Of a DNA stretch of 64,000 nucleotides, positions 1-64,000 are shown piece after piece. Made by a program: the position numbers and the translations under genes. This stretch comes from Candidatus Obscuribacterales bacterium (GTDB lineage: Bacteria; Cyanobacteriota; Vampirovibrionia; Obscuribacterales; Obscuribacteraceae), in contig CBDDIJ010000005.1 in NCBI GenBank assembly GCA_965228855.1, forward strand, positions 736,001 to 800,000, read 5' to 3'. The notes below the pieces were generated by a model. That model saw nothing but the letters and a program-made list of their open reading frames with translations. It was not told the DNA's origin and did not search any database. Each line of letters starts with the position of its first letter. The stretch's first letter is position 1.

Positions 1-1047
1 CCGGCAAATCGTTTCCAAAACATGAAGGAGTTCAAAGCCGCACTAGAGGATTTGAAAGACGTCGGAGAATTTGTCGAGGAAATTGAACTTAAGATTCCCC
101 GAGAGAAATATAAACTGGGTAGGCACGGAAAACAGGCACTCCTTGTCGCTGTAATGGTCGCGCTATTTGGCGTAATTACCGGCATGGCGGTGATAATGAA
201 AGGCGATCGCGACTTGAAAGCGATAAAGGAAGTTCAAAAACCAGCAGAGAAAATTGAAAAGAGACCAAAGGTTATTAAGCAGAAACCTAAGGACCAAATT
301 CCTACTGGCTTTGAAATTGACAGTCAATCCTGGTGGAAAGCGCCTTTGAACCGCGACGAGGATTTTTACAGATTGCTCGGAAGCGGAGTAAAGAGGTTGA
401 ATGTCTCCTACAATCCACGCCTTACAGCCAAAGGTATGGAAATAATTTCGGACCTCAACCTCGACTCACTGAGCCTTGAAGAAACAAGAATCGGGGACGA
501 GTCTATCGATTACTTGAACAAGATGAATTTACAAACGCTAGATATTCGAAGCACAAGATTCTCAAATGCTGGTCTGGCTCGCCTTGCGCCCAGTAAACGC
601 CTAGCGGCGTTAGACGTTGCATATATGAAACACTTTGACGATAAGACGCTTGCGCTGATTGTGAAAAAATTTCCAAATCTCAAGCGCCTGATCATCAGCA
701 ACACTCTTGTCACTCCCAAAGGTCTAGCGACATTAAAAGCTTTAAGACTGACAAGAATATCGGCGTCCGGATTGAAGCTTACCGACAAGGATATGGATAT
801 ATTTGCGATACTAAACCCTGAATCACTTGATCTGGAGGGAAACTTCATCACGAAGGAATGTATACCTGATATCAAGCGCATAACTAACCTGAAGTGGGTT
901 GGTTTCGACTTCACGGCCGTGCCACCAGAAGCAGTGGCAGAGCTCAAGCGATGGAAACCGGATCTTGTTGTGTCAAATCGAAAACCAGATGACAAACAAG
1001 TCGACGAAATGACGGAAACTTTGTTCAACGCAGATGACCATATTTAA
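1..1047 (+). CDS. 5'-truncated Ser/Thr kinase-type membrane protein with C-terminal leucine-rich repeats (only end of kinase domain, TM and LRR ectodomain visible)
   Basis: Frame is open from base 1 (PANRFQNMKEF, typical kinase subdomain XI end). It is followed by a TM segment (ALLVAVMVALFGVITGMAVIM) and LxxLxL repeats. The C-terminal part is similar to the kinase at 11553. Confidence 0.75.
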   Translation, partial: PANRFQNMKEFKAALEDLKDVGEFVEEIELKIPREKYKLGRHGKQALLVAVMVALFGVITGMAVIMKGDRDLKAIKEVQKPAEKIEKRPKVIKQKPKDQIPTGFEIDSQSWWKAPLNRDEDFYRLLGSGVKRLNVSYNPRLTAKGMEIISDLNLDSLSLEETRIGDESIDYLNKMNLQTLDIRSTRFSNAGLARLAPSKRLAALDVAYMKHFDDKTLALIVKKFPNLKRLIISNTLVTPKGLATLKALRLTRISASGLKLTDKDMDIFAILNPESLDLEGNFITKECIPDIKRITNLKWVGFDFTAVPPEAVAELKRWKPDLVVSNRKPDDKQVDEMTETLFNADDHI

Positions 1048-1063
1048 CACCTGAGGGCGATCC

Positions 1064-1456
1064 GTGAAAACTAATTTAAAAATTCGAAGCAGCAAACTCT
1101 CAGTTAGTGAAACAGCCGCCAAGCTAAAATCACTGCTGGAAACAAAAAACATCAAATTATTCGCTCACATAGATCACAGCGCGGCAGCTAAGGAAAACGG
1201 AATGGAGCTCAGCGACGAGCAAGTTCTCATATTCGGAGACCCGAAGGTGGGAACCCACCTGATGCAGGAAGAACCTGCGATTGGATTAGAGCTGCCGCTT
1301 AGAATGCTGATTTGGAGCGAAGATGGTACAAAAGTGGCATACAGAGAGCCTCTTTCCTATCTGGAAGAGTTCAATGTCATTCGCAATCGCGAAGTAATCA
1401 AAAAAATGTCCATACTCATGGACACGTTATCTAAGGCAATAGCTGAAGTAGATTAA
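1064..1456 (+). CDS. DUF302 domain protein
   Basis: IDHSAAA...LIFGDPKVGTHLMQ...GLELPLRMLIW is the DUF302 signature. Confidence 0.85.
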   Translation: MKTNLKIRSSKLSVSETAAKLKSLLETKNIKLFAHIDHSAAAKENGMELSDEQVLIFGDPKVGTHLMQEEPAIGLELPLRMLIWSEDGTKVAYREPLSYLEEFNVIRNREVIKKMSILMDTLSKAIAEVD

Positions 1457-1466
1457 GGAGAAGCAT

Positions 1467-1856
1467 ATGCTGGACGGTCTTGTAGGGAAATGGAAAGTGA
1501 TTGGTTGCCAGCTCAACGGACGATGGCTTCCGTACAGTATTTTTCAGGAGTTCAGGTACAGCTTTTTAGCTAACGATACCTTCAAACTCGAATGGGCTGA
1601 ATTATCCTTCCCCCAATATGTAGGCGGTTTTCCGAAGTCGGAAACGGGCAAAGTGGTTTTCGGGAAATCAAACAAACCGAGCGAAATTGACCTGATTCCC
1701 GATGACGGTCCATTTGCTGGCAAAGCATTGCTCGGAATATTCGAGCTGGATCATGACGTACTAAAGGCTATTTTTTCTTTTCCTGGAACAGAACGTCCAA
1801 CGGTGTTTAACACTAAACAGGGACAGGTCTATGAAATCTGGCAGAGAGTTGAATAG
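1467..1856 (+). CDS. TIGR03067-like domain protein
   Basis: L.GKWKV...KPSEIDLIP..GP..GK.LLGIFELDHD.LK.....PG.ERPT.F pattern; AGGAG RBS upstream. Confidence 0.7.
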   Translation: MLDGLVGKWKVIGCQLNGRWLPYSIFQEFRYSFLANDTFKLEWAELSFPQYVGGFPKSETGKVVFGKSNKPSEIDLIPDDGPFAGKALLGIFELDHDVLKAIFSFPGTERPTVFNTKQGQVYEIWQRVE

Positions 1857-1969
1857 ATACTGACAGAGCAAGCGGAGAAATTTCGTTGTACGTCTAGCTT
1901 GAACCGCACCGAAATATACAGGTCCGAAAATGGCGAGTAACTTCCTGTCGGCGAAGTTAGAATGATGGC

Positions 1970-3517
1970 ATGCAATTAAATCCCGACATCTGCTATCAGG
2001 CACTCCTCACCCACGACCGACGTTTCGACGGTGTGTTTTTTGTAGGCGTAAAAACAACTGGCATTTACTGCCGGACTGTTTGTCCCGCCAAAACGCCACA
2101 ATTGAAGAGCTGCACGTTTTTCAGTAACGCTGCGCTGGCTGAGAAAGATGGCTTCCGTCCATGCTTGCGATGCCGACCGGAACTAGCTCCAGGCAATGGC
2201 ATCATGGATTCGGTCCCGCGCCTGGCAGCAATCGCGGCTAACAGAATCGAGGACGGTGCGCTCCGCGACGGTACGCTCGACGACCTAGCAAATGACATGG
2301 GAATCAGCTCGCGACATTTGCGCAGAGTGATCGAGAAAGAGTTCGGCGTCAGTCCGATCGAACTGGCACAAACTCAACGTTTGTTATATGCGAAACGATT
2401 GCTAGCAGACACCCAAATTCCGATAACGGAAATAGCGTTTGCTAGCGGTTTCTCAAGCGTTCGCCGGTTCAACACCCTTTTGAAAGAACGGTACGGATTG
2501 AACCCTACCGACATTCGCAAGTCGACGGGCCGATTAAGAACCGAAACGGCCAATGGAACCAACATGTCTTACATTGAACCAAACATTCTTCGATGCGAAA
2601 TTCATTACACTCCGCCGTTTGATTGGAAGAAAACGCTTGCCTTTCTTAAAGCCAGATCCACAGCCGGCATCGAGATGGTTGACGAAGAAAAATATTTTCG
2701 AACAGCGTCATTCGGTAAGCACAATGGCTGGCTGATTGTAGAACCTTCTGAAAACGAGAATTCGTTAAGCGTAAGCATCTCAGAATCACTCGCTCCAGCG
2801 TTCCCAAGTGTTGTAGCCCGCGTGAAACGCTTATTCGATACTTTCGCAGACCCAAAAGTGATCGCAGATTGCCTCGGAGATCTAGCCCAAACGACACCGG
2901 GAATCAGAGTTCCCGGAAGCTTCGATGGGTTTGAAATGGCGCTGAGAGCCATTCTCGGTCAGCAAGTTTCAGTCGCCGCAGCCACCACTTTGGCAGGTAG
3001 AGTTGCCGCAAAATTCGGCGCTCATATCGAAACACCTTTTGAAAAATTGAGACTGCTAACACCAAACGCAGAGAAACTAGCGAAAGCAGAAGTTTCCGAG
3101 GTCACCACTCTCGGTATCACTACCTCGAGAGCAGAAACGCTTTTGACCCTGGCTCGCGCTGCAGCAAACGGGGAACTATCGTTGGAACCTGGTGCGGACG
3201 TGGAGCGAACAATCGAAAAACTGGTCTCAATGAAAGGCATCGGCGAATGGACAGCCCATTACATCGCCATGCGGGCACTAAGCTGGCCGGACGCATTTCC
3301 ACACGCCGACCTGGGAATCAGGAAGGCAATGAATATGACATCGAAAAGCGAGCTGATCTTAGCAAGCGAAAAATGGCGTCCCTGGCGTTCCTATGCGGTC
3401 ATGCAGTTATGGAACAGCCTGCCGGCAACGGCTCCGATTGCGAAGGAGAAACCAGCCGCAAGAAAAGCGACGCTGGCGAAAACAGTTTCAAATAAAAAAC
3501 CTAAAACGAAAGTCTAA
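1970..3517 (+). CDS. alkA: Ada Zn-binding/AraC-HTH fused DNA-3-methyladenine glycosylase II (AdaA-AlkA)
   Basis: TGIYCRTVCPA..P and GFRPCLRCRP (Ada Zn site), AraC HTH (IAFASGFSSVRRFN), AILGQQVSVAAA, HhH GIGEWTAHY, DAFP..DLG, WRPWRSYA. Confidence 0.93.
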   Translation: MQLNPDICYQALLTHDRRFDGVFFVGVKTTGIYCRTVCPAKTPQLKSCTFFSNAALAEKDGFRPCLRCRPELAPGNGIMDSVPRLAAIAANRIEDGALRDGTLDDLANDMGISSRHLRRVIEKEFGVSPIELAQTQRLLYAKRLLADTQIPITEIAFASGFSSVRRFNTLLKERYGLNPTDIRKSTGRLRTETANGTNMSYIEPNILRCEIHYTPPFDWKKTLAFLKARSTAGIEMVDEEKYFRTASFGKHNGWLIVEPSENENSLSVSISESLAPAFPSVVARVKRLFDTFADPKVIADCLGDLAQTTPGIRVPGSFDGFEMALRAILGQQVSVAAATTLAGRVAAKFGAHIETPFEKLRLLTPNAEKLAKAEVSEVTTLGITTSRAETLLTLARAAANGELSLEPGADVERTIEKLVSMKGIGEWTAHYIAMRALSWPDAFPHADLGIRKAMNMTSKSELILASEKWRPWRSYAVMQLWNSLPATAPIAKEKPAARKATLAKTVSNKKPKTKV

Positions 3518-3555
3518 TCAGAACATAGCTAAAATAGATGCACAAGGAGGATGTT

Positions 3556-4044
3556 ATGAAAACCTACTTCACGTTTTTTCGCAGCCCAATAGGCGAAATC
3601 ATGCTGAATTCAAACGGCTCGGCACTGACCGGCTTGTACAATGAAAACGCCAGACATTCTCCCAATGTTTCACGCGAGTGGGAAGAGACTGATGAACTGT
3701 CAATCTTCAAGACCGCAAAAACTCAGCTAAGAGAATATTTTGATGGCGAACGCAAAAGTTTTGATCTGCAATTTGAAACTGGTGGCACGCAATTTCAGAA
3801 AGAAGTTTGGGAGCAATTACTGAAAATTCCGTTTGGAGAAACGCTCACCTACCGAGACATCGCACATCGAATAGGCAGACCCAAAGCCGTTCGAGCTGTG
3901 GGAGCTGCAAACGGAAAAAATCCGATCTCGATCATGATTCCCTGCCACCGCGTGATCGGAATGAACGGAACCTTAACCGGCTACGCAGGCGGTTTAGACC
4001 GCAAGAATTTCCTGTTGGAACTTGAGATGATTCGAAATGGATGA
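3556..4044 (+). CDS. ogt: Methylated-DNA--protein-cysteine methyltransferase
   Basis: [23 protein letters not shown] and the PCHRV active-site motif. ATG at 3556 follows AAGGAGG. Confidence 0.95.
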
Positions 4045-4194
4045 ATTTAACCATGCTGGCGTTTCGCTTTGCCGGTCCCGAAAAAAAGAGTCTTGCGGAG
4101 TCTGGACAAGTAAGTTCAAGATTCAAGGTTGACGTCCTACTTTTCTCAAATTAACTAGTAAAAGCCCCATGGACTGACCTTCCTATGACGTCGC

Positions 4195-4845
4195 ATGATG
4201 AACTCGTTGGGACGAATCGAAGCATCAGAGGTCACAGACATGTACATCTCGGAACAAGTTTGCGACGAAATTCTTCGCGACACATATGTTGCCGCGCCCT
4301 GCAACGTCGGTTGGGAAAATATGAACGGTGACGATAGAGTGAGAGCTTGCGCCCAATGCCAGCAAAATGTCTACAACACTTCCAGGCTGACAAAACAAGA
4401 ATTGGCTTCGCTAATTGTAGAGAAGGAGGGCAGGATCTGCTTGCGCCTCTATCGAAGAAAAGATGGCACCGTAATGACTGAGAATTGTCCAGTCGGACTG
4501 CGCCGAATTAGAGATGCTATCAAGCTGTGCGCGATTGGTATCCTGCTGGGCATGGCTTGGATAGGGTTGATCGACGAAGCACATGCACAGGGGCTAATAG
4601 GTGCGCCAGTCGATGGAGGCATGTCCCGAGGCGCTCCACCAACTGAACAATGGCAATCATTCACAGAGACGCGAAACATTCAAACTGGTGCGACCGCCCT
4701 CGGCGCCGCAGTGGCTGGATTCTGGCTGATCAAAAGAGCAAAGAGCCATCGCAATTCAGTCTTGCTTATCGCAGCAGTACTCGGTCTGATTTTCGCAGTC
4801 ATCGGCTTCACCTACGGTATGTTGGAACCTGCGACGTCGTTTTAA
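4195..4845 (+). CDS. Hypothetical membrane protein with Cys-rich N-terminal (putative Zn-binding) domain
   Basis: PC...W..M.GDDRVRACAQC..NVYN...GRICLRLYRR.DGT..TENCP, followed by three hydrophobic segments. Confidence 0.65.
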   Translation: MMNSLGRIEASEVTDMYISEQVCDEILRDTYVAAPCNVGWENMNGDDRVRACAQCQQNVYNTSRLTKQELASLIVEKEGRICLRLYRRKDGTVMTENCPVGLRRIRDAIKLCAIGILLGMAWIGLIDEAHAQGLIGAPVDGGMSRGAPPTEQWQSFTETRNIQTGATALGAAVAGFWLIKRAKSHRNSVLLIAAVLGLIFAVIGFTYGMLEPATSF

Positions 4846-4892
4846 TGCAACCGACATGTTCGAGGGACACTCGATTTGGTGTTAGACACTAA

Positions 4893-5978
4893 CTAGCTCA
4901 TCAAAAGCGCAGCTTCTATCGTCAGCCCGGGACCAAAAGCAAGAGCGACACAGGGGAATTGCGGGGATTTCCGACCAGTCAGGATTTTCTCGAGAACAAA
5001 CAAAACGGTCGGCGACGACATATTTCCGAATTCAGACAGAACTTCGCGTGACTCTGCCACGGCATCCGGTGCTAAACGAAGTGACGTTTCAACGGCGTCG
5101 AGAATGCGTGGTCCGCCTGGATGAATCGCCCAGGAATGTATGTCGCAAATTTTGAGACCGTGCTTCGCAAGCCAAGTCTCTAGAAACGGGGGCAAGTACT
5201 GCTCGATCAGCCTCGGCACTTCCGGAGATAAACTCATGGTAAAACCATTGTCGCCGACTCGCCAGCTCATTGCTTCGTCAGAGTCTGCCACCACATACGA
5301 TATCGAATCATGATAATTGATTACGCCGGGTTCGTTTCTCATAACAATCGCCGCGGAGCCGTCGGCGAATAGCGAGTTAGCCACTAAATCATCGGGCGTT
5401 CGACCATATTGGAAGTGAATTGAGCAGATTTCGGCAGCACAGAGAAGAATCACCGCTTCCGGATTGGCGCTCAGAAAACCCTGCGCCACGCGCAACGCAT
5501 TCATTGTCCCGTGGCAGCCCATGAAGCCAATATTGGTTCGAAACGTCTGCCGGCCGAGTGGCAACTGTGTCATCAAGTGGAGATCGAAGCCGGGAGCCGC
5601 AAAGCCTGTGCAAGAAACTGTTATCAAATGCGTAATTTCAGAAGATTTGATTTCAGCGTTAGCAATAGCCTGGCGTGATGCAGCAACAGACAGTCGATTA
5701 GCAAACTCATTGTAAGCAACCATTCTCTGCGCGGTCGAAGGTCCTTTGTCGAATGCATCTACTGGGTCCGGAAAGAACTTTACGCCGGCTCTTCCGTAGC
5801 TCTCTCGTTCGGCAAAAACAATACTACGCTGCTCGATTTCCGTTCTTCGATAAAGACGCTCCAGGACTAGCTTTTCACGCTCACTACTACATGAGAATTT
5901 CATAGCATGTGAGCACGATTCCCCCTGAGATATTGTGTGCTTCGACGAGGCGGTCGCCAGTCCGATTATCCCTGCCAT
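4893..5978 (-). CDS. Type III polyketide synthase (chalcone/stilbene synthase family)
   Basis: Catalytic triad motifs FMGCHG (Cys), AIHPGG (His) and GNMSS (Asn), plus AFGPGLT. Start set at MAGII, overlapping the stop of the upstream gene. Confidence 0.93.
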   Translation of the reverse strand: MAGIIGLATASSKHTISQGESCSHAMKFSCSSEREKLVLERLYRRTEIEQRSIVFAERESYGRAGVKFFPDPVDAFDKGPSTAQRMVAYNEFANRLSVAASRQAIANAEIKSSEITHLITVSCTGFAAPGFDLHLMTQLPLGRQTFRTNIGFMGCHGTMNALRVAQGFLSANPEAVILLCAAEICSIHFQYGRTPDDLVANSLFADGSAAIVMRNEPGVINYHDSISYVVADSDEAMSWRVGDNGFTMSLSPEVPRLIEQYLPPFLETWLAKHGLKICDIHSWAIHPGGPRILDAVETSLRLAPDAVAESREVLSEFGNMSSPTVLFVLEKILTGRKSPQFPCVALAFGPGLTIEAALLMS

Positions 5979-7135
5979 ACTGCTGACCTCACACTCGTGA
6001 TGTACTTTACTGCAGTTGCAGCAATAGACGGAAAGGTGGCTGCAGAATTTATGAGTAGTCGGCGAGTGGTTTCGTTTCTCAAAGTCCGGGCAACCAGGGC
6101 GCTTCGCGACTGCTGCTTTCTGAGGATGCGATAACGGTCTTGCCACGCGGTACTTAATGCAGGTTGCCACTCACGAATACCTCTGGACGCAAGATTTGCT
6201 GTAGCGAGCCCAGACTGCAATGCCCAGGCGATTCCTTCACCGGTGAACGGCTCAGGATAGCCACAGGCATCACCTGCGATGAATAGACGATGTCCGGCTA
6301 CGCGGTCGCGCCGCCGCGTCAACACTTGCGTGCCCGCCCAGTGCGAATCTTTCCACGTTGATGGAGCCGGGAGCCCGCAACCGGCGAGTATATCCGCAGC
6401 AGCCTCGGGCACTCCACTCGCTTTGCGTGAATAGGACGGATCTAATGCTGCAGCTACGTCAAGTCGGCCGTCTTCTAATCGCACCAATCCAACATATCCG
6501 CCGGAACCACACGCCATGTAGATCTTGCCGCTTTCATAAAATGAAGGTGGCTCATCAAGAATAACTCCAGCGCCAAAACGCGACCTACCGCTCACGATTG
6601 GTTTAAACTCATCGCGTCCGTCCAGAGTCCTTCCGGACAGTCCATCAGCTACGATTAAAACTTTAGCCCTCGCAAAACCAGCTTCGGTATCAGGTCCTGC
6701 TAATTGAATTGTATGGAAATCTTCGTCGGATTTTGACACGTGCACCAGCGTGTTTGGGAGAAACCGACACCCCTGGTCGACGGCAAAATCAATCAAATAG
6801 AGATCAAATTTTTCTCGAGAAAGGCTGTAGCTGGATGGCAATTTTATGGATGCCTTCCTGGTTCCATCAAACAATTGAAGTTCATCGAGTTGCACCGCTT
6901 GTTGGCTCCGTAGCAGGTTTTCCAAACCGGCCTCGGCGAGTACTTCCTGTGCAACGCTGTTCAAGCAGCAACCACAGACTTTGTGCCTTGGGAAGCTGGC
7001 TTTATCTACAAGCAGAACCTCGTGACCAAGCTTCGCAAGCCTGAGGGCTGCGATCGCGCCAGCGGGCCCTGCACCGACAACAATGCAATCCCACATTCGC
7101 AGTACGCTCTCCATAATTGGTGCCACCGTTCTCAT
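5966..7135 (-). CDS. FAD-dependent oxidoreductase (geranylgeranyl reductase/halogenase-like family)
   Basis: VVGAGPAG Rossmann motif, FPRHKVCG, ADG, GDA...EPFTGEGI. ATGA overlap with the methyltransferase stop at 7132-7135. Confidence 0.88.
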   Translation of the reverse strand: MRTVAPIMESVLRMWDCIVVGAGPAGAIAALRLAKLGHEVLLVDKASFPRHKVCGCCLNSVAQEVLAEAGLENLLRSQQAVQLDELQLFDGTRKASIKLPSSYSLSREKFDLYLIDFAVDQGCRFLPNTLVHVSKSDEDFHTIQLAGPDTEAGFARAKVLIVADGLSGRTLDGRDEFKPIVSGRSRFGAGVILDEPPSFYESGKIYMACGSGGYVGLVRLEDGRLDVAAALDPSYSRKASGVPEAAADILAGCGLPAPSTWKDSHWAGTQVLTRRRDRVAGHRLFIAGDACGYPEPFTGEGIAWALQSGLATANLASRGIREWQPALSTAWQDRYRILRKQQSRSALVARTLRNETTRRLLINSAATFPSIAATAVKYITSVRSAVWQG

Positions 7136-7884
7136 CTCCTTCTCCAGACCAGAAGCTGGCGGCATGGCGGATGAAGTTGCACAGCACATCCTTGCAGACC
7201 AGCTTCAAGAGCCATGCTTCTCATTTCGCCAGGCGTAAATGCCGCGCGCACCGAAACCGGAGCGTCAAAATGCACGACACTCGAACGTGTGAGGAGACGA
7301 GAGGCGAGCCACACTAGACAGTATGAGAGGCGACTACGCACGAGGTCATTCACCAATATCATTCGTGCATCGCTGGCATGCATGTTGCGCAAAAGTGCGA
7401 TAACATCTTCAGGATCTAAATGATGCGTAAACAAAGAAGTCATCACTACATCAAAACCACTCGGAATCTTTTCTTTCAAGGCATCGAGTTGCATGAACGT
7501 GACCCTGGACTGCCAATCAGATGAATCCGCACCAGAACAGCTTCTCTTCGCTTTTTCGTTAGCGTAATCTATCGCACTTGGACTGATATCGGTTCCTACA
7601 AATTCAAAATTACGATTGGCGCTCGCTGCCATTCGCGCAAGCCTGATTAGATTTTCACCACCACCGGTGGCAACATCCAGGACGCGTAATTTGTCGGTCC
7701 CTGCAGACGCGCGATAAGAATCATTCTCCGGGGAGCCGTCGAACTTTTTCAGCTCACTCCAGAGAACCTCAGAAGCGCCACTCAATCTGTTCAGCAAATC
7801 AAGACCGTCAAGTGCTTCGATATGAAGCGCTCGGTCGAGCTGGGGATCATCCATTAATTCAGGGATTCGCGAACGAAGCAGCAT
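7132..7884 (-). CDS. SAM-dependent methyltransferase-domain protein (type III PKS-associated)
   Basis: ELMDDP N-terminus, VLDVATGGG motif I, SLFTHHL, NDLVRS, DAPVSVRAAFT. Confidence 0.85.
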   Translation of the reverse strand: MLLRSRIPELMDDPQLDRALHIEALDGLDLLNRLSGASEVLWSELKKFDGSPENDSYRASAGTDKLRVLDVATGGGENLIRLARMAASANRNFEFVGTDISPSAIDYANEKAKRSCSGADSSDWQSRVTFMQLDALKEKIPSGFDVVMTSLFTHHLDPEDVIALLRNMHASDARMILVNDLVRSRLSYCLVWLASRLLTRSSVVHFDAPVSVRAAFTPGEMRSMALEAGLQGCAVQLHPPCRQLLVWRRR

Positions 7885-8163
7885 AGTTAGCGACCTCAAG
7901 CGGAATGGACATTATATCCATTTGTGTTTCGTCTGCGTTAGACAATGCAATCCTGGAAAAACTAAACTTATCTTCGCTCTAGTCGGGATCGGCAGCTCTG
8001 CTCACGAATTACTAACATAACTGAAAATAAGCCGAACTGAAGTAACTTCGACCCTTTGAAGGCAATAAAAGTTGAATCTAGGTCTGGACTGGTTCCTTCA
8101 TTAGAAGAAACATTTGGTGCGCTCGATTATCATAGGCTTGAAGACTTATCCCAGGTATTTTGT

Positions 8164-8889
8164 ATGGCAAACAGCAAATTTTTCACCACAGTCGGAATCA
8201 ACGCGCTTTTTTTGCTAACTGCCAGCAGCGCGTTCGCCTTAGATTCGCAGCAACAAAACAGGCGTTGCATAATCACGCAAGGCGATGGTCAGGTGAATAT
8301 AAATCCAGATATTTTTCGAATAAGTGCACGAATTGAAACTCGAGGTCCGATCCTCAAAGAAGTCTTTGAAAACAATAGAAAAACCGCCGAAAGTGTAATG
8401 GCGCTGCGAGACACATTTAAATTGCAGGCGGAAGACATTCAGGTTAGTGATTTTAGAGTCGGGCGAGAACACAATCATTCAATAAAGCGCAACTCTCAGT
8501 CTTATTGCGTGACCCGGTCGGTTCGAATTACAGCACATGACAGACAGACTGTAAGCGAACTCATCGAAAGCCTTCTCAGCGCTGGCTGTAGCGAGATCGA
8601 TTCCGTCTCGCCTGAAACATCTACTCCCAGGAAATACAGAGATCAAGCAAGATCACTGGCGGTCAAGGCCGCGAAGGAAAAAGCGGAGCTTATGGCAGCC
8701 GAGCTTAACGCAAAAGTTGGAAAAGCAATACGCATACAGGAAATGCCCTTGCAGTTCTCCAATCGTGGCGGTCCGTATAACAATATATTCACGATTGAGC
8801 GATTGAATTTCGACTCAACGGACACTCCCGAAACACTTGGGCAAATAAAAATTCTTGGCACGGTCCAAGTTGAGTTCGAGTTGGAATGA
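8164..8889 (+). CDS. SIMPL domain (DUF541) protein, exported
   Basis: Signal peptide-like N-terminus (…ASSAFA), GDGQVNINPD, ARSLAVKAAKEKAELMA, terminal VQVEFEL. Confidence 0.85.
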   Translation: MANSKFFTTVGINALFLLTASSAFALDSQQQNRRCIITQGDGQVNINPDIFRISARIETRGPILKEVFENNRKTAESVMALRDTFKLQAEDIQVSDFRVGREHNHSIKRNSQSYCVTRSVRITAHDRQTVSELIESLLSAGCSEIDSVSPETSTPRKYRDQARSLAVKAAKEKAELMAAELNAKVGKAIRIQEMPLQFSNRGGPYNNIFTIERLNFDSTDTPETLGQIKILGTVQVEFELE

Positions 8890-8950
8890 GTCGTATGAAA
8901 GTTTCGGCGCGCTCGTTTATCATATGGTTCCGCATTCTAAGAGTTAAACC

Positions 8951-9457
8951 ATGGCAACACTAAATTCAGAAGATCAGGATTACAAGAGCTATTTCGAGAT
9001 TCGCGCAGGCGAAAAGTTCGAGCAGAATGTTGGCGATAAGGTACAGACGTGGCAGTTTTTCTCGCTGACAATCGCTTGTGGTGAGCGCGTATTGTCGTTC
9101 ACCAGCCCATCCGAAGAGAAGCATGACTATGAGGGCTTCATCAATGATGTAACTCGGGTTGCCGACGGTTACCTTGTTTGCCGCGCTTCACGCGATGAGA
9201 TTGGCAGATTGGTCACGGGGCTTGAAAAGTTCAACAGAGGAGAACTGCCAAAATTACTGTTTGAACCGGTCGAACCATCGTTCGAGTTTATGCTTGAGAG
9301 ACAGCACGAAGACGAGATTCGAGCAACTGTTTTCGTTGATGAAGGTAATGTTTTGACTGAGATTGCGCGCTGGGATGCTCTTGGGCTGCGCTTCTTCACA
9401 AATCAAAAGGCTGTACGAGCCTTCATCGATGAGCTCAAGACCGAATTCGGCGCTTAA
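8951..9457 (+). CDS. Hypothetical protein (possibly WapI-like immunity fold)
   Basis: 168-aa ORF. The pattern W..F.L.I...E...L..GL......L.FEP.EPSF.F.L...F.T.Q..V..FI.EL resembles WapI-type proteins; recalled from memory only. Confidence 0.55.
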   Translation: MATLNSEDQDYKSYFEIRAGEKFEQNVGDKVQTWQFFSLTIACGERVLSFTSPSEEKHDYEGFINDVTRVADGYLVCRASRDEIGRLVTGLEKFNRGELPKLLFEPVEPSFEFMLERQHEDEIRATVFVDEGNVLTEIARWDALGLRFFTNQKAVRAFIDELKTEFGA

Positions 9458-9555
9458 AAGCCCCAAATGCCTGGTAAAATTGCCGTCTTACATGTTTTGT
9501 ACTCATGTTAATTACTGCTGGCAGTTTGTAGATGCCAGCGCAAAGGAGCATTTAT

Positions 9556-11508
9556 ATGTCGAAAGTAGAAACACAGATTCAAGTCAAGCTGCCGGACGGC
9601 AACAGCAAAACTCTCGAGGCGGGGGCGACCGCTGCCGATCTCGCCAAAGCCATTGCCGAAGGTTTGTTCAGAAAATCTGTTGGAGCCGTCATAAATGGCG
9701 AACCGAAGGATCTTTACACCCCGCTCAAAGATGGCGACGAAGTCAAACTTCTAACGGCGGACACGGACGAATCTCTTGAATTCCTGCGCCATTCCACCGC
9801 TCACGTGATGGCTGAAGCGGTTCAATCCCTGTTTCCCAACGCCAAGATTGCGATTGGCCCGACGATTCAAGATGGTTTCTACTACGACTTCGAAATTGCC
9901 GATCACGCGCTCACACCTTCCGACCTTGAAGCCATCGAGAAAAAGATGACCGAGATCGCGAAGGAGAACCAGAGGATTGTTCGCTACGACATTCCGGACG
10001 TTGACGCGCAAATCAAAGAATTCGAGCAGCAAGGCGAAAAGTTCAAAGCTGAACTTTTGACCGAGCACCGCGACCACAACCCGACTTTGTACTTGATGCA
10101 AAACAAAGAAGGCAAGACGGTTTGGAACGATCTCTGCCGTGGTCCCCACCTTCCCGCGACCGGTTTCATCAAAGCATTCAAACTTCAAAAAGTTTCCGGT
10201 TCATACTGGCGAGCAGACGAAAATAAGGAAAAACTGCAACGCATTTATGCGACCTGCTTCTGGACAAAGAAAGATCTCGAAGAGCATCTCAAACGCCTGG
10301 AAGAAGCGGAAAAACGCGATCACAGAAAGCTGGCGAAACAACTCGATTTGTTCTCAGTCCACGAAGAAGTCGGACCCGGATTGATCTTCTGGCATCCAAA
10401 CCTCGCCACCGTGCGCGATACCATTGAAGAGTACTGGAGAAAAGAGCACAGACGCCGCGGCTACGATTTCGTTTACACCCCGCACATCGCTAACGAGTCG
10501 CTCTACAAAATCAGCGGTCACCTGGAAAACTACGCAGAAAATATGTACTCGCCGATGGACATCGACGGCGAAGACTACCGCTGCAAACCGATGAATTGCC
10601 CTGGTCACATTATGATCTATAAGAGCAAGTTGCGCAGTTACAGAGACCTGCCGCTGCGGTATGCGGAACTCGGAACGGTTTATCGCTATGAGCGTTCGGG
10701 AGTATTGCACGGCATGCTGCGCGTCCGTGGATTTACGCAGGACGACTCTCACATCTTCTGCACACCGGAACAACTGAAAGACGAAATCAACGGAATTCTC
10801 GATTTGATCGATTCTTTGATGACCACATTCGGTTACCGCTACAAAGCCTATCTTTCAACTCGTCCGGAAAAATATCTTGGCACCGATGAACAATGGGAGA
10901 TGGCGACCAACGGTTTAGAACAAGCGATGAAAGATCGCAACATGGACTACGAAGTCGATGAAGGTGGCGGCGTGTTCTACGCTCCGAAGATTGACATTAA
11001 ACTGTTTGACGCAATCGGCCGCGAGTGGCAAGGTCCGACGATTCAAGTCGACTTGAACCTGCCGAATAGATTCGATGTAACATACATCGGAGAAGACGGC
11101 AATCGTCACCAGGCGGTCATGGTGCACCGCGCCGTTCTGGGCTCGATGGAACGCTTCTGCGGCGGTTTGATCGAACACTACGCCGGTCGTTTCCCACTGT
11201 GGCTGGCACCAACCCAGGTGGCAGTATTGCCGATCTCTGATCGTCACCAGGAGAGAGCGAAAGAGCTCGCATTGGCTCTGCAGAAGAAAGAAATCCGCGC
11301 TCATCTCGATGACAGACCGGAAACCATCCAATACCGAATCCGTGACGCGCAGCTAGAGCAAACACCCTATATGCTCGTGATTGGCGATAAGGAATTGGAG
11401 GATAATGTGGTGGCAGTGCGCCACCGCCAGGGCGGTCAAGTCGGAACCATGAAGTTCGAAGAGTTCCTTGAAAAGATCGAAAAAGAGATCGAAACGAAAC
11501 AGCTCTAG
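9556..11508 (+). CDS. thrS: Threonine--tRNA ligase
   Basis: TGS domain, RHSTAHVMA, DLCRGPHL, RDHRKL, KPMNCPGH, RVRGFTQDD, anticodon-binding domain. AAGGAG RBS before ATG 9556. Confidence 0.98.
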   Translation: MSKVETQIQVKLPDGNSKTLEAGATAADLAKAIAEGLFRKSVGAVINGEPKDLYTPLKDGDEVKLLTADTDESLEFLRHSTAHVMAEAVQSLFPNAKIAIGPTIQDGFYYDFEIADHALTPSDLEAIEKKMTEIAKENQRIVRYDIPDVDAQIKEFEQQGEKFKAELLTEHRDHNPTLYLMQNKEGKTVWNDLCRGPHLPATGFIKAFKLQKVSGSYWRADENKEKLQRIYATCFWTKKDLEEHLKRLEEAEKRDHRKLAKQLDLFSVHEEVGPGLIFWHPNLATVRDTIEEYWRKEHRRRGYDFVYTPHIANESLYKISGHLENYAENMYSPMDIDGEDYRCKPMNCPGHIMIYKSKLRSYRDLPLRYAELGTVYRYERSGVLHGMLRVRGFTQDDSHIFCTPEQLKDEINGILDLIDSLMTTFGYRYKAYLSTRPEKYLGTDEQWEMATNGLEQAMKDRNMDYEVDEGGGVFYAPKIDIKLFDAIGREWQGPTIQVDLNLPNRFDVTYIGEDGNRHQAVMVHRAVLGSMERFCGGLIEHYAGRFPLWLAPTQVAVLPISDRHQERAKELALALQKKEIRAHLDDRPETIQYRIRDAQLEQTPYMLVIGDKELEDNVVAVRHRQGGQVGTMKFEEFLEKIEKEIETKQL

Positions 11509-11552
11509 GACTGCGTCTCCGGATCCACTATCCATGCAGACGGGCGACGCTC

Positions 11553-13400
11553 GTGAACACGGAAGCGACATACAATAATCCTGATGAGATCTTTCCGAGC
11601 GATCTGAAAGAGCGATATCATGATGCGCGCTTGATCGGAAAGGGCGGTATGGGGCGCGTGTTCAAGGCCAATGATGTGCGACTTCAACGGGACGTCGCCA
11701 TCAAGTTACTGCCGGCGAGTCACGAACGAGAGAATGCCGTTATTCGATTTCAACAAGAGGCGAAGGCGGTTTCGAAGCTCAACAATCCGCACATAGTCAA
11801 GGTTCAAGATTTCGGCTTCACGGAGGTCGAGCTTGAGCCTTTTCTAGTAATGGAGTTTATCGACGGGGTTAATCTCGCCGATTTCTTGGAGAAGAACGGA
11901 ACGCTTTCGCTGCGACGCGCAATCGAAATTGGAATCGAAGTATGCGAAGGCCTTTCGCATGCTCACAAAAATGGCGTCTTGCACCGCGATCTAAAGCCGG
12001 GAAATATCATGATTGATGCGAACAACTGCGTTCGAATTCTCGATTTCGGTCTCGCGAAAATTCTGAGAAAATCACAAGATGATACGGAACAGGCGCTGAC
12101 GAAACCCGGTCGCTTGATGGGAAGTGTTTTGTTCATGAGTCCCGAGCAGTTTGAAGGCAAGGAAGCAAGCGAGCTATCGGAGATATATTCGCTTGGTCTG
12201 GTACTCTTCAACCTCGTAACAGGGGAGATTCCAAACCAGGGCGAGAATCTGATGGCGTTTATGCGAAAGCGCAGAGAGGAAGCACCACATGCGCTACCAG
12301 AAACAATTCTAGATCCTCTCAGGGTTAACCTTAACCTCGTTCTTCAAACTGCACTCGCGACAGATTCGGCCAATCGTTTTAGTTCCATAGATGATCTTCA
12401 AAACGCGCTCAGGCACTGCTTGAGCGAGGAGACAAAAGCGGTTGACGCTTCGCACACAGATGTTCCGTCCGTGACAAAAACGGAGCGCAAGACGACTCTA
12501 CCTCCGTGGGCTGTAGCGACCGCAATTGCATTAATTGCAGTTGGCAGTTTTGCTATGTACAGCGTCACTAAAACACCGAATGACAGCCACTCCCGTGAGC
12601 AGAACAAACAACCCGGCGAATTGAAAGATGGCGGATTGCCACCAGGTTTTCTCAGTGAGCGAGATGAGAATGTGGACTGGTGGACAGGCACGACAGTAAA
12701 AGACGCGGACCTGGAAAAGCTGATAGGAAGCGATGTTCGCAACCTGAGCTTGCAGGGTAATACGATAATCACGGATGCCGGCTTGCACCGTATTCGCAAC
12801 CTGAAATTAGTAGCTCTGAACTTGCGCGACACAAAAATAAGTGATGCCAGTATACAAGACATCGACAATTTCAAACTCACCGCTTTGAACATCCGCAGCT
12901 CGAAAATCACTGAAGAAGGGATTCTTCGAATGACAGCGAATCCCAGTATGAAAGCGTTGGACCTGAAATATCTCCCGATATCAGACAGCGGTCTTGCTCA
13001 TATAGTGAGCATCTTTCCGAATTTAGAGAGCCTAAACGTCGGTTTCACAGGTGTGAATAAGGACGGTCAGCACCTCGAAATCTTGAGGAAACTGAAGCAT
13101 CTGAAACGCTTTTTCGCGGAGCAGATAAACATCAGGGATGCCGATGTCGACACGCTCGTATCATTGAAAATTGAGTCGATGGAGCTGGCGGCAAACCCGA
13201 TCACTCGCAAATCGATTGAAAAATTGCTTGAGTTACCGCGCCTCGATTTTCTGTCACTGGCGGGCTGCAAAGGAATCAGTGCCGAAGACGTGGCGAAACT
13301 AAAAAACAGATTTCCGGATATTACTTTGACGGAACCGGTTCACAAGAAAACCGTTGTAAATGACGATGTCACTGAAATGTTTAAGCAGACCGACCTGTAG
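11553..13400 (+). CDS. Hanks-type Ser/Thr protein kinase with TM helix and LRR ectodomain
   Basis: GKGGMG, VAIK, HRDLKPGN, DFG, SPE; TM AVATAIALIAVGSFAMY; then LxxLxLxxTxITDxG repeats. Confidence 0.92.
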   Translation: MNTEATYNNPDEIFPSDLKERYHDARLIGKGGMGRVFKANDVRLQRDVAIKLLPASHERENAVIRFQQEAKAVSKLNNPHIVKVQDFGFTEVELEPFLVMEFIDGVNLADFLEKNGTLSLRRAIEIGIEVCEGLSHAHKNGVLHRDLKPGNIMIDANNCVRILDFGLAKILRKSQDDTEQALTKPGRLMGSVLFMSPEQFEGKEASELSEIYSLGLVLFNLVTGEIPNQGENLMAFMRKRREEAPHALPETILDPLRVNLNLVLQTALATDSANRFSSIDDLQNALRHCLSEETKAVDASHTDVPSVTKTERKTTLPPWAVATAIALIAVGSFAMYSVTKTPNDSHSREQNKQPGELKDGGLPPGFLSERDENVDWWTGTTVKDADLEKLIGSDVRNLSLQGNTIITDAGLHRIRNLKLVALNLRDTKISDASIQDIDNFKLTALNIRSSKITEEGILRMTANPSMKALDLKYLPISDSGLAHIVSIFPNLESLNVGFTGVNKDGQHLEILRKLKHLKRFFAEQINIRDADVDTLVSLKIESMELAANPITRKSIEKLLELPRLDFLSLAGCKGISAEDVAKLKNRFPDITLTEPVHKKTVVNDDVTEMFKQTDL

Positions 13401-13542
13401 TTAAGGCACCACCAGTTCCCGTTCAATTGGGTCAGGGGCGGAGTGTGCAAATCCACTACGTGATAATCACATTGACTTTCTGTCTATAAAAATAGATATT
13501 GATCCCTACAACCGTTAAACCCCGGCTGGCGAAGGATTTTAC

Positions 13543-14856
13543 ATGGCAGGCGATTTACCGACCAGTACAAACAAAGAAACCGATGTCGCGCAGGCACAGC
13601 CACGAGGCGGCGGCAGCTTTGCAGATGAAATTTTGCGGGCGCCTGGTTCCGGTGATTCCAGACCAGCGGCGCCAGCACCGGCTGCCGACACCGCCGCAAA
13701 ACCGACGGACGCTAAACCGGCAGCACCCGCAGCAGTTACCGATACGGGCAGAGATGTCGTTTTAAAACTGAGCTACAACGACCCGAAGTTTGACGAGTCG
13801 ATCTGGAAAACCGTCAAATACAATGCAATCGAGATTTCAGATTTTCCCAAAGACGCACGTGTTCAGCACTGGGCAGACAAAGACGGCTACTTTTTCTATT
13901 TGACCGACGCCGCGGGCAAGATGATAGACAACAAGCTGCATCATTACCCGGGCAATGTCGCAAAGCTGATCATCAACGGAAACACTCAAGATTTGGTGAA
14001 AGAACGCCAAAAGGTTTCCGAAGCTATTGCCAGAAAAAATGACATCAACATCAAGGACGGCGTCCTGACTGTAGATGTGAAAGACGGCAAATTCGACGAG
14101 AAAGTGCATCGCGTCCGAACCATGGACACGATCAACCTGACCGGATTAGCTCCTGGAGCGAAGATTGCTCATGGAATGGATGGAAACGGTTTCTTCTTCG
14201 AAGTCGGCGATGGCAAAAAACACTATTATCCAACTAACGCTAAACAGCTCGCAGTCGACGGCAAGGTCACTATGGACCTGACCAAGACTCGCTATCAAGA
14301 CATCGAGTCATATTCGAACACGAGCTTCGGAGGCTTCAAAGACTACAGTCGTGGGCGGGATCCGATGACGAACGCTCAGCAGGTCATAAATTTCGCAGCC
14401 GGCATGGACAAGCAAGCCGGGCGGTCTCTGGACGTGCTCGACAAGGGACTTACCGAGGCGATTGCCTCGTCCGAGCATCATCCCTACTTCAAGTATTTGC
14501 TGGCAAACGTCAAACTGGCACAGGCGATGGGTGCAGTTAGAGAGCGAGTTCTCACGGGTCAGTCCATCAACCACCCGAGCGTTATAGATAAGCTCGACAA
14601 AGCAGATGAGCTGCTGGACCAGGTAATCAAAGAATCAGACGGACGCCTGCGCGTCATCGGCCGAGGCTTCCCGCGTCCCAACGCACCACTCATGCCGCTT
14701 GCGCCCTACGCGCCATATGACCCGCGTGACCCGAACGGTCTGTATTCCTTCTGGGGCGGGACCTATGACCAGGCTGGATTCATGAAGCCGGGCGTCAAAT
14801 TCATCAAAGGATTGGTGCAGAGCAACGTTCTCGCCTTACCGCCCGAAAGACCATAG
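13543..14856 (+). CDS. Hypothetical protein with Ala/Pro-rich N-terminus and duplicated ~80-aa domain
   Basis: 437-aa ORF with AAGGA RBS; internal duplication of aa ~72-155 and ~173-250. Confidence 0.75.
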   Translation: MAGDLPTSTNKETDVAQAQPRGGGSFADEILRAPGSGDSRPAAPAPAADTAAKPTDAKPAAPAAVTDTGRDVVLKLSYNDPKFDESIWKTVKYNAIEISDFPKDARVQHWADKDGYFFYLTDAAGKMIDNKLHHYPGNVAKLIINGNTQDLVKERQKVSEAIARKNDINIKDGVLTVDVKDGKFDEKVHRVRTMDTINLTGLAPGAKIAHGMDGNGFFFEVGDGKKHYYPTNAKQLAVDGKVTMDLTKTRYQDIESYSNTSFGGFKDYSRGRDPMTNAQQVINFAAGMDKQAGRSLDVLDKGLTEAIASSEHHPYFKYLLANVKLAQAMGAVRERVLTGQSINHPSVIDKLDKADELLDQVIKESDGRLRVIGRGFPRPNAPLMPLAPYAPYDPRDPNGLYSFWGGTYDQAGFMKPGVKFIKGLVQSNVLALPPERP

Positions 14857-14969
14857 CTGAAAGCTTCTCGCAGTAAAGGATTGTCAAAGTTTAGGCGCTG
14901 CTGCTTACCTTGCGGTTTTCAGTAGCCTTAAATATTTGCATCGATTAATGAAAGCGAAGGAGTCGCAAA

Positions 14970-15176
14970 ATGCCTAGTGTTTACAAGATGACCGAAATTG
15001 TTGGAACATCCAACAAGAGTTTCGCGGATGCCGCTCAGGAAGCAGTTAAGCGCGCATCGAAGAATCTGCGTGATTTGAAGTGGTTCGAAGTAACCGACAT
15101 GCGCGGAATGATCAACGAAGGACAGGTAGCCGAGTTTCAAGTAACTCTGAAGGTCGGGTTCAAACTGGAAGACTAA
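14970..15176 (+). CDS. Dodecin family flavin-binding protein
   Basis: VYKMTEIVGTS..SF..A...AV.RASK.LR.L.WFEV...RG.I..GQV.EFQVTLKVGF; AAGGAG RBS. Confidence 0.93.
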   Translation: MPSVYKMTEIVGTSNKSFADAAQEAVKRASKNLRDLKWFEVTDMRGMINEGQVAEFQVTLKVGFKLED

Positions 15177-15182
15177 GTTCCA

Positions 15183-15210
15183 AGAGGAGTCCGGCACGCC
15201 GAACTCCTCT
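15183..15210. terminator. Hairpin between convergent dodecin and upp genes, likely terminator
   Basis: AGAGGAGT(C)CGGC-AC-GCCG(A)ACTCCTCT inverted repeat. Confidence 0.55.
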
Positions 15211-15240
15211 CGAAAACTAGTGTTCTATTTCTGATTCGGA

Positions 15241-15879
15241 CTACGTACCGAAAATTCTATCGCCCGCGTCGCCCAGCCCTGGAACGATGTAACCATGCTC
15301 GTTGAGGTGGTCGTCCACGGCTGCCGTCGTAATCTTGACATTAGGGAAGGCTTTGTTGACCTTCTCTACCCCCTCCGGCGAGGCAACGAAGCTCACCAGG
15401 TGAATTGCTTTGACGTCCATTTTGTCGAACAATGAGATGGCAGCCACAGCCGATCCGCCAGTCGCCAGCATCGGATCGAGAATGAAAACTCGGCAATCCG
15501 GCGGAAGCGAATCAGGAAGCTTGGCGTAATAGGATTGAGCCTCAAGCGTCTTCTCATCGCGCTTCAAACCAATGTGATAGATACGGACGTTCGGGAAGAG
15601 CTCCTGAGCAGCATCAGCAAGCACCAGACCGGCTCTCAATACGGGAGCAAGAATTATGTAATCGGTCAAAACAACACCGGTGCCAGGTCCCACAGGCGTT
15701 TCGACTCCCACCTGACGAACGTTGAGGTCCTTTAGAGCCTCGTAGATAAGGAAGTAACTGAGACGCTGAGCCAGCGCGCGGAATTCCGGCGAAGGCGTTT
15801 GCAAGTCCCTCAGGCCCGTCAGAGTCTTCTGCACGAGCGGGTGATTGACGACGTGTACTTTGGTATCTGTGGCGACCAT
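15241..15879 (-). CDS. upp: Uracil phosphoribosyltransferase
   Basis: PVLRAGL, ILDPMLATGGS PRPP-binding loop, YIVPGLGDAGDRIFGT. Confidence 0.97.
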   Translation of the reverse strand: MVATDTKVHVVNHPLVQKTLTGLRDLQTPSPEFRALAQRLSYFLIYEALKDLNVRQVGVETPVGPGTGVVLTDYIILAPVLRAGLVLADAAQELFPNVRIYHIGLKRDEKTLEAQSYYAKLPDSLPPDCRVFILDPMLATGGSAVAAISLFDKMDVKAIHLVSFVASPEGVEKVNKAFPNVKITTAAVDDHLNEHGYIVPGLGDAGDRIFGT

Positions 15880-15922
15880 TGCATCCTCCCAAAAATGCCA
15901 GCGTTACTCGTGGCGCTCACCG

Positions 15923-17107
15923 CTATTGGCTAACGGGTGTTCCAACCAGTGAAACTGCCTCTTGCCTTGCCCAGCGATCAGCCTCAAGTATATCGTCTAG
16001 CGTGGGGTTGCTAGTAGCCTTGTGTCGCTCAAGGACGCGGATAATGTGGTCCGGAATAGTGTGAAATTTGATCGCGTCATTCAAGAAAGCCTCGACTATT
16101 ACCTCGTTTGCGGCATTCAAAACACAGGCGACGGTACTGGACTCGCAGGCGATTTCTTTAGCAATTTTCAGGCAACGAAACTTCTCATAGTCGGGTTTCT
16201 CGAACGTCAGTTTGGCAATCTCCGTCAGATCCAGACGGGGAACGCGACCGGACGGCACTCTGTCAGGATAAAACAGCGCATAGTGAATCGGAAGACGCAT
16301 GTCCGGGACACCCAGCTGACCGATGACGCTGCCGTCAACGAATTGCACTGCCGAATGCAAGATAGACTGAGGGTGAATAAGAACCTCTATTTTTTCAGCG
16401 GGTAAATCGAACAGCCAGTGCGCTTCTATAATTTCCAGGCCCTTGTTCATCATTGTGGCCGAGTCGATGGTTATTTTCTGCCCCATCGACCAGTTCGGAT
16501 GTTTCAGGGCATCGCCCCTGGTGGCATTTCTTATCTCATCTATCGACCAGGTTCTAAACGGTCCACCTGAACCGGTGAGCCAGATCGATTCAATGTCTCT
16601 AGTTGTGAAACCGGAGAGTGATTGAAAAATCGCTGAGTGTTCGCTGTCGACGGGCACGATTCTCGCATTGTGTTTCTTCGCTAAGGGCATTATGACGGAG
16701 CCTGCTGCAACAAGGGTTTCCTTGTTCGCCAGAGCGATTGTGGTGCCCCGTTTTATTGCTTCGTAAGTCGGTCTCACGCCAAGAAATCCGACAACGCCGG
16801 TCACCAGGGTGTCGATACCGTCGACAGTAGCAACTTCGACGAGACCTGCATCGCCCCACACGATGCGGGTCTTTGCAAGATTGTAGCCGCGCTGAGCGAG
16901 CCGTTCTTTCAAACTGACCGCATCATTCTCGGTTGGAACAGAGACAACCAGCGGTTTGAACTCGACGATTTGTTCAGCCAGATCGTCTAGAGAACGGGCA
17001 CCGGCAGCCAAGCCCAGGACGGAAATTTCCTCGGGATGCGCGCTGGCGATGTCGAGAGTCTGCTTGCCGATTGAGCCGGTAGAGCCGATTAAACTAATCT
17101 TTTTCAT
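15923..17107 (-). CDS. dxr: 1-deoxy-D-xylulose-5-phosphate reductoisomerase
   Basis: GSTGSIG, LANKE, PVDSEHSAI, HPNWSMG.KITIDSATMMNKGLE, NAANE. Start set at MKKISL. Confidence 0.97.
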   Translation of the reverse strand: MKKISLIGSTGSIGKQTLDIASAHPEEISVLGLAAGARSLDDLAEQIVEFKPLVVSVPTENDAVSLKERLAQRGYNLAKTRIVWGDAGLVEVATVDGIDTLVTGVVGFLGVRPTYEAIKRGTTIALANKETLVAAGSVIMPLAKKHNARIVPVDSEHSAIFQSLSGFTTRDIESIWLTGSGGPFRTWSIDEIRNATRGDALKHPNWSMGQKITIDSATMMNKGLEIIEAHWLFDLPAEKIEVLIHPQSILHSAVQFVDGSVIGQLGVPDMRLPIHYALFYPDRVPSGRVPRLDLTEIAKLTFEKPDYEKFRCLKIAKEIACESSTVACVLNAANEVIVEAFLNDAIKFHTIPDHIIRVLERHKATSNPTLDDILEADRWARQEAVSLVGTPVSQ

Positions 17108-17180
17108 TGTTTGGTGAGCGTCGAATAAGTCGGAACGGTTATTGTACCCAATACAAGTTGCAAGTAGAATACTTGCGATT

Positions 17181-17678
17181 ATGATTCCAAACCCATTCAA
17201 AATCGTTTTTGAAACCGCCAGCGCGATCACCGGAACAGCGCGCAATCTCTACACTTTGTTGTTCCTCACATTTCTATGCGTCCCTTCCTCGCTGATTTAT
17301 TGCGGACCGCGTTTCACTTCCGAGTCTGTAAATTGTTTGTTCTTTATTCTCTGGCTCTTAATACCGTTCCTCATGCTTGGAGCCGGAATGGCGGCGCTCT
17401 CGATCTGGCGAATCGTGGCAAGCACGGCATTTCTGGTGGCATGGGTGCCCGCTGTAGTCTTCTCATTTCCTATCTGGTTGCCCCTTATCGACGGTTTTTC
17501 CAAAAACTGCGATCCCGTTTTCCAGTTGATGGACGAGCAAACGCAACATGGCGGCGGCAAGACTCGACATTACAAACTCGAGGTCGCGAGATTGGCGATT
17601 CAAAAGGAAACTTTCGAAACGGACATCATTCCAGGTCTAAAATGGGTCGAAATTCGGGAACAACATATAGACAATTAG
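17181..17678 (+). CDS. Hypothetical membrane protein
   Basis: Three or four hydrophobic segments; start uncertain. Confidence 0.55.
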   Translation: MIPNPFKIVFETASAITGTARNLYTLLFLTFLCVPSSLIYCGPRFTSESVNCLFFILWLLIPFLMLGAGMAALSIWRIVASTAFLVAWVPAVVFSFPIWLPLIDGFSKNCDPVFQLMDEQTQHGGGKTRHYKLEVARLAIQKETFETDIIPGLKWVEIREQHIDN

Positions 17679-17764
17679 TTAATGCTGGCGACGTACAAAA
17701 GGCAAACGGATAGCCGTAACCTAACACCATATTCGGTGCTTCAAGAATTCTAAAAACAAGAGAG

Positions 17765-18268
17765 ATGCACGGCGGCGGAAACACACAGTGGATGGACGAT
17801 GAGCTGCGGCTGGCGACGCTGCAGATCTTGCTCGACCAACGCCGGATGCAAGGCGAGGAGGCTGGTGCATCCGAAAAGATGATCGCCTACATTCTGGAGA
17901 TCCAACGCTGCCCGCGGTTTAAATTGAATATGGATTTTTTGATGCAAAACGGTTTCATTGAAAAGGGAAATCGTGTGCTTAAGATTACACCGGCTGGATA
18001 CGATTTCCTGCTTGAACGTCTGGGCGGGTTGAAGCCGGAGGCTAGCTCGTTTCCGGTACTTGCTGCAATATTGAAGAAACTGGAAGGTTTAACACTGGAG
18101 GAATTGCAAGCAGTTTTTCCAGATAAAACGGCGACGGATCTGGAGTTTTCACTCTGGTATCTGACGGAGAAGAAATATATCGAGGAGCGCGAACAAAAGT
18201 TCAAAGCTACTATGTCAGGCTATACCTTGGGAAAACGATTCGGCACCACATTTGATGGCACTGTCTAA
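17765..18268 (+). CDS. Hypothetical protein with two winged-helix-like modules
   Basis: Repeated pattern F.L.(F/W)L...(G/K)(F/Y)IE......K.T..GY, occurring twice. Confidence 0.6.
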   Translation: MHGGGNTQWMDDELRLATLQILLDQRRMQGEEAGASEKMIAYILEIQRCPRFKLNMDFLMQNGFIEKGNRVLKITPAGYDFLLERLGGLKPEASSFPVLAAILKKLEGLTLEELQAVFPDKTATDLEFSLWYLTEKKYIEEREQKFKATMSGYTLGKRFGTTFDGTV

Positions 18269-18639
18269 AAACTCAAGAAGTGCCAGGCAAAACCAGCAGC
18301 AAACAGAAACGAGATAACTAAAAGACTAAACTTCCAGGAGCTGAAGCGGCGAATATCGAAAGGCGCCTCGAACAGTCTTTCTACGACGTAGCCGTCTGTG
18401 ACTCTCGCTCCCCAGTAAGAAGCTACCGACAGGCAAGTAAAGATAAGCCCTATCGAGATTACCCAGAGTCCCTGCATCATTGCTCCAAGCGCATATAGCG
18501 TTCCGAACAGCATGCCGATGCCCGCCACAAGTGACATCAACGCCACCGCGGCACAGACAGTGCACATAAGCATGAGAATGAAGTTGAGGGGTTTCCGGAT
18601 AATCGGATGCATAAACTCCAGCCTCTGCCCCTCTAACAC
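18265..18639 (-). CDS. Hypothetical membrane protein
   Basis: Three hydrophobic segments; convergent with 17765..18268. Confidence 0.6.
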   Translation of the reverse strand: MLEGQRLEFMHPIIRKPLNFILMLMCTVCAAVALMSLVAGIGMLFGTLYALGAMMQGLWVISIGLIFTCLSVASYWGARVTDGYVVERLFEAPFDIRRFSSWKFSLLVISFLFAAGFAWHFLSF

Positions 18640-18706
18640 AAAATCGCGTGACCGATTGAAATTTTGATTATACCCTTCCCCGCAACTGTTTATAGGCGTA
18701 CCTGCA

Positions 18707-18736
18707 TTGACATGCCAGTACCGGTACTGGTATGTT
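18707..18736 (+). promoter_or_regulatory. Sigma70-type promoter (TTGACA-18 nt-TATGTT, extended TG) with a perfect 16-bp palindrome in the spacer
   Basis: TTGACA 18707-18712; CCAGTACCGGTACTGG 18715-18730; TGgTATGTT 18728-18736; gene start at 18769. Confidence 0.7.
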
Positions 18737-18768
18737 GAAAATTCCCACCGCTGCTGGAGTCTCGTGCG

Positions 18769-19377
18769 ATGAAGAAAGCGAAAGAGCGCCAGATCACTTT
18801 CTACGCTGATCCGGACGTATTCGAATGGCTGAAGAAGCAGGAAAGCGTCACTCGCTATTTAAACGCCGCGATACGAGAAGCCATGCAGGCTGATGGCGCC
18901 GAGGCTGGCTCAACGAGCGAAGGCAAGCGTCTCTCAGGCATCGCTAACAATAACGCGATAAAGACGGTAGTGTCCGAGCTGGAGCAGATTCAGGAGGCGA
19001 TTTTCCGGTCGTATAAACGCCAGCAAGCGATGATTGGAGCACTGAGAACGCATCAAAAGCTCTTTGAAAAATCCGCTACGCTCTATCGCGAATTTGGCAG
19101 AATTAGAGACGAGGAAGTGCAGGTACCTGAGCCCGAGCCACACGACTTCACTGTTTCCAGCTACAACGAGCTGCTTTCGAATTCCGCCGACTCGATTCGC
19201 GCCATAATCGAATCTACTGAACTTGACCAGGCTAGCTTGATTGCTCAGAGTGGTATTAAGGAGCGCCTGATAGCCGCAATTGACTCTGATGGCACCAGCA
19301 AGCGCGACTCGGAACCGCCGGCACCCGCGCGGAGTTTCTCGCTCAACAAGCCCGCGGGCACTGAGGCGGGAAATTGA
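18769..19377 (+). CDS. Hypothetical protein with N-terminal ribbon-helix-helix (BrnA/CopG-like) DNA-binding domain and coiled coil
   Basis: RQITFYADPDVFEWLKKQ..VTRYLNAAIREAM fits the RHH pattern (alternating beta strand, two helices); GGAG RBS. Confidence 0.6.
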   Translation: MKKAKERQITFYADPDVFEWLKKQESVTRYLNAAIREAMQADGAEAGSTSEGKRLSGIANNNAIKTVVSELEQIQEAIFRSYKRQQAMIGALRTHQKLFEKSATLYREFGRIRDEEVQVPEPEPHDFTVSSYNELLSNSADSIRAIIESTELDQASLIAQSGIKERLIAAIDSDGTSKRDSEPPAPARSFSLNKPAGTEAGN

Positions 19378-19498
19378 ACAGGGAAATTTGTCAAAAAATC
19401 CTATAAAAGGAGGCTGAAACCGTTTGCGCTGTTTCCAGCCGCATATAATTAACGAAGGAGCTAATTCAGCCAAGGTATATCCCTCGCGAAAGGTTTTC

Positions 19499-21226
19499 AT
19501 GGTCGACGAAGCAAAACAGGAAAGCAATTCCAATAGCGGCAGCAGCGCGACAGCAACACCGGATGGGGCGAATCTCGAAACCTACCTCGCAAAGCATGGC
19601 GCGATGGGTTGGCGAGAGTGCCTGGCCGAGATGCACGATGTTTGTTTTAGCCTGGAGAAACAGAACGTTGTTTACGGTGATTTGACCGTACGCTCTATCA
19701 CGGTTTCTGAAACCACCGCCAGTGGTATCACACTTCACTTACATAGCCACGCTCCAAACGCTTTAGAAAAAACCGAAAAAAGCGGCGCGATATCATTTCC
19801 AAACGAAGCATATTTCAGCCCCGAAAAATGTCTGTCAAAGTCGGTTGATCGACGCTCAGATGTTTACTCGCTAGGTTGCATCATGTACCACATGCTTACG
19901 GGTGCGCCGCCGTTTGTGCAGAGAGACCCGGAGAAATTGAAAGAGGCGCAAGCAATCGATTACGCCTTGCCGCCAGGGAGGAGATCACAAAGACAGCACA
20001 TTCCGGACGAAGTCGATGCTTTGATCAGTCGCTGTCTCGAGAAGGATCCGGCGAAACGGTTTAAAAATGCAAGTGAGTTGCGCGCAAACCTTGGCAATGC
20101 GCTGCAACTGGAAGAAGATCCGGATGACGCGATAAACAAAAGCGCGAAGTTTTCGGAATTTTTCCAGAAACGAAGAGCGGTCTTTCTTCGCGTAATCGCT
20201 CTTGTTGCAGTGACTGCCGTCTTAGGCTGGCTTGCGCTGGAAGTGACATCCAATCAGGATTTCGCGAAATCGCTCGAGCGCACATCTGCCCGCCATCGCA
20301 ATCGCTGGTTTCTAAATTTAGAACACGGCCAGATGTATCTTGCCCAAGCAGAATTCGAGAACGGCAAGATGGAGCCGGATACAGGCAAAGAGCCATTAGA
20401 GCTGAAAATGAAAGACGAGGACGTAATCCTGTTCTCCACGACAAAGCGCCAGACTGTCAAGGAAGCTGTAGAAGAGGCGATTCGACGACGCCTGATCCTG
20501 TTCAAAGTCAATCTTATCGATGCGGATCTCGCTGGTGCAGTTATTCCACATGCGAATCTGGACGAATGTTTCGCAATCAACGCAAAGTTTGATGGTGCTG
20601 TCATGACCAATGACTTGCTAAGGCAAGCAGATCTCACAAACGCAAGCATGAAAAACGTGAAATTGGACAGCGCCAATATCGAACGCGGAGTATTCAGGCA
20701 AGCCAATCTAGAGGGAGCGGACTTATCGGGATCTGTTCTAATCGATTGCGATTTCACAAATGCGAAACTGAAAGGCACAAATTTAAAAAACACCTATTTG
20801 CTCGACTCGACTTTTACCGGTGCCGACTGTTCAGGAGCCGCGTTCGATGGTTCTACAATGACCGAACAATGCGCAACACAAGCGAAACTCACACCGGAAC
20901 AGCGAAAATCAGTCAAAATCGTAGTCGGACCCAAAGCCGAGCATAAAGTCGTTCGACCGCTCGGCGTAGCGGAGCCCAAAGATCTGGAAGTTCAAGTCCA
21001 GACACCTTTCGCGCAGCGAAAGATGCATAATCCATTTGCACAACCGAAAGAAGGTTCGAGTTACGGGCCGAATGTCCCCGCTAATGAGCGAATCGGACTG
21101 GACATTAAAATCGATAAGAATGGCAACCCCATTCCTGTCGAAAACCCGCCGCCTCGCAAATCACCAGCTCAAAGGCAGTCTCCGGCGCTGACACCGGGGA
21201 CGGTGCCAGTCCCTCCGAGTAAATGA
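19499..21226 (+). CDS. Kinase C-lobe-only pseudokinase with TM helix and pentapeptide-repeat domain
   Basis: YFSPEK, RSDVYSLGCIMYHMLTGAPPF and RCLEKDPAKRF present; Gly-loop, VAIK and DFG absent; TM then A(D/N)Lxx repeats. Confidence 0.8.
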   Translation: MVDEAKQESNSNSGSSATATPDGANLETYLAKHGAMGWRECLAEMHDVCFSLEKQNVVYGDLTVRSITVSETTASGITLHLHSHAPNALEKTEKSGAISFPNEAYFSPEKCLSKSVDRRSDVYSLGCIMYHMLTGAPPFVQRDPEKLKEAQAIDYALPPGRRSQRQHIPDEVDALISRCLEKDPAKRFKNASELRANLGNALQLEEDPDDAINKSAKFSEFFQKRRAVFLRVIALVAVTAVLGWLALEVTSNQDFAKSLERTSARHRNRWFLNLEHGQMYLAQAEFENGKMEPDTGKEPLELKMKDEDVILFSTTKRQTVKEAVEEAIRRRLILFKVNLIDADLAGAVIPHANLDECFAINAKFDGAVMTNDLLRQADLTNASMKNVKLDSANIERGVFRQANLEGADLSGSVLIDCDFTNAKLKGTNLKNTYLLDSTFTGADCSGAAFDGSTMTEQCATQAKLTPEQRKSVKIVVGPKAEHKVVRPLGVAEPKDLEVQVQTPFAQRKMHNPFAQPKEGSSYGPNVPANERIGLDIKIDKNGNPIPVENPPPRKSPAQRQSPALTPGTVPVPPSK

Positions 21227-23145
21227 GTTCAGATGCGAACAGGAAAACTCTGACTGCCGAAGACTCGTTTCCCCACGAGCGCTATGATGCGCTTGAGAGA
21301 CTCGGAAGCGGTGCTTACGGAGCCGTCTATAGATGCCGCGATAAACTTTTAAAACGCACTGTCTCTATCAAGACGCTCTTCAACCTCACGGAAAGCCAGG
21401 TAATCGACTTTCAAAAAGAGGCGCGCGCTCTCAGCGCCTTACAGCATCCCGGAATAGTTTCGATTCTGGACTTTGGGATCAGCGAAAAGGGATTTCCATA
21501 TCTGGTGATGGAATTTATCGAGGGTCTCTCTCTTGAGCAACATCTGGACGAGCACGGAACTTTGCCGACGAGTGTTGCGCTGGAGCTGTTTACACAAATC
21601 GCGGAATCTCTAGCCTATGCTCACAGCAAGGGTGTCTATCACAGAGATCTAAAACCCGCAAACATATTACTATCGGAGAATAAACTCAACGAGCTACATG
21701 CGAAGCTGATTGATTTTGGAATGTCGGCAACTGCATTAAGCGGTGAGACAACAATCGATTCACAAGGCAAAACGCTTGTCGGCACACCGGCTTACATGAG
21801 TCCCGACCAGATAAGTGGAGATGCGTTCGATGCCGCGTCGGAAACCTACACTCTCTGCTGCGTGCTGTTTGAAGCCATAATCGGCGGTCCACCGTTCACT
21901 GCGGTGTCGGCACTGGAACTCCTGGCGCTGCATGCCAATGAACCTGCGCCGTCCATGCTTGAGTTCGAAACAGGCTCGGTCGTGTTCAGAAGACTCGATG
22001 AGGTTATTCGGCAAAAGGGTCTTGCTAAGAGAAAGTCACAACGATTCAGAACGATGTCAGAGCTAGCGTCAGCGCTAGGTGCTCTGATCGAAACAGCAAG
22101 AGACCTCGAGACACATGGTATCACCAGCGGTTCTACACATGAAGAGCTGAACGAATCAGCGCCGACGACAGAGGCGGATCTGAAAGCAGTCAACGCCAGA
22201 TACAGCATGATATTCGTGGCGTGCCTGGTGGCAATGGTTTCAGTAATTCCGATAGTTGCTTACACGATGCTAAACCGTGGCGAGTTTGTCAAACATCCTC
22301 GACCTGCGAAAGCTGCGGAAACCAATCCTATCGACATGAGCAATATCGATTTTGTCGTTGGAGGTTTAGATTCCGACGGCATTTCGATGAAGATGGAATC
22401 GTGCAAAGTGATCAATAACTTCGACATCAAGAAGTTTAAGGAGCTTACAAAGAACAAGGTGCTCCGAAAAATTTCTTTCACCAACGTTCACTTGACGCCG
22501 GAAGATGTGAGAGCGGTGGCACCATTGAAGCCGACATCTTTCAACATGAATCAATGCGCGTATAACGACCGAGTCTTCAAGGAAATTGCAGCTATACCGT
22601 CCATCACTTCGCTCCAAGTCGCCTCCGGCGTGGTGACACTTCCCTCGATGCGCTTTATTGCATCAATGCCCAATTTGAACTATCTGGATCTGAACGGCTC
22701 GAACGTTGATGACAAGCTACTGCAAACGCTGACAACCTCGCAGCTCAAGCAACTTGATGTGCATAAATGCGAGGCAGTGACAGGAAAGGGACTGAACAGA
22801 GGAATGGAGCAACTCACATATTTCAGAGCCAGCAAACTTAGCGTGTCCGGAAAAGATCTCGCATTTCTGAAAGGGCTGCCAAATCTCAAGATTCTAGAAC
22901 TGTTTCCGATTGACCTCACCGATGAGGACGCCGAACAGATCAAAAATCCCGAGCTTCACTCAGTAAGAATCGATAGTGCGTATCTTACGATTAAAGGAGT
23001 GAAACTGTTTGCCTCACTTCCGAACATCAAATATATCGAGGTCGGCAGAACACCCACTATAAATGAAAGTTCCATCCGGGCTCTTGCTCACGAATTTCCA
23101 GGTGTCAAGATTCAACTCTCCGCCAAACCGCTGAAATCAATTTGA
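21223..23145 (+). CDS. Hanks-type Ser/Thr protein kinase with TM helix and LRR ectodomain
   Basis: GSGAYG, VSIK, HRDLKPAN, DFG, GTPAYMSP; TM; LRRs. Overlaps the stop of the upstream pseudokinase. Confidence 0.9.
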   Translation: MSSDANRKTLTAEDSFPHERYDALERLGSGAYGAVYRCRDKLLKRTVSIKTLFNLTESQVIDFQKEARALSALQHPGIVSILDFGISEKGFPYLVMEFIEGLSLEQHLDEHGTLPTSVALELFTQIAESLAYAHSKGVYHRDLKPANILLSENKLNELHAKLIDFGMSATALSGETTIDSQGKTLVGTPAYMSPDQISGDAFDAASETYTLCCVLFEAIIGGPPFTAVSALELLALHANEPAPSMLEFETGSVVFRRLDEVIRQKGLAKRKSQRFRTMSELASALGALIETARDLETHGITSGSTHEELNESAPTTEADLKAVNARYSMIFVACLVAMVSVIPIVAYTMLNRGEFVKHPRPAKAAETNPIDMSNIDFVVGGLDSDGISMKMESCKVINNFDIKKFKELTKNKVLRKISFTNVHLTPEDVRAVAPLKPTSFNMNQCAYNDRVFKEIAAIPSITSLQVASGVVTLPSMRFIASMPNLNYLDLNGSNVDDKLLQTLTTSQLKQLDVHKCEAVTGKGLNRGMEQLTYFRASKLSVSGKDLAFLKGLPNLKILELFPIDLTDEDAEQIKNPELHSVRIDSAYLTIKGVKLFASLPNIKYIEVGRTPTINESSIRALAHEFPGVKIQLSAKPLKSI

Positions 23146-23386
23146 AACAACGGCAGCGACTGCGACTAGCTTCTTTACAAAAGGGTCCAGCACTGTGGCT
23201 ATAACACGGGCGTCAGGCACAACAATTAAGCGAACAAGCGCACGATATGTTTGAATGGTTTCACACATGGAATAAATAAATCAGTTCAGCGGAACAGCTT
23301 GAGACTTGCGTGGGGCAGTATCGAGCGTTCCGAGAGCCCGACCTCAACGGGAACCTTTTAAAAACCAAAGTATAAAGGAGCGATCG

Positions 23387-26300
23387 ATGAATACAAATCG
23401 ATTCCGTTTGAGCCGTCCGGAAGAAAGTAAAAATTTGAATGACAAGAATGTGCTGATTGGCGACGCATTTGCATTCTTAGATGAGAATGCGCTGAAGTCC
23501 AGCAGCATGAGATGGCTGTTTAAGCTCATGGGCAAGAAGCCTAGCGGCAAGCCTCAAATCGTTTCGCTCGCCGGTCCGGAAAGCGTTGAGCTTTTCGGTT
23601 ATACGATTGAGCCGCTAAGCGTGAAGCCTTTGCTCTTGCAATGCATCGTCAGTGACAAGTCTTTGTACCGAAGCGAAAAAGACACAATCAATCTTCTGGT
23701 ACTGAAACCGCTTGCACCAAATTCCTCGACCGAAGTAATCGTGAATTCATCCGGAAATCCGTTTTCGAAACATACCGTCGAACTCGGTCAAAACGGTGAG
23801 GGCATGCTGACTTTAACAGACCTGCCCGTCGGAGAATACACAGTTCAGTTCGAGACGATTGCCCAGGTTGCCTGTGAATTCATCGTAGCAGAATACCGCC
23901 TGGCTCCCCTTGTTTCTTCGTTGGTCGAGAGTAGAGTTCTGGACAACTCGAAACTCAATGTGACGTTGCAGGTGGAATCATTCGGCGTACCCATCAATGA
24001 GCAGGTCCGGCTCAGTCTGATGGATCGGACCATGCTTATCGCAATGGAATCGAGAACCGCTGTCGACGGAAAAGTGGAGGCGACGTTCGAGCTGACCGGC
24101 GAAGGACCGCATTCGATATATGTTCAAATTCCGAGCGATCCGTCGAAGACAGCGACCGTGCCGCTGCGCGGAAGTCGAGAATCAGAGCGCAAAACGACAC
24201 TGTTCTCACCGCTGGGAACTGAGGTAGTCGGCTCGCTCTTGCCCATTGGTAATTCCGAAGCGGTAAGAGGGATATACTTCGCGGAAGGAGCAATCAAGAC
24301 TTCACCAATATCGCTCGCACAGGTGGATTCGGACCAGATTCATTTAAACATCAACTGCGCCGCTTCATTGCTCAAAGTCGTCGTCGTAGATCCGACTTTT
24401 CCACGCGCGAACGAAGACGCGGTTGATGTGGAACAGGTTGGTCATCCTTCTGGAGACGCCGTCTACAAAACCGCCGAAGCTATGTTCAAATCCGGCAACT
24501 TCCTTGGAGCTGCGGAAACATTCTGGCAACGACGCGCGGAGCTCGCAAATCCCCATCCGTATTTCGCGTATTACACGGCATGCAGCTATGCACGCGCAGG
24601 GCAACGAGATGAAGCGGTACAGGCGCTCAGACAGTCCTTCATGGATGGTTGGCGAGAGATGCAGCATTTAGAAGAAGATGAGGATCTATCCTCACTTAGA
24701 GGCTTTCCGCCATTTGAACACTTGCTGACCGGTGGTCTTCGAGAGTTTACATTCGAAGATCTCGAAGCAGGTCGAAAAATTTCACTGGAAGCATTCGCGC
24801 CCTCCTCGCTGGTTCTCCTAGGAGCCTACATAGACGGCAAAGCCTGGGAGGGTTGGGCAACGGTCGTGGTACCGAGCACGGTATCAACAGAAATTACTTT
24901 ACCGGAGCTTTGTCCGCCCGGCAAAGACATCACGATTGAATTCTCAGCAGGCAAAGCAACCTCCATATATGCAATCGTCAAAGACGCGCGTCTCATCAGC
25001 GCTGATACCCCCGAGTTGAAATTGGCTGGTGCATTGAAAACGTTTATCGAACTGGAAGGCAAGGAGAAAAAGGTAGGAGAGGTCAAAACCAGCCTGAGAC
25101 AGAAATATCAAGAATCTGCTCCCCCGCGCTACGCGCTCATGGCGAGAGCTGCGATGGGAGGAATGTCGACCGGATCATGGGGAGCATTGCCTCTGGCAGC
25201 ACCAGGTTCTGCCTATGGCGGTGGGGTTCCAGATGCTGTCGGCACATCGAGCGCAGAGAACGAAGGGGCGCTGCGCTTTCGCAGTGAAGCGCGATGGGAT
25301 ACTCCTATTCAAGAGCGCGGCGAACAGACTATCTCGGCACGGTTCGGCATGGCGCAATCGCCGGACATTGCGGCGCATCAAATGCAAGATTCGAATATGG
25401 ACATGGTCTTCGATCACGTGATGACTGCAGACGTTGAAGGTGAAAGCGGTTCCGCAGTTTGCCAAACGACGAATTCAAGCAAAGCGAAAACAGAGGACAA
25501 AACCAAATCAATCACGATGCTGCAAGACGATCCCGAAGTGGTGTTTGCAGGCTTTGTGAAAGTAGATGGAGGGATAGGTCATTTGACCATCAAGCTGCCG
25601 GATACATTCGCCGATTATATTGTTGAGTGTTTCGCAGTCGAGGGTCTGGACTGGGCATCTAAAGAAACCAGTTTTCGGGCCGCCAAGGATCCGTTTGTAA
25701 AACTGACCACGCCTGTCTTCACCCGCAAAGAGGAACCAGCTCAAGCATTCGTACACGTCGGATCTGCAAAGAAGGTGAAGCTGAAAGTACTTTTGAACGG
25801 TGAACAGATCGAATTATTTGAGGATGAAAACAAACCCTTCACGGGAGAGATTTCTGGAGCGCCAACCGCATTCTCGTTTTCAGCACTTCCAGGAGCATAC
25901 GAAGCGATCCTTGAAGATGCTTCCGGCGAAATAGTTGCAAATGACATGAAGAATGTCGATGAGCCTGGCAAATTGAAACGCCTGGTTCGCACGATTCAGA
26001 TTTTGCAAAGTGGAGAAAGCGTTGCACTGGCAGACGATTCAAAACGCCGCGCTCTGACGCTGATGCCGGGGATTGAAACTTCCTTCAAAGCCCTGGTAGA
26101 AGCAACCGCAGATTATGCACACTGTTGCTGCGAGCAGACGGCTGCAAAAATCCTATCCGGATGTGCTATGTATATATTCTCCGGCGGCGATGACAATCGC
26201 AGGAAAACCGCTGAATCCGTCATTCTCGCAGGCATCCGTAGAGAGCAAAAAATGTGGCTCAAAGGTCGCGGCTTCAAGGCCTACCCTGAACGATTCAACG

Positions 26301-27319
26301 AACCGGACCAACACTACGGAAAGAAAGCGGCTCGTTATCTCTGGAACTTGCAGCATCTCAAAGACGCGGATAACGGCACGATGTCCAAAGATTTGAAAGA
26401 GGCAATTGAAAGCGGTTTAGAAATGGCCGCGGATACAACCAGGGCGTATGGAATCAACTGGCCGCCATCTGAATTCACTTCGTGCGAAGACGCCTATGGC
26501 GCAATCACTTTCGACAAAGGCGATGTCGCAGTCCGGGCGCTGAAGTACGTCGAAGAGACGCTCAAAAAAGGTCAAGTTCCAATTGAAAACAATCCGTGGT
26601 TTGGCTACAACGTTTTTAAACGAGCGGAATCGTCATATGCTGCCGCGGTATTGCTCAACAGCCGAAACTCCGCCCATTTAAAAACTGCTCTAGGGCTGGC
26701 TAATGAGGTAATCAGTCAGTTAAACGATGAGGGGCGATTATATTCAACTTACGATTCTGTAGCTGCGATTGCCCTGATGAAGGAGCTGGATAAATGCGGT
26801 ATCACTGGCGGTGACGCACAAAACGCGAAATTCGAATTCAATGGAGAAGTCCGCTCACGAGCGGAAGCGTTGAGTACGCCCGAGAAGCTCACCACACTCA
26901 AAGTTTTACAAGGCGTCGCCACTGTCATGGTTGACACGATGGTCGAAGAAGACTGGACGAAATTTGCATCGGATGTTCCTCTTCGGGTGAGCTTAGAAAA
27001 GGGAGGACAACACGGTCGCAAATACAAAGCTGGAGACTCGTTCGACCTGATTGTCGCACTGGAAGAAGGCTATAAGATGGGAGACCTGCTCTGGGTTGCA
27101 CTGCCCGACGCAGTTTCAAGAGTGGTGGGCGGCGGACAGGTGAAACTGTTTTCGATCGACTTTGCAGGTCAATCGGAGGTCAGAATTTCACTAGCCGCCA
27201 CTGGCGTCACAGAAGTCGCCGGTAACAAAACCCAGAGCATCGCAGTATGCGTCCGAAATATGTTCATCGAGGAACGCGTTGGAAACCCCGGTCTAATTCA
27301 GGTTACTGTGACTAGATAA
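23387..27319 (+). CDS. Alpha-2-macroglobulin-like thioester-motif protein with TPR insertion
   Basis: MG2-like SDKSLYR, LPDTFADYIVECFAV, PFVKLTTPVF, CCEQT thioester motif at 26126-26140, TPR-end module YYTACSYARAG...DEDLSSLRG; AAGGAG RBS. Confidence 0.8.
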   Translation: MNTNRFRLSRPEESKNLNDKNVLIGDAFAFLDENALKSSSMRWLFKLMGKKPSGKPQIVSLAGPESVELFGYTIEPLSVKPLLLQCIVSDKSLYRSEKDTINLLVLKPLAPNSSTEVIVNSSGNPFSKHTVELGQNGEGMLTLTDLPVGEYTVQFETIAQVACEFIVAEYRLAPLVSSLVESRVLDNSKLNVTLQVESFGVPINEQVRLSLMDRTMLIAMESRTAVDGKVEATFELTGEGPHSIYVQIPSDPSKTATVPLRGSRESERKTTLFSPLGTEVVGSLLPIGNSEAVRGIYFAEGAIKTSPISLAQVDSDQIHLNINCAASLLKVVVVDPTFPRANEDAVDVEQVGHPSGDAVYKTAEAMFKSGNFLGAAETFWQRRAELANPHPYFAYYTACSYARAGQRDEAVQALRQSFMDGWREMQHLEEDEDLSSLRGFPPFEHLLTGGLREFTFEDLEAGRKISLEAFAPSSLVLLGAYIDGKAWEGWATVVVPSTVSTEITLPELCPPGKDITIEFSAGKATSIYAIVKDARLISADTPELKLAGALKTFIELEGKEKKVGEVKTSLRQKYQESAPPRYALMARAAMGGMSTGSWGALPLAAPGSAYGGGVPDAVGTSSAENEGALRFRSEARWDTPIQERGEQTISARFGMAQSPDIAAHQMQDSNMDMVFDHVMTADVEGESGSAVCQTTNSSKAKTEDKTKSITMLQDDPEVVFAGFVKVDGGIGHLTIKLPDTFADYIVECFAVEGLDWASKETSFRAAKDPFVKLTTPVFTRKEEPAQAFVHVGSAKKVKLKVLLNGEQIELFEDENKPFTGEISGAPTAFSFSALPGAYEAILEDASGEIVANDMKNVDEPGKLKRLVRTIQILQSGESVALADDSKRRALTLMPGIETSFKALVEATADYAHCCCEQTAAKILSGCAMYIFSGGDDNRRKTAESVILAGIRREQKMWLKGRGFKAYPERFNEPDQHYGKKAARYLWNLQHLKDADNGTMSKDLKEAIESGLEMAADTTRAYGINWPPSEFTSCEDAYGAITFDKGDVAVRALKYVEETLKKGQVPIENNPWFGYNVFKRAESSYAAAVLLNSRNSAHLKTALGLANEVISQLNDEGRLYSTYDSVAAIALMKELDKCGITGGDAQNAKFEFNGEVRSRAEALSTPEKLTTLKVLQGVATVMVDTMVEEDWTKFASDVPLRVSLEKGGQHGRKYKAGDSFDLIVALEEGYKMGDLLWVALPDAVSRVVGGGQVKLFSIDFAGQSEVRISLAATGVTEVAGNKTQSIAVCVRNMFIEERVGNPGLIQVTVTR

Positions 27320-27383
27320 AATCGGTAACAAAGTTAGCGATCGATCGAGCCAACTTAGATGAAACCGCATTTTGATTCCGCGT

Positions 27384-28811
27384 TCAGGCTTTCGGAGCGA
27401 CTGCCAGAACGAGTTGGAACTCGACCTTGTCCGAGTTGACCGCCGGAGTCGGCAGGTCCGCGAGGCGTAGTTCGATGCCTTTCAATTCGATTTTGTCTTC
27501 TTGCGGAGTTGAGGACATATTCCAGGAGACTTTGTTACCTGGCGTGATTTCGCACTTCACATTGATTGTGCGACTGTCACTAGCCTTACGGTCAACAAAG
27601 TAACCGAGAATGGTGTATTGGACGGCTTCGATGTACTGGCGAAGAACCGCAGGGCTTGCGACTTTTCCAATCACGTCGTGGTCGGTAGTCACTTCGACAT
27701 TCTCGATCTTGGCGCAGCTATCCGGAAGCTCGACTTTTGGCAATTCGGTCAGCATAGCTCCAATTCCGGCAGTCGCAGCGACTTCCGGTTGATACCATTC
27801 GATTGAGATGGTGCCGCCCGCCGGCGTTGCGACTTTGACTTCAGAGCCGGTCATCAATGCCTTGCGCATCTTCAACCAGTCCGGTGTTGCAAGGCTGAGA
27901 AGAAATGAGTCTTCGACGACTTGAGCGTTGCTCTCGTCTTGCTCCGGGAAGAACAGTACCGAGCAACCGCAAACTTTCGAGCCGTCGCTACCAGGAGGCG
28001 TGATCGCCGATGGTCCATTCTCCATGGTGGCTTGCCAGACGAGCAGAGCGTTGGCATCCGGGTCCAGTTCGCCGGACACTACCAGCGGTGCCTCTTCCGG
28101 AATCTGTTGAAGTAGTTCGTTCAGACCTTCTTCAAGACCGTTCGGACACTTGATACTGAGTGTGGTGCCGGCCAGTTGAACGCGCACGCCAGGGATGGCA
28201 AACTGCGGAACTTTCGCCAGAATGCTCTGCTCCATAGCCGCTTTCATGTCTTCATTGATGCAGGAATTTCTGCTCCGATCGACCCATGGCGGGCACGGGA
28301 AATGACTGAATGTATAGCCAAGCAAAGCCAGAACGCGGGTGAGACCGAAGCGTCTTGCAATCTCCAACTCATCTTCGGTAAGCAGCACACAACTGAGAAC
28401 GCTGTTTGGCTCTTCCATACCTGCAATTCCGAGCGGTCTCAAATATGCCATCGCTCGAAACTTCGAATCGATGAATCCGGACTCACCAAATTCGGTGACA
28501 TCGCCTTCCGTTACGAAACTGCCTTGTTCGGCATACTGCCTTACTGTGAGAAACAGACCCAACGGATCCATCGGATATTCATGAATCTCTTCGCCGGGAT
28601 TTTGTCTGATCAAAATCGCCAACTCTTTTTGACCCAGACGATTTAGGCCCTCACTCACATAAGACCAGCAAGAGAATGAATTAGCTCCTTGCTGCATATC
28701 GTGCAAATTCACGATCGCGTACAGCTCGTCCGGTACGATCTCGAATCGCACTGGTGGAGCAGGTTGCTGCTGCCCCAACTGCAAAACATTCTCTTCTTGT
28801 GACATCATCAA
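27384..28811 (-). CDS. DUF3480 (SARA/endofin C-terminal-like) domain protein
   Basis: Collinear motifs CWSYVSEGL...GQKEL.IL, RVLALLG....FPCP, SIKCP, KVCGCS, VVEDSF, ISIEW match my recollection of the ZFYVE9/ZFYVE16 C-terminal domain. Confidence 0.7.
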   Translation of the reverse strand: MMMSQEENVLQLGQQQPAPPVRFEIVPDELYAIVNLHDMQQGANSFSCWSYVSEGLNRLGQKELAILIRQNPGEEIHEYPMDPLGLFLTVRQYAEQGSFVTEGDVTEFGESGFIDSKFRAMAYLRPLGIAGMEEPNSVLSCVLLTEDELEIARRFGLTRVLALLGYTFSHFPCPPWVDRSRNSCINEDMKAAMEQSILAKVPQFAIPGVRVQLAGTTLSIKCPNGLEEGLNELLQQIPEEAPLVVSGELDPDANALLVWQATMENGPSAITPPGSDGSKVCGCSVLFFPEQDESNAQVVEDSFLLSLATPDWLKMRKALMTGSEVKVATPAGGTISIEWYQPEVAATAGIGAMLTELPKVELPDSCAKIENVEVTTDHDVIGKVASPAVLRQYIEAVQYTILGYFVDRKASDSRTINVKCEITPGNKVSWNMSSTPQEDKIELKGIELRLADLPTPAVNSDKVEFQLVLAVAPKA

Positions 28812-28835
28812 TTCGATTCTCCCTAATAAGTAGAA

Positions 28836-28868
28836 GAGAGCGCCGCTCTAAATTAAAGCAGCGCTCTC
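28836..28868 (-). terminator. Intrinsic terminator downstream of acyl-CoA dehydrogenase
   Basis: On the minus strand GAGAGCGCTGCTTTA-ATT-TAGAGCGGCGCTCTC, followed by TTCTACTTATT. Confidence 0.6.
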
Positions 28869-28883
28869 GTTTCAGATCAGTTC

Positions 28884-30080
28884 TTAAACAACTGCTGCCA
28901 GTGCAGTTGGTTTGCCGCTGGGCTGACCGTTTGCGTAACGGATGCCGAGTGCGTCCTGAGCGATGATCATACGTTGAACTTCACGAGTTCCTTCGTAGAT
29001 GTTCAATACTTTCGCATCGCGGAAGTAGCGCTCAACCGGGTATTCATCAGAGTATCCGTAGCCGCCGAAGATTTGAACGGCATTGTGACCGGCTTTGTTA
29101 GCAGCTTCGCCGCAGAACAGTTTTGCCAGGGAAGTCTCGAGCGTGTTTCTGACGCCTTTGTTCTTCAAGTGACCGGCTCTGAGGTAGAGCAAACGACCTG
29201 CTTCACAGTCAGCGACCATGTCGGCGATCATAGCTTGTACTTGTTGGTGCTCGCCAATCGGTTTGCCGAAGGTCTTTCTGACCATCGAGTACTCGGTGCA
29301 AGCATCGATACAACCTTGAACCAAACCGACAGCGCCGGCAGCTACTGAGTATCTTCCATTATCGAGAGCCGACATAGCGACCTTGAAGCCGTTGCCGAGT
29401 CCACCGAGGATGTTCTCTTCGGGAACACGAACTTCATCGAGGAAGAGGCTGGCGGTATCAGAAGCGCGCAGACCAAGTTTGCCTTTGATGGCGGCGGCGG
29501 TGAAGCCTTTGGACTTAGTGTCTACGATGAAGCAGGTGATGCCTTTGTGACCAAGTTTGGGATCAACGGTAGCAAACACGAGCGCATGGCTTGCGATCGT
29601 TCCGCACGAGATCCACGTTTTCTGACCGGAGAGGATGTAGTCGCTTCCGTCTTTTACAGCGCGGGTCTGTTGATTAGCAGCATCTGAGCCCGCTTCAGGC
29701 TCGGTCAAGCCGTAGCAACCGATGAATTCGCCGTTGCAGAGTTTAGGGAGAAGAGCTTGCTTTTGCTCTTCGGTTCCCCATCTCAGAATAGTGAGGGCGA
29801 CGAGAGATGTTTGAACCGAGAACAGTGTGCGAGTCGATGAGCAGACGCGGTTTACTTCTTCAGTCATCAAACCGTATGCGATGTAATCCTGACCCAGTCC
29901 GCCGTATTGCTCGGGAATCGGGCAACCGAGGAAACCTTCAGCGAAAATCTTTTTGGCGATGTCCCAGTCGAATTTGCATTCGCGGTCGTTCATCTGTGCT
30001 TTCGGAGCGATCTCGCGCTCTGCGAACTCTCTCATGTGCTTGCGGATTGCATTTTGCTCCGGCGTGAATTCGAAATCCAT
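28884..30080 (-). CDS. Acyl-CoA dehydrogenase
   Basis: GCYGLTEPEAGSDA, GQKTWIS, KLGLRASDT, RKTFGKPI, QIFGGYGY, IYEGT. Confidence 0.95.
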   Translation of the reverse strand: MDFEFTPEQNAIRKHMREFAEREIAPKAQMNDRECKFDWDIAKKIFAEGFLGCPIPEQYGGLGQDYIAYGLMTEEVNRVCSSTRTLFSVQTSLVALTILRWGTEEQKQALLPKLCNGEFIGCYGLTEPEAGSDAANQQTRAVKDGSDYILSGQKTWISCGTIASHALVFATVDPKLGHKGITCFIVDTKSKGFTAAAIKGKLGLRASDTASLFLDEVRVPEENILGGLGNGFKVAMSALDNGRYSVAAGAVGLVQGCIDACTEYSMVRKTFGKPIGEHQQVQAMIADMVADCEAGRLLYLRAGHLKNKGVRNTLETSLAKLFCGEAANKAGHNAVQIFGGYGYSDEYPVERYFRDAKVLNIYEGTREVQRMIIAQDALGIRYANGQPSGKPTALAAVV

Positions 30081-30124
30081 TGTGGTTTAAATCCTCTTAC
30101 GTTAAACTGCCTGACGATTAACAT

Positions 30125-30151
30125 GACACCGGATGCGGTGCATCCGGTGTC
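30125..30151. repeat. Perfect 12-bp inverted repeat (intercistronic stem-loop)
   Basis: GACACCGGATGC-GGT-GCATCCGGTGTC; no U-tract in the direction of transcription. Confidence 0.75.
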
Positions 30152-30159
30152 TCACAAAA

Positions 30160-31677
30160 CTATTGATTGCCTTCGTAGTTATCGATTTGCGCTCTTTGCA
30201 GAGAGCCCGAGTAATCTACGTAGACAGATTTCCATTCGGTGAACTGGTCGATTGCGGTCGTGCCAGCCTCGCGGTGTCCGTTACCGGTTTGCTTAACGCC
30301 GCCGAAAGGAAGCTGAATTTCAGCACCGATGGTCGGAGCGTTGATATAGACGATACCGGATTCGAGTTCTTCAATGGCTTGGAAAGCGCGGTTAACGTCT
30401 TTCGTATACATCGAGAGCGACAAACCATATTCGGTGCCGTTTGCAACTTCAATGGCTTCGTCGAAGTCGGCAACCGGAATGATCGCGGTAACTGGTCCGA
30501 AGATTTCTTCTTGAGCGATACGCATCGACGCTTTGACATCGCCGAAGATAGTGGGCTCGTGGAAACAACCTTTTGCCAGCTCGCCTTCCGTCAAGATGTT
30601 GCCGCCAAACAAAAGTTTGGCGCCTTCGTTTTTACCGATCTCAACGTACTCGTGAACGCTTTCCAATTGGCTCTTCGAGACGACTGGACCGACATCGATT
30701 TTCGGGTCGAGACCATCGCCAATCTTGAGAGCTTTAGCGCGCTCAACGAATTTCTTGGAGAATTCCTCGTAGACCTTTTTGTGAACGATGATTCTCGAGG
30801 TAGCGGTGCAACGCTGACCCGCAGTACCGAAGGAGCCCCAGAGAGCGCCATCGACAGCCAGGTCGATATCAGCATCTTCCATCACGCAGATCGCGTTCTT
30901 TCCACCCAGTTCGCAGGTGATGCGCTTCATCAGTTCGCCGCAACGTCCAGCGATCTTGCGACCGGTGAAAGAAGAACCGGTAACCGAGATGCAGCCTACA
31001 CGCGGATCTTCGACGAGCGGCATGCCGACTTCGCTGCCGCTTCCGGTAACGAGGTTGACGACGCCAGGAGGAAGACCGGCTTCGTTGAGGATCTCAACAA
31101 ATTGAGTAGCCACCAGCGGTGTGTCCGAAGCGGGCTTGAAAACGATGGTGTTACCTGCAACGAGAGCGGGAAGCATTTTCCAGCTCGGAATCGCCACAGG
31201 AAAGTTCCAAGGCGTGATTACGCCAACGACGCCGATCGGAACTCGGATTGCCATGGCGAATTTGTTGCGGAGTTCGGACGGTACTGTCATACCAAGCAAA
31301 CGGCGACCTTCACCGGCTGCGTACTTTGCCATGTCGATCGCTTCTTGCACATCGCCACGAGCTTCTTTGATGACCTTGCCCATCTCGCGAACCATATTGC
31401 GAGCGAGCTCTTCTTTTCTCGATTCAAGAATGTGTGCAGCCTTCAAAATGATTTCAGCGCGTTCCGGAGCGGGTGTTTTCTTCCATGATGGAAACGCTCT
31501 GTGCGCCGCTTCGACAGCAGCTTTCAAATCTTTCTCGCTGGATTGCGGGAAGTAGCCGACAACCTCTTCGGTGTTAGCCGGGTTGTAGGATGCGAAGGTT
31601 CTGCCGGTTTCCGACTTAACCCATTTGCCGTCGATGTAATTGTGATACGTGGTGGCCTTTTCAATAGTTTTGGTCAT
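30160..31677 (-). CDS. NAD(P)-dependent aldehyde dehydrogenase
   Basis: ITPWNFP, KPAS, TGS, ELGGKN, GQRCT (catalytic Cys), EEIFGP, PFGGVK.TG. Confidence 0.96.
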
Positions 31678-31716
31678 GCTTAATACTCCACTGCACTCTG
31701 TGCATAAGTCGCTGAA

Positions 31717-33018
31717 TTATTTTTCGGATACTGCGTTTTCGATGATCTTCAAAGCTTCGTCGATTTCGTTGTCGGAAGCATTCAATGGCGGAATCAATCT
31801 GATCACGTGACCTTTGTAGCCACAAGTCAGAACCAGAAGTTTGTTCTCGAAGCAACGTTTTGCTACCTTCTCAGACCAGTCTTTGCCGGGATGACCGTGC
31901 TCGTCATTGAACTCGATTCCGATCATCATGCCGCGACCGCGAACATCGCCAATTTGTTTGTGAGTTTCGGCGAGCTTCTTGAGACGGTTCATGATATCCG
32001 TTCCAGCCTTGTGCGCTCTGTCGCAAAGCTTCTCTTCTTCGATAACTTTGATGCTGGCAAGTGCTGCTGCACAGGATACCGGGTTGCCACCAAATGTAGT
32101 GCCGTGTCTTCCGGCATCCCATTTCGAGGTGTATTCCTTGCGCGATGCGAAACCGGACAACGGCATGCCGGCTGCGATTCCCTTAGCCATCGTGAGAATA
32201 TCGGGAACGATACCTTCCCACTCGGTGGCGAACATTTTGCCGGTGCGACCGAAACCGGTTTGCACTTCGTCCATGATAAGCATGATGCCGTGCTCATCGC
32301 AGATTTTTCTCAGAGCTTTGAAGAATCCTTCCGGCGGAACGACATATCCACCTTCACCCAGAATCGGCTCAACGATGAATGCCGCAACTTGCTTGGGATT
32401 GACGATCTGAAGGAACAGCATCTCAATCTCATGAAGGCAATTTTCGAGAACTTTTTTGGGATCGTTCGGGAAATCCGAACGGAAAACGTAAGGGAAAGGC
32501 ACCGTGAAGATAGCCGGTTGAAGAGGTTCATACATGTCACGGTAGCTGAGCTTCGATGTGGTGAGCGACATGCAGAGGTGCGTACGACCGTGGAAACCGC
32601 CACGGAAAGTCACGACTGCTGGACGTCCGGTCACGTAGCGAGCCAGTTTAACCGCCCCTTCGACGCACTCAGCGCCAGAGTTTGCGAGGAAAACAGAGTT
32701 GAGATCTCCGGGCATGAGCGATGCAATCTTCTGGCAGAGCTCGATGTAGCCGGTATGGTGTGTGCAAACGGAAGTATGCATCAATTTGCCGACTTGCTCT
32801 CTGACTGCCTCTACAACTTTCGGGTGGCAGTGACCGATGTTGTTGACGGCGATGCCGGTCGTGAAATCGAGGTACTTATCGCCGTTTACGTCGTAAAGAT
32901 AAGAGCCTTCGCCACGTTCAGCCACAATGGGTGCCTGTCTTGCGAGTACAGGATTGACGAACTTGTGGTCCAATTCGATCAATTCTTTGTTCTTGTCTTG
33001 CGTCTTCGCCGTTACCAT
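31717..33018 (-). CDS. Class III PLP aminotransferase (4-aminobutyrate/5-aminovalerate aminotransferase-like)
   Basis: SGAE, FHGRT, EPILGEGG, DEVQTGFGRTG, AKG (PLP Lys), TFGGNP. Start MVTAK after GAGGA. Confidence 0.92.
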   Translation of the reverse strand: MVTAKTQDKNKELIELDHKFVNPVLARQAPIVAERGEGSYLYDVNGDKYLDFTTGIAVNNIGHCHPKVVEAVREQVGKLMHTSVCTHHTGYIELCQKIASLMPGDLNSVFLANSGAECVEGAVKLARYVTGRPAVVTFRGGFHGRTHLCMSLTTSKLSYRDMYEPLQPAIFTVPFPYVFRSDFPNDPKKVLENCLHEIEMLFLQIVNPKQVAAFIVEPILGEGGYVVPPEGFFKALRKICDEHGIMLIMDEVQTGFGRTGKMFATEWEGIVPDILTMAKGIAAGMPLSGFASRKEYTSKWDAGRHGTTFGGNPVSCAAALASIKVIEEEKLCDRAHKAGTDIMNRLKKLAETHKQIGDVRGRGMMIGIEFNDEHGHPGKDWSEKVAKRCFENKLLVLTCGYKGHVIRLIPPLNASDNEIDEALKIIENAVSEK

Positions 33019-33339
33019 ATTCGATTCCTCTTCTATGTCACCGGATGCCTGTGACCATTGGCAAGCCGCACTCCGTACCGCCCCGCACGATTGACCCGCG
33101 CTCCAAGAAGGGCTGGAGTTCAGCAAATGACGCAATGATATCAAGTAAATATATATAAACTCAGGACCTTTAGTATTCTCGCCGCAATTGGTCCCAAAAC
33201 TTCGCCATAAATCGCAACTCTTCCGGATATTGATACCTTTGACAACGCCCCACTTGCCAACACTCGAGAAACTGTTGGATTTACCGAATCTTTTCAAGCT
33301 CAGCCGCGAAAATTTCAGGAGTCTATAGGGAGAGAGCTC

Positions 33340-34656
33340 ATGCGTTTTTACGGCTTTCCGGTTGCTGCGGCAGCTACTTTTTTCATGGTCTTCAACAGTC
33401 AGCACGGGGCGCTGGCCGATGACTCAAATTTCTCAAGTGCCCAAAGCGTCAGATCAGAAGTAAGCGACTCCAAGAACGAGGCACCACCTCTAATCGAGCA
33501 GTTTTTGCTCAACGGAAACATAAAGGAAGGAAAACAAGCTGTTGTCGAAGCATTGGGTTCACATCCTCAAGATGATCAATTGCGATTTTCGTTAGGAGTA
33601 GTTCAAGTAATACGAACGATGGAGCAGTTTTCACAAGACATCTGCTTCTACGGATTACGCCAAACCTCCAAAGAGGGTCTTGAAACTCCATTCATCACGA
33701 TCGCCGTTCCACCTAATCGGAAAGCGAACTCGATCTCGCATCAAAAGTTTCAACAAGTCATTCAACGTGTGGTCAGCGGGTTTGAGGATGCTGACAAAAC
33801 ACTGTCTCAAATTACAGACGAGAACGTGCATCTTCGACTTCACGTAGGACTGGTTAAACTCGATCTCGATGGAGATGGTCATTGCGGCGAAAGAGAAATG
33901 CTCTGGAGAATCTATCAGGAATTTCATCACAACCCTGGCATAGTCAGTTCAAACGCTAACAGATTTGTAATCAACTTCGATCGAGGAGACGTGCACTGGC
34001 TGCGAGGCTACCTCAATCTGCTAACGAGTTTTCTCGATATGTATCTAGCGTATGACACGCGGGAAACTTTCTACTTTGTCGCGCCGGCGCTGTTTGAAAA
34101 GGTCGACGATTTACCAACTTATTTCACAGACCATAAGACGGTTTATCCGATCGACAGTACTATCTTTGATGCAGCGGACGTGATAGCAGGATTGCATAGT
34201 GTTCACTGGAACGTGGAAGACCGCACGAACCTGGAGAAAGCGCTCATCAAGCTAGATACAGTCATTTCAGAAAGTCGTACCTCGCGGAAGTTCATTTTGG
34301 AAGAAACAGACGACGATTGCGAGTGGCTTCCAAATCCCGGACAGAAAGCGGCTATTCCCGGTATGGCAGTTGACGATGACATGGTACGGACGTGGTCAGC
34401 GCTCATGGACGAACTCGAAAGAATCATTCACGGTGAGCTATTGGTGCCGTTTTGGAGAGGCAAGAACACGGGTTTAGGTATAAACATACGCCGTCTGTTC
34501 TTGGAGCCAACTTCCTTCGATCCGATCTTATGGGTACAAGGACGTGCGATGACACCATACTTGGAGAAGGGACGTCTAGCAAAATCGGATATTTGGAAAA
34601 GAATGGAACGCGTTTTTGGGGACCAAGCGATTGATTTCGCGGTCTGGTTTAACTGA
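33340..34656 (+). CDS. Exported hypothetical protein (paralogue of 34760..36184)
   Basis: Signal-like N-terminus; shares FDRGDVHWLRGY, ETDDDCEWLPNP, GELLVPFWRG, PYLEKG and terminal WFN with the next gene. Confidence 0.8.
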   Translation: MRFYGFPVAAAATFFMVFNSQHGALADDSNFSSAQSVRSEVSDSKNEAPPLIEQFLLNGNIKEGKQAVVEALGSHPQDDQLRFSLGVVQVIRTMEQFSQDICFYGLRQTSKEGLETPFITIAVPPNRKANSISHQKFQQVIQRVVSGFEDADKTLSQITDENVHLRLHVGLVKLDLDGDGHCGEREMLWRIYQEFHHNPGIVSSNANRFVINFDRGDVHWLRGYLNLLTSFLDMYLAYDTRETFYFVAPALFEKVDDLPTYFTDHKTVYPIDSTIFDAADVIAGLHSVHWNVEDRTNLEKALIKLDTVISESRTSRKFILEETDDDCEWLPNPGQKAAIPGMAVDDDMVRTWSALMDELERIIHGELLVPFWRGKNTGLGINIRRLFLEPTSFDPILWVQGRAMTPYLEKGRLAKSDIWKRMERVFGDQAIDFAVWFN

Positions 34657-34759
34657 GTTGTTTACTGCTCAATTTTCAACAATACGCAAAGTGTTGAATC
34701 AAACCGCTGTGATGACTCCGGTGGCGAGAAAATTCAATCATCCCAATCGGAAGGCAAAC

Positions 34760-36184
34760 ATGCGTCCACGAAAATCAATTATTGCGGCAGTCGCAGCGGC
34801 TCTTATCGGCAGCACGAACTCCGCCCCAGCGGCGACACCGGCGAGGCAGTCCAATGCAAATCCGGCCGTGAAAGTTACTACAAAACAGCGCGGTAAATCA
34901 GGCAAAAATAAGGTTACGAAAACCATGAATACAGCAAAGAAATCAACATCTATTGATTCCGAATCGAAAAAGAAATCGACAACTAAAACTCCAAAGCAAG
35001 AGAAGAACAAAGCGCCACTTGTTGAGAGCTACTTAATCGAAGGTAAACTTGAAGACGGGAAATTAGCCGTAATTGAGGCTTTGAGCCAGAACCCAAAGGA
35101 TGACAGCTTGCGATTTTCCCTAGGCGTCACACAATTTATTCAAACCATTGAACGCTTCGCGCAGGACTTTTCCTACTATGGGTTGCGCGGCACATCAGAA
35201 GAGGGCATTCAAGCGCCATTCCTACGCATTCGGTTGAAACCAAACCAAACGTCGCATCCAATCTCATATCAGGATTTCCGTCAAATATTCGAGCGTGTAC
35301 AAACTGGTTTTGCACAAGCAGACGAAACACTTGCGCAGATTACGGATGAGAAAGTGCAACTGCGATTGCGATGGGGTTTAATTCGACTTGATCTAAACAG
35401 TGACGGAGACCCATCCGATGAAGAGATGCTCTGGCGAATCTATCAAAGAATCACACGCAACGACGAATTCGGACAAGAGGACGCCGAAAATTTTTCGATA
35501 AAGTTCGATCGCGGAGATGTACACTGGTTGCGCGGTTACTGCAATCTGATCGGTTCATTATGTCAGATGTTTTTAGCTTACGATTCGCAGCAATGGTTCG
35601 AGAGTTCCGGTCATATTGTTTTTGCCAAAGTTGTTAGTCCGTATGGCTTCCTGACGCACGGTCAGAGTGTGCGAAAACTTGGCGGTGAACAGATTGACGT
35701 CACGGATTTGATCGCAGGCATTCATAACATTCACTGGGAAGTCCAAGAGCCAGAGCGCCTCAAAGCGGCTCTTCTAAATTTGGAGAATGTGGTCGAGCAG
35801 AGCAAAATCTCGTGGAACTTCATCATGGCAGAAACGGACGATGACTGCGAATGGCTTCCGAACCCGAGACAGACAGGGGTAATTCCAAACGTCCGTGTCA
35901 CAGAAGATATGGTAAAAACCTGGGGAGACATGATGAACCAATCAGGGAAGGTTATCAGAGGCGAGCTTCTAGTGCCATTCTGGAGAGGTGAGCGTGGCGA
36001 GTACGGCGTGAACTTGCGCAGAGTATTTCTTGAGCCCCGAACATTCGACCTGGTTACCTGGGTACAGGGAACCGCAGCCCAACCCTATCTTGAGAAAGGA
36101 CATCTAGCCAAAGGTGACACCTGGAAAAATGTACGCGAGGTGTTCGGCAACCGGTATATCGGCTTTGCAGCCTGGTTCAATTAA
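34760..36184 (+). CDS. Exported hypothetical protein (paralogue of 33340..34656) with Lys/Thr/Ser-rich linker
   Basis: MRPRKSIIAAVAAALIG signal peptide, basic linker, same conserved blocks as the upstream gene. Confidence 0.8.
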   Translation: MRPRKSIIAAVAAALIGSTNSAPAATPARQSNANPAVKVTTKQRGKSGKNKVTKTMNTAKKSTSIDSESKKKSTTKTPKQEKNKAPLVESYLIEGKLEDGKLAVIEALSQNPKDDSLRFSLGVTQFIQTIERFAQDFSYYGLRGTSEEGIQAPFLRIRLKPNQTSHPISYQDFRQIFERVQTGFAQADETLAQITDEKVQLRLRWGLIRLDLNSDGDPSDEEMLWRIYQRITRNDEFGQEDAENFSIKFDRGDVHWLRGYCNLIGSLCQMFLAYDSQQWFESSGHIVFAKVVSPYGFLTHGQSVRKLGGEQIDVTDLIAGIHNIHWEVQEPERLKAALLNLENVVEQSKISWNFIMAETDDDCEWLPNPRQTGVIPNVRVTEDMVKTWGDMMNQSGKVIRGELLVPFWRGERGEYGVNLRRVFLEPRTFDLVTWVQGTAAQPYLEKGHLAKGDTWKNVREVFGNRYIGFAAWFN

Positions 36185-36534
36185 GAAGCAGCGCGGATAT
36201 GCTTCCCTTTTTTGCGTCTTAGGACCACTTCTACTATTTCTAGACTCGAAAACTGATCAACCGCGACTGAGCGCTCTCGTAATCAAAGAAAATTCAAGAC
36301 TTTCGGCTCCGTAGTAGTGCAAAACCATGACTTTCTCCAAAAGTCAGTGAGAAGATTCAGCATCGACATTCGGCAACTCTTAGTATGCGCTGTTTTCGGG
36401 ACGCCTTCGAGAAAATCTATTCAGAGTAGAAGCGACCCTAAGAGCTTCTCGGCGACACACAGAAGGTGTGAGATCTAGCAGCAACCGCTAGCGTCTAGCT
36501 GCAAGACTGCGGCATGATTCGCACCGAATCCAGA

Positions 36535-37263
36535 TTACAAAAAGCCTTTGAATTCAAATCCAAACTTCACATGATCGGACAAAAGTTCCGGAGGTAATAT
36601 TGAGACCTCGCAGGAAGCACTTGGATAGCTGTCTAGAAACTTGATGAGGTCGCGCTCACTCTGATCAAATTTCACATCATCGACATCAAAAGTGCCGATG
36701 AATTCTCCGCGCGATATAAATGAGAGTAAATGGCGGATTCCATGACTGAATGCGAGCGTACCAGTGCCACCATTTTCGCGAAACCAATCTTGAATATACC
36801 GACGATACTGGTCCGAACTGTAATCGTCATAGCGCTCGACCGGAAAACCAAGAAATAGAGCAGCAAATGAAAGGACGATTTCTTCTTTGAGCGGATACCG
36901 CATGACGCAGGTCGACTCATTTTTATAGTCCCGGCATATAGCAATAAAGGAATCTTCAGTCGGTTTTGCCGTCGAATCAGCTTTGGCATTATGCACAGCC
37001 CCAACCAGTCTTCCTTGAAAAAACAAAGCCGCACCGCGGCTTAGGAGGCGGTTGTTTGAAAACTTCATGCATCCGGTGAATTTGGAGTCAACAGTTTTAG
37101 CCGCTAATTGCTGCAGATCTGTTTCATCTGCGCGAACAAATTCGACGACAGATTTTTCGGCGGGGATAAAAATATCAAATGCGCGCCGAACATGAAAGGG
37201 TGGCTCGATTATGTTCAATGGCAAGTAACCGAACTCTCGCTCGAATGATTCGTAGTTTGTCAT
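36535..37263 (-). CDS. Hypothetical protein
   Basis: 242-aa ORF directly downstream of lon. Confidence 0.65.
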   Translation of the reverse strand: MTNYESFEREFGYLPLNIIEPPFHVRRAFDIFIPAEKSVVEFVRADETDLQQLAAKTVDSKFTGCMKFSNNRLLSRGAALFFQGRLVGAVHNAKADSTAKPTEDSFIAICRDYKNESTCVMRYPLKEEIVLSFAALFLGFPVERYDDYSSDQYRRYIQDWFRENGGTGTLAFSHGIRHLLSFISRGEFIGTFDVDDVKFDQSERDLIKFLDSYPSASCEVSILPPELLSDHVKFGFEFKGFL

Positions 37264-37296
37264 CAGCTATTCCGGTAGAGCAAGGCATTCGAGCAG

Positions 37297-39768
37297 TTAT
37301 CGTCCGATGTGACCGCGAGCGCTCTGGCGAGCCGCTGTGCGTCTAAGAGGTCGAGTTTTTGCGTCTTTTTTCTTATCGCCCTTTTTAGATTCGCTTTTCT
37401 TCGCATCGACTTTTTTGGCCTCAACCTTCTTGGTCTCGCCCTCAAAAACAATCGGGAATACTTCATCGAGATGGCTGACTGCAATCAGATCCAGCTTTTC
37501 TTTGACGTATTCGGGGATATCCTGCAAGTCTTTTTCGTTGCTCTTCGGGAAGACAACGGTCTTCACGCCGGCGCGGAGCGCAGCAAGAACTTTCTCTTTC
37601 AAACCGCCGATAGCCAGCACTCTGCCACGCAGCGTTATTTCTCCGGTCATTGCGACTGTACCGCGCACCGGTCGCTTCGATATCGCAGAGATAAGGGCGG
37701 TGCATAGCGCAATACCTGCAGATGGACCGTCCTTTGGAATGGCGCCTTCCGGGATGTGAACGTGAACATCGCGATCGTCCAGGAAAGTCGGCGAGATGTT
37801 CAAGGCTTCGGCGTGAGACCTGATGTAGCTGAAAGCGGCTTGAGCAGACTCCTTCATGACGTCACCCAATTGACCGGTCAACTGCAGATTGCCTTTGCCC
37901 TTCATGGTATTAACTTCAACTTGCAATGTTTCACCGCCGGTTTCAGTCCAGGCCAAGCCCGTTACCAAACCGACTTGAGGTCCGCGCGTTTCATTTTCAC
38001 GAATAATTTTGGCGGGACCAAGAAACTCATACACCATTTGTGGTGTCACCTTCACGGCATTCGACTCACCACCTACGATGCGGGTTGCCACCTTGCGGCA
38101 AATTTGAGCGATCGCACGTTCAAGGTTTCGCACACCGGCTTCTCTTGTATATTCTTGAATAATGCGGCGCAGCGCTTGAGATTGAAACTTAAGCTGCTTC
38201 TGAGAGAGACCATGCTTTTTAAGTGTCTTGGGAAGAATGTGAATTTCGGCAATCGCTACTTTCTCTTCTTCCGTGTAGCCGGATAGCTGAATTACCTCGA
38301 GCCGATCGTGGAGCGGACGAGGAATGTAATCGAGAGCGTTCGCCGTACCTATGAATACCACCTCGCTCAAGGAGAAGGGGGCGTCGAGGTAGTGGTCCGA
38401 GAAGTTCTCGTTCTGATCGGGATCCAGGACCTCCAGCATTGCGGCGGTCGGGTCACCCATGTAGTTACGCGTCATCTTTTCGATCTCATCGAGCAAGATG
38501 ACCGGGTTTTTTGTACCGGCTTGTTTCAACGCTTGAATAATTCGTCCCGGCATTGCGCCGATGTAAGTTCTTCTGTGCCCGCGAATTTCCGCTTCGTCGT
38601 TGACGCCGCCCAGACTTATGCGCGCGAATTTGCGGTTCATTGCAGCTGCAATGGAACGCGCCAAGCTGGTTTTTCCGACACCAGGCGGACCGCAAAGACA
38701 GAGGATGGTGCCTTGCGACTCCTTGGAAAGTTTTCGCACGGCAAGATACTCGAGAATGCGCTCCTTTACTTTCTCCAGCCCATAATGGTCTTGCTCGAGG
38801 ATCTCATCGGCACGCTCGAGATCGATAATCTCCTTCGAACGCTTCGACCAGGGCAAGCTCACCATGGTGTCTAAATACGATCGAATCACCGCAGCCTCAG
38901 CGCTCTGCGGCATCATCTTCTCAAGACGAGCGAGTTCTTTATTCACTTTCTCAAGGGCAGTGCCTTTGATTTTGCATTTTTTGATCTTGAGCTTATACTC
39001 GGCAATTTCACCAAGCTGCTCACTGTCGGCGTTTAGCTCATCCTGGATAATGCGCATTTTTTCGCGCAAATAATATTCGCGTTGAGTTTTTTCCAGATTG
39101 AATCTGACTTTGTCGTGAATCTGCTGTTCGAGATCGGCCAACTCCAGCTCTCTTGAGAGAAGTGTGCCAATGTACTCAAGCCGTTCAGTCGCATCTTCAA
39201 TTTCCAAACAGTGTTGCCGTTCAGAAACCTCAAGACCAAGATAAGTGGCGATGATATCGGCAAGCCGCCCGGGCTGTCCGATTCCGGAGACAGCCAGCAA
39301 ACTCTCAGGATTGATTTTCTTGGTCGATTTGACGTACTGTTCGAATTTTTCTACAGACACTCGAATCAACGTTTTTGTCGCGGTGTCATCGATCAGAATT
39401 TCAGGGCGCTCAGAAACACGCACCGTCAGTAGTGTCGGTTCCTCTTTAAAATCTTCAAGCTTAACTCGCGACGAACCTTCGACAAGCACTTTGACCGTGC
39501 CGTCCGGAAGTTTCAGCATTTGCATTACTTCGGCAAGAGTACCAACCGAATACATATCGTCTTGCTGTGGCTCTTCGCATTCGGCATCGCGTTGCGCGAC
39601 GAGGACCACAAGTCGATCGTCACGCATCAAAGCTTGTTCGAGACTGGCTATCGATCTGGGTCGGCTGACAAAGAGAGGTGTCACCATTTGAGGAAATACG
39701 ACAACATCCCTTAGCGGAATCAGCGGAAAATTAGTTGTGTCGAAATCGACCACTGTGTCAAATCCCAA
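37297..39768 (-). CDS. lon: ATP-dependent Lon protease
   Basis: PLRDVVVFP N-domain, Walker A GPPGVGKTS, LLDEIEK, PKDGPSAG (catalytic Ser), GGLKEK. Confidence 0.98.
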   Translation of the reverse strand: MGFDTVVDFDTTNFPLIPLRDVVVFPQMVTPLFVSRPRSIASLEQALMRDDRLVVLVAQRDAECEEPQQDDMYSVGTLAEVMQMLKLPDGTVKVLVEGSSRVKLEDFKEEPTLLTVRVSERPEILIDDTATKTLIRVSVEKFEQYVKSTKKINPESLLAVSGIGQPGRLADIIATYLGLEVSERQHCLEIEDATERLEYIGTLLSRELELADLEQQIHDKVRFNLEKTQREYYLREKMRIIQDELNADSEQLGEIAEYKLKIKKCKIKGTALEKVNKELARLEKMMPQSAEAAVIRSYLDTMVSLPWSKRSKEIIDLERADEILEQDHYGLEKVKERILEYLAVRKLSKESQGTILCLCGPPGVGKTSLARSIAAAMNRKFARISLGGVNDEAEIRGHRRTYIGAMPGRIIQALKQAGTKNPVILLDEIEKMTRNYMGDPTAAMLEVLDPDQNENFSDHYLDAPFSLSEVVFIGTANALDYIPRPLHDRLEVIQLSGYTEEEKVAIAEIHILPKTLKKHGLSQKQLKFQSQALRRIIQEYTREAGVRNLERAIAQICRKVATRIVGGESNAVKVTPQMVYEFLGPAKIIRENETRGPQVGLVTGLAWTETGGETLQVEVNTMKGKGNLQLTGQLGDVMKESAQAAFSYIRSHAEALNISPTFLDDRDVHVHIPEGAIPKDGPSAGIALCTALISAISKRPVRGTVAMTGEITLRGRVLAIGGLKEKVLAALRAGVKTVVFPKSNEKDLQDIPEYVKEKLDLIAVSHLDEVFPIVFEGETKKVEAKKVDAKKSESKKGDKKKDAKTRPLRRTAARQSARGHIGR

Positions 39769-39822
39769 TGGTGAGGGGTGATGCGCGTTACGCGCTACAT
39801 TGAAATTTGCCCGGCCCTGAAA

Positions 39823-41127
39823 CTAGGCAGATTTCTCGCCTTTAAGTTTAGCCTTTCTGATATCCAGAAGTTCGGCGGTTGAACGTTTATCAACAAGATC
39901 TTTCGTGATATGGCAGAGCTTGATGTCGTCGCGCGACGGCACTTCGTACATAACGTCCAGCATGATCTCTTCGACGATTGCTCTCAAGGCGCGAGCACCA
40001 GTCTTGCGCTTGAGCGCCTCTTCGGCGATGGCGCTGATGGCGTCGTCGTCGAACTTGAGATCCACGTGGTCCCACTTGAGGAGTTGCTGATACTGTTTGA
40101 TGAGGGCGTTCTTCGGCTCGACCATGATTCTGACGAGAGCGTCCACATCGAGCGCTTCGAGTATGGCGACAACCGGGATACGACCTACGAATTCCGGGAT
40201 CAAGCCAAACTTGATCAAATCGTCCGGAGCGGTTTCTTTGAGAATCTTGCTTATCTTCGCTTCACGCTCCCACTGGGTGAGAGGTCTTTCCGCGCCGAAA
40301 CCAATCGAGCGATTGGACGAAATTCTCGATTCGACAATCTTGTCCAAACCTACGAATGCGCCGCCGCAGATGAAGAGAATGTTGGAAGTATTGATTTGAA
40401 TGAACTCTTGATGAGGATGCTTGCGCCCGCCTTGCGGAGGAACGTTCGCAACGGTTCCTTCAATCATTTTGAGTAGAGCTTGCTGTACACCTTCACCGCT
40501 GACATCACGGGTGATGCTGGTGTTTTCAGATTTGCGTGAGATTTTGTCGATCTCGTCGATATAGATGATGCCGCGCTCGGCCTTCTTGATGTCGTAGTCG
40601 GCAGCCTGATAGAGACGCAGAAGAATATTCTCGACGTCCTCACCGACATAGCCGGCTTCGGTCAGCGTGGTAGCGTCTGCGACAGCGAACGGCACATCCA
40701 GCAATCTAGCCAGCGTTTGCGCCATCAATGTTTTTCCGCAACCTGTCGGACCGATGAGCAGGATGTTCGCTTTTTGAATTTCGACGTTTTCCTTGCTCTC
40801 CTCGTTATGAGTAATCCGCTTGTAGTGGTTGTACACAGCCACGCTCAGGATCTTCTTGGCGAGGTTCTGGCCGACGATATGCTCGTCCATGTTCTTCTTA
40901 ATGTCGTGCGGCTTAGGGATCTCGGTTAGAACGAGAGAAGAGCTCTCTTGCGCAGCACCACTTGCTGCCGGACCGCCTTCGAAAAGCTCCTCATCGAGGA
41001 TCTCATTACACAAATCGACGCATTCATCGCAGATATATACGCCGGGACCGGCAATTAGCTTTTTAACTTGGTCCTGGCTTTTCCCGCAGAACGAACACTT
41101 CAATCGGTTGTCAGATGGTTTTGGCAT
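39823..41127 (-). CDS. clpX: ATP-dependent Clp protease ATP-binding subunit ClpX
   Basis: CSFCGK...ICDECV zinc finger, [19 protein letters not shown] loop. Confidence 0.98.
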
Positions 41128-41235
41128 TTGGCTTCCCTGTCTAACTAGTGCCTATGTTTGGCAATTTCACAACGACTTACGAACGTTGCTACTATCCTAA
41201 CCTAATGATCCCATATAAGCACGCACTAATTTGTC

Positions 41236-41943
41236 TTAAACGGCCGAGAGATTTGGACTGTCTTCCAATTTTTGAATGACTTGGTCAACCAGACCATATC
41301 CCTTGGCTTCTTCGGCGGTCATGATGTTATCGCGATCCGTGTCCTTTTCAATGGTTTTCACGGACTGACCTGTGTGCATCGCGAGGAGCTCATTGAGCTG
41401 TCTCTTAATTCTCAAGATCTCGCGAGCTTGAATTTCAATATCAGTAGCTTGACCGGATGCACCGCCCAGAGGTTGGTGGATCAAGATACGCGAATGTGGC
41501 AACGCCATTCTCTTACCTTTTGTTCCGGCAGCCAGGAGGAACGCTCCCATACTTGCGGCCTGACCGAGGCAGATTGTCACAACATCGCAGCGGATGTGCT
41601 GGATAGTGTCATATATAGCTAACCCTGCCGTCACCGATCCACCTGGAGAGTTAATGTAGACGCGGATATCTTTCTCCGGGTCTTCACCTTCAAGAAGGAG
41701 CAGCTGAGCCACAATCGTGTTGGCAATCATGTCGTCGATTGGAAAACCGAGGAACACGATACGTTCGCGCAAGAGTCTGGAGAAGATATCCATCGCTCTT
41801 TCGCTGCGTGCAGTGGTTTCGATAACCGTAGGAAAAAACGCTTGCGGCGATGCAATTGGGCTGATGCTCGTGGGTCCGTAGAGCAAGCTGTCGCGTGTTC
41901 CATGGAGCAAGCTGTCGCGCATTCCCATTTCCTTGTCTGACAT
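41236..41943 (-). CDS. clpP: ATP-dependent Clp protease proteolytic subunit
   Basis: [26 protein letters not shown] (Ser), IHQP (His), DRD (Asp). Confidence 0.98.
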
Positions 41944-42217
41944 TGGTAGGTTTCTCCCCTCTTGTAGCTTCCTGAGTTAGATCCGATGTGTCGGCTTGTG
42001 TCTTTTTAATCCGGTCGTTTACTTACTGAAGGTTATATCAGAATCCGATCGAATTAGAGTATTCAAGCGCCTTTTTCTGAGTATTCAAGGTATCTCTGAC
42101 TGACGCGCAGATTCGACTTCTTGATATCGGAATAAAACCGATTGTCGCTTTGGCACATCCACCAAACATGATCCGGGCGGCGAGCATCTCAGGCAGGAAC
42201 GCCCTCACGCTGGTCGC

Positions 42218-43663
42218 TTACTTGTCTTTCTTAGCTGCTTTCTTCTTCGAAGATGATTTTGCCGATGCAACCACTTCTTCCTTCTCTTCGGCATCGTGGT
42301 CGCAGTCAGGTCCATGCTCGTGACCGCCCTCGTGCTCGTGTCCGTGAGCGCACTCAGGGCCATGCACGTGGGTGTCTTCAACGTAGTTGAGTTCGGCGTT
42401 ATCCACGAGAAAATCGACAACTTTGCCAGTCAAAACTTCTTCGGTAATTTGACGCATCAGATACTCATCTTGCGCCATTTCTCTGTAACGCTCGGGCGGA
42501 ATGTTGTTGCTTACTGCGATTTGAGCGAGGTAAGGAGCGACTTCTTCTTCGGAAACCGAGAGGTTTTCAGCTCTCACAACCGCACCGAGAACCAGGCTAT
42601 GGAGAACGCGTTGTTTCGCTTCTTCTTGCTTGCCTTCTTCTACTTTGGCGAAGTTCTCGTTCTTCTTGTACTCATCCCAGCTCTCGCCATAGCGCTCGAC
42701 TTCCTGACGCATTTGTTGCATCAACAATTCGTGCTCGCGTTTGATCATCGTCTCAGGAATGTCAACTTGAGCGCGTTCGACCACGGCTTCAACTACAACT
42801 TTTTGAGCGCGTGCGCGGTTTTGCATTTGAAGATCATCGTCAAGACGCTCTTTGATAGCGGCTTTCAGAGTATCGAGGCTTTCGTGATCGTAGCCCTTAG
42901 CCATTTCGTCATTGATTTCAGGAACGACTCTCTGGCGCACTTCTTTCAGGTCAACTTCGAAAACTGCCGGTTTACCAGCGAGCGCTTTGTTTCTGTACTC
43001 TTCCGGGAAAGTCACTTCGATTTTGAACTTCTCGCCAGGCTTGTGGCCAACCAGCTGTTCGCAGAAGTTGGGAAGAAATTGTCCTTCTTTCACTTCAAGC
43101 GTAAGACCCTCGCCTTTGCCGCCTTCAACCGGTTTGTCTTCGACTTTGCATTCGAAGTCGAGCAAAACGTGATCGCCTAGAACTACTTCACGGGGGTCAA
43201 CCGGCTTGAGGTCTGCCTTTTGCTCTGCGAGGTGTTCGAGAGCTTTGTCGACAGCGTTATCGTTGAGTTTAGCTTCCGGCACATCGACTTTGAGATTTTT
43301 GTATTCACCCAGCGTGACTTCAGGACGAACTTCGAACTTTGCCTTCATGGTGAGCGGCTCACCGAGCTCGAATTTGCATTCCTGAATTTCAGGATTCGTG
43401 ATGATGTCGAGGTTTTTGTCGACAATAACTTGCTGCAGCAAGTCGGGGATCAAGCGCTCAAGCGCTTCCTTTTTGATAATTTCGCGACCGAAGCGCTTTT
43501 CGATAATATTTCTTGGAGCTTTGCCTTTTCTGAAACCTGGAATCTCAACCTGGTGAGACAGCTCGCGACATGTAATTTCGTAAGCTCTTGATGCCTTCTC
43601 CGCCTCGAGCTCAACTCCGACGAGCACGATGTTCTTGCCTTCACGGTCTAGAGTAACCTTCAT
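42218..43663 (-). CDS. tig: Trigger factor with His/Cys-rich C-terminal tail
   Basis: IPGFRKGKAP ribosome-binding motif, FKBP-type domain (VTFPEEY..LAGKPAVF); tig-clpP-clpX-lon synteny. Confidence 0.96.
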   Translation of the reverse strand: MKVTLDREGKNIVLVGVELEAEKASRAYEITCRELSHQVEIPGFRKGKAPRNIIEKRFGREIIKKEALERLIPDLLQQVIVDKNLDIITNPEIQECKFELGEPLTMKAKFEVRPEVTLGEYKNLKVDVPEAKLNDNAVDKALEHLAEQKADLKPVDPREVVLGDHVLLDFECKVEDKPVEGGKGEGLTLEVKEGQFLPNFCEQLVGHKPGEKFKIEVTFPEEYRNKALAGKPAVFEVDLKEVRQRVVPEINDEMAKGYDHESLDTLKAAIKERLDDDLQMQNRARAQKVVVEAVVERAQVDIPETMIKREHELLMQQMRQEVERYGESWDEYKKNENFAKVEEGKQEEAKQRVLHSLVLGAVVRAENLSVSEEEVAPYLAQIAVSNNIPPERYREMAQDEYLMRQITEEVLTGKVVDFLVDNAELNYVEDTHVHGPECAHGHEHEGGHEHGPDCDHDAEEKEEVVASAKSSSKKKAAKKDK

Positions 43664-43819
43664 GTTCTCTCAACTGCCCCTTGCTTAGTACAGAAAATGT
43701 AGGCGGTGATTTGAGCGGACTTACCGAAGTCGTCTCAAATGCATACACCGCTAACAACAACACGCGATTTTAGCACGCTGGGGGCGCCTGCGTGCTCGTT
43801 TGCATGTAATGTCTTTACT

Positions 43820-44335
43820 TTAGAGAGTCGGTATATCCGATGGTGCAGTCAAAACAACAACGAGCCCCAACAGGAGCGCCAGGTTGATTGTCAGGAAGAT
43901 ACCGAAGAAGGTAGCACCCATCATCAATTGCCACGAAAGCAAGGCTTGACGCGGATTGAACGTTCCAATAATTCCAAAACGATTGGCGATGTAATAAAAA
44001 ATGGACATGCCAATCAAAATATCGCAAACCACGAGAAGCGGCATGCGGTGCGGCGCTAGCGGTTCAATCAACATCGCGCCGACGGTTACGATCGAAACAA
44101 TCATTAACCAGATGCTGGTCGCTCGGTCGCTGTCGCGCACCTTGACCGCTTCATCTTGAGAAATACTGTTGACGTAATTGAATGAATCCAGACAAGCCTT
44201 AAATAGCGGGCGACGCTTGAAAACACCCTGTGCCTCTGCGGGTTTCGCATCAGTCGAAGGAACTGCAGCCTCAGGCTTGTCTGATGACGCCCCCGAACCG
44301 GACTCGACGTTGCTGCCTGCTGTTTCATCGCTCAT
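43820..44335 (-). CDS. Hypothetical membrane protein
   Basis: Three hydrophobic segments; AGGAG RBS. Confidence 0.65.
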   Translation of the reverse strand: MSDETAGSNVESGSGASSDKPEAAVPSTDAKPAEAQGVFKRRPLFKACLDSFNYVNSISQDEAVKVRDSDRATSIWLMIVSIVTVGAMLIEPLAPHRMPLLVVCDILIGMSIFYYIANRFGIIGTFNPRQALLSWQLMMGATFFGIFLTINLALLLGLVVVLTAPSDIPTL

Positions 44336-44680
44336 CCCGCGCGTCTCCTGAGCTGTAGGTAAAACTTATCGTCAGAATTCCCTTAGATTGCCCTGTCACT
44401 GGATAGAGACATTGCCAAGCCTACTATAGCAGTTGACTGATCTCGATAAGTATTATGTGCCACAGCGACAAGCGGACCGTGCAACTAGTTTCAAAATCGC
44501 AGTTAGATCGAGTTGCCGCGGAGGTGGCGTCAGCGGTTACAGCAAACAATCAATTGCCGTGCAGCCAAGACGTCAACTATGACGCAGAACCGGCACCATT
44601 CCAAGAGATCCGGGTAACGAATCATCAAGCTGGAAGGCGAGATTTTGTGATAACCTAGTTCAACTCAAAGGCGTTGCGGT

Positions 44681-44686
44681 TATAAT
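44681..44686 (+). promoter_or_regulatory. -10 element (TATAAT) for tRNA-Gly
   Basis: Consensus TATAAT 17 nt upstream of the tRNA 5' end; no clear -35. Confidence 0.5.
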
Positions 44687-44703
44687 GAACCGCATGCTGA
44701 ATT

Positions 44704-44778
<75 letters not shown>

Positions 44779-44784
44779 TTTTTG

Positions 44785-44818
44785 AACGACCGCCAGGCTG
44801 GCGGTCGTTTTGCTTTTT
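44785..44818 (+). terminator. Intrinsic terminator of tRNA-Gly
   Basis: AACGACCGCCA-GGC-TGGCGGTCGTT followed by TTGCTTTTT. Confidence 0.85.
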
Positions 44819-44858
44819 CGGCGATAACTCTCGTCCAGATGGCAGCCAGAGTATTGAG

Positions 44859-45108
44859 GGTGTCCTTCGGACTTCTTAAGTTAGTTCCGCTATTACGGGA
44901 TGCCAAGAAATCACCCACCAACACCTACACCAAGAACCTCAATCCCCAAAACGCCCACGAGCTCTGTAAGCAGGAAATTTTTCCATTTTTCCCTGCGATA
45001 GGTTTGGCAACTCAAAAGCGGGGGCGCCTCCGGGAAACCGTTGCGCTGCAGAGGCTTCGAGAAAAATCCCCAGACAGCGGAAACAACATAAGAAGTCCGA
45101 AAGAGACC
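44859..45108. repeat. ~250-bp element bounded by ~35-42-bp imperfect inverted repeats
   Basis: TTCGGACTTCTTAAGTTAGTTCCGCTATTACGGGA (44866-44900) versus reverse complement of 45067-45101, TTCGGACTTCTTATGTTGTTTCCGCTGTCTGGGGA. Confidence 0.6.
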
Positions 45109-45190
45109 GGCAGGGTGCGCATGCGAAACTGGACCGGCGAGAAAGCGCAGCTAAATTCTGGCAACGCAATCGGGCTTCACCCTGCGTACG

Positions 45191-46051
45191 CTAGGAAATT
45201 TCCCGATCGGCAGTATGCACTTCGATACTTGCGGTCAATTCTTCGGACCGCTCGGGCCAAACAAAGTTGAGCGCGATGGGCAATCCGCGAATGTTTTCGG
45301 CCAGTGACTTTACGTTCATACGCATGCCTTTACCCCAGAACAACTCTGGACAAAATTCCAATAACTTCTCCGCAGCTGCTTCCAATGCGGCTTCTTGTTC
45401 AGCAGAGAGATCAGCTGAACAGTGGTCGTCGTCGCAATCATCGTGTTCCTGAGCATCTTGATTGAAAGCGTACTGCTCCGGATCCACCTGACTGGAGCTG
45501 CCCGCCTCTAGCGATTCCGGCGGTCGCTCGCTTGATGAACCTTCAGATGGATGGTAAATATGCGGGTTTTCAAAAGATGTTGCTTGAGGTCTCGATTTTG
45601 GAATGAATGAAACCTCCGCGCTGAAGGACAGTTTTGCGGCGTGAAAAATCTCGAATGACAATTGATGTTGAGTTTCAAGCTCGTACAACTCTCTGGCAAG
45701 CCGCTGGCCATCCCATCCTCGAGAGCGTGCTTCTGTGCCTTCGAACTCCAGAATTATGCTGGGGTCGTCGGCGCCAATTGCCGTCAGGTCAAAGCGGATG
45801 TCCGGAACCAAGCCGGTCGGGTCGAATTCAACATCCGGGTAAATCACGTTCCCATAGTATAGAAGCGTATCTTTGGGCATGTTTTTGCGCAGTGCGTTCA
45901 AATTTATCGCAGCAGCGGAGCCGGAGAATAACGCTATTCGGGCGACATCATATGTCTCGCCGTTGCTAGCGGCAAATTTTTCCACGCGAGGATGTACGCC
46001 CACTGCACGTTCCAGCTGTTCAATCACTTCAACTATCCAGTTACTCGACAT
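45191..46051 (-). CDS. Divergent DUF4253-like protein with acidic insertion
   Basis: IL...GT....GWD...L..EL...F.I..A...F.A and A.KL.EFCPEL..G.....SLA....LNFVW resemble DUF4253. Confidence 0.6.
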   Translation of the reverse strand: MSSNWIVEVIEQLERAVGVHPRVEKFAASNGETYDVARIALFSGSAAAINLNALRKNMPKDTLLYYGNVIYPDVEFDPTGLVPDIRFDLTAIGADDPSIILEFEGTEARSRGWDGQRLARELYELETQHQLSFEIFHAAKLSFSAEVSFIPKSRPQATSFENPHIYHPSEGSSSERPPESLEAGSSSQVDPEQYAFNQDAQEHDDCDDDHCSADLSAEQEAALEAAAEKLLEFCPELFWGKGMRMNVKSLAENIRGLPIALNFVWPERSEELTASIEVHTADREIS

Positions 46052-46163
46052 AGTTTAAAAACCGATATGCAGCCAGCCCCTGTTATTTTGATTCATCTGC
46101 GCTCTGCGCTGATCTGCCTTTTCTACCCTGTGTGATGACACGTTTTCAGTGATGTGCGCGGTT

Positions 46164-46832
46164 TCACTGGAGCATGTCTTCCACGCTGGGTGCCGAATTA
46201 GTTTCGGCCCAGGTCATTGAGATATGAGCCTCGTCTTGCTCGAGCAGAGTGGCTAAGCTCAAGGCATTCGGCTTGAAGCCGGTACCGACGTAAAGTTCCG
46301 GACAGATGCGTTTCAATTCCTGGGCGACGTGTTGGAAATCAGAGCCAGTGCAGATAAAGTCGGCGGCGATGAAATCCGGTTCGGCGAACAGAACGTCGAT
46401 TTCAACTCCGCCAATCGAATCAAGTTCTTTGATAAGGCGCTCAGTGTCCCAGCCAAAAGATTCAACATGCGTCTGAGCAGCACGAAGCACTCCCTGAAAC
46501 CCCGTACCCTGCGCCACGAGAAGATCAAAGGAGCCGGTGTTTCTACCAAACGGATTCCAGTCGGGACTGCGATGACCAAAGAAGTGAACGGCGTTTTTGG
46601 GTAGTTTAGACTTGAGTTCCATATCAGTATCGAGTCCAAAAGTTTGCGGACACTTCACACAGACCGTCTCGATGGATTCCCCGTTATCCGCATGGATAGT
46701 ATCAAAGCGAAACTCGGAAGCTGCGCTGAAACCATCAAGCTTACCCATTACAGACCGAAGCAGTTCGACAATCTGTTGTTGCCAAACAGATGCTGCGCGG
46801 CTTTCGGTTGTTTTTTGCCGGATTTCACTCAT
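46164..46832 (-). CDS. Divergent DUF4253-like protein
   Basis: VLRAAQT....GWDTERLIKEL...AQELKRICPELYVG...LSLATLL...ISMTW; paralogous to 45191..46051. Confidence 0.6.
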   Translation of the reverse strand: MSEIRQKTTESRAASVWQQQIVELLRSVMGKLDGFSAASEFRFDTIHADNGESIETVCVKCPQTFGLDTDMELKSKLPKNAVHFFGHRSPDWNPFGRNTGSFDLLVAQGTGFQGVLRAAQTHVESFGWDTERLIKELDSIGGVEIDVLFAEPDFIAADFICTGSDFQHVAQELKRICPELYVGTGFKPNALSLATLLEQDEAHISMTWAETNSAPSVEDMLQ

Positions 46833-46883
46833 TATTCCTGACCGGGTGTGATTGCAAATGACGCCTGCAAAATGCGGCTACGC

Positions 46884-47873
46884 CTATTTGCGGCTACCGG
46901 CTTGAACCCTGGGTCTGGCAGACAGTCGCGCTTCCACGTCAGACAAAACTTTGACGACATGATACGCGTTATTCGCGTCAGAGCGCGGACGCTGCCCGGT
47001 TGAAACGCACTGAAGGAAGTGCTCGCACTCCAGATGCAGAGGTTCAAGATCCGGATAAGGAGCGGTTTCAACAATCATTCGCCCTTCCGGGGTCATGGAG
47101 TGAAGAGTGAGCTTGTCTTCGAAAAGCGTGTCGTTTAGAACGGCAGTTTTCTTCGTGCCGTTGACGGTCAGACGGACGAGTTTTTGAGGATCTATCCAGC
47201 TGTTTCGCACCTGGCCGGGGATAATCCGATTGCCCTTTTCGACCGGGAAGGAGACGTCCAGATAAGCTACATCAACAAGATTGTCGCCCTGTGTATCCCA
47301 TCCGCCGACGCGGGTCACCTCAGGCGCTTCGCAATCGAGCAGGTAGCTCATCATTGACAGATCGTGGGGCGCCAGATCCCAGAGAACGCTCCAGTGGCTT
47401 CGGAAACGATTGAAATTCATTCGGTCCGAGCGCACGAAGAGAAGCTCTCCGAGCTCGCCTGAAGCGATCACTTCTTTGAGGCAATTTACCGCAGGATGGT
47501 AGAGAAGCAGGTGCCCGACCATCAGAACAAGGTTGCGCTGATTCGCTATGGAATCAAGCTCTTCGCATTCGTTGACGTCGCGCGCGAGCGGTTTTTCTAC
47601 ATATACGTGTTTGCCGGCGAGAAGTGATTTCTTCGCCAGCGCAAAATGTGTGTCGGACGGCGTTGCAATCACAACAGCCGCGACCTCTTTGTCTTCGAGC
47701 ACGCTGTCAAAACTAGTAGTGACTCTGATTCCCATAAACTCTTGCGCCAGACGCTCGAGCTGTTTGGAATCAGAGTCACAAACGACAGCCAAGGCTCCGA
47801 GGTGAGCAAAGTTACGGACCAGGTTCTTGCCCCAGTTTCCGCACCCTATCACTGCTACCTTAGGTAGCTCCAA
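46884..47873 (-). CDS. Gfo/Idh/MocA family oxidoreductase
   Basis: VAVIGCGNWG, IATP..TH, GKHVYVEKP, WDLAPHD. Confidence 0.92.
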   Translation of the reverse strand: MELPKVAVIGCGNWGKNLVRNFAHLGALAVVCDSDSKQLERLAQEFMGIRVTTSFDSVLEDKEVAAVVIATPSDTHFALAKKSLLAGKHVYVEKPLARDVNECEELDSIANQRNLVLMVGHLLLYHPAVNCLKEVIASGELGELLFVRSDRMNFNRFRSHWSVLWDLAPHDLSMMSYLLDCEAPEVTRVGGWDTQGDNLVDVAYLDVSFPVEKGNRIIPGQVRNSWIDPQKLVRLTVNGTKKTAVLNDTLFEDKLTLHSMTPEGRMIVETAPYPDLEPLHLECEHFLQCVSTGQRPRSDANNAYHVVKVLSDVEARLSARPRVQAGSRK

Positions 47874-47897
47874 TGGACCCCCTTGCTGTGCTAACGC

Positions 47898-48179
47898 TTA
47901 CTTGCGTTTGTTGACAGCTTCACTAAACTCCTTACCTACTTTGAAGCCAGGTACGCGTTTAGCGGGAATGTGCAACGGCTCATTGGTCTTGGGATTGCGG
48001 CCAGTACGCGCTTTGCGGTTTCTGGCTTCAAATGTTCCAAATCCAACGAGAGTTACTTTATCTCCCGTAGCAACTGATTTGATGACGGTTTCCATCATCT
48101 TATTAATCACTTGCTCAGCATCCTTTTTCGTTGTTCCGGCTTCTTTTGCGACGATATCGACCAATTCAGCTTTATTCAA
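47898..48179 (-). CDS. hup: DNA-binding protein HU
   Basis: MNKAELV..., VTLVGFGTFE.R.R.AR.GRNPKT...IPA..VP.FK.GK. Confidence 0.96.
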   Translation of the reverse strand: MNKAELVDIVAKEAGTTKKDAEQVINKMMETVIKSVATGDKVTLVGFGTFEARNRKARTGRNPKTNEPLHIPAKRVPGFKVGKEFSEAVNKRK

Positions 48180-48471
48180 GGCGTTTTAACCCCGCGACTT
48201 AACTACACCAACTACGGACGGGATACCAGAGTTACCAGAGAACATGGGATACCGATTCGTAAGTGATGCTTCAGGGTCTCTATCGATTTATCGATTGAAT
48301 TCGAGAACATCAAGTAGGATAAACGAGGATCCTTAGCTTCGTGTTAATGCAACCAAAACGGTTTCATTACCTGCGTTTCGCAGGATGATCTTTCGAATCA
48401 AAGCAATGCTAGCATAAGGTTGGGCGTTACGTAACGCTTGATATAGCCAGTATGACGAGAAATTATTACTA

Positions 48472-49818
48472 ATGGTTTTCTCCAGGCAAGTCAGTATTTC
48501 ATCGTTTCATCGAGATGCGTGGGTCGAAATCGATCTATCCGCAGTCGAGCACAACGTTTCCGTCATTCGCTCTTGGCTTGCTGTCAACCCCAAACCGGCT
48601 CGTTTGATGGCCGTCGTCAAGAGCGACGCCTACGGCCACGGCGCTCCGCAAGTGGCTGATATGTTATCGAACTCCGGTGCCGAGTATCTTGGCGTCGCCT
48701 CCGTGGACGAGGGATGTCAGTTGAGATCGGCATCTATTAAGTCTCCAATCCTTATACTGAGTCCTACACCATTCTGGGCAATTGACAATGCGCTCGAAGA
48801 TGGGCTTGAACTGACAATCGCGGCCGTCAAACAGGCACGCGATATCGACAAAATTGCGCGAAAGCGCGGGCAAAGAGCTCGCGTTCATTTAAAGGTAGAC
48901 AGCGGAATGCACCGCCTGGGCGTCCCGCCGGAGGCCGCGCCCGCGCTAGTCGACGAGATCTCGAAACTGGCCAATGTCGATCTGGTTAGCGTGTTCAGCC
49001 ACCTCGCTCGCGCCGGCGATCAAGCTACGACAACTGCGCAATTGCGAGAATATGAAAGCGCCCTCAAGCGGCTCAACTACAGCCGCGACGGCAAAACCTT
49101 TTTCGCTCATCTGGCCTCGAGCGAGGCTGCTCGAAAATTTCCGGAGACCCACTTCGATATGGTGCGCGTCGGACTTTATCTATATGGGCTGGAAGGAACA
49201 GGAACGTCTGACGTTCTTGTTCCCGCCATGTCAGTCAAGGGACGAATCAATCACGTCAACCTGGTGAAAGAAGGCGATCGAGTCGGCTACAACTTGACCT
49301 GGGAAGCGCGTCGTGACTCGCGCCTGGCCTGCGTTCCGATTGGATATGCGGACGGCGTTGATCGTCGATTGTCAAACCGCATGGAGGGTCTGCTGCTGGG
49401 GCGCAAGATCAAGCAGGTCGGTATCATTTCAATGGACCAGATGCTCTTTGATATAACCGATGTTCCAGAGGCTCAGGACGGAGATGTCATAACGCTCATA
49501 GGCAAGGATGAACTGCCTACGGGTCGGTCATCGAAGAGCAACAAAGATGAAAATGGTAGTTCAACCTTCAGCGCCGCCGGCAAACACGAGCCTGCCGAAG
49601 TTTCGTTGAACCTGGCCAACTGGGCAGAGATGCTGGACACGATAACGTACGAGCTGGCGTGCAGATTGCGCGCTCGGTTGCCGCGAATTTACACGCGACA
49701 TCATAAAAGTGGCTCGGGAAGCGTGATCGCAACGGACATCGGAAAGCAAACAAACGCGTCGGCCGATACAAATGGCACCGTCCATTCCGAAAAACTTTCC
49801 ACAAAGCAACCGAGGTAA
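48472..49818 (+). CDS. alr: Alanine racemase
   Basis: AVVKSDAYGHG (PLP Lys), HLKVDSGMHRLG, PIGYADG, SMDQ, TITYE. Confidence 0.96.
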   Translation: MVFSRQVSISSFHRDAWVEIDLSAVEHNVSVIRSWLAVNPKPARLMAVVKSDAYGHGAPQVADMLSNSGAEYLGVASVDEGCQLRSASIKSPILILSPTPFWAIDNALEDGLELTIAAVKQARDIDKIARKRGQRARVHLKVDSGMHRLGVPPEAAPALVDEISKLANVDLVSVFSHLARAGDQATTTAQLREYESALKRLNYSRDGKTFFAHLASSEAARKFPETHFDMVRVGLYLYGLEGTGTSDVLVPAMSVKGRINHVNLVKEGDRVGYNLTWEARRDSRLACVPIGYADGVDRRLSNRMEGLLLGRKIKQVGIISMDQMLFDITDVPEAQDGDVITLIGKDELPTGRSSKSNKDENGSSTFSAAGKHEPAEVSLNLANWAEMLDTITYELACRLRARLPRIYTRHHKSGSGSVIATDIGKQTNASADTNGTVHSEKLSTKQPR

Positions 49819-49827
49819 CAAACAAAC

Positions 49828-50472
49828 TTGCGACAAATTGGCTTGTTCTGCGGAACCTTCAATCCGATTCATATGGGGCATTTGATCATCGCCGAATGTG
49901 CTCGGGATCAGTTTAAACTCGAAAAAGTATTGTTTGTGACCAGCCCGGCTCCACCACATCGAGCCGACACTCTGCTGGACGGGCACGCCCGTCACGAGAT
50001 GGTGAAGGCGGCGACCGCCGACAATCCATTCTTTGTGCCGTCGTCGATAGAAATAGACCGCACGGGACCCTCTTACACGATCGATACAGTGAAAGAGCTA
50101 CGCACCATATACGGTGAAGATCTTAAAATAAATTTGATCATAGGCGGCGACAACCTGCCCCAGCTTCATACCTGGAAGAACCACGAAGAGTTGCTCGAAC
50201 TCTGCCGCATACTAGTAGTACCGAGATTACGATATCTCGATGAAACCGATACAGCCTTGCGCGTAGTAGGCCAGGACTCAACCGTTTCCAATGTAGGCTA
50301 CGATGGCGCTGACATAGTGATCATCGACTTTCCCGGCATCAAGATCTCGGGCTCCAACATACGGGAGCGAGTCCGCGCCGGGAAGACCGTTCTATATATG
50401 GTTCCACCTGCAGTGAACGAATTGATTGTAAATCACGGCTACTTCAAGAAACAGTCGGCGACCGCGAAGTAA
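49828..50472 (+). CDS. nadD: Nicotinate-nucleotide adenylyltransferase
   Basis: GTFNPIHMGH, PPH, SYTIDT, IIGGD, ISGSNIRER. Confidence 0.93.
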   Translation: MRQIGLFCGTFNPIHMGHLIIAECARDQFKLEKVLFVTSPAPPHRADTLLDGHARHEMVKAATADNPFFVPSSIEIDRTGPSYTIDTVKELRTIYGEDLKINLIIGGDNLPQLHTWKNHEELLELCRILVVPRLRYLDETDTALRVVGQDSTVSNVGYDGADIVIIDFPGIKISGSNIRERVRAGKTVLYMVPPAVNELIVNHGYFKKQSATAK

Positions 50473-50495
50473 GCCGTTCTGGTAATATGGATTGA

Positions 50496-51185
50496 ATGAA
50501 GAGAGCAGACGACTTAGGTCAGAAAACTTTCAGCGTCCCAGGGGTCCCATCAAGCATGACTCTTGATGCCGCTCGGCGCTATGTGGAACCACGTGTTTCC
50601 AAAAAACGACTTGATCATATTAAAGGTGTTGTCACAGTTGGTCGGGAAATTGCGCTCGGTCTTCGCATAGATCCATTTCCCGTAGAACTTGGCTGCTGGC
50701 TGCACGACGCCTGCAAGGAATTAAAGGGAAAAGAACTGATCGAGATTGCGCAAACTAACGGCATGGTCTTGTCACAGGAAGAACTTGACCATGGACAAAT
50801 ACTGCACGGACCTGTAGCTGCCATTCTTGCAAAGAAGGAGCTCAAAATAACCAATCAAGATGTTCTCGGCTCAATTGCCGAGCACACTCTGGGAAGTGTC
50901 CGCATGTCCACAGTTTCCAAAATTGTCTACCTGGCCGACAAGCTCGAATCGTCGAGACCATCGGAGTTCACTGACCCGATCTGGCAGGCACTAAATGCGG
51001 TGCCAGTAGATGGACCACCTAATGCCTGCCACGATTTCAGTCAGACTGACCCTTCTGATTTGGACCGCGCGATGGTTGTCGCCTTGACTTTAATAGCAAA
51101 AAATCTGCTGAAGAAAAATAAGCCCATCCAACCGCAGGCAATGACCGTGCGCAACCACTTCTTGAAACTGCTTAAGACAACTTAG
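50496..51185 (+). CDS. yqeK: HD-domain bis(5'-nucleosyl)-tetraphosphatase YqeK-like
   Basis: R..H..GV, LHDACKE, LHGPVAA, EHTLG, YLADKLE..R; lies directly downstream of nadD. Confidence 0.85.
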   Translation: MKRADDLGQKTFSVPGVPSSMTLDAARRYVEPRVSKKRLDHIKGVVTVGREIALGLRIDPFPVELGCWLHDACKELKGKELIEIAQTNGMVLSQEELDHGQILHGPVAAILAKKELKITNQDVLGSIAEHTLGSVRMSTVSKIVYLADKLESSRPSEFTDPIWQALNAVPVDGPPNACHDFSQTDPSDLDRAMVVALTLIAKNLLKKNKPIQPQAMTVRNHFLKLLKTT

Positions 51186-51191
51186 CGGCTA

Positions 51192-53072
51192 CTAAATCTT
51201 CGGTAATTGCATCCAGAATTTAGAACCGGCTCCCTTGTCGACGGATAGTCCGACTTCGCCACCATGCTGTTCGATAATCGCTCGGCTCAGTGCAAGCCCC
51301 AAACCGAGCCAGGTGCCCTGCGCCATGCCAGGAAGATTGATCTGCTGGAAGCGTTCGAACATCGTTTCGATCTGCTCTTCCGGTATTTGCAGGGAAGGGA
51401 CCTGAATTTCGATAACGAGGTGAGGAGAAGTATGCGAAAGCAACTGCCTTGTAACTCGCGGCGTAACCACGTTGATAGAAACAGCTTCTCCCGGCGGCGT
51501 CAGCTGAATTACCGCAGTCAACATTTTTGTTAGAGCCTGAACCACGCGTTCGGGGTCCACTGTGACGAGGTCTTGCGAACCATCGAAGAGAAGAAGAATG
51601 TCGGCGGACTCGACCGCTCCGGCAACCGCTTCAACAGCCTTGTCTATGAGATCTTCGACCTCGGATTCGCATTTAACCAATTCGAGCTTATTAGCTTCCA
51701 GCTTTTCCAGGTCGAGCAGATCATTTATAAGCATGATGACCTGCTCTGTCTGTCGAGTAGCAACTGCCAGATCTTCTTCAACGGCGTCGATGTCCTTACC
51801 GAAAACGCCCATCCCGAGCAACTCTAGAAACATTGAAACCGACGCGAGCGGCGTTCGCAATTCATGGCTGACCATCGCCACGAATGCCTGACGCAACTTT
51901 TCTACCTCGTGACGCTCGCTGACATCAAGAACCATTGCCAGTTGGTGCTCGGTCTTGTCCGTGGAAATGTCGGCAGTAGAAAGCTCCACCGGAAATGTTG
52001 TGCCATCCTGCTTCTGAGCAATCAACTCCACGACGCGGCCAGTCGAATTATCTTTCAACCAGCGAAAGAGAGAGACACCCGTGACACCACCTGCAGTGAA
52101 TAATTTAGACAGTTCAAAATCTTCAAGAGCATCCTGCTCATATCCAAGCTGCTTTGCCAATGTGGGATTGACGAATTCGATTTGCCCGGCGCCGTTCACA
52201 ATCATCAAGCCCGCCGGCATCTGAGATATCATCGAGAGAACAGCACTCTCGCTGGATTTCAGTAGAGCCTCTTCACCGCGGAGCGATGAAGCCATTTTGT
52301 GAAAGGCTGCGTCCAGTTTTGCAAGTTCGTCTCCACCAGAGATTTCGCTATGCAGCGCCTCCCCGTCCTTCAAGCGGTCGAAGTTCTCCACCAGAATATT
52401 TAGCCGTTTGGTCAGAACAACGCGAACGAATAAAAGCACAATCAATACAACTAGTCCGTTTAAAACTGCTCCGCTAATCAAAACGAGTTTTGTAGCTTCT
52501 CGTTTTTCTCGCTGCAACGCGGGAAGTTGCCCTTCGATTGCACGCTCCTGTCCCATGAAATCTCGAAGATCGCGAACCAGTTCTTCAATCCGCGGAGCCA
52601 GGCGGTTTCTCTGGTCAAGACTAAACTTCATCGCCTCCCAGTGAGGTCTTGTATCACTGGCGATGCGCATCGATTCGAGGAGTTCAAGCCCGACTTTCAC
52701 GTTCTCCTCTATCTTGCCCATCAATACCAACTGACCGGGTTGATCTTGCAAATTTCTTTTCAGCCAGTCTATTTGCTTCGGAATTAAATCGCGAGCTTTT
52801 TCATATGCGGCCAGGCTCGCCGCCGAGGTCGCAGGATCATCTTCCTTATGAATTCCATATTTTCCGACCTTATCGCCGGCTTCGTACATACGCAGGAGTA
52901 GCTTGCTGGCACGATTGATGATCTCTCTGGTTTGCTGCTGCTTCACAGACTCCTCTTCAGCCTGCTGCACAAGCAAGAAATACGTTCCGAAGAAGATCGT
53001 CTCGAGGACGAGAATCGCGACTGTCAGCAGCATGCCTTTAGCACCGAGCGTTAGAGTGCCGGATCGCGTCAT
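51192..53072 (-). CDS. TM-HAMP-PAS sensor histidine kinase-like protein with intact H-box but degenerate ATP-binding domain
   Basis: SHELRTPL intact; N-box reads QALTKMLTAVIQL and G1 reads QVPSLQIP. Confidence 0.88.
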   Translation of the reverse strand: MTRSGTLTLGAKGMLLTVAILVLETIFFGTYFLLVQQAEEESVKQQQTREIINRASKLLLRMYEAGDKVGKYGIHKEDDPATSAASLAAYEKARDLIPKQIDWLKRNLQDQPGQLVLMGKIEENVKVGLELLESMRIASDTRPHWEAMKFSLDQRNRLAPRIEELVRDLRDFMGQERAIEGQLPALQREKREATKLVLISGAVLNGLVVLIVLLFVRVVLTKRLNILVENFDRLKDGEALHSEISGGDELAKLDAAFHKMASSLRGEEALLKSSESAVLSMISQMPAGLMIVNGAGQIEFVNPTLAKQLGYEQDALEDFELSKLFTAGGVTGVSLFRWLKDNSTGRVVELIAQKQDGTTFPVELSTADISTDKTEHQLAMVLDVSERHEVEKLRQAFVAMVSHELRTPLASVSMFLELLGMGVFGKDIDAVEEDLAVATRQTEQVIMLINDLLDLEKLEANKLELVKCESEVEDLIDKAVEAVAGAVESADILLLFDGSQDLVTVDPERVVQALTKMLTAVIQLTPPGEAVSINVVTPRVTRQLLSHTSPHLVIEIQVPSLQIPEEQIETMFERFQQINLPGMAQGTWLGLGLALSRAIIEQHGGEVGLSVDKGAGSKFWMQLPKI

Positions 53073-55072
53073 TTGTGAACCTCCGCGCTCTCACTCGACT
53101 CCGCATTGCCGAACAGGTCAAACTCCGTTGACGATATGTCATCACCAAACAGACTGATATCGGCGGACTCAATGGTATTGGAACTGTTACCCGGCACCAC
53201 CGAGGGTAGTTTAAACCAGAACGTGCTCCCTTTACCCTCCTCGCTGTTGACACCAATAGCGCCACCATGTTCCTCGATAATCGCCTTACAGATTGCCAGA
53301 CCTAAACCTGTTCCGCCCTTCTTCTTCGCATCATTAGCCTCTACTTGCTGAAAACGTTCAAAAACACTGTGCAAATGCGACTGCGGAATCCCACGCCCAT
53401 TATCAATCACACAAAACTCGACCAGCGAACCGACCTGCTGTACCGTTACGAGAACCTTGCTTTCCGCAGGCGAATACTTTATTGCGTTCGAGAGGAGGTT
53501 GATCAGAACTTGAACAATTCGATTCGAATCAGCAAAGAGCATGAGCTCAAGCGCCGGAACTTCGACTTCCACTTTATGCTTTTGAGCGAATACGGTAACC
53601 GCACTCGCGGATTTATCCAAAATAGGTTGCAACGAGCACCATCTTGGCTCGATATCGATGCGCCCAGCTTCCAACTTCTCCAGGTCGAAGAGATCGTTGA
53701 GAAGCAATATCAATCTTTCCACATTGTCGCGGGCGCGCGTGGATTCCCTGGTAGCTTTCTCTGAAACCTCACCATATTTGCCGTCAGCAAAGCTGGATAG
53801 GAACTGCTCCACGTCATTGAGTGGATTTCGCAGCTCATTGCTGACCATGGAAACGAACGACTGACGCAAACGTCGCAGTTCAAGTCGTTCTGTCGCATCA
53901 AGTATTATTGCTATCCTGCGCTTCGAACTTCCGATTGTCATCTCGGCGATGGTGAAATCAATGGCAAATTCTTCACCGTTTTTTCGCACCGCATTCAGTT
54001 CAACAATGTGTCCGAAAGCGCGTTCAGAGAGCGTCGCAAGAAAGCTGGCGCCGCTCCGCGCGCGGTCTGAGCCGAATAGCCGGGTAATGCTCTTACCCAA
54101 AAGCTCATGCGGCTCGAAACCAAATGAAGTTTCTATTGAACGATTGAACAGTTCAATCGCTCCAGCTTGGTTCATAACGACAAGGCCAAGAGGAACGCGC
54201 TCGATTATCATCCGCAAACGCCTTTCACTCTCCTTGAGGAGTTCTTCTTCGTACCGGACCTCCTCGGCGGCACGGTGAAAAACGTAGTCGGTCTGAGCGA
54301 TCTCGTCGTGGCCGTCCAGCATCTCGTTGAGCGGAAGCCCCTGCTCGAAACGCACTACGTTGTCGACGATCACATCGACGCGTCGAGTCACTCGCCGGAA
54401 GAAAAACAGCACCAGCAGCATTGCCACTGCGCCATTCATTCCGAATCCGACAATCAGCAAGTCGCGCCGCTGGCGGCGTTGCTCTCGCTGAAACTCGGGC
54501 GCCGAATTCTCGATTTCACGCGCAACATTCATCAGTTTGGTCAAATCAGAGATCAGTGCGTTGACATTCTCTAGAATCGCCAGACGACGCGTTCTCCACG
54601 CGGCAATCGACTCCTCTTGAGAAAGTTTTTCAGCGTCCTTTTTGATTCCGGCAATTACAGGCTCGCAGACATCCATGTTCATTTGAATTCTCGAAAGCAG
54701 TGTAGCGAAACGCTTCTTATCTCGAGGAGAAATAAAGTTGTTGATGTCATCTTTAAGATTAGCCTTCAACCATTTCATAATTTGCGGTACGTCTTCGCGC
54801 GAACTGTCATACCTCTGTGTTGCATCAATCTGCTGGGTATAGGCAAACTTACCTGCAGCATCACCCGTATCGTAAACAGTCAACAATAAGTCGCTTGCCT
54901 TTGCCACAATTTGCCGAGCGAATTCCTGCTTTCGCGCCTCATTCTCTGCTTCTTGCAAGAGACCATATAATGCCCAGACAAACCAGAGCATCGAAAAAAG
55001 AAACACCGTCAGCAGTACCATGATCTGCCTTGCCAAACTAAGTTTTCGAAACACCCCAAACCGAAGAGGCAC
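53069..55072 (-). CDS. TM-HAMP-PAS sensor histidine kinase-like protein lacking the phospho-acceptor His (H->N) but with intact HATPase_c
   Basis: SNELRNPL H-box; NLLSNAIKYS, DNGRGIP, VFERF and GGTGLGLAI all canonical. Confidence 0.88.
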   Translation of the reverse strand: MPLRFGVFRKLSLARQIMVLLTVFLFSMLWFVWALYGLLQEAENEARKQEFARQIVAKASDLLLTVYDTGDAAGKFAYTQQIDATQRYDSSREDVPQIMKWLKANLKDDINNFISPRDKKRFATLLSRIQMNMDVCEPVIAGIKKDAEKLSQEESIAAWRTRRLAILENVNALISDLTKLMNVAREIENSAPEFQREQRRQRRDLLIVGFGMNGAVAMLLVLFFFRRVTRRVDVIVDNVVRFEQGLPLNEMLDGHDEIAQTDYVFHRAAEEVRYEEELLKESERRLRMIIERVPLGLVVMNQAGAIELFNRSIETSFGFEPHELLGKSITRLFGSDRARSGASFLATLSERAFGHIVELNAVRKNGEEFAIDFTIAEMTIGSSKRRIAIILDATERLELRRLRQSFVSMVSNELRNPLNDVEQFLSSFADGKYGEVSEKATRESTRARDNVERLILLLNDLFDLEKLEAGRIDIEPRWCSLQPILDKSASAVTVFAQKHKVEVEVPALELMLFADSNRIVQVLINLLSNAIKYSPAESKVLVTVQQVGSLVEFCVIDNGRGIPQSHLHSVFERFQQVEANDAKKKGGTGLGLAICKAIIEEHGGAIGVNSEEGKGSTFWFKLPSVVPGNSSNTIESADISLFGDDISSTEFDLFGNAESSESAEVHK

Positions 55073-55749
55073 TATGATTTCCTCTCCGTGTCAAACAGAA
55101 AACCGACACCATGAACGGTGCGAATGAACTCTCCATCCGGGTCGATTTTCTTTCGGAGGCGCTTCAACGTACTTTTCGTTGCTTCCAGCGTAGACTCTGA
55201 CTCCGACGACCAGATGCGGTTAAGCAATTCCTCAGCGGAAAAGACTTGATCGGGATGTCGCATCAAAAATTCGAGAAGTTGAAATTCTTTTGGCAACAGC
55301 TTCGCAGAGGAACCACCAAAGCGCACCTTCTGCTGCTTCCGGTCGAGCAGGAAATTCCCAACATGCAAGTCATTGCTGAGCACATCAGAAGGACGTCTAA
55401 GTAGAGCCCGAACCCGCGCGCTTAGTTCCTTAGCGCTGAAAGGTTTAGTCAGATAGTCGTCAGCACCGCTGTCGAGTCCTGTTTCCTTATCCTCAACCGC
55501 ATCCTTGCCCGTGAGCATAATTACAGGCAAATGACCATTTGCTCTTCGATACTCCTGTAGCAACGCAATTCCGCTCGCGTCAGGCAACTGCCAGTCCAAG
55601 ATAATCAAGTCCAACTCCGGAATCAAAAATTTTTCTTGAGCATCTCGACCATCATAAGCAACCTCTACTTCGTAATTTTCGTGAGTCAAAGTTTGCTGGA
55701 CGAGGTCCGCAAGCCCTTTGTCATCATCCACTATTAGTATCTTCGTCAT
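55072..55749 (-). CDS. OmpR/PhoB family response regulator
   Basis: ILIVDDD, IILDWQLP (phospho-Asp), MLTG, GADDYLTKPF, winged-helix effector (TVHGVGF). Confidence 0.95.
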   Translation of the reverse strand: MTKILIVDDDKGLADLVQQTLTHENYEVEVAYDGRDAQEKFLIPELDLIILDWQLPDASGIALLQEYRRANGHLPVIMLTGKDAVEDKETGLDSGADDYLTKPFSAKELSARVRALLRRPSDVLSNDLHVGNFLLDRKQQKVRFGGSSAKLLPKEFQLLEFLMRHPDQVFSAEELLNRIWSSESESTLEATKSTLKRLRKKIDPDGEFIRTVHGVGFLFDTERKS

Positions 55750-55775
55750 ATCGCCCGCGGTATCACTCCGATCGG

Positions 55776-56810
55776 TTACAAACGCCGACTCTTTAATGTC
55801 ATGCTTGCTGAACCGTCAGCAGAATCATACGACACATCACCAGTGGCTGGGTCCAGTTTCAAATTCATGATCTGCGTAGTAATCCGATCCCGCCCTTTAC
55901 GAAACGGCTCTGTGGCGTAGTAGACCTCGGCTCCATCATGAGTTCTGTACTGATGAATCTGCCAGCCACTATTCAAGAAAGCGACCGTGTATGCACCATC
56001 ATTCGCCTCCGCGTAAATGTTTCCAGTTGTCGGATCGATCACCAGACCACTGAGGATAAAAAATTTGAACCGATTGCCTGTAGTCTTCAAAGCGAGAACA
56101 GACTCATCGCGTCCTTCAGCATTTCGGATGCTACTCCCGTCGTTCATCGTGATCAGCACAGGCTCCGCTCGATTGAAAAAGATATTCCATAGAGGTTCGC
56201 CATTGCGGGCGGTAACAGCGAGCTCATTCGTTACGGTAATTTGGTCCTCGCCTGCCTCAATGTCGTCATCGTCGTCGTGGTCTTCGTTTTCTTCGTCGTT
56301 TTCTTCGTCGTTTTCTTCGTCTTCGTCTTCGTCATCATCATCGTCGTCGTTGTCATCATCATCGTCGTCGTCGGCATCATCGTCGTCATCGTCGTCTATG
56401 TCATCTTCATCTTCGTCCTCGACGTCTCCAGCGGTTTCGTCGTCAAAGTCTTCATCGTCGTCAGGGCTGTTTCCATCTTCATCGTCGTGCTCAGGTTCGT
56501 CATCGTCGTCCTCGACCTCGACTTCATTTTCGCCGACGAATTCATCGTCGTCATCGACGTCTTCAGCATCATCAACGCGATCAGGCGCAGAAGGTTTCCG
56601 CTCATGAGATGAACCTTGCAAGTGAACCGCTGGCTGTTTGATCTCCATAACCTCAGGCGGCAAAAGATCAGAGGCTCGGCCAAAGACGGAACTGATTCCA
56701 CTCGACTTCCCTTGCTTGAGATTGTCGATGTAATTTTTATATCGCTGCATGTGCTTCGACATGTCGCCGCCGGATTCGAGTTCTTCATCCCCGTTTTCGT
56801 CGCTATTCAA
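55776..56810 (-). CDS. Hypothetical protein with long Asp/Glu low-complexity tract
   Basis: 344-aa ORF with AGGAG RBS before a TTG start; ~100-aa D/E tract followed by a beta-rich globular domain. Confidence 0.75.
   Translation of the reverse strand: MNSDENGDEELESGGDMSKHMQRYKNYIDNLKQGKSSGISSVFGRASDLLPPEVMEIKQPAVHLQGSSHERKPSAPDRVDDAEDVDDDDEFVGENEVEVEDDDDEPEHDDEDGNSPDDDEDFDDETAGDVEDEDEDDIDDDDDDDADDDDDDDNDDDDDDEDEDEENDEENDEENEDHDDDDDIEAGEDQITVTNELAVTARNGEPLWNIFFNRAEPVLITMNDGSSIRNAEGRDESVLALKTTGNRFKFFILSGLVIDPTTGNIYAEANDGAYTVAFLNSGWQIHQYRTHDGAEVYYATEPFRKGRDRITTQIMNLKLDPATGDVSYDSADGSASMTLKSRRL
56260..56575. repeat. Trinucleotide-type low-complexity repeat (TCG/TCA/TCT) encoding poly-Asp/Glu, including 12-bp TCTTCGTCGTTT units
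   Basis: Visible directly; encodes DDDDDD and EENDEENDEENED. Confidence 0.85.
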
Positions 56811-56953
56811 GACATCTCCTATCGCCGCTGGCGTTTACTCTGACAACGTCCAGGGGAACATAGACTGAACGATTTAATCTTTATGCCCCGAAATTGATCC
56901 GTATCCTGCTTAATGTCGTAAGCGGTTGCTGATGTTTCTATGGAGAGAACGCA

Positions 56954-59900
56954 ATGGCTAACAAGGGCAAAGGCGACAAGGTCAGCCCACCGAAAGTGGA
57001 AGCGCCTAAACCAGCAGCTAAAGCAATAGCTCAGAATCTTTACCAGCCACCCAAATCGAAAGCAAGACCCGAAAGCGCTCCTAAAGCGAAGCCGGCAGAG
57101 GCTGCGCCCAAACCGAAGCCGGCTAAAGCCAGGGCAGAGGTGGCAAAACCGGCTCACGGAAAAGCTAAAGATGCGCCAAAACCAGCAGCAAAACGACCAG
57201 CAGAAGGCAAGCGACCGGCCGAGGTGAAGGCGAAGCCAGCAAAACCCGCCGCGCGCCAGGAAAAGCAGGAATCGGCGAAACCCAAAGCCAGAGATAAGGC
57301 GCCGAAGCCCAAGGCGACAGAGAAAGCGAAACCGCAAGAGGGGCTTCTGCAGCGCGGTTTGACGAGCGCGATGAATCTCTACAAACAAGTGACGCACGCA
57401 GGTGACTCAAAGCCCCAGAAGGGAAAAACAGCAGGCGCTAAGGCGGAGCAATCGAAAGCAGGACATGCAAAAACGGAGCAAATAAAACCGGGTCATGCGA
57501 AGCCGGGCCAAGCTAAACCGGAGCAGTTGAAACCCGGGAAAGCAGCCGCCAGGGCGGAGTCAAAAGTAGAGAATCGCGCGTCGAATAAGCCGGCGCACTC
57601 AGATAAAACCGCACCGCGAAAAGAAGTAAAAGAAGCTCATACCAAGCCCGCCGCGAAGGACAAGGGGCATGAGAAACCGGAAAAAACGGCGAGAGTCGAG
57701 TCGAACGAACATCAAAAAGACAAAGCAAAACCGAAAACTGACAAGACCAACGGCAGAGCGGACGCGCAGTTGAAGAAAGAGCCGGAATCAGGGTTTAGCC
57801 TGACAAATCTGGCAGGCAAAGCCATTGAAACAGGCAAAAAACTTCTGCTGCCTGAAGCAGAAAAACCGCACGTCAACAAAGTGGAGAACGCGGATAAACT
57901 CACGCCGCAGCAGCGAAAAGAAAAGGGCGTCACGGATTATGTGGATCCGAAAACCGGTGATAGATACAACTACAATCAAGACGGCTTAGTCAAAGAAGTC
58001 GAAACCAAGGGCAAGCTCAAAACATCCTATGAATACAAAGACGGCAAGCCGGTCAATATAAGCAAGACTCAAAAGGTTTTGTTCCTCAATCTCGCTGTCG
58101 GCAGTGCTGAAGCGGTTCCAGGCAAGGTAGCTTTAAGCGTTGACCAGGACTCCGGAGAAGCACGCACATCGAGGCACAACGTAATTCAGCAACGCGACGA
58201 AAAAACGAATAAAGTTCGAAATGTGGAAGTGAAGCAAGAGATGGTGTTTCACACGAATGGCGAAAAGTCTTCGATTACGAGCAATTTGGATGGTCGACGG
58301 TTGCAGAAAGAGCATTTGAGCGCTGACGATAAGACAACAGGAATCACCACCTATCAATATGGAGAACGACGCCCAGGGCAGACCGATGGACCCGTTCGCG
58401 CGCAGCAAACCGATAAGTCTGGTCGCGTTGTGCACAATATTGACTTCACAAGCGAAAAGGACCTGAAGCAGCAAAAGGCTGCAGCACGAGAAGACATCAA
58501 ATACGAACGCAAAGGTGCAATCGAATCTGAGCATCATGAAACTTTCGACCTGCGCAGCGGCAAGGAAGTCATCGTTAATAAGACCGACAAAACGACCGAC
58601 TACAAGCAAGGGAGTACAACTGTTCGCGAACAGCAGTTCGATAAAGGAAAACTTGCAATAGACCAAACGGTGAAATATGACGAACGCGCCAGGGTTATTG
58701 AGATGCAGTACAAGGACGTTCAGAAGAATGTCGATGTTCAAGTCAAATTTGACAGCAACGGTAAAAGTCAGGAAGTAAAAGGTAATTTCAAGAATTACAC
58801 CGATGACCAGTCCACGATGAAACTGTACATGGACGGTCAAGCTGGACGGATTTTGGGTCAGCATCGAGTTGACACTATTGATACCGGTGAGATGCTCCGG
58901 TATTGCGAGAAATCAAATCCGAGGGAAGGAGAAAAGCCTACGGGAGTTGTCTCCTGGAAAACACCAGGCGAAGATAACTTGACACAAGCAACCGTTAAAG
59001 ATGGTATCGTATATGATGCCGACAAAAACAAGATTGGAAGGATCAATGACCGCGGCGATCTGACGTTGAACAGCGGTGCTCAGTTCAACGTCATCAATGA
59101 CAAACAATATGCAGCTATGTTTCATGGCGTCGGGACCGACGACCATCCCCTGAATCTTTATGGCACAGAGGGCATGACCGGTTATATGTCCTCGCAAGGA
59201 GACCGCGTGCTCATGGTCGGCGGCAACATGATCGACGCCCAGGGGAAAATCATCGGTCACATGAACGATGACGGTCGAATGATATTTGCAAAAGGCGTAA
59301 AACAAGACGCCGGAACCGACATAAAGAGCTACATGCATGGCGGCTATGTCTTCAAAGGAAACGAAGACGGCAATGAGAGAAGATTTTTCGTTGACAGTAT
59401 TTCGAACGGACAGATGTTCGTTCAGAAAACCGATAAGAGCGGCAATCAAATTCTCGATACAAATGGTCAACCAGTAAAACCGCTCGACTGCGAGATGCGG
59501 CTTGGGATGGTTATCGATAAGAGTTCCGGCAAACAGTTGTACAACTTCGTGCCACCGGATGTTAATGAAGATGAAACCTTCAGCGGAGGCTTCATGATTT
59601 CAATGGGAGACTCGCCCAAGATGACGGCACTCTCCGAGATGAAAGGCACAAGTTTCAACGTCACGGTGCTGGGCAATCAAAACACTTACAAAATGGTCGG
59701 CATCGCTACAGGTCCGCAGCAGTTTCAAGCTGATGGAACGGCAATCAGAGGAAGCGGCGGCGTCGTCAACCTTGACAGGGAACTCAAGCTCGAGAAACAG
59801 AATTTCGATACCCGAACGCGAGCTTTAAACGAGCGTCTCGATGAAGAAAAGAATATGCGCCTCAAAGGACTGGGCGTGGGAACCGCAATGCTCAATCCCG

Positions 59901-62900
59901 CAGGCGGTCTGGCGATGGCTGATGCCTACAACGAAGCAACTGGCGGGAAGGCTCAAACTGAAGCAGAGAGAACAGCATTCGACCTTGCTCAAAAACACTA
60001 CGTCGATCAAACCGCAGATATAAATCGCATCATCACAAGCGGACAAATAGACAACAACACGCTGTACAAGCTGCAAACGGGCAATGAAAAGATCCGCCAA
60101 TCGCAACTGGATCAACTCGATCGGATGCAGCTCCTTATCAACAATCCTGAACACAAGCTCGAAAATGTAACTGCAAAAACAGTCGATGGAACAATTAAGC
60201 GTCCTGATTTAAACAATCCAGGACACATCGTTGATTACGAAGTGCGGGCCAATCTGATCTATAAGAAGGGCACCACAAACGCGATCGGACAGGTTAACGC
60301 ACAAGACGGCACGATGAAAATTTATGATGCGTCGGGTCGCGTCGAAGTGACGAAGATGAACGACCGTCGCCTTGCCGGCACCATAATTCATTTGGAAGGA
60401 ATGACAGAAACAGGAGAAAAGCAATCCGTAGATTGGCTCTCTGACGGGACAGGAAAGCTTCAAAGTTTTGCGGAGATGCGTAAACAAGCCGCAGATCAAA
60501 GAAAGTTTTTCGAAGTTCTTGCCGGCGATCCAGGAAGTTCTCAGCGAGCCAAAGACGGTCTGGCAAGGACGCTGCACAATGAGCAACGCTTCAACAACAC
60601 ACTCGACGACATGCTGAAGAACGGAATTCGCGATGTGTCTGTTGACAAACAGGGACGTATCAACCCAGGTTATAACCTCGGAAAAATCATCGAAGGTCCG
60701 AAGAAGAATATTCAAGCGGAGGACTTTCTTCAGGAGGAAAAAATTCCGCCCAAGAAAGTCAACGTTCACTCCTTCCAATCGCAGGAAGAGTGCAACAAAA
60801 CAAGCGGCGCTATGCGTGTCGGCAAAGATCTTTACTACGTAGAAAAGGGAACGCTTTACCACGCTAAAACAGAAGGAGGCAAAACAGTTCGTGTCGGAGA
60901 ACCGGTGGGGACGCTTGAGCCTGGCTATGTAGCTCAAATTGGCGGAAAACGAATCTCGTTGCAAAACGAATCGCAGTTTCTGTTTCAATTCAAAATCGAC
61001 GGTGACAGTCAGGAGCACAGAATATTTGGAACGGGTGCCGCACATATCGATGAGTCCGGGCGTTTTGTTAAAGGCGGGCTTGTCGATGCAAGAGAGCTGC
61101 TCAACGGCGGCGCCGAAGCAAAAGCAGCGGCCAACCAGGCGATGCAAGACTATTTCGATGAGAAACCGGGTGGGAACTTCATTGCAGACACGCTGGGATG
61201 GTCCGTAAATGTCGGTCTGGGCGATCGCGAAGGACAAATGCGATACGTCAACGAAACTATCGGCAACCAGAATGCGGCAATGAAGATGCAGCTGGACAGC
61301 ATGTTCGCGCATGGTCTTGCGGAAGACGGCATGACTAACAATCAGATTGATAAGGGCGTCAACACGACAAATCGTTTTATGCGAGATTTGAATATGTCCG
61401 CAGCGGACATGGATCAGATGTCGCAAGAAGGGCGCAACATTCAAAAGCAGACATCCGAAAGCACGGCGATGGCTATGATGAGTTTGATTCCAGGAGGCGT
61501 AACATTCGCAGCGGGCAGAATGGGTGCAGGCAGCTTACTCGCAACTAATGCGGCTGCACGGTTTGGCGTGGCCGTCGTCGCCGGAGGTACGATTTCGGTA
61601 GCCACTAGGCAATCGAATAAGGTGGACGTTGCCACCGCATTCGGTACTGGCGGGCTAGAAGCAGGGGCTATGTTAATCGGAGCTGAAGGCACTCAGTTTC
61701 TGGAGAAATTGAAACACGTCAACGCAGCCAGCAAACTTGGCACGGCGGAAGCAGTGAAAGTTCTGGGCTCGCCGGAAATTGCGCCAATCCTCAAAGACAA
61801 GGCCGGCAGAGCTCTGGTCGAGATGGCACTGAAACCGGGGGGAGACAAAGTTCTGGAAGGAGTCTGGCGCGTCGCAAATGCAGGCTTTCAAACCACCGCA
61901 CTCACTGGAGCCAGCAGTCTTAGAGAAGGCAACTTCAATATGATGACCCCGGACAAATTGCTGGAGGGTGGCGCGTTTATGCTGGCCGCGGACGCAGTTA
62001 CACTTCTTGCAAAAGTTCCAACTCCAGGAGCCGAGTGGAAATTACAAGGAAGAGTCGGCAAATTTATTGACGGCAATATCAAACAGCTAGCCGAGGATTC
62101 GGTGAACAATGTCAGCAATTCTTTGATGAGTGCCCGGGTTCAAGCAAACGAAGCCGAGCTGGAAAACATATCCAGAGAGAGGGGAATTCCGAAAGACCTG
62201 ATCAGTAAAGAGCAGTTCGAGAAGTGGAAAAACCAATCAAGAATTAACTCGTTTCTCGTTCAAAGTGTAGCGGATAGCGTCGCGTCATCCCTGGTTTCCG
62301 CGCCGATGAACCACGCGATGTCATCGGCGACGCATCCGCAAAGTCACGCGGAACACATGCCGAAAGACTCGACAGCCGACAGCCCCGGTAACTCCCCGCG
62401 CTCAAGCGAGCGTGACACCATAAGCGGTGATACTGTGCGTTTGGACGGTGATGATCAGAAACGTGCCTCCGAGCAGGTTGAGTCTTCCAAAATTGAAACT
62501 CCTTTCGGGTACACACGCATCACGCCGGACGGTGAAAACATAACTATCGAACCACATTCCGGCGGAAGCTATCAGTACAACGTCAAAGATGGGCGCATAA
62601 ATCTCGTTCGTGATACCGGCGGAAGTGAAACGAGTATTGCATACGACAAACAAGGGGAAGTCAGCGCTCTGCACGTCAAGAACGGCGAACACACTGCAGT
62701 TTGGCAAAAGCAAGGCGATGAATGGGTAGTTCAAACTGGGGGAATCGAACTTCGTTCCAGAGAGAAGATCTCGGTCACAGAAGATGGTCGCATCATCCAT
62801 ATTTCAGACAACAGTCGGCAAGTAAAAAACCTCGACGGCTCCATGCTGACGTCCGATGGCAAGGGCGGGACAGAAACACTTTTGAATCCCAATCTTAATG

Positions 62901-64000
62901 AAGACGTCAGACTGAATCATGTGATGAAACTGATCGAGCACAATGTCACAGATGATGTTCTAGCGAGCAGGATTACCGCAAATATCAATCACCTGATGGA
63001 GCGTGTCATCGTGACGGGCAAAGATCGGGCTGAGTTTGCAAAAACACTTCTGCATGTGAGCGATTTGCTGCTTGATAAACCCGATGCAAAACTCGACAAA
63101 ACAACTCGTCAGCGACTCGCAGAAGAAGTCCTCTGGCTGGCGGCAAATCCGACGTATCTCAGTCAAGGCCGCCATCCCACTTGCGCAGTCGCGGCGGCCG
63201 AAGTTCGTCAGTATATGGAACACCCTTCCGACGTTGTTAGAGCGATCGCGGAACTTGCGAATACCGGACAATATCGTTGTCCGGACGGAACTGTTTTGCG
63301 CCCATTCCACGCGGATGGAGAATGGATTTTCCAGCCCGACACAGACGCAAAAGTACCATATGAAATTAGAAAAACGACCGGCGAACCCGGTTCATATGAC
63401 TCGCCAAGACTTATGGCTAGCCAACTCTGGCAGACACTGGCGATAACCGGATATTACAACGCAAACGGATTTAAAGGCGATCGACAATTGATCGGCAAAC
63501 TTGGATATCACGACGAATACATTTCCGATATGTCTAAAAATCCACCGGAGAAAGTAGCAGCGTCTGATGGCCCGCAGATGAACGGCGAGATGCTGATCAA
63601 GGCGGTAAATCAGCTAACCGGACGAACAGAGAACCTGGCGCTCTCTCATAAGCGATACGAAGGAGCCGAGGGGGCGCACACGTTTAGAAACGAGCGCGAA
63701 TTTACGTCCAAATTACTTGATCTACACGAGGACGGAAAGTTTCCAGTGATGTTCATAGTAGACACTCGCAACCCACCATGGAATCACGGGGACTTTGGAG
63801 GTTCACACGCAATCACCATTTTGGGTATTGAAACAAACGTAAGCCCTACCGACTTGCGAAAAATTGGCGACATCCTGCCCAGCCGTGGCACCATCGACAG
63901 TACCAGCGGAGAAATGAAACTACCAAGTCTCAAGGACATACAAATTCGAATCGACAATCAGTGGGGCAAAAAGCACGATTGGAATCTTCAGAAAATCACC
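56954..64000 (+). CDS. Giant (>=2349 aa, 3'-truncated) toxin/effector-like protein with C-terminal papain-like cysteine peptidase domain
   Basis: ATG at 56954 after GGAGAG. The frame stays open to the window end, which explains its absence from the stop-terminated ORF track. It has a K/P/A-rich N-terminus, YD-like beta repeats, a Gly/Ala-rich hydrophobic block, and the motifs SQGRHPTCAVAA, GGSHAITILG and IDNQWG. Confidence 0.85.
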   Translation, partial: MANKGKGDKVSPPKVEAPKPAAKAIAQNLYQPPKSKARPESAPKAKPAEAAPKPKPAKARAEVAKPAHGKAKDAPKPAAKRPAEGKRPAEVKAKPAKPAARQEKQESAKPKARDKAPKPKATEKAKPQEGLLQRGLTSAMNLYKQVTHAGDSKPQKGKTAGAKAEQSKAGHAKTEQIKPGHAKPGQAKPEQLKPGKAAARAESKVENRASNKPAHSDKTAPRKEVKEAHTKPAAKDKGHEKPEKTARVESNEHQKDKAKPKTDKTNGRADAQLKKEPESGFSLTNLAGKAIETGKKLLLPEAEKPHVNKVENADKLTPQQRKEKGVTDYVDPKTGDRYNYNQDGLVKEVETKGKLKTSYEYKDGKPVNISKTQKVLFLNLAVGSAEAVPGKVALSVDQDSGEARTSRHNVIQQRDEKTNKVRNVEVKQEMVFHTNGEKSSITSNLDGRRLQKEHLSADDKTTGITTYQYGERRPGQTDGPVRAQQTDKSGRVVHNIDFTSEKDLKQQKAAAREDIKYERKGAIESEHHETFDLRSGKEVIVNKTDKTTDYKQGSTTVREQQFDKGKLAIDQTVKYDERARVIEMQYKDVQKNVDVQVKFDSNGKSQEVKGNFKNYTDDQSTMKLYMDGQAGRILGQHRVDTIDTGEMLRYCEKSNPREGEKPTGVVSWKTPGEDNLTQATVKDGIVYDADKNKIGRINDRGDLTLNSGAQFNVINDKQYAAMFHGVGTDDHPLNLYGTEGMTGYMSSQGDRVLMVGGNMIDAQGKIIGHMNDDGRMIFAKGVKQDAGTDIKSYMHGGYVFKGNEDGNERRFFVDSISNGQMFVQKTDKSGNQILDTNGQPVKPLDCEMRLGMVIDKSSGKQLYNFVPPDVNEDETFSGGFMISMGDSPKMTALSEMKGTSFNVTVLGNQNTYKMVGIATGPQQFQADGTAIRGSGGVVNLDRELKLEKQNFDTRTRALNERLDEEKNMRLKGLGVGTAMLNPAGGLAMADAYNEATGGKAQTEAERTAFDLAQKHYVDQTADINRIITSGQIDNNTLYKLQTGNEKIRQSQLDQLDRMQLLINNPEHKLENVTAKTVDGTIKRPDLNNPGHIVDYEVRANLIYKKGTTNAIGQVNAQDGTMKIYDASGRVEVTKMNDRRLAGTIIHLEGMTETGEKQSVDWLSDGTGKLQSFAEMRKQAADQRKFFEVLAGDPGSSQRAKDGLARTLHNEQRFNNTLDDMLKNGIRDVSVDKQGRINPGYNLGKIIEGPKKNIQAEDFLQEEKIPPKKVNVHSFQSQEECNKTSGAMRVGKDLYYVEKGTLYHAKTEGGKTVRVGEPVGTLEPGYVAQIGGKRISLQNESQFLFQFKIDGDSQEHRIFGTGAAHIDESGRFVKGGLVDARELLNGGAEAKAAANQAMQDYFDEKPGGNFIADTLGWSVNVGLGDREGQMRYVNETIGNQNAAMKMQLDSMFAHGLAEDGMTNNQIDKGVNTTNRFMRDLNMSAADMDQMSQEGRNIQKQTSESTAMAMMSLIPGGVTFAAGRMGAGSLLATNAAARFGVAVVAGGTISVATRQSNKVDVATAFGTGGLEAGAMLIGAEGTQFLEKLKHVNAASKLGTAEAVKVLGSPEIAPILKDKAGRALVEMALKPGGDKVLEGVWRVANAGFQTTALTGASSLREGNFNMMTPDKLLEGGAFMLAADAVTLLAKVPTPGAEWKLQGRVGKFIDGNIKQLAEDSVNNVSNSLMSARVQANEAELENISRERGIPKDLISKEQFEKWKNQSRINSFLVQSVADSVASSLVSAPMNHAMSSATHPQSHAEHMPKDSTADSPGNSPRSSERDTISGDTVRLDGDDQKRASEQVESSKIETPFGYTRITPDGENITIEPHSGGSYQYNVKDGRINLVRDTGGSETSIAYDKQGEVSALHVKNGEHTAVWQKQGDEWVVQTGGIELRSREKISVTEDGRIIHISDNSRQVKNLDGSMLTSDGKGGTETLLNPNLNEDVRLNHVMKLIEHNVTDDVLASRITANINHLMERVIVTGKDRAEFAKTLLHVSDLLLDKPDAKLDKTTRQRLAEEVLWLAANPTYLSQGRHPTCAVAAAEVRQYMEHPSDVVRAIAELANTGQYRCPDGTVLRPFHADGEWIFQPDTDAKVPYEIRKTTGEPGSYDSPRLMASQLWQTLAITGYYNANGFKGDRQLIGKLGYHDEYISDMSKNPPEKVAASDGPQMNGEMLIKAVNQLTGRTENLALSHKRYEGAEGAHTFRNEREFTSKLLDLHEDGKFPVMFIVDTRNPPWNHGDFGGSHAITILGIETNVSPTDLRKIGDILPSRGTIDSTSGEMKLPSLKDIQIRIDNQWGKKHDWNLQKIT

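What the first reader, a model, noticed from the sequence alone, without database searches (positions are those of the whole stretch)
51192..55749. Complementary split histidine kinase pair: one subunit has the His, the other has the ATPase
Seen: RR, HK-B and HK-A are translationally coupled (TAGTG and ATGA overlaps). Both kinases share a TM-periplasmic sensor-TM-HAMP-PAS-DHp-CA architecture. HK-B (53069..55072) has a canonical catalytic domain (NLLSNAIKYS, DNGRGIP, GGTGLG), but its H-box is SNELRNP (Asn codon at 53837-53839, residue ~412). HK-A (51192..53072) keeps SHELRTP (His codon at 51864-51866, residue ~403), but has lost both N-box Asn residues (TKMLTAVIQ) and the G1 DxGxG (QVPSLQ). Established: HisKA kinases are dimers that need the H-box His plus the N/G1 residues for ATP binding, and many phosphorylate in trans. 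Inference: neither homodimer can autophosphorylate, but an A/B heterodimer or complex could. That would create a two-sensor coincidence detector (AND gate) feeding one OmpR-type regulator.
Basis: partly seen in the sequence, partly recalled or inferred. Interest (0 to 1): 0.93.

Follow-up and report, generated by a model that had tools for sequence, protein, structure and literature searches.

The report
Mirror-image half-dead sensor kinase pairs
Two neighbouring membrane sensor-kinase genes have each lost the opposite half of the kinase chemistry, a pairing that recurs eight times in this genome and across related uncultured bacteria, so the two proteins likely work only as one mixed dimer, much like the known streptococcal FasB/FasC pair.

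Summary
Observation confirmed. HK-B lacks the phospho-His and has an intact ATP site; HK-A is the reverse. This is neither error nor decay. The genome (an Obscuribacteraceae-like MAG) holds 8 such adjacent pairs; I collected 61 pairs from 34 genomes in 11 genera, in five lineages. Both genes of this lineage are under purifying selection. This pair arose by tandem duplication of a normal kinase, and two lineages are shown to have separate origins. New evidence for mechanism: DHp residues split in mirror image. A keeps the His helix face and K/R at H+54 (61/61; B 28/61). B keeps R/K at H+41 (61/61; A 12/61). Mapped onto the VicK and CpxA structures, these form one complete active site only in a trans A/B heterodimer. 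Against: the nearest solved relatives phosphorylate in cis, and no complex was modelled or assayed. The AND gate is unsupported: both sensors are conserved, but in FasBC one membrane sensor region is dispensable. It works like FasB/FasC (2025) and CheA3/CheA4, and this scan noted similar pairs in other phyla. New variant of a known kind; the repeated origin and residue-level signature are new in my searches.

The parts
55072..55749 (-). OmpR-type response regulator, canonical active site (D52 at 55594-55596)
   Evidence: Pfam Response_reg + Trans_reg_C; residues; below every NCBIfam cut-off shown
53069..55072 (-). HK-B, the ATPase donor: TM-helical sensor-TM-HAMP-PAS-DHp(His-less)-intact CA, plus a ~40-aa C-terminal tail
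53837..53839 (-). Asn412 codon in place of the phospho-His of HK-B
   Evidence: His absent in 26 of 26 orthologues; identical in a contig of run X4
53714..53725 (-). HK-B N450 and R453 (H+38, H+41): helix-2 residues matching VicK E253/R256, which bond to the active CA; kept in B, lost in A
53486..53500 (-). HK-B N-box, N525 and N529, intact
   Evidence: 61 of 61 B-type genes
54665..54667 (-). Periplasmic Cys136 of HK-B, invariant in its orthologues, not conserved in HK-A or single kinases; role unexplained
51192..53072 (-). HK-A, the His donor: same layout, full H-box, CA with dead ATP site
51864..51866 (-). His403, the predicted single phospho-acceptor (with E404, R406, T407)
   Evidence: acid at +1, Arg at +3 and T/S at +4 each in 61 of 61 A-type genes
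51702..51716 (-). HK-A L453 and K457 (H+50, H+54): match VicK L265/R269 and CpxA L292/R296, supplied by the subunit that does not carry the active CA; kept in A
51513..51527 (-). HK-A dead N-box (K516 and A520 at the two Asn positions)
55776..56810 (-). Acidic protein of unknown family, 26 bases upstream of the RR; travels with this pair; membership of the system not shown
   Evidence: next to the pair in 9 other genomes; no credible Pfam, NCBIfam or Atlas hit

Best explanation
HK-A and HK-B are duplicated, half-dead copies of one membrane sensor kinase that likely assemble as a mixed dimer, in which the ATP domain of HK-B would phosphorylate His403 of HK-A and HK-A would pass the phosphate to Asp52 of the neighbouring regulator. 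Shown: the reciprocal losses, their conservation and selection, the origin by tandem duplication from regulator + single-kinase loci, and the mirror split of DHp residues. Inferred: the heterodimer, the trans direction, transfer to this regulator, and a dead CA of HK-A parked permanently on the bundle. The dimer would have one working site (His helix and helix-2 top from A; helix-2 face and CA from B) and one abandoned site, fixing in the genes the asymmetry that normal kinase dimers adopt while active. The T/S at H+4 kept in A suggests that any phosphatase activity is at the same site. The signal is unknown; one joint sensing unit is the simplest reading.
For: (1) G000: 8 of 8 His+/ATP-dead kinases are adjacent to a His-less/ATP-intact one, among 106 kinase-like ORFs. 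(2) 61 pairs, 34 genomes, 11 genera, five lineages. Positions not used to define the classes split too: first N-box Asn B 61/61, A 1/61; G1 Asp B 61/61, A 11/61; T/S/N at H+4 A 61/61, B 16/61; small residue at H+8 A 58/61, B 4/61. (3) Helix 2: R/K at H+41 B 61/61, A 12/61, controls 87/90; K/R at H+54 A 61/61, B 28/61, controls 90/90; the direction is the same in all five lineages. In VicK, R256 (+41) bonds to the active CA, while L265/R269 (+50/+54) come from the other monomer (PMC3582566; mapping). In trans-acting CpxA the +50/+54 residues lie on the monomer opposite the active CA (PMC3904827). All conserved elements meet in one site only if A and B share a bundle and act in trans. (4) Purifying selection in every domain: A 0.03-0.16, B 0.06-0.11; dead CA 0.14 against 0.058 in B and 0.065 in single kinases. 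(5) A and B of this lineage nest among regulator + single canonical kinases. (6) Precedent: FasB/FasC form heterodimers, not homodimers, and need FasC H246 but not its kinase domain (PMC12675982).
Against: The best structure and family matches are VicK, WalK, SrrB, HK853 and PhoR. VicK, WalK and PhoR are reported as cis-acting (HK853 cis is recalled). The hairpin length (51) equals HK853's and is unchanged in 88 of 90 controls, 26 of 26 A and 20 of 26 B of this lineage. A cis bundle would put B's CA on B's own Asn. The chain of VicK E253/R256 is not stated in the text read; I infer it is the CA's own chain. In this lineage +54 splits weakly (A 26/26, B 22/26). B often keeps the H+1 acid (41/61), and this HK-B keeps E413, R415 and N416. 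One B has His at the site (G002:C99) and 6 of 26 have His at H-1. R at +41 is not universal among other canonical kinases of the genome (43 of 85). The genomes are kin, so the counts are not independent. No biochemistry and no model of the complex.
Confidence: 0.8

Rival explanations
1. Two-input AND gate: each subunit binds its own ligand and both must be bound for output.
For: Both sensors are under purifying selection as strong as in single kinases (0.047, 0.065 against 0.058). Each has its own invariant residues, such as C136, P138 and W159 in B and G66, I121 and F172 in A.
Against: Residues conserved in single-kinase sensors are partly shared out between A and B (A-only K49, Y90; B-only Q16, A46, L180), as expected for one asymmetric unit. 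FasB's membrane domains are dispensable. No ligand is known and nothing here tells AND from OR or from one site. Helical sensors that bind one ligand at the dimer interface are recalled, not checked.
Confidence: 0.15
2. Separate A2 and B2 homodimers meet transiently, CheA3/CheA4-style, and the CA of B2 reaches the His of A2.
For: It avoids the cis problem. CheA3/CheA4 work this way (PMC3591291). A lone invariant periplasmic Cys in B could link B to B.
Against: It does not explain why B keeps the helix-2 face (+38/+41) that A has lost, nor why the conserved residues of HAMP and the linker are shared out between A and B. Both keep full, co-linear membrane architectures.
Confidence: 0.1
3. Independent jobs: HK-A is a membrane phosphotransfer or phosphatase protein fed by other kinases (ChpT-like), and HK-B is a DivL-like pseudokinase or a dedicated phosphatase.
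For: A keeps T/S at H+4 in 61 of 61. This HK-B keeps ExxN. The genome has 85 canonical kinases. 5 of its 8 pairs have no regulator within 3.5 kb.
Against: In G000 no His+/ATP-dead kinase stands alone. B has lost T/S/N at H+4 in 45 of 61 and the small residue at H+8 in 57 of 61, that is, the regulator-docking helix, while its catalytic ATP residues stay invariant.
Confidence: 0.07
4. Sequencing error or decaying pseudogenes.
For: AAT differs from CAT by one base. One A-type gene (G006:C4) has an in-frame stop.
Against: Six different residues replace the His in 26 orthologues. dN/dS is at most 0.16 in all domains. A second sample's contig is identical at the site.
Confidence: 0.01

Closest known systems
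Streptococcus pyogenes FasB/FasC with FasA (PMC12675982; passages and first part of the Discussion read)
   Same: Two co-transcribed full-length membrane kinases and one regulator; heterodimer, not homodimer; ATPase from one subunit and His from the other in the authors' model.
   Different: Fas kinases have six TM helices and FasA binds a ComE-like site. Here there are two TMs, a helical periplasmic sensor, HAMP, PAS, a WalK/PhoR-like core and an OmpR regulator. FasB still has two histidines and cis transfer was not excluded. FasB's TM part and FasC's CA can be deleted, whereas here all domains are under selection. Fas is one locus; here there are eight per genome with several origins.
Rhodobacter sphaeroides CheA3/CheA4 split kinase (PMC3591291; passages read)
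   Same: Neither protein autophosphorylates alone; the mixture does.
   Different: Class II chemotaxis kinases that lost whole domains and meet transiently. Here both keep every domain and lost only catalytic residues.
CpxA (trans) and VicK/WalK (cis) homodimeric HisKA kinases (PMC3904827, PMC3582566, PMC11371814; passages, one full section)
   Same: Same fold and catalytic residues; active dimers have one mobile and one parked CA.
   Different: They are homodimers with two interchangeable sites. Here the asymmetry is written into two genes. The sequence is closer to the cis kinases but the pattern needs trans.
GacS/RetS heterodimer; DivL pseudokinase; M. tuberculosis Rv0600c/Rv0601c-TcrA
   Same: Two kinase-like proteins act together, or a kinase lacks its His (passages; DivL from search listings only).
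   Different: RetS inhibits GacS and both also homodimerise. DivL has no ATP-dead partner gene (recalled). For Rv0600c/Rv0601c the passage read says only two kinases and one regulator; the split of ATP site and His is recalled.

Membership tests
Canonical HisKA homodimeric sensor kinase | Phospho-His in the H-box and an intact N/G1/G2 ATP site in the same chain | tested here: not met
   HK-A lacks the ATP site, HK-B lacks the His
Canonical HisKA homodimeric sensor kinase | HisKA + HATPase_c domains | tested here: met
   Both above the Pfam cut-offs in both proteins
WalK / PhoR / VicK equivalogs | Score above the NCBIfam cut-off | tested here: not met
   WalK 170 and 224 bits against 725; PhoR 133 and 214 against 334
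Split (bipartite) histidine kinase, functional kind | His and ATP site on different polypeptides | tested here: met
   61 pairs
Split (bipartite) histidine kinase, functional kind | Neither protein autophosphorylates alone; the mixture does | not testable with these tools
   Needs in vitro assay
FasBCA system | Two six-TM kinases, a regulator binding a ComE-like site, and the fasX RNA | tested here: not met
   Two TMs each and an OmpR-type regulator against the description in PMC12675982; the RNA was not searched for
FasBCA system | Heterodimer preferred over homodimers | not testable with these tools
   Indirect support only, from the mirror conservation
CheA3/CheA4 | Class II kinase with P1/P5 domains and whole-domain loss | tested here: not met
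   HisKA-type, all domains kept
Trans-autophosphorylating kinases | Hairpin handedness that brings the CA to the partner's His | tested here: inconclusive
   The conservation pattern needs trans; the nearest structures are mostly cis and have similar hairpin lengths

The most novel reading that the evidence does not exclude
Obscuribacteraceae repeatedly turn ordinary sensor kinases into obligate mirror-image heterodimers (up to five times, with a sixth, still intact tandem family caught on the way). They do so on a WalK/PhoR-like scaffold that had to act in trans, and use the two retained sensors as a real two-input gate, giving a combinatorial receptor system like eukaryotic kinase/pseudokinase pairs.
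Probability: 0.15. Interest if true: 0.87.

Novelty: new variant of a known kind. Interest (0 to 1): 0.66.

Why it matters
Sensor kinases are treated as homodimers, and one of the papers read calls heterodimers rare. Annotation would list both genes here as ordinary kinases. A lineage with eight such pairs per genome, at least two separate origins, unsplit relatives and a possible intermediate gives natural replicates for how a homodimer becomes an obligate heterodimer after duplication. The pairs also label, residue by residue, which subunit supplies each part of the active site. That makes three things testable with wild-type proteins: one-site-at-a-time activity, what sets cis versus trans, and whether signal passes through one subunit or both. 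The pairs are also a ready scaffold for two-input synthetic sensors.

Tried and rejected
A single-chain fold of HK-A was accepted but had not finished, so no model or fold search was used. A profile search of the sensor against solved structures gave only generic helical bundles (best E 0.0013), so the ligand is not identified. The Atlas gave no usable hit for the acidic protein. Origins: a single origin of all five B lineages was not rejected on HAMP+core columns (p-AU 0.15); only lineages 1 and 3 are shown separate. Interface: a look for charge complementarity between B helix 1 and A helix 2 showed no clear pattern. Hairpin length does not change in lineages 1, 3 and 4, so it gives no sign of a cis-to-trans switch. 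Promoter and terminator scans were at chance level. Runs: no RNA holder listed; raw reads of X21 did not cover the locus. Papers: Ashenberg 2013 and the SrrB structure paper are not held, so trans action of SrrB is recalled and not used. HmrABCX and a sensing review were not relevant. Searches listed no paper on these pairs; the library lacks most subscription papers, and no supplements were read. Look-ups by place in earlier findings were empty.

Full report
OBSERVATION. The three genes lie on the minus strand as described: regulator 55072-55749, HK-B 53069-55072, HK-A 51192-53072, with TAGTG and ATGA overlaps. HK-B has Asn412 at the H-box and intact N, G1 and G2 boxes. HK-A has His403 but Lys516/Ala520 at the two N-box Asn positions, no G1 DxGxG, and Leu for the first G2 Gly. 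HK-B has no other His in its DHp. Both have two TMs, a weakly CHASE3-like helical sensor, HAMP, PAS, HisKA and HATPase_c; the regulator is OmpR-type with a full active site. No NCBIfam cut-off shown is reached; the nearest are WalK, PhoR and PnpS. A named genome with a 97% identical HK-A is a Candidatus Obscuribacterales MAG.

NOT AN ERROR. Orthologous pairs were read in full in 24 genomes of 6 genera (26 pairs). None has His in B; six different residues replace it. A contig of run X3 matches the whole stretch (it may be the source), and a contig of another sample (X4) matches 53527-53893 without differences. Raw reads did not cover the site. On six close comparisons per class, which are not independent, dN/dS is 0.047/0.034/0.157/0.044/0.143 for HK-A sensor/HAMP/PAS/DHp/CA and 0.065/0.095/0.110/0.068/0.058 for HK-B; single kinases give 0.058 for the sensor and 0.065 for the CA. 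The dead CA is relaxed but still kept.

A GENOME-WIDE HABIT. An HMM census of the own genome found 106 kinase-like ORFs: 85 canonical, 8 His+/ATP-dead, 11 scored His-less/ATP-intact and 2 lacking both. All 8 His+/ATP-dead genes overlap a His-less/ATP-intact gene. Of the other three His-less calls, one is a CheA, one has a His that was misaligned, and one (C5:110976) is a true lone, soluble His-less kinase. Three of the eight pairs have a regulator within 3.5 kb. Searching 104 genomes of the family with members of each pair gave 236 kinase genes after de-duplication. From these I took 61 pairs in 34 genomes and 11 genera, in five lineages: 26 (this one, order B>A), 9 (two PAS, B>A), 12 (no PAS, A>B), 7 (no PAS, A>B, including an A-B-A-B array) and 7 (B>A). 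The 61 are 59 automatic adjacencies, minus one double count, plus three pairs added by hand: one whose B has His at the site but no acid at +1 (G002:C99), and two whose A has an aligned Asn but a degenerate G1. Left out: six cases whose partner is cut by a locus or contig end, one pair whose A has an in-frame stop (G006:C4), and one His+/ATP-dead gene at a contig end with no partner in view (G017:C93). Controls are 90 canonical genes from the same loci, after dropping four unrelated kinases. These loci were chosen by similarity and are not a census. The HK-A profile found no match at 1e-130 in 178 sampled genomes of other families of the class.

ORIGIN. B-type genes form five separate, well-supported clades among canonical kinases, but one origin of all five is not rejected (p-AU 0.15). 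With sensor, HAMP and DHp columns (trait columns removed), the A and B genes of this lineage both nest among regulator + single-kinase loci (G101, G113, G010, G114, G020). Joining them to lineage 3 is rejected for A (p-AU 3e-46) and for B (4e-5) (quick LG+G4 trees, unrooted). Sensor similarity agrees: A of this lineage scores 113 bits with its own B, up to 170 with single kinases, and at most 52 with other A lineages. So there are at least two origins by tandem duplication and reciprocal loss. A sixth tandem family keeps His and both N-box Asn in both genes (28/28 upstream, 29/29 downstream) but diverges unevenly: R at +41 in 26/28 upstream and 7/29 downstream (13 Lys), and Ala at H+4 in 13/28 upstream. 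It may be an intermediate stage; that is a lead only.

MECHANISM. His presence and the second N-box Asn define the classes, so only other positions count. Helix 1: acid at +1 A 61/61, B 41/61; Arg at +3 A 61, B 23; T/S/N at +4 A 61, B 16; small residue at +8 A 58, B 4. CA: first N-box Asn B 61, A 1; G1 Asp B 61, A 11. Helix 2: R/K at +41 B 61, A 12, controls 87/90; N/D/E at +38 B 52, A 16; L/I/M at +50 A 61, B 28 (26 of the rest are Phe, in this lineage); K/R at +54 A 61, B 28, controls 90/90. The +4, +8, +41 and +54 differences run the same way in all five lineages, though +54 only weakly in this one (26 against 22 of 26). By the alignment, +38/+41/+50/+54 are VicK E253/R256/L265/R269. In VicK the active CA bonds to E253 and R256, while L265 and R269 come from the other monomer and touch the His (PMC3582566; passages and section 14). 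In CpxA, which acts in trans, E249, R251 and N356 activate the His, L292/R296 (+50/+54 by my count, which rests on a recalled CpxA register) lie on the monomer opposite the active CA, and one CA is mobile while the other is parked (PMC3904827; passages). Inference: the CA and its own helix-2 face come from B, the other helix-2 top and the His helix come from A. These meet in one site only in an A/B bundle acting in trans. The second site collects every degenerate element. HK-A keeps the hydrophobic anchors of its CA (F-box Phe 47/61, G2 Leu 47/61), which fits a permanently parked CA.

AGAINST. The best solved matches are VicK, WalK, SrrB and HK853. VicK and WalK are cis, as are PhoR and MtrB (PMC5956149; passages); direction is set by hairpin handedness, not by active-site residues. 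The hairpin is 51 residues in 88/90 controls, 26/26 A and 20/26 B of this lineage, the same as HK853 in the alignment. So either this family was already trans or the pair switched; I could not test this. The chain of VicK E253/R256 is my inference. This particular HK-B keeps E413, R415 and N416, so a phosphatase role for it is not excluded. Six of 26 B orthologues carry His at H-1. Nothing was assayed or modelled.

THE AND GATE. Both sensors are conserved and each has private invariant residues. But residues conserved in single-kinase sensors, HAMP and linker are partly divided between A and B, as expected of one asymmetric receptor. In FasBC the ATPase donor's membrane part is dispensable, at least when overexpressed. 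I put a true two-ligand gate at about 0.15.

KNOWN SYSTEMS. It works like FasB/FasC (PMC12675982; passages and part 1 of the Discussion) and CheA3/CheA4 (PMC3591291; passages), but is a member of neither family. GacS/RetS is an inhibitory heterodimer. Papers on ChrS, DivL, PsmA and heteromer evolution after duplication were seen as search listings only. Ten searches listed nothing on these pairs. Earlier notes of this scan report similar pairs in Nitrospirota and Bacteroidota and a CheA pair; I did not check them, and they are not independent support.

VERDICT. Real, conserved, and most likely an obligate trans-acting heterodimeric kinase (0.8). The principle is published, so it is a new variant of a known kind. 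What lifts it is the scale (8 pairs per genome), the repeated origin, the residue-level mirror signature, and the tension with a cis-type scaffold. Interest 0.66.

Noticed in passing
L105:976-4676 and L106:627-4222 (G000:C2:2414976-2418676; C3:2881627-2885222); relatives L193-L222: A sixth tandem kinase family keeps His and ATP site in both genes but diverges unevenly at H+4, +41 and +53; longer arrays occur in G102:C43, G110:C372 and G113:C260. It may be an intermediate on the way to the split. One downstream copy (L212) has Arg for His.
   Followed up: partly
window 55776-56810 (-): Acidic 344-aa protein with a conserved C-terminal domain of no known family; single copy in the genome; lies next to this kinase pair in 9 other genomes, in varying orientation.
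   Followed up: partly
L062:1481-3118, L068:1683-3275, L084:6044-7639, L061:9457-10501: In several genera the regulator near the pair is a receiver + shortened winged helix + Ser/Thr protein kinase fusion, mostly transcribed away from the pair.
   Followed up: partly
window 54665-54667 (-): A single periplasmic Cys (C136-x-P138) and W159 are invariant in all 26 HK-B orthologues and not conserved in HK-A or single kinases.
   Followed up: no
L121:3690-5180; L063, L067, L073, L074, L076, L077: One B-type gene has His at the H-box without the adjacent acid; six others have His one residue earlier.
   Followed up: partly
L183/L184 (G050:C11:95065-100942): A-B-A-B array: the whole pair duplicated in tandem.
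   Followed up: no
G000:C2:1273485-1275920 (-) and C5:110976-112541 (+): A membrane kinase lacking both His and ATP site, and a lone soluble His-less kinase with an intact ATP site.
   Followed up: no
window 56954-64000 (+), running on to G000:C5:803498: Giant 3514-aa ORF with a Lys/Pro/Ala-rich N-terminus, divergent from the kinase operon.
   Followed up: no
window 48472-51185 (+): Alanine racemase-like, NadD-like and HD-domain genes converge on HK-A with only 6 bases between the stop codons.
   Followed up: no

Follow-up and report, generated by a model that had tools for sequence, protein, structure and literature searches.

A giant, module-shuffling protein of Obscuribacterales with a tandem, asymmetric GGDEF pair as a candidate exported effector

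MARTX toxins are characterised by RTX/MARTX repeats, a CPD of the caspase-like type and type I secretion genes in a linked operon. The giant protein described here resembles these and the large clostridial-type toxins in being a single giant chain with a putative translocation region, an internal cysteine peptidase, interchangeable cargo and no immunity gene; however, it has no Pfam/NCBIfam match to RTX/MARTX repeats and no linked type I secretion genes, its peptidase has a papain fold and is not a caspase-like CPD, and no sequence similarity was found. The polyvalent proteins, as set out in the main text of Iyer et al. 2017 (PMC5512222), likewise hold unrelated enzymes in one chain, including a GGDEF domain and a zincin-like MPTase in an example from Acetonema longum, and were proposed there to undergo autoproteolysis and to act after delivery, as we propose for the giant protein. 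Our protein shares with them several unrelated enzymatic domains including an MPTase (a cysteine peptidase, a HEXXH zincin-like domain and a GGDEF pair), but its gene is chromosomal, whereas polyvalent proteins originate from phages or conjugative elements; it also differs in having a putative membrane-binding/hydrophobic front half and a tandem, asymmetric GGDEF pair. Polymorphic toxins, including the PVC-delivered annexin plus metallopeptidase (main text of Zhang et al. 2012, PMC3482391), have in common with it repeats, internal papain-like or metallo-peptidases, annexin (here in sister alleles) and shuffling. In contrast to these toxins, no immunity gene lies downstream of our gene, and the key cargo stays constant, with the front half being swapped as well. 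The Omnitrophota 'Archaeovorins', linked to predation in the preprint text (bioRxiv 10.1101/2023.11.21.568195), are likewise giant proteins with little annotation that contain GGDEF domains, and peptidases were proposed there to carry out their processing; however, they exceed 30,000 aa, have numerous transmembrane helices as well as SecA-like domains, and are encoded next to genes for type II secretion and PilZ, features that were not seen in our case. GGDEF domains in giant or delivered proteins have precedents in the polyvalent proteins (PMC5512222) and the Omnitrophota giants (bioRxiv 2023.11.21.568195). Our protein would be like a MARTX or polyvalent multi-effector in how it works, yet it is not a member of the polymorphic toxins, of MARTX or of the mobile polyvalent proteins.

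The gene lies at the end of a 64,000-nucleotide stretch (the window), which corresponds to G000:C5:736001-800000, G000 being the source genome. Just as the first-pass annotation had stated, an uninterrupted frame on the + strand runs from ATG 56954 to the window end (56954..64000), covering the first 2,349 codons of a 3,514-aa protein; the ORF caller lists it in the window as open at its 3' end. When the genome contig is read past the window, no in-frame stop occurs before C5:803498, ~3.5 kb further on, and the whole gene spans G000:C5:792954-803498 (L001:2955-13499). A Shine-Dalgarno-like word, GGAG, is found immediately 5' of the ATG, and the GC content of the gene is about that of the flanking DNA. 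The 16-kb stretch with the gene shows no differences to one public contig, which is possibly the source data itself. An orthologue in G007 is 96% identical, and the comparison gave a dN/dS of 0.076 (414 synonymous and 125 non-synonymous differences), with values of 0.04-0.11 for individual modules and a sole exception of 0.35 for one linker. The giant ORF is therefore a real gene under purifying selection.

The protein opens with a basic, low-complexity leader (aa 1-305; 56954..57868, + strand). Here the composition (71 K/R, 34 P and 55 A in residues 1-280) and a hydropathy scan of the giant protein, in which no 19-residue window reaches a Kyte-Doolittle value of 1.2 before residue 375, bear out the suggested Lys/Pro/Ala-rich N-terminus without a Sec signal or other hydrophobic signal segment. 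The leader is the least conserved N-terminal part, yet its dN/dS of 0.109 indicates purifying selection. It is followed by the Nb module (aa 310-624; 57881..58825, +), whose beta-strand repeats mark this locus and are single-copy in the genome; with the module of the giant protein as query, Nb was found in 25 of 104 family genomes, within long open frames, and 24 of these 25 have one Nb-type copy. The W region (aa 645-1383; 58886..61102, +) consists of repeated beta-rich modules with coiled-coil inserts, and neither it nor the N-terminal beta repeats match Pfam or NCBIfam. The HY region (aa 1388-1793; 61115..62332, +) is conserved and helical and contains, at ~61469-61693, the Gly/Ala-rich hydrophobic block that had been noted before; the block is indeed present, but it is merely moderately hydrophobic, with a hydropathy maximum of 1.42 at aa 1524-1551. 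It matches no known pore domain, and a role in membrane insertion may be suggested for it. Short YD-like beta-hairpin repeats (aa 1858-1972; 62525..62869, +), which in the family usually stand directly ahead of the peptidase, complete the front half. Their earlier description as YD-like applies only loosely, as aa 1856-1975 score 13.8 bits on TIGR01643, below the cut-off of 15.8. For recognised trafficking domains or repeats (RHS core, FHA, WXG, PAAR or SpvB), the protein gave only sub-threshold YD/RHS scores, some of its modules being of no assigned family, and a Pfam scan of the window part matched no family. The beta, helix and coiled-coil labels used for the front half were read from sequence and not from folded models.

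The first cargo enzyme is a cysteine peptidase (aa 1992-2363; 62927..64000 in the window, +) with Q2071 (63164), C2077 (63182), H2285 (63806) and N2335 (63956), of which Gln, Cys and His are invariant in 38 of 38 aligned relatives. The four residues stand in papain (clan CA) order, and the structure model (pLDDT 86, pTM 0.88) shows a papain fold. Its structural neighbours are, judged by title, nearly all papain-fold peptidases, the best folds being PeiR, phytochelatin synthase, C39 and calpain at Z 8.4-8.9 and rmsd 2.4-4.2 (PeiR, Z 8.9, rmsd 2.7, 140 aligned; calpain-1 core, Z 8.4, rmsd 4.2, 201 aligned), whilst Foldseek with the model gave no match at E <= 0.001. As the papain fold was reached only at Z <= 8.9, no subfamily was assigned. 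A peptidase domain had been foreseen and is confirmed, but not as the C-terminal domain, since 1,150 further residues follow. Beyond the window end, a HEXXH zincin-like domain (aa 2607-2718, +; HELTH at 2673) has weak matches to Tox-MPTase4 (E 0.008), SprT-like and eCIS_core, and its H, E, H and Q are invariant in 13 of 13 aligned sequences. Its Atlas neighbours include an LPD23 cluster (score 0.89), which we take as a lead only, and the zincin motif is lost in the relative P0008.

The GGDEF pair, also past the window end, is matched at E 1.7e-22. Domain 1 (aa 3040-3229, +) keeps D3077 and GGDEY at 3123 and has the full cyclase set, namely the metal Asp, Lys, a guanine-reading Asn/Asp and GG[DE]E[FY], with no RxxD I-site. 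Domain 2 (aa 3303-3478, +) is without the Asp and the motif (S3344; GGPAP at 3390); it retains the nucleotide-binding K/N/D/H and, despite the degenerate motif, has a dN/dS of 0.093 against the G007 orthologue. The base-reading position of domain 2 is Asn in this allele and Asp in several others. No sensor domain was detected on the cargo GGDEFs, and no helicase, methylase, primase or ArdC domain in the giant protein. An AlphaFold model of the pair (pTM 0.83, from 12 sequences) places a long helix before each domain and predicts that the two pack as one unit, with a GGDEF fold at Z ~19 (range 18-20) against PleD, WspR, DgcB and GacA. These ordinary cyclases have the same fold but are sensor-controlled homodimers, and our tree separates the cargo GGDEFs (92/88) from 12 GGDEF proteins of the ordinary kind in this genome. 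Among the best 7,998 candidates, one stand-alone tandem GGDEF protein of 259-826 aa was matched, on a 2.3-kb contig.

Two known enzymes with related features were considered for the pair and rejected. Cas10 carries one intact and one degenerate palm-type domain in a single chain, and Cas10/Csm1 (6ifk) aligns over both GGDEF domains (Z 9.3, 257 residues); however, with an rmsd of 7.8 A the arrangement differs, so a Cas10-like geometry is not supported, and no CRISPR context was seen at the giant locus. Hypr GGDEF enzymes (cGAMP synthases) have Ser/Thr at the base-reading position and an intact GGDEF motif, whereas here the residue is Asp in domain 1 and Asn in domain 2, which also lacks the catalytic motif. 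A lone GGDEF domain has no activity, and its fourth motif residue works across the dimer (main text of PMC6456294); a linked pair would thus need no second molecule. Domain 1 alone could provide the metal and the base for one bond. The pair is kept throughout: all 22 full-length Nb-type relatives have a tandem GGDEF with at least one intact half (G000, G007, P0002-P0010, G002, G005, G020, G024, G095, G111, G142, G157, G159, G176 and G177; the set comprises those retrieved rather than every existing one, and includes some near-copies). The catalytic residues (metal Asp plus GGDE) are complete in the first domain only in 18 of the 22, in both domains in three (G020, P0010 and G142), in neither in none, and in the second only in G177, whose pair is a mirror image with the intact half second.

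Around this pair, the relatives differ in their modules; eight of them came from a protein search and further ones from genomes. The family layout runs from a leader through a putative membrane-binding or beta module and hydrophobic helices to shuffled enzymes. G002, G005 and G007 carry the giant gene in the same slot, with kinases, regulator and acidic gene upstream and a regulator-kinase downstream. In G002, G005 and G020, the W/HY half gives way to annexin repeats (E 2e-19 to annexin VI by profile, with Pfam Annexin matched in 6 of 8) and to another hydrophobic region; W-type and annexin-type hydrophobic regions show no detectable homology (hhalign probability 0.7%), and a PDB profile search with the annexin-type region gave nothing under E 0.07. 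The main texts of PMC3482391 and PMC3894181 describe annexin domains as accessory delivery domains ahead of toxin domains. The cargo order is peptidase-zincin-GGDEF pair in G000 and peptidase-GGDEF pair-zincin in ten others; the cysteine peptidase is missing from two of the 22 (G095 and G176) and present several times in G020 and P0010, and G020, G142, P0009 and P0010 have extra modules, for which the labels HD, transglutaminase-like and nuclease-like are motif readings and not database matches. In P0003-P0006, which share the domain order of G000, identity to it is 55-89% across the W/HY part and 35-60% across the zincin region. Monophyly of the W-type proteins was rejected in the peptidase tree (p-AU 0.002; 20 rows, multi-copy proteins included), and the W-type P0007 groups with the annexin-type G002/G005 in both GGDEF subtrees (100/99 and 97/82). 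The trees therefore agree with module swapping among alleles. The first-pass annotation had proposed to look for paralogues with a shared N-terminal part and differing C-termini; cargo order and extra modules do differ from one relative to another, but all 22 have the GGDEF pair, and the variation extends to the front half. Nor is this the constant housekeeping surface protein that it had named as the contrary case, as the cargo is shuffled and the front half swapped at one locus.

Turning to a possible export route, the chromosome holds two clusters with VirB4-like ATPases and VirB6-, VirB3/PrgI- and VirB8-like neighbours, the neighbours being labelled from a reading of size, order and sequence; the first cluster adds VirD4, two pilin-like genes and Replic_Relax. 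This VirB4/VirD4/VirB6-like cluster overturned an absence of type IV secretion as read from PF03135. Each of the 25 genomes of the order has a VirB4 match, as against 0 of 95 others, and the main orthologue is 74-89% identical among 23 full-length matches. The gene set resembles the chromosomal system of Patescibacteria (PMC12102498), in the main text of which the terms Cyanobacteri and Vampirovibri are absent. Secretins, a Tad/Flp cluster and an HlyD system are present elsewhere in the genome. No match was found for FHIPEP (flagellar/type III export), phage sheath (PF04984) or VipB in this genome, which is 95% complete and in which controls matched; the protein differs in this respect from PVC-delivered toxins. 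An N-terminal 'LPxLxI' motif, tried as an export signal, was rejected, its enrichment being mild (19 vs 7 of 1,841) and the giant protein not being among the 50 matches. Judged by these gene clusters, a type IV route for the giant protein is plausible.

We therefore set out a reading to which we give an even chance, that the giant protein is a MARTX/polyvalent-like exported effector delivering a sensor-free, single-chain dinucleotide cyclase, likely via a type IV system. It would be exported unfolded, most likely through the chromosomal type IV secretion system of the order; the front half would bind and enter the membrane of a neighbouring cell, and the proteases would cut the cargo free. The released GGDEF pair would then make c-di-GMP or a related dinucleotide, requiring neither a sensor nor a second copy, and this dinucleotide would reset the motility and attachment of the target, most likely another bacterium since c-di-GMP is a bacterial signal. 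In the G000 allele, domain 2 would merely hold the acceptor nucleotide, because the metal and general-base residues are in domain 1 alone, and one phosphodiester bond would be made per binding cycle.

Several observations argue for such an exported effector: a layout in which a leader, a putative membrane-binding or beta module and hydrophobic helices precede the enzymes, and annexin alleles at the same locus; a cargo order that varies, trees that agree with swapping and a tandem GGDEF always with an intact half; cargo GGDEFs that stand apart from ordinary ones, with no sensor domain and no hydrophobic signal segment on the protein; and a VirB4/VirD4/VirB6-like cluster that is chromosomal, together with the GGDEF and zincin domains of delivered polyvalent proteins (main text of PMC5512222). 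The co-occurrence of VirB4 and the peptidase family is a single order-level split and therefore not independent evidence for export, and the secretion cluster may move DNA as it includes a Replic_Relax gene. The reading is further weakened because the giant gene is unlinked to the secretion cluster and no immunity-like gene follows it, because the hydrophobic block is weak (1.42), one paralogue has an apparent Sec signal and P0008 has lost the zincin motif, and because the producer has a GGDEF network of its own that the protein would have to avoid activating. At 3,514 aa, the protein is also large for a type IV substrate.

The neighbourhood of the gene also weakens export, as the two-component genes that travel with it suit signalling in the producer. 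Two CHASE3/PAS histidine kinases and an OmpR-type regulator (51192..55749, - strand) stand upstream, and in G002 and G005 the giant gene is flanked in the same way; in G007, the regulator and the first kinase are present in the stretch examined. The gene directly after the giant gene encodes a response regulator-Ser/Thr kinase, and two-component genes like these also flank the giants in G024, G157 and G095. The giant gene is chromosomal, in conserved order with housekeeping and two-component genes, and the flanks examined contain no genes of phages or plasmids. Divergent from it is a gene for an acidic protein (55776..56810, -; 33% D/E), in which a conserved peptide at the N-terminus and a beta domain of 155 aa at the C-terminus were recognised; by hand count, this gene is no more than 5 kb from the giant one in 18 of the 25 Nb-bearing genomes. 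The divergent gap has no sigma-70 promoter match, and a search for related loci with the acidic protein, a query with low-complexity patterns, found none. This neighbour may chaperone or restrain the giant protein within the producer, or regulate it.

Because two-component genes co-travel and an immunity gene is absent, signalling in the producer is favoured to some degree, and the best-surviving alternative, although we regard it as rather unlikely, is that the protein is a signalling hub tethered to the inner membrane, where helices anchor it and proteolysis frees or activates the cyclase, setting the producer's own c-di-GMP under control of the flanking two-component genes. The kinases, regulator and regulator-kinase beside the giant gene in G000, G002, G005 and G007, and similar genes in the three further genomes, fit this, as do the one Nb-type copy in 24 of 25 genomes, the need of GGDEF domains for cytoplasmic GTP and the reading of the Omnitrophota giants with GGDEF as membrane-associated in the text of bioRxiv 2023.11.21.568195. 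However, such a hub would sit uneasily with the lack of a detected sensor domain, of an RxxD I-site in the G000 allele and of more than a weak hydrophobic block. Likewise, the distribution of the locus is patchy, as this query found it in 25 of 104 family genomes, and the annexin front-half swap and the HD, transglutaminase-like and nuclease-like modules (G020, G142 and P0009, by motif reading) look like conflict evolution.

The peptidase belongs to a large family without a Pfam model and without a match to Pfam Tox-PL, comprising 2,533 clusters at E <= 0.001 and 1,127 at 1e-30 (50% identity clusters), with 12 copies in the G000 genome. All 25 genomes sampled from the order contain it and none of 95 from other orders does, so the proposed lineage-specific family holds up; the clusters nearest to it are labelled Melainabacteria in the Atlas. 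Read by eye, the paralogous peptidase C2:518326 of the same genome has an apparent Sec signal, and some paralogues have LysM-like segments or an apparent signal peptide. A second family, of 165 aa and with no convincing Pfam or PDB match, is present in 23 of the 25 genomes from the order and in 0 of the 95 from elsewhere. A less probable explanation, which we consider doubtful, is that the protein acts in kin competition as a classic polymorphic toxin, with the cysteine peptidase as its toxic part, 165-aa proteins encoded elsewhere in the genome to neutralise it, and the GGDEF pair as an accessory. Indeed, 51 of the 143 listed peptidase matches are followed by a same-strand 165-aa gene at no more than 2 kb, against 5 with one upstream and 2 with one on the opposite strand (7 rows were dropped as second fragments of one domain, and 61 more matches fall outside the count), and four of the 10 copies in G000 are directly behind peptidase genes. 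However, no 165-aa gene is directly behind any GGDEF-type giant checked (6 loci, and the 6 testable of 7 more), and two alleles have no peptidase while all keep the GGDEF pair. The polymorphic-toxin layout first suggested for this locus is likewise not supported as it stood, given that the next gene is a response regulator-kinase rather than an immunity-like gene and that the pair is constant in 22 of 22 relatives. Least probable, and in our view a poor prospect, is release to the surface or medium for attachment or for digestion of polymers or prey envelopes, with the pair acting before export or merely binding nucleotide, as cell-wall enzymes among the nearest peptidase folds (PeiR, Z 8.9) and the LysM-like segments or apparent signal peptides of some paralogues would allow, but no Sec signal or RTX-type repeats were seen, and each of the 22 relatives retains at least one catalytically complete GGDEF half, which would be useless outside a cell and which shows purifying selection between the two orthologues compared. 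Both of these last explanations fit less well than export or a hub because two alleles lack the peptidase and none lacks an intact GGDEF half.

To conclude, the exported-effector reading would, if the cyclase is delivered, describe an unusual way for one microbe to control another. In the main texts found, mostly open access, there was no description of this family or of a tandem, asymmetric, sensor-free GGDEF pair on swappable delivery halves, and the lifestyle of this lineage was not addressed in the literature found. Two gaps in annotation also emerge, namely the peptidase family, with more than 2,500 clusters lacking a Pfam model, and its 165-aa partner. The single-chain pair, having just one live half, lends itself to testing how the half-sites of diguanylate cyclases share their labour, and it could serve as a sensor-independent c-di-GMP tool. 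More tentatively, and as a possibility we would not favour at present, the order may possess a whole effector arsenal made of new papain-like peptidases (hundreds of clusters) with their partner, annexin-tipped giants and a vertically inherited type IV secretion system, its flagship being a delivered asymmetric GGDEF pair that imposes a dinucleotide signal; as the base-reading position of domain 2 is Asn in this clade, that signal might be mixed or linear and not c-di-GMP. The combination of a conserved secretion system with so large a family of modular effectors would suggest a life of predation or contact antagonism.

Two type IV secretion-like clusters lie on the chromosome of the source genome, G000. 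The first (contig C3:3042915-3063560, fetched stretch L060) carries VirB4, VirB6-, VirB3/PrgI- and VirB8-like genes, VirD4, two pilin-like genes and Replic_Relax, and the second (C2:1993987-2007731) carries VirB4 with VirB6-, VirB3/PrgI- and VirB8-like genes, these last three labels resting on size, order and sequence. VirB4 matches were found in all sampled genomes of the order Obscuribacterales (25/25), compared to none from other orders (0/95); in a search of G000 with PF03135, VirB4 of both clusters escaped detection by that model. An alternative contact apparatus is the Tad/Flp pilus cluster of G000 (C5:1517927-1525024, L063), comprising a prepilin peptidase-like gene, TadB/C, CpaF and CpaB. 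The 182-kb contig C4 of G000 has the look of a chimera or a contaminant: its first 50 kb has a GC of 0.27-0.30 and eukaryote-like ORFs, followed by a GC of 0.61-0.68 and a Trb-type conjugation cluster.

Four further giant proteins of G000, of 8,541 aa (C3:2827646-2853271), 5,941 aa (C3:2535672-2553497), 2,736 aa (C2:1683273-1691483) and 2,706 aa (C2:324229-332349), share YD-like repeats and have no apparent signal peptide; three of the four contain annexin-like modules. A HerA/DUF87 ATPase and a second VirD4-like gene lie 3' of the 5,941-aa gene. Among relatives of the window's giant gene, the G142 allele exceeds 11,800 aa (L064-L071). By motif reading, it shares HD-like and transglutaminase-like modules with the G020 allele and a nuclease-like module with the full-length relatives P0009 and P0010.

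In G024, G015 and G014, a small third gene encoding YD-like hairpins (L023:4286-5152, L025:3067-4167 and L024:3-1013) adjoins the acidic gene, the giant gene's divergent neighbour; the 8-kb contig of G014 carries the acidic gene without an adjoining giant gene. Upstream of the two-component cluster, the window holds housekeeping genes (47898-51185) for HU, alanine racemase, a NadD-like protein and an HD-domain (YqeK-like) protein; all of these names except HD were assigned by eye. A 437-aa protein (13543-14856, + strand) has a leader of the same low-complexity, acidic/Pro-rich kind, lacks an apparent signal peptide and may be a further member of the putative exported class.

Many of the papain-fold peptidase genes are followed immediately 3' by a gene of an unannotated ~165-aa family with 10 copies in G000 (alignment A8, including C2:1682761-1683300, C3:2060386-2061042, C5:1073007-1073705 and C3:3427622-3428239). 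We would guess at a PsbP/Mog1-like fold, and the family is a candidate inhibitor, immunity protein or chaperone.
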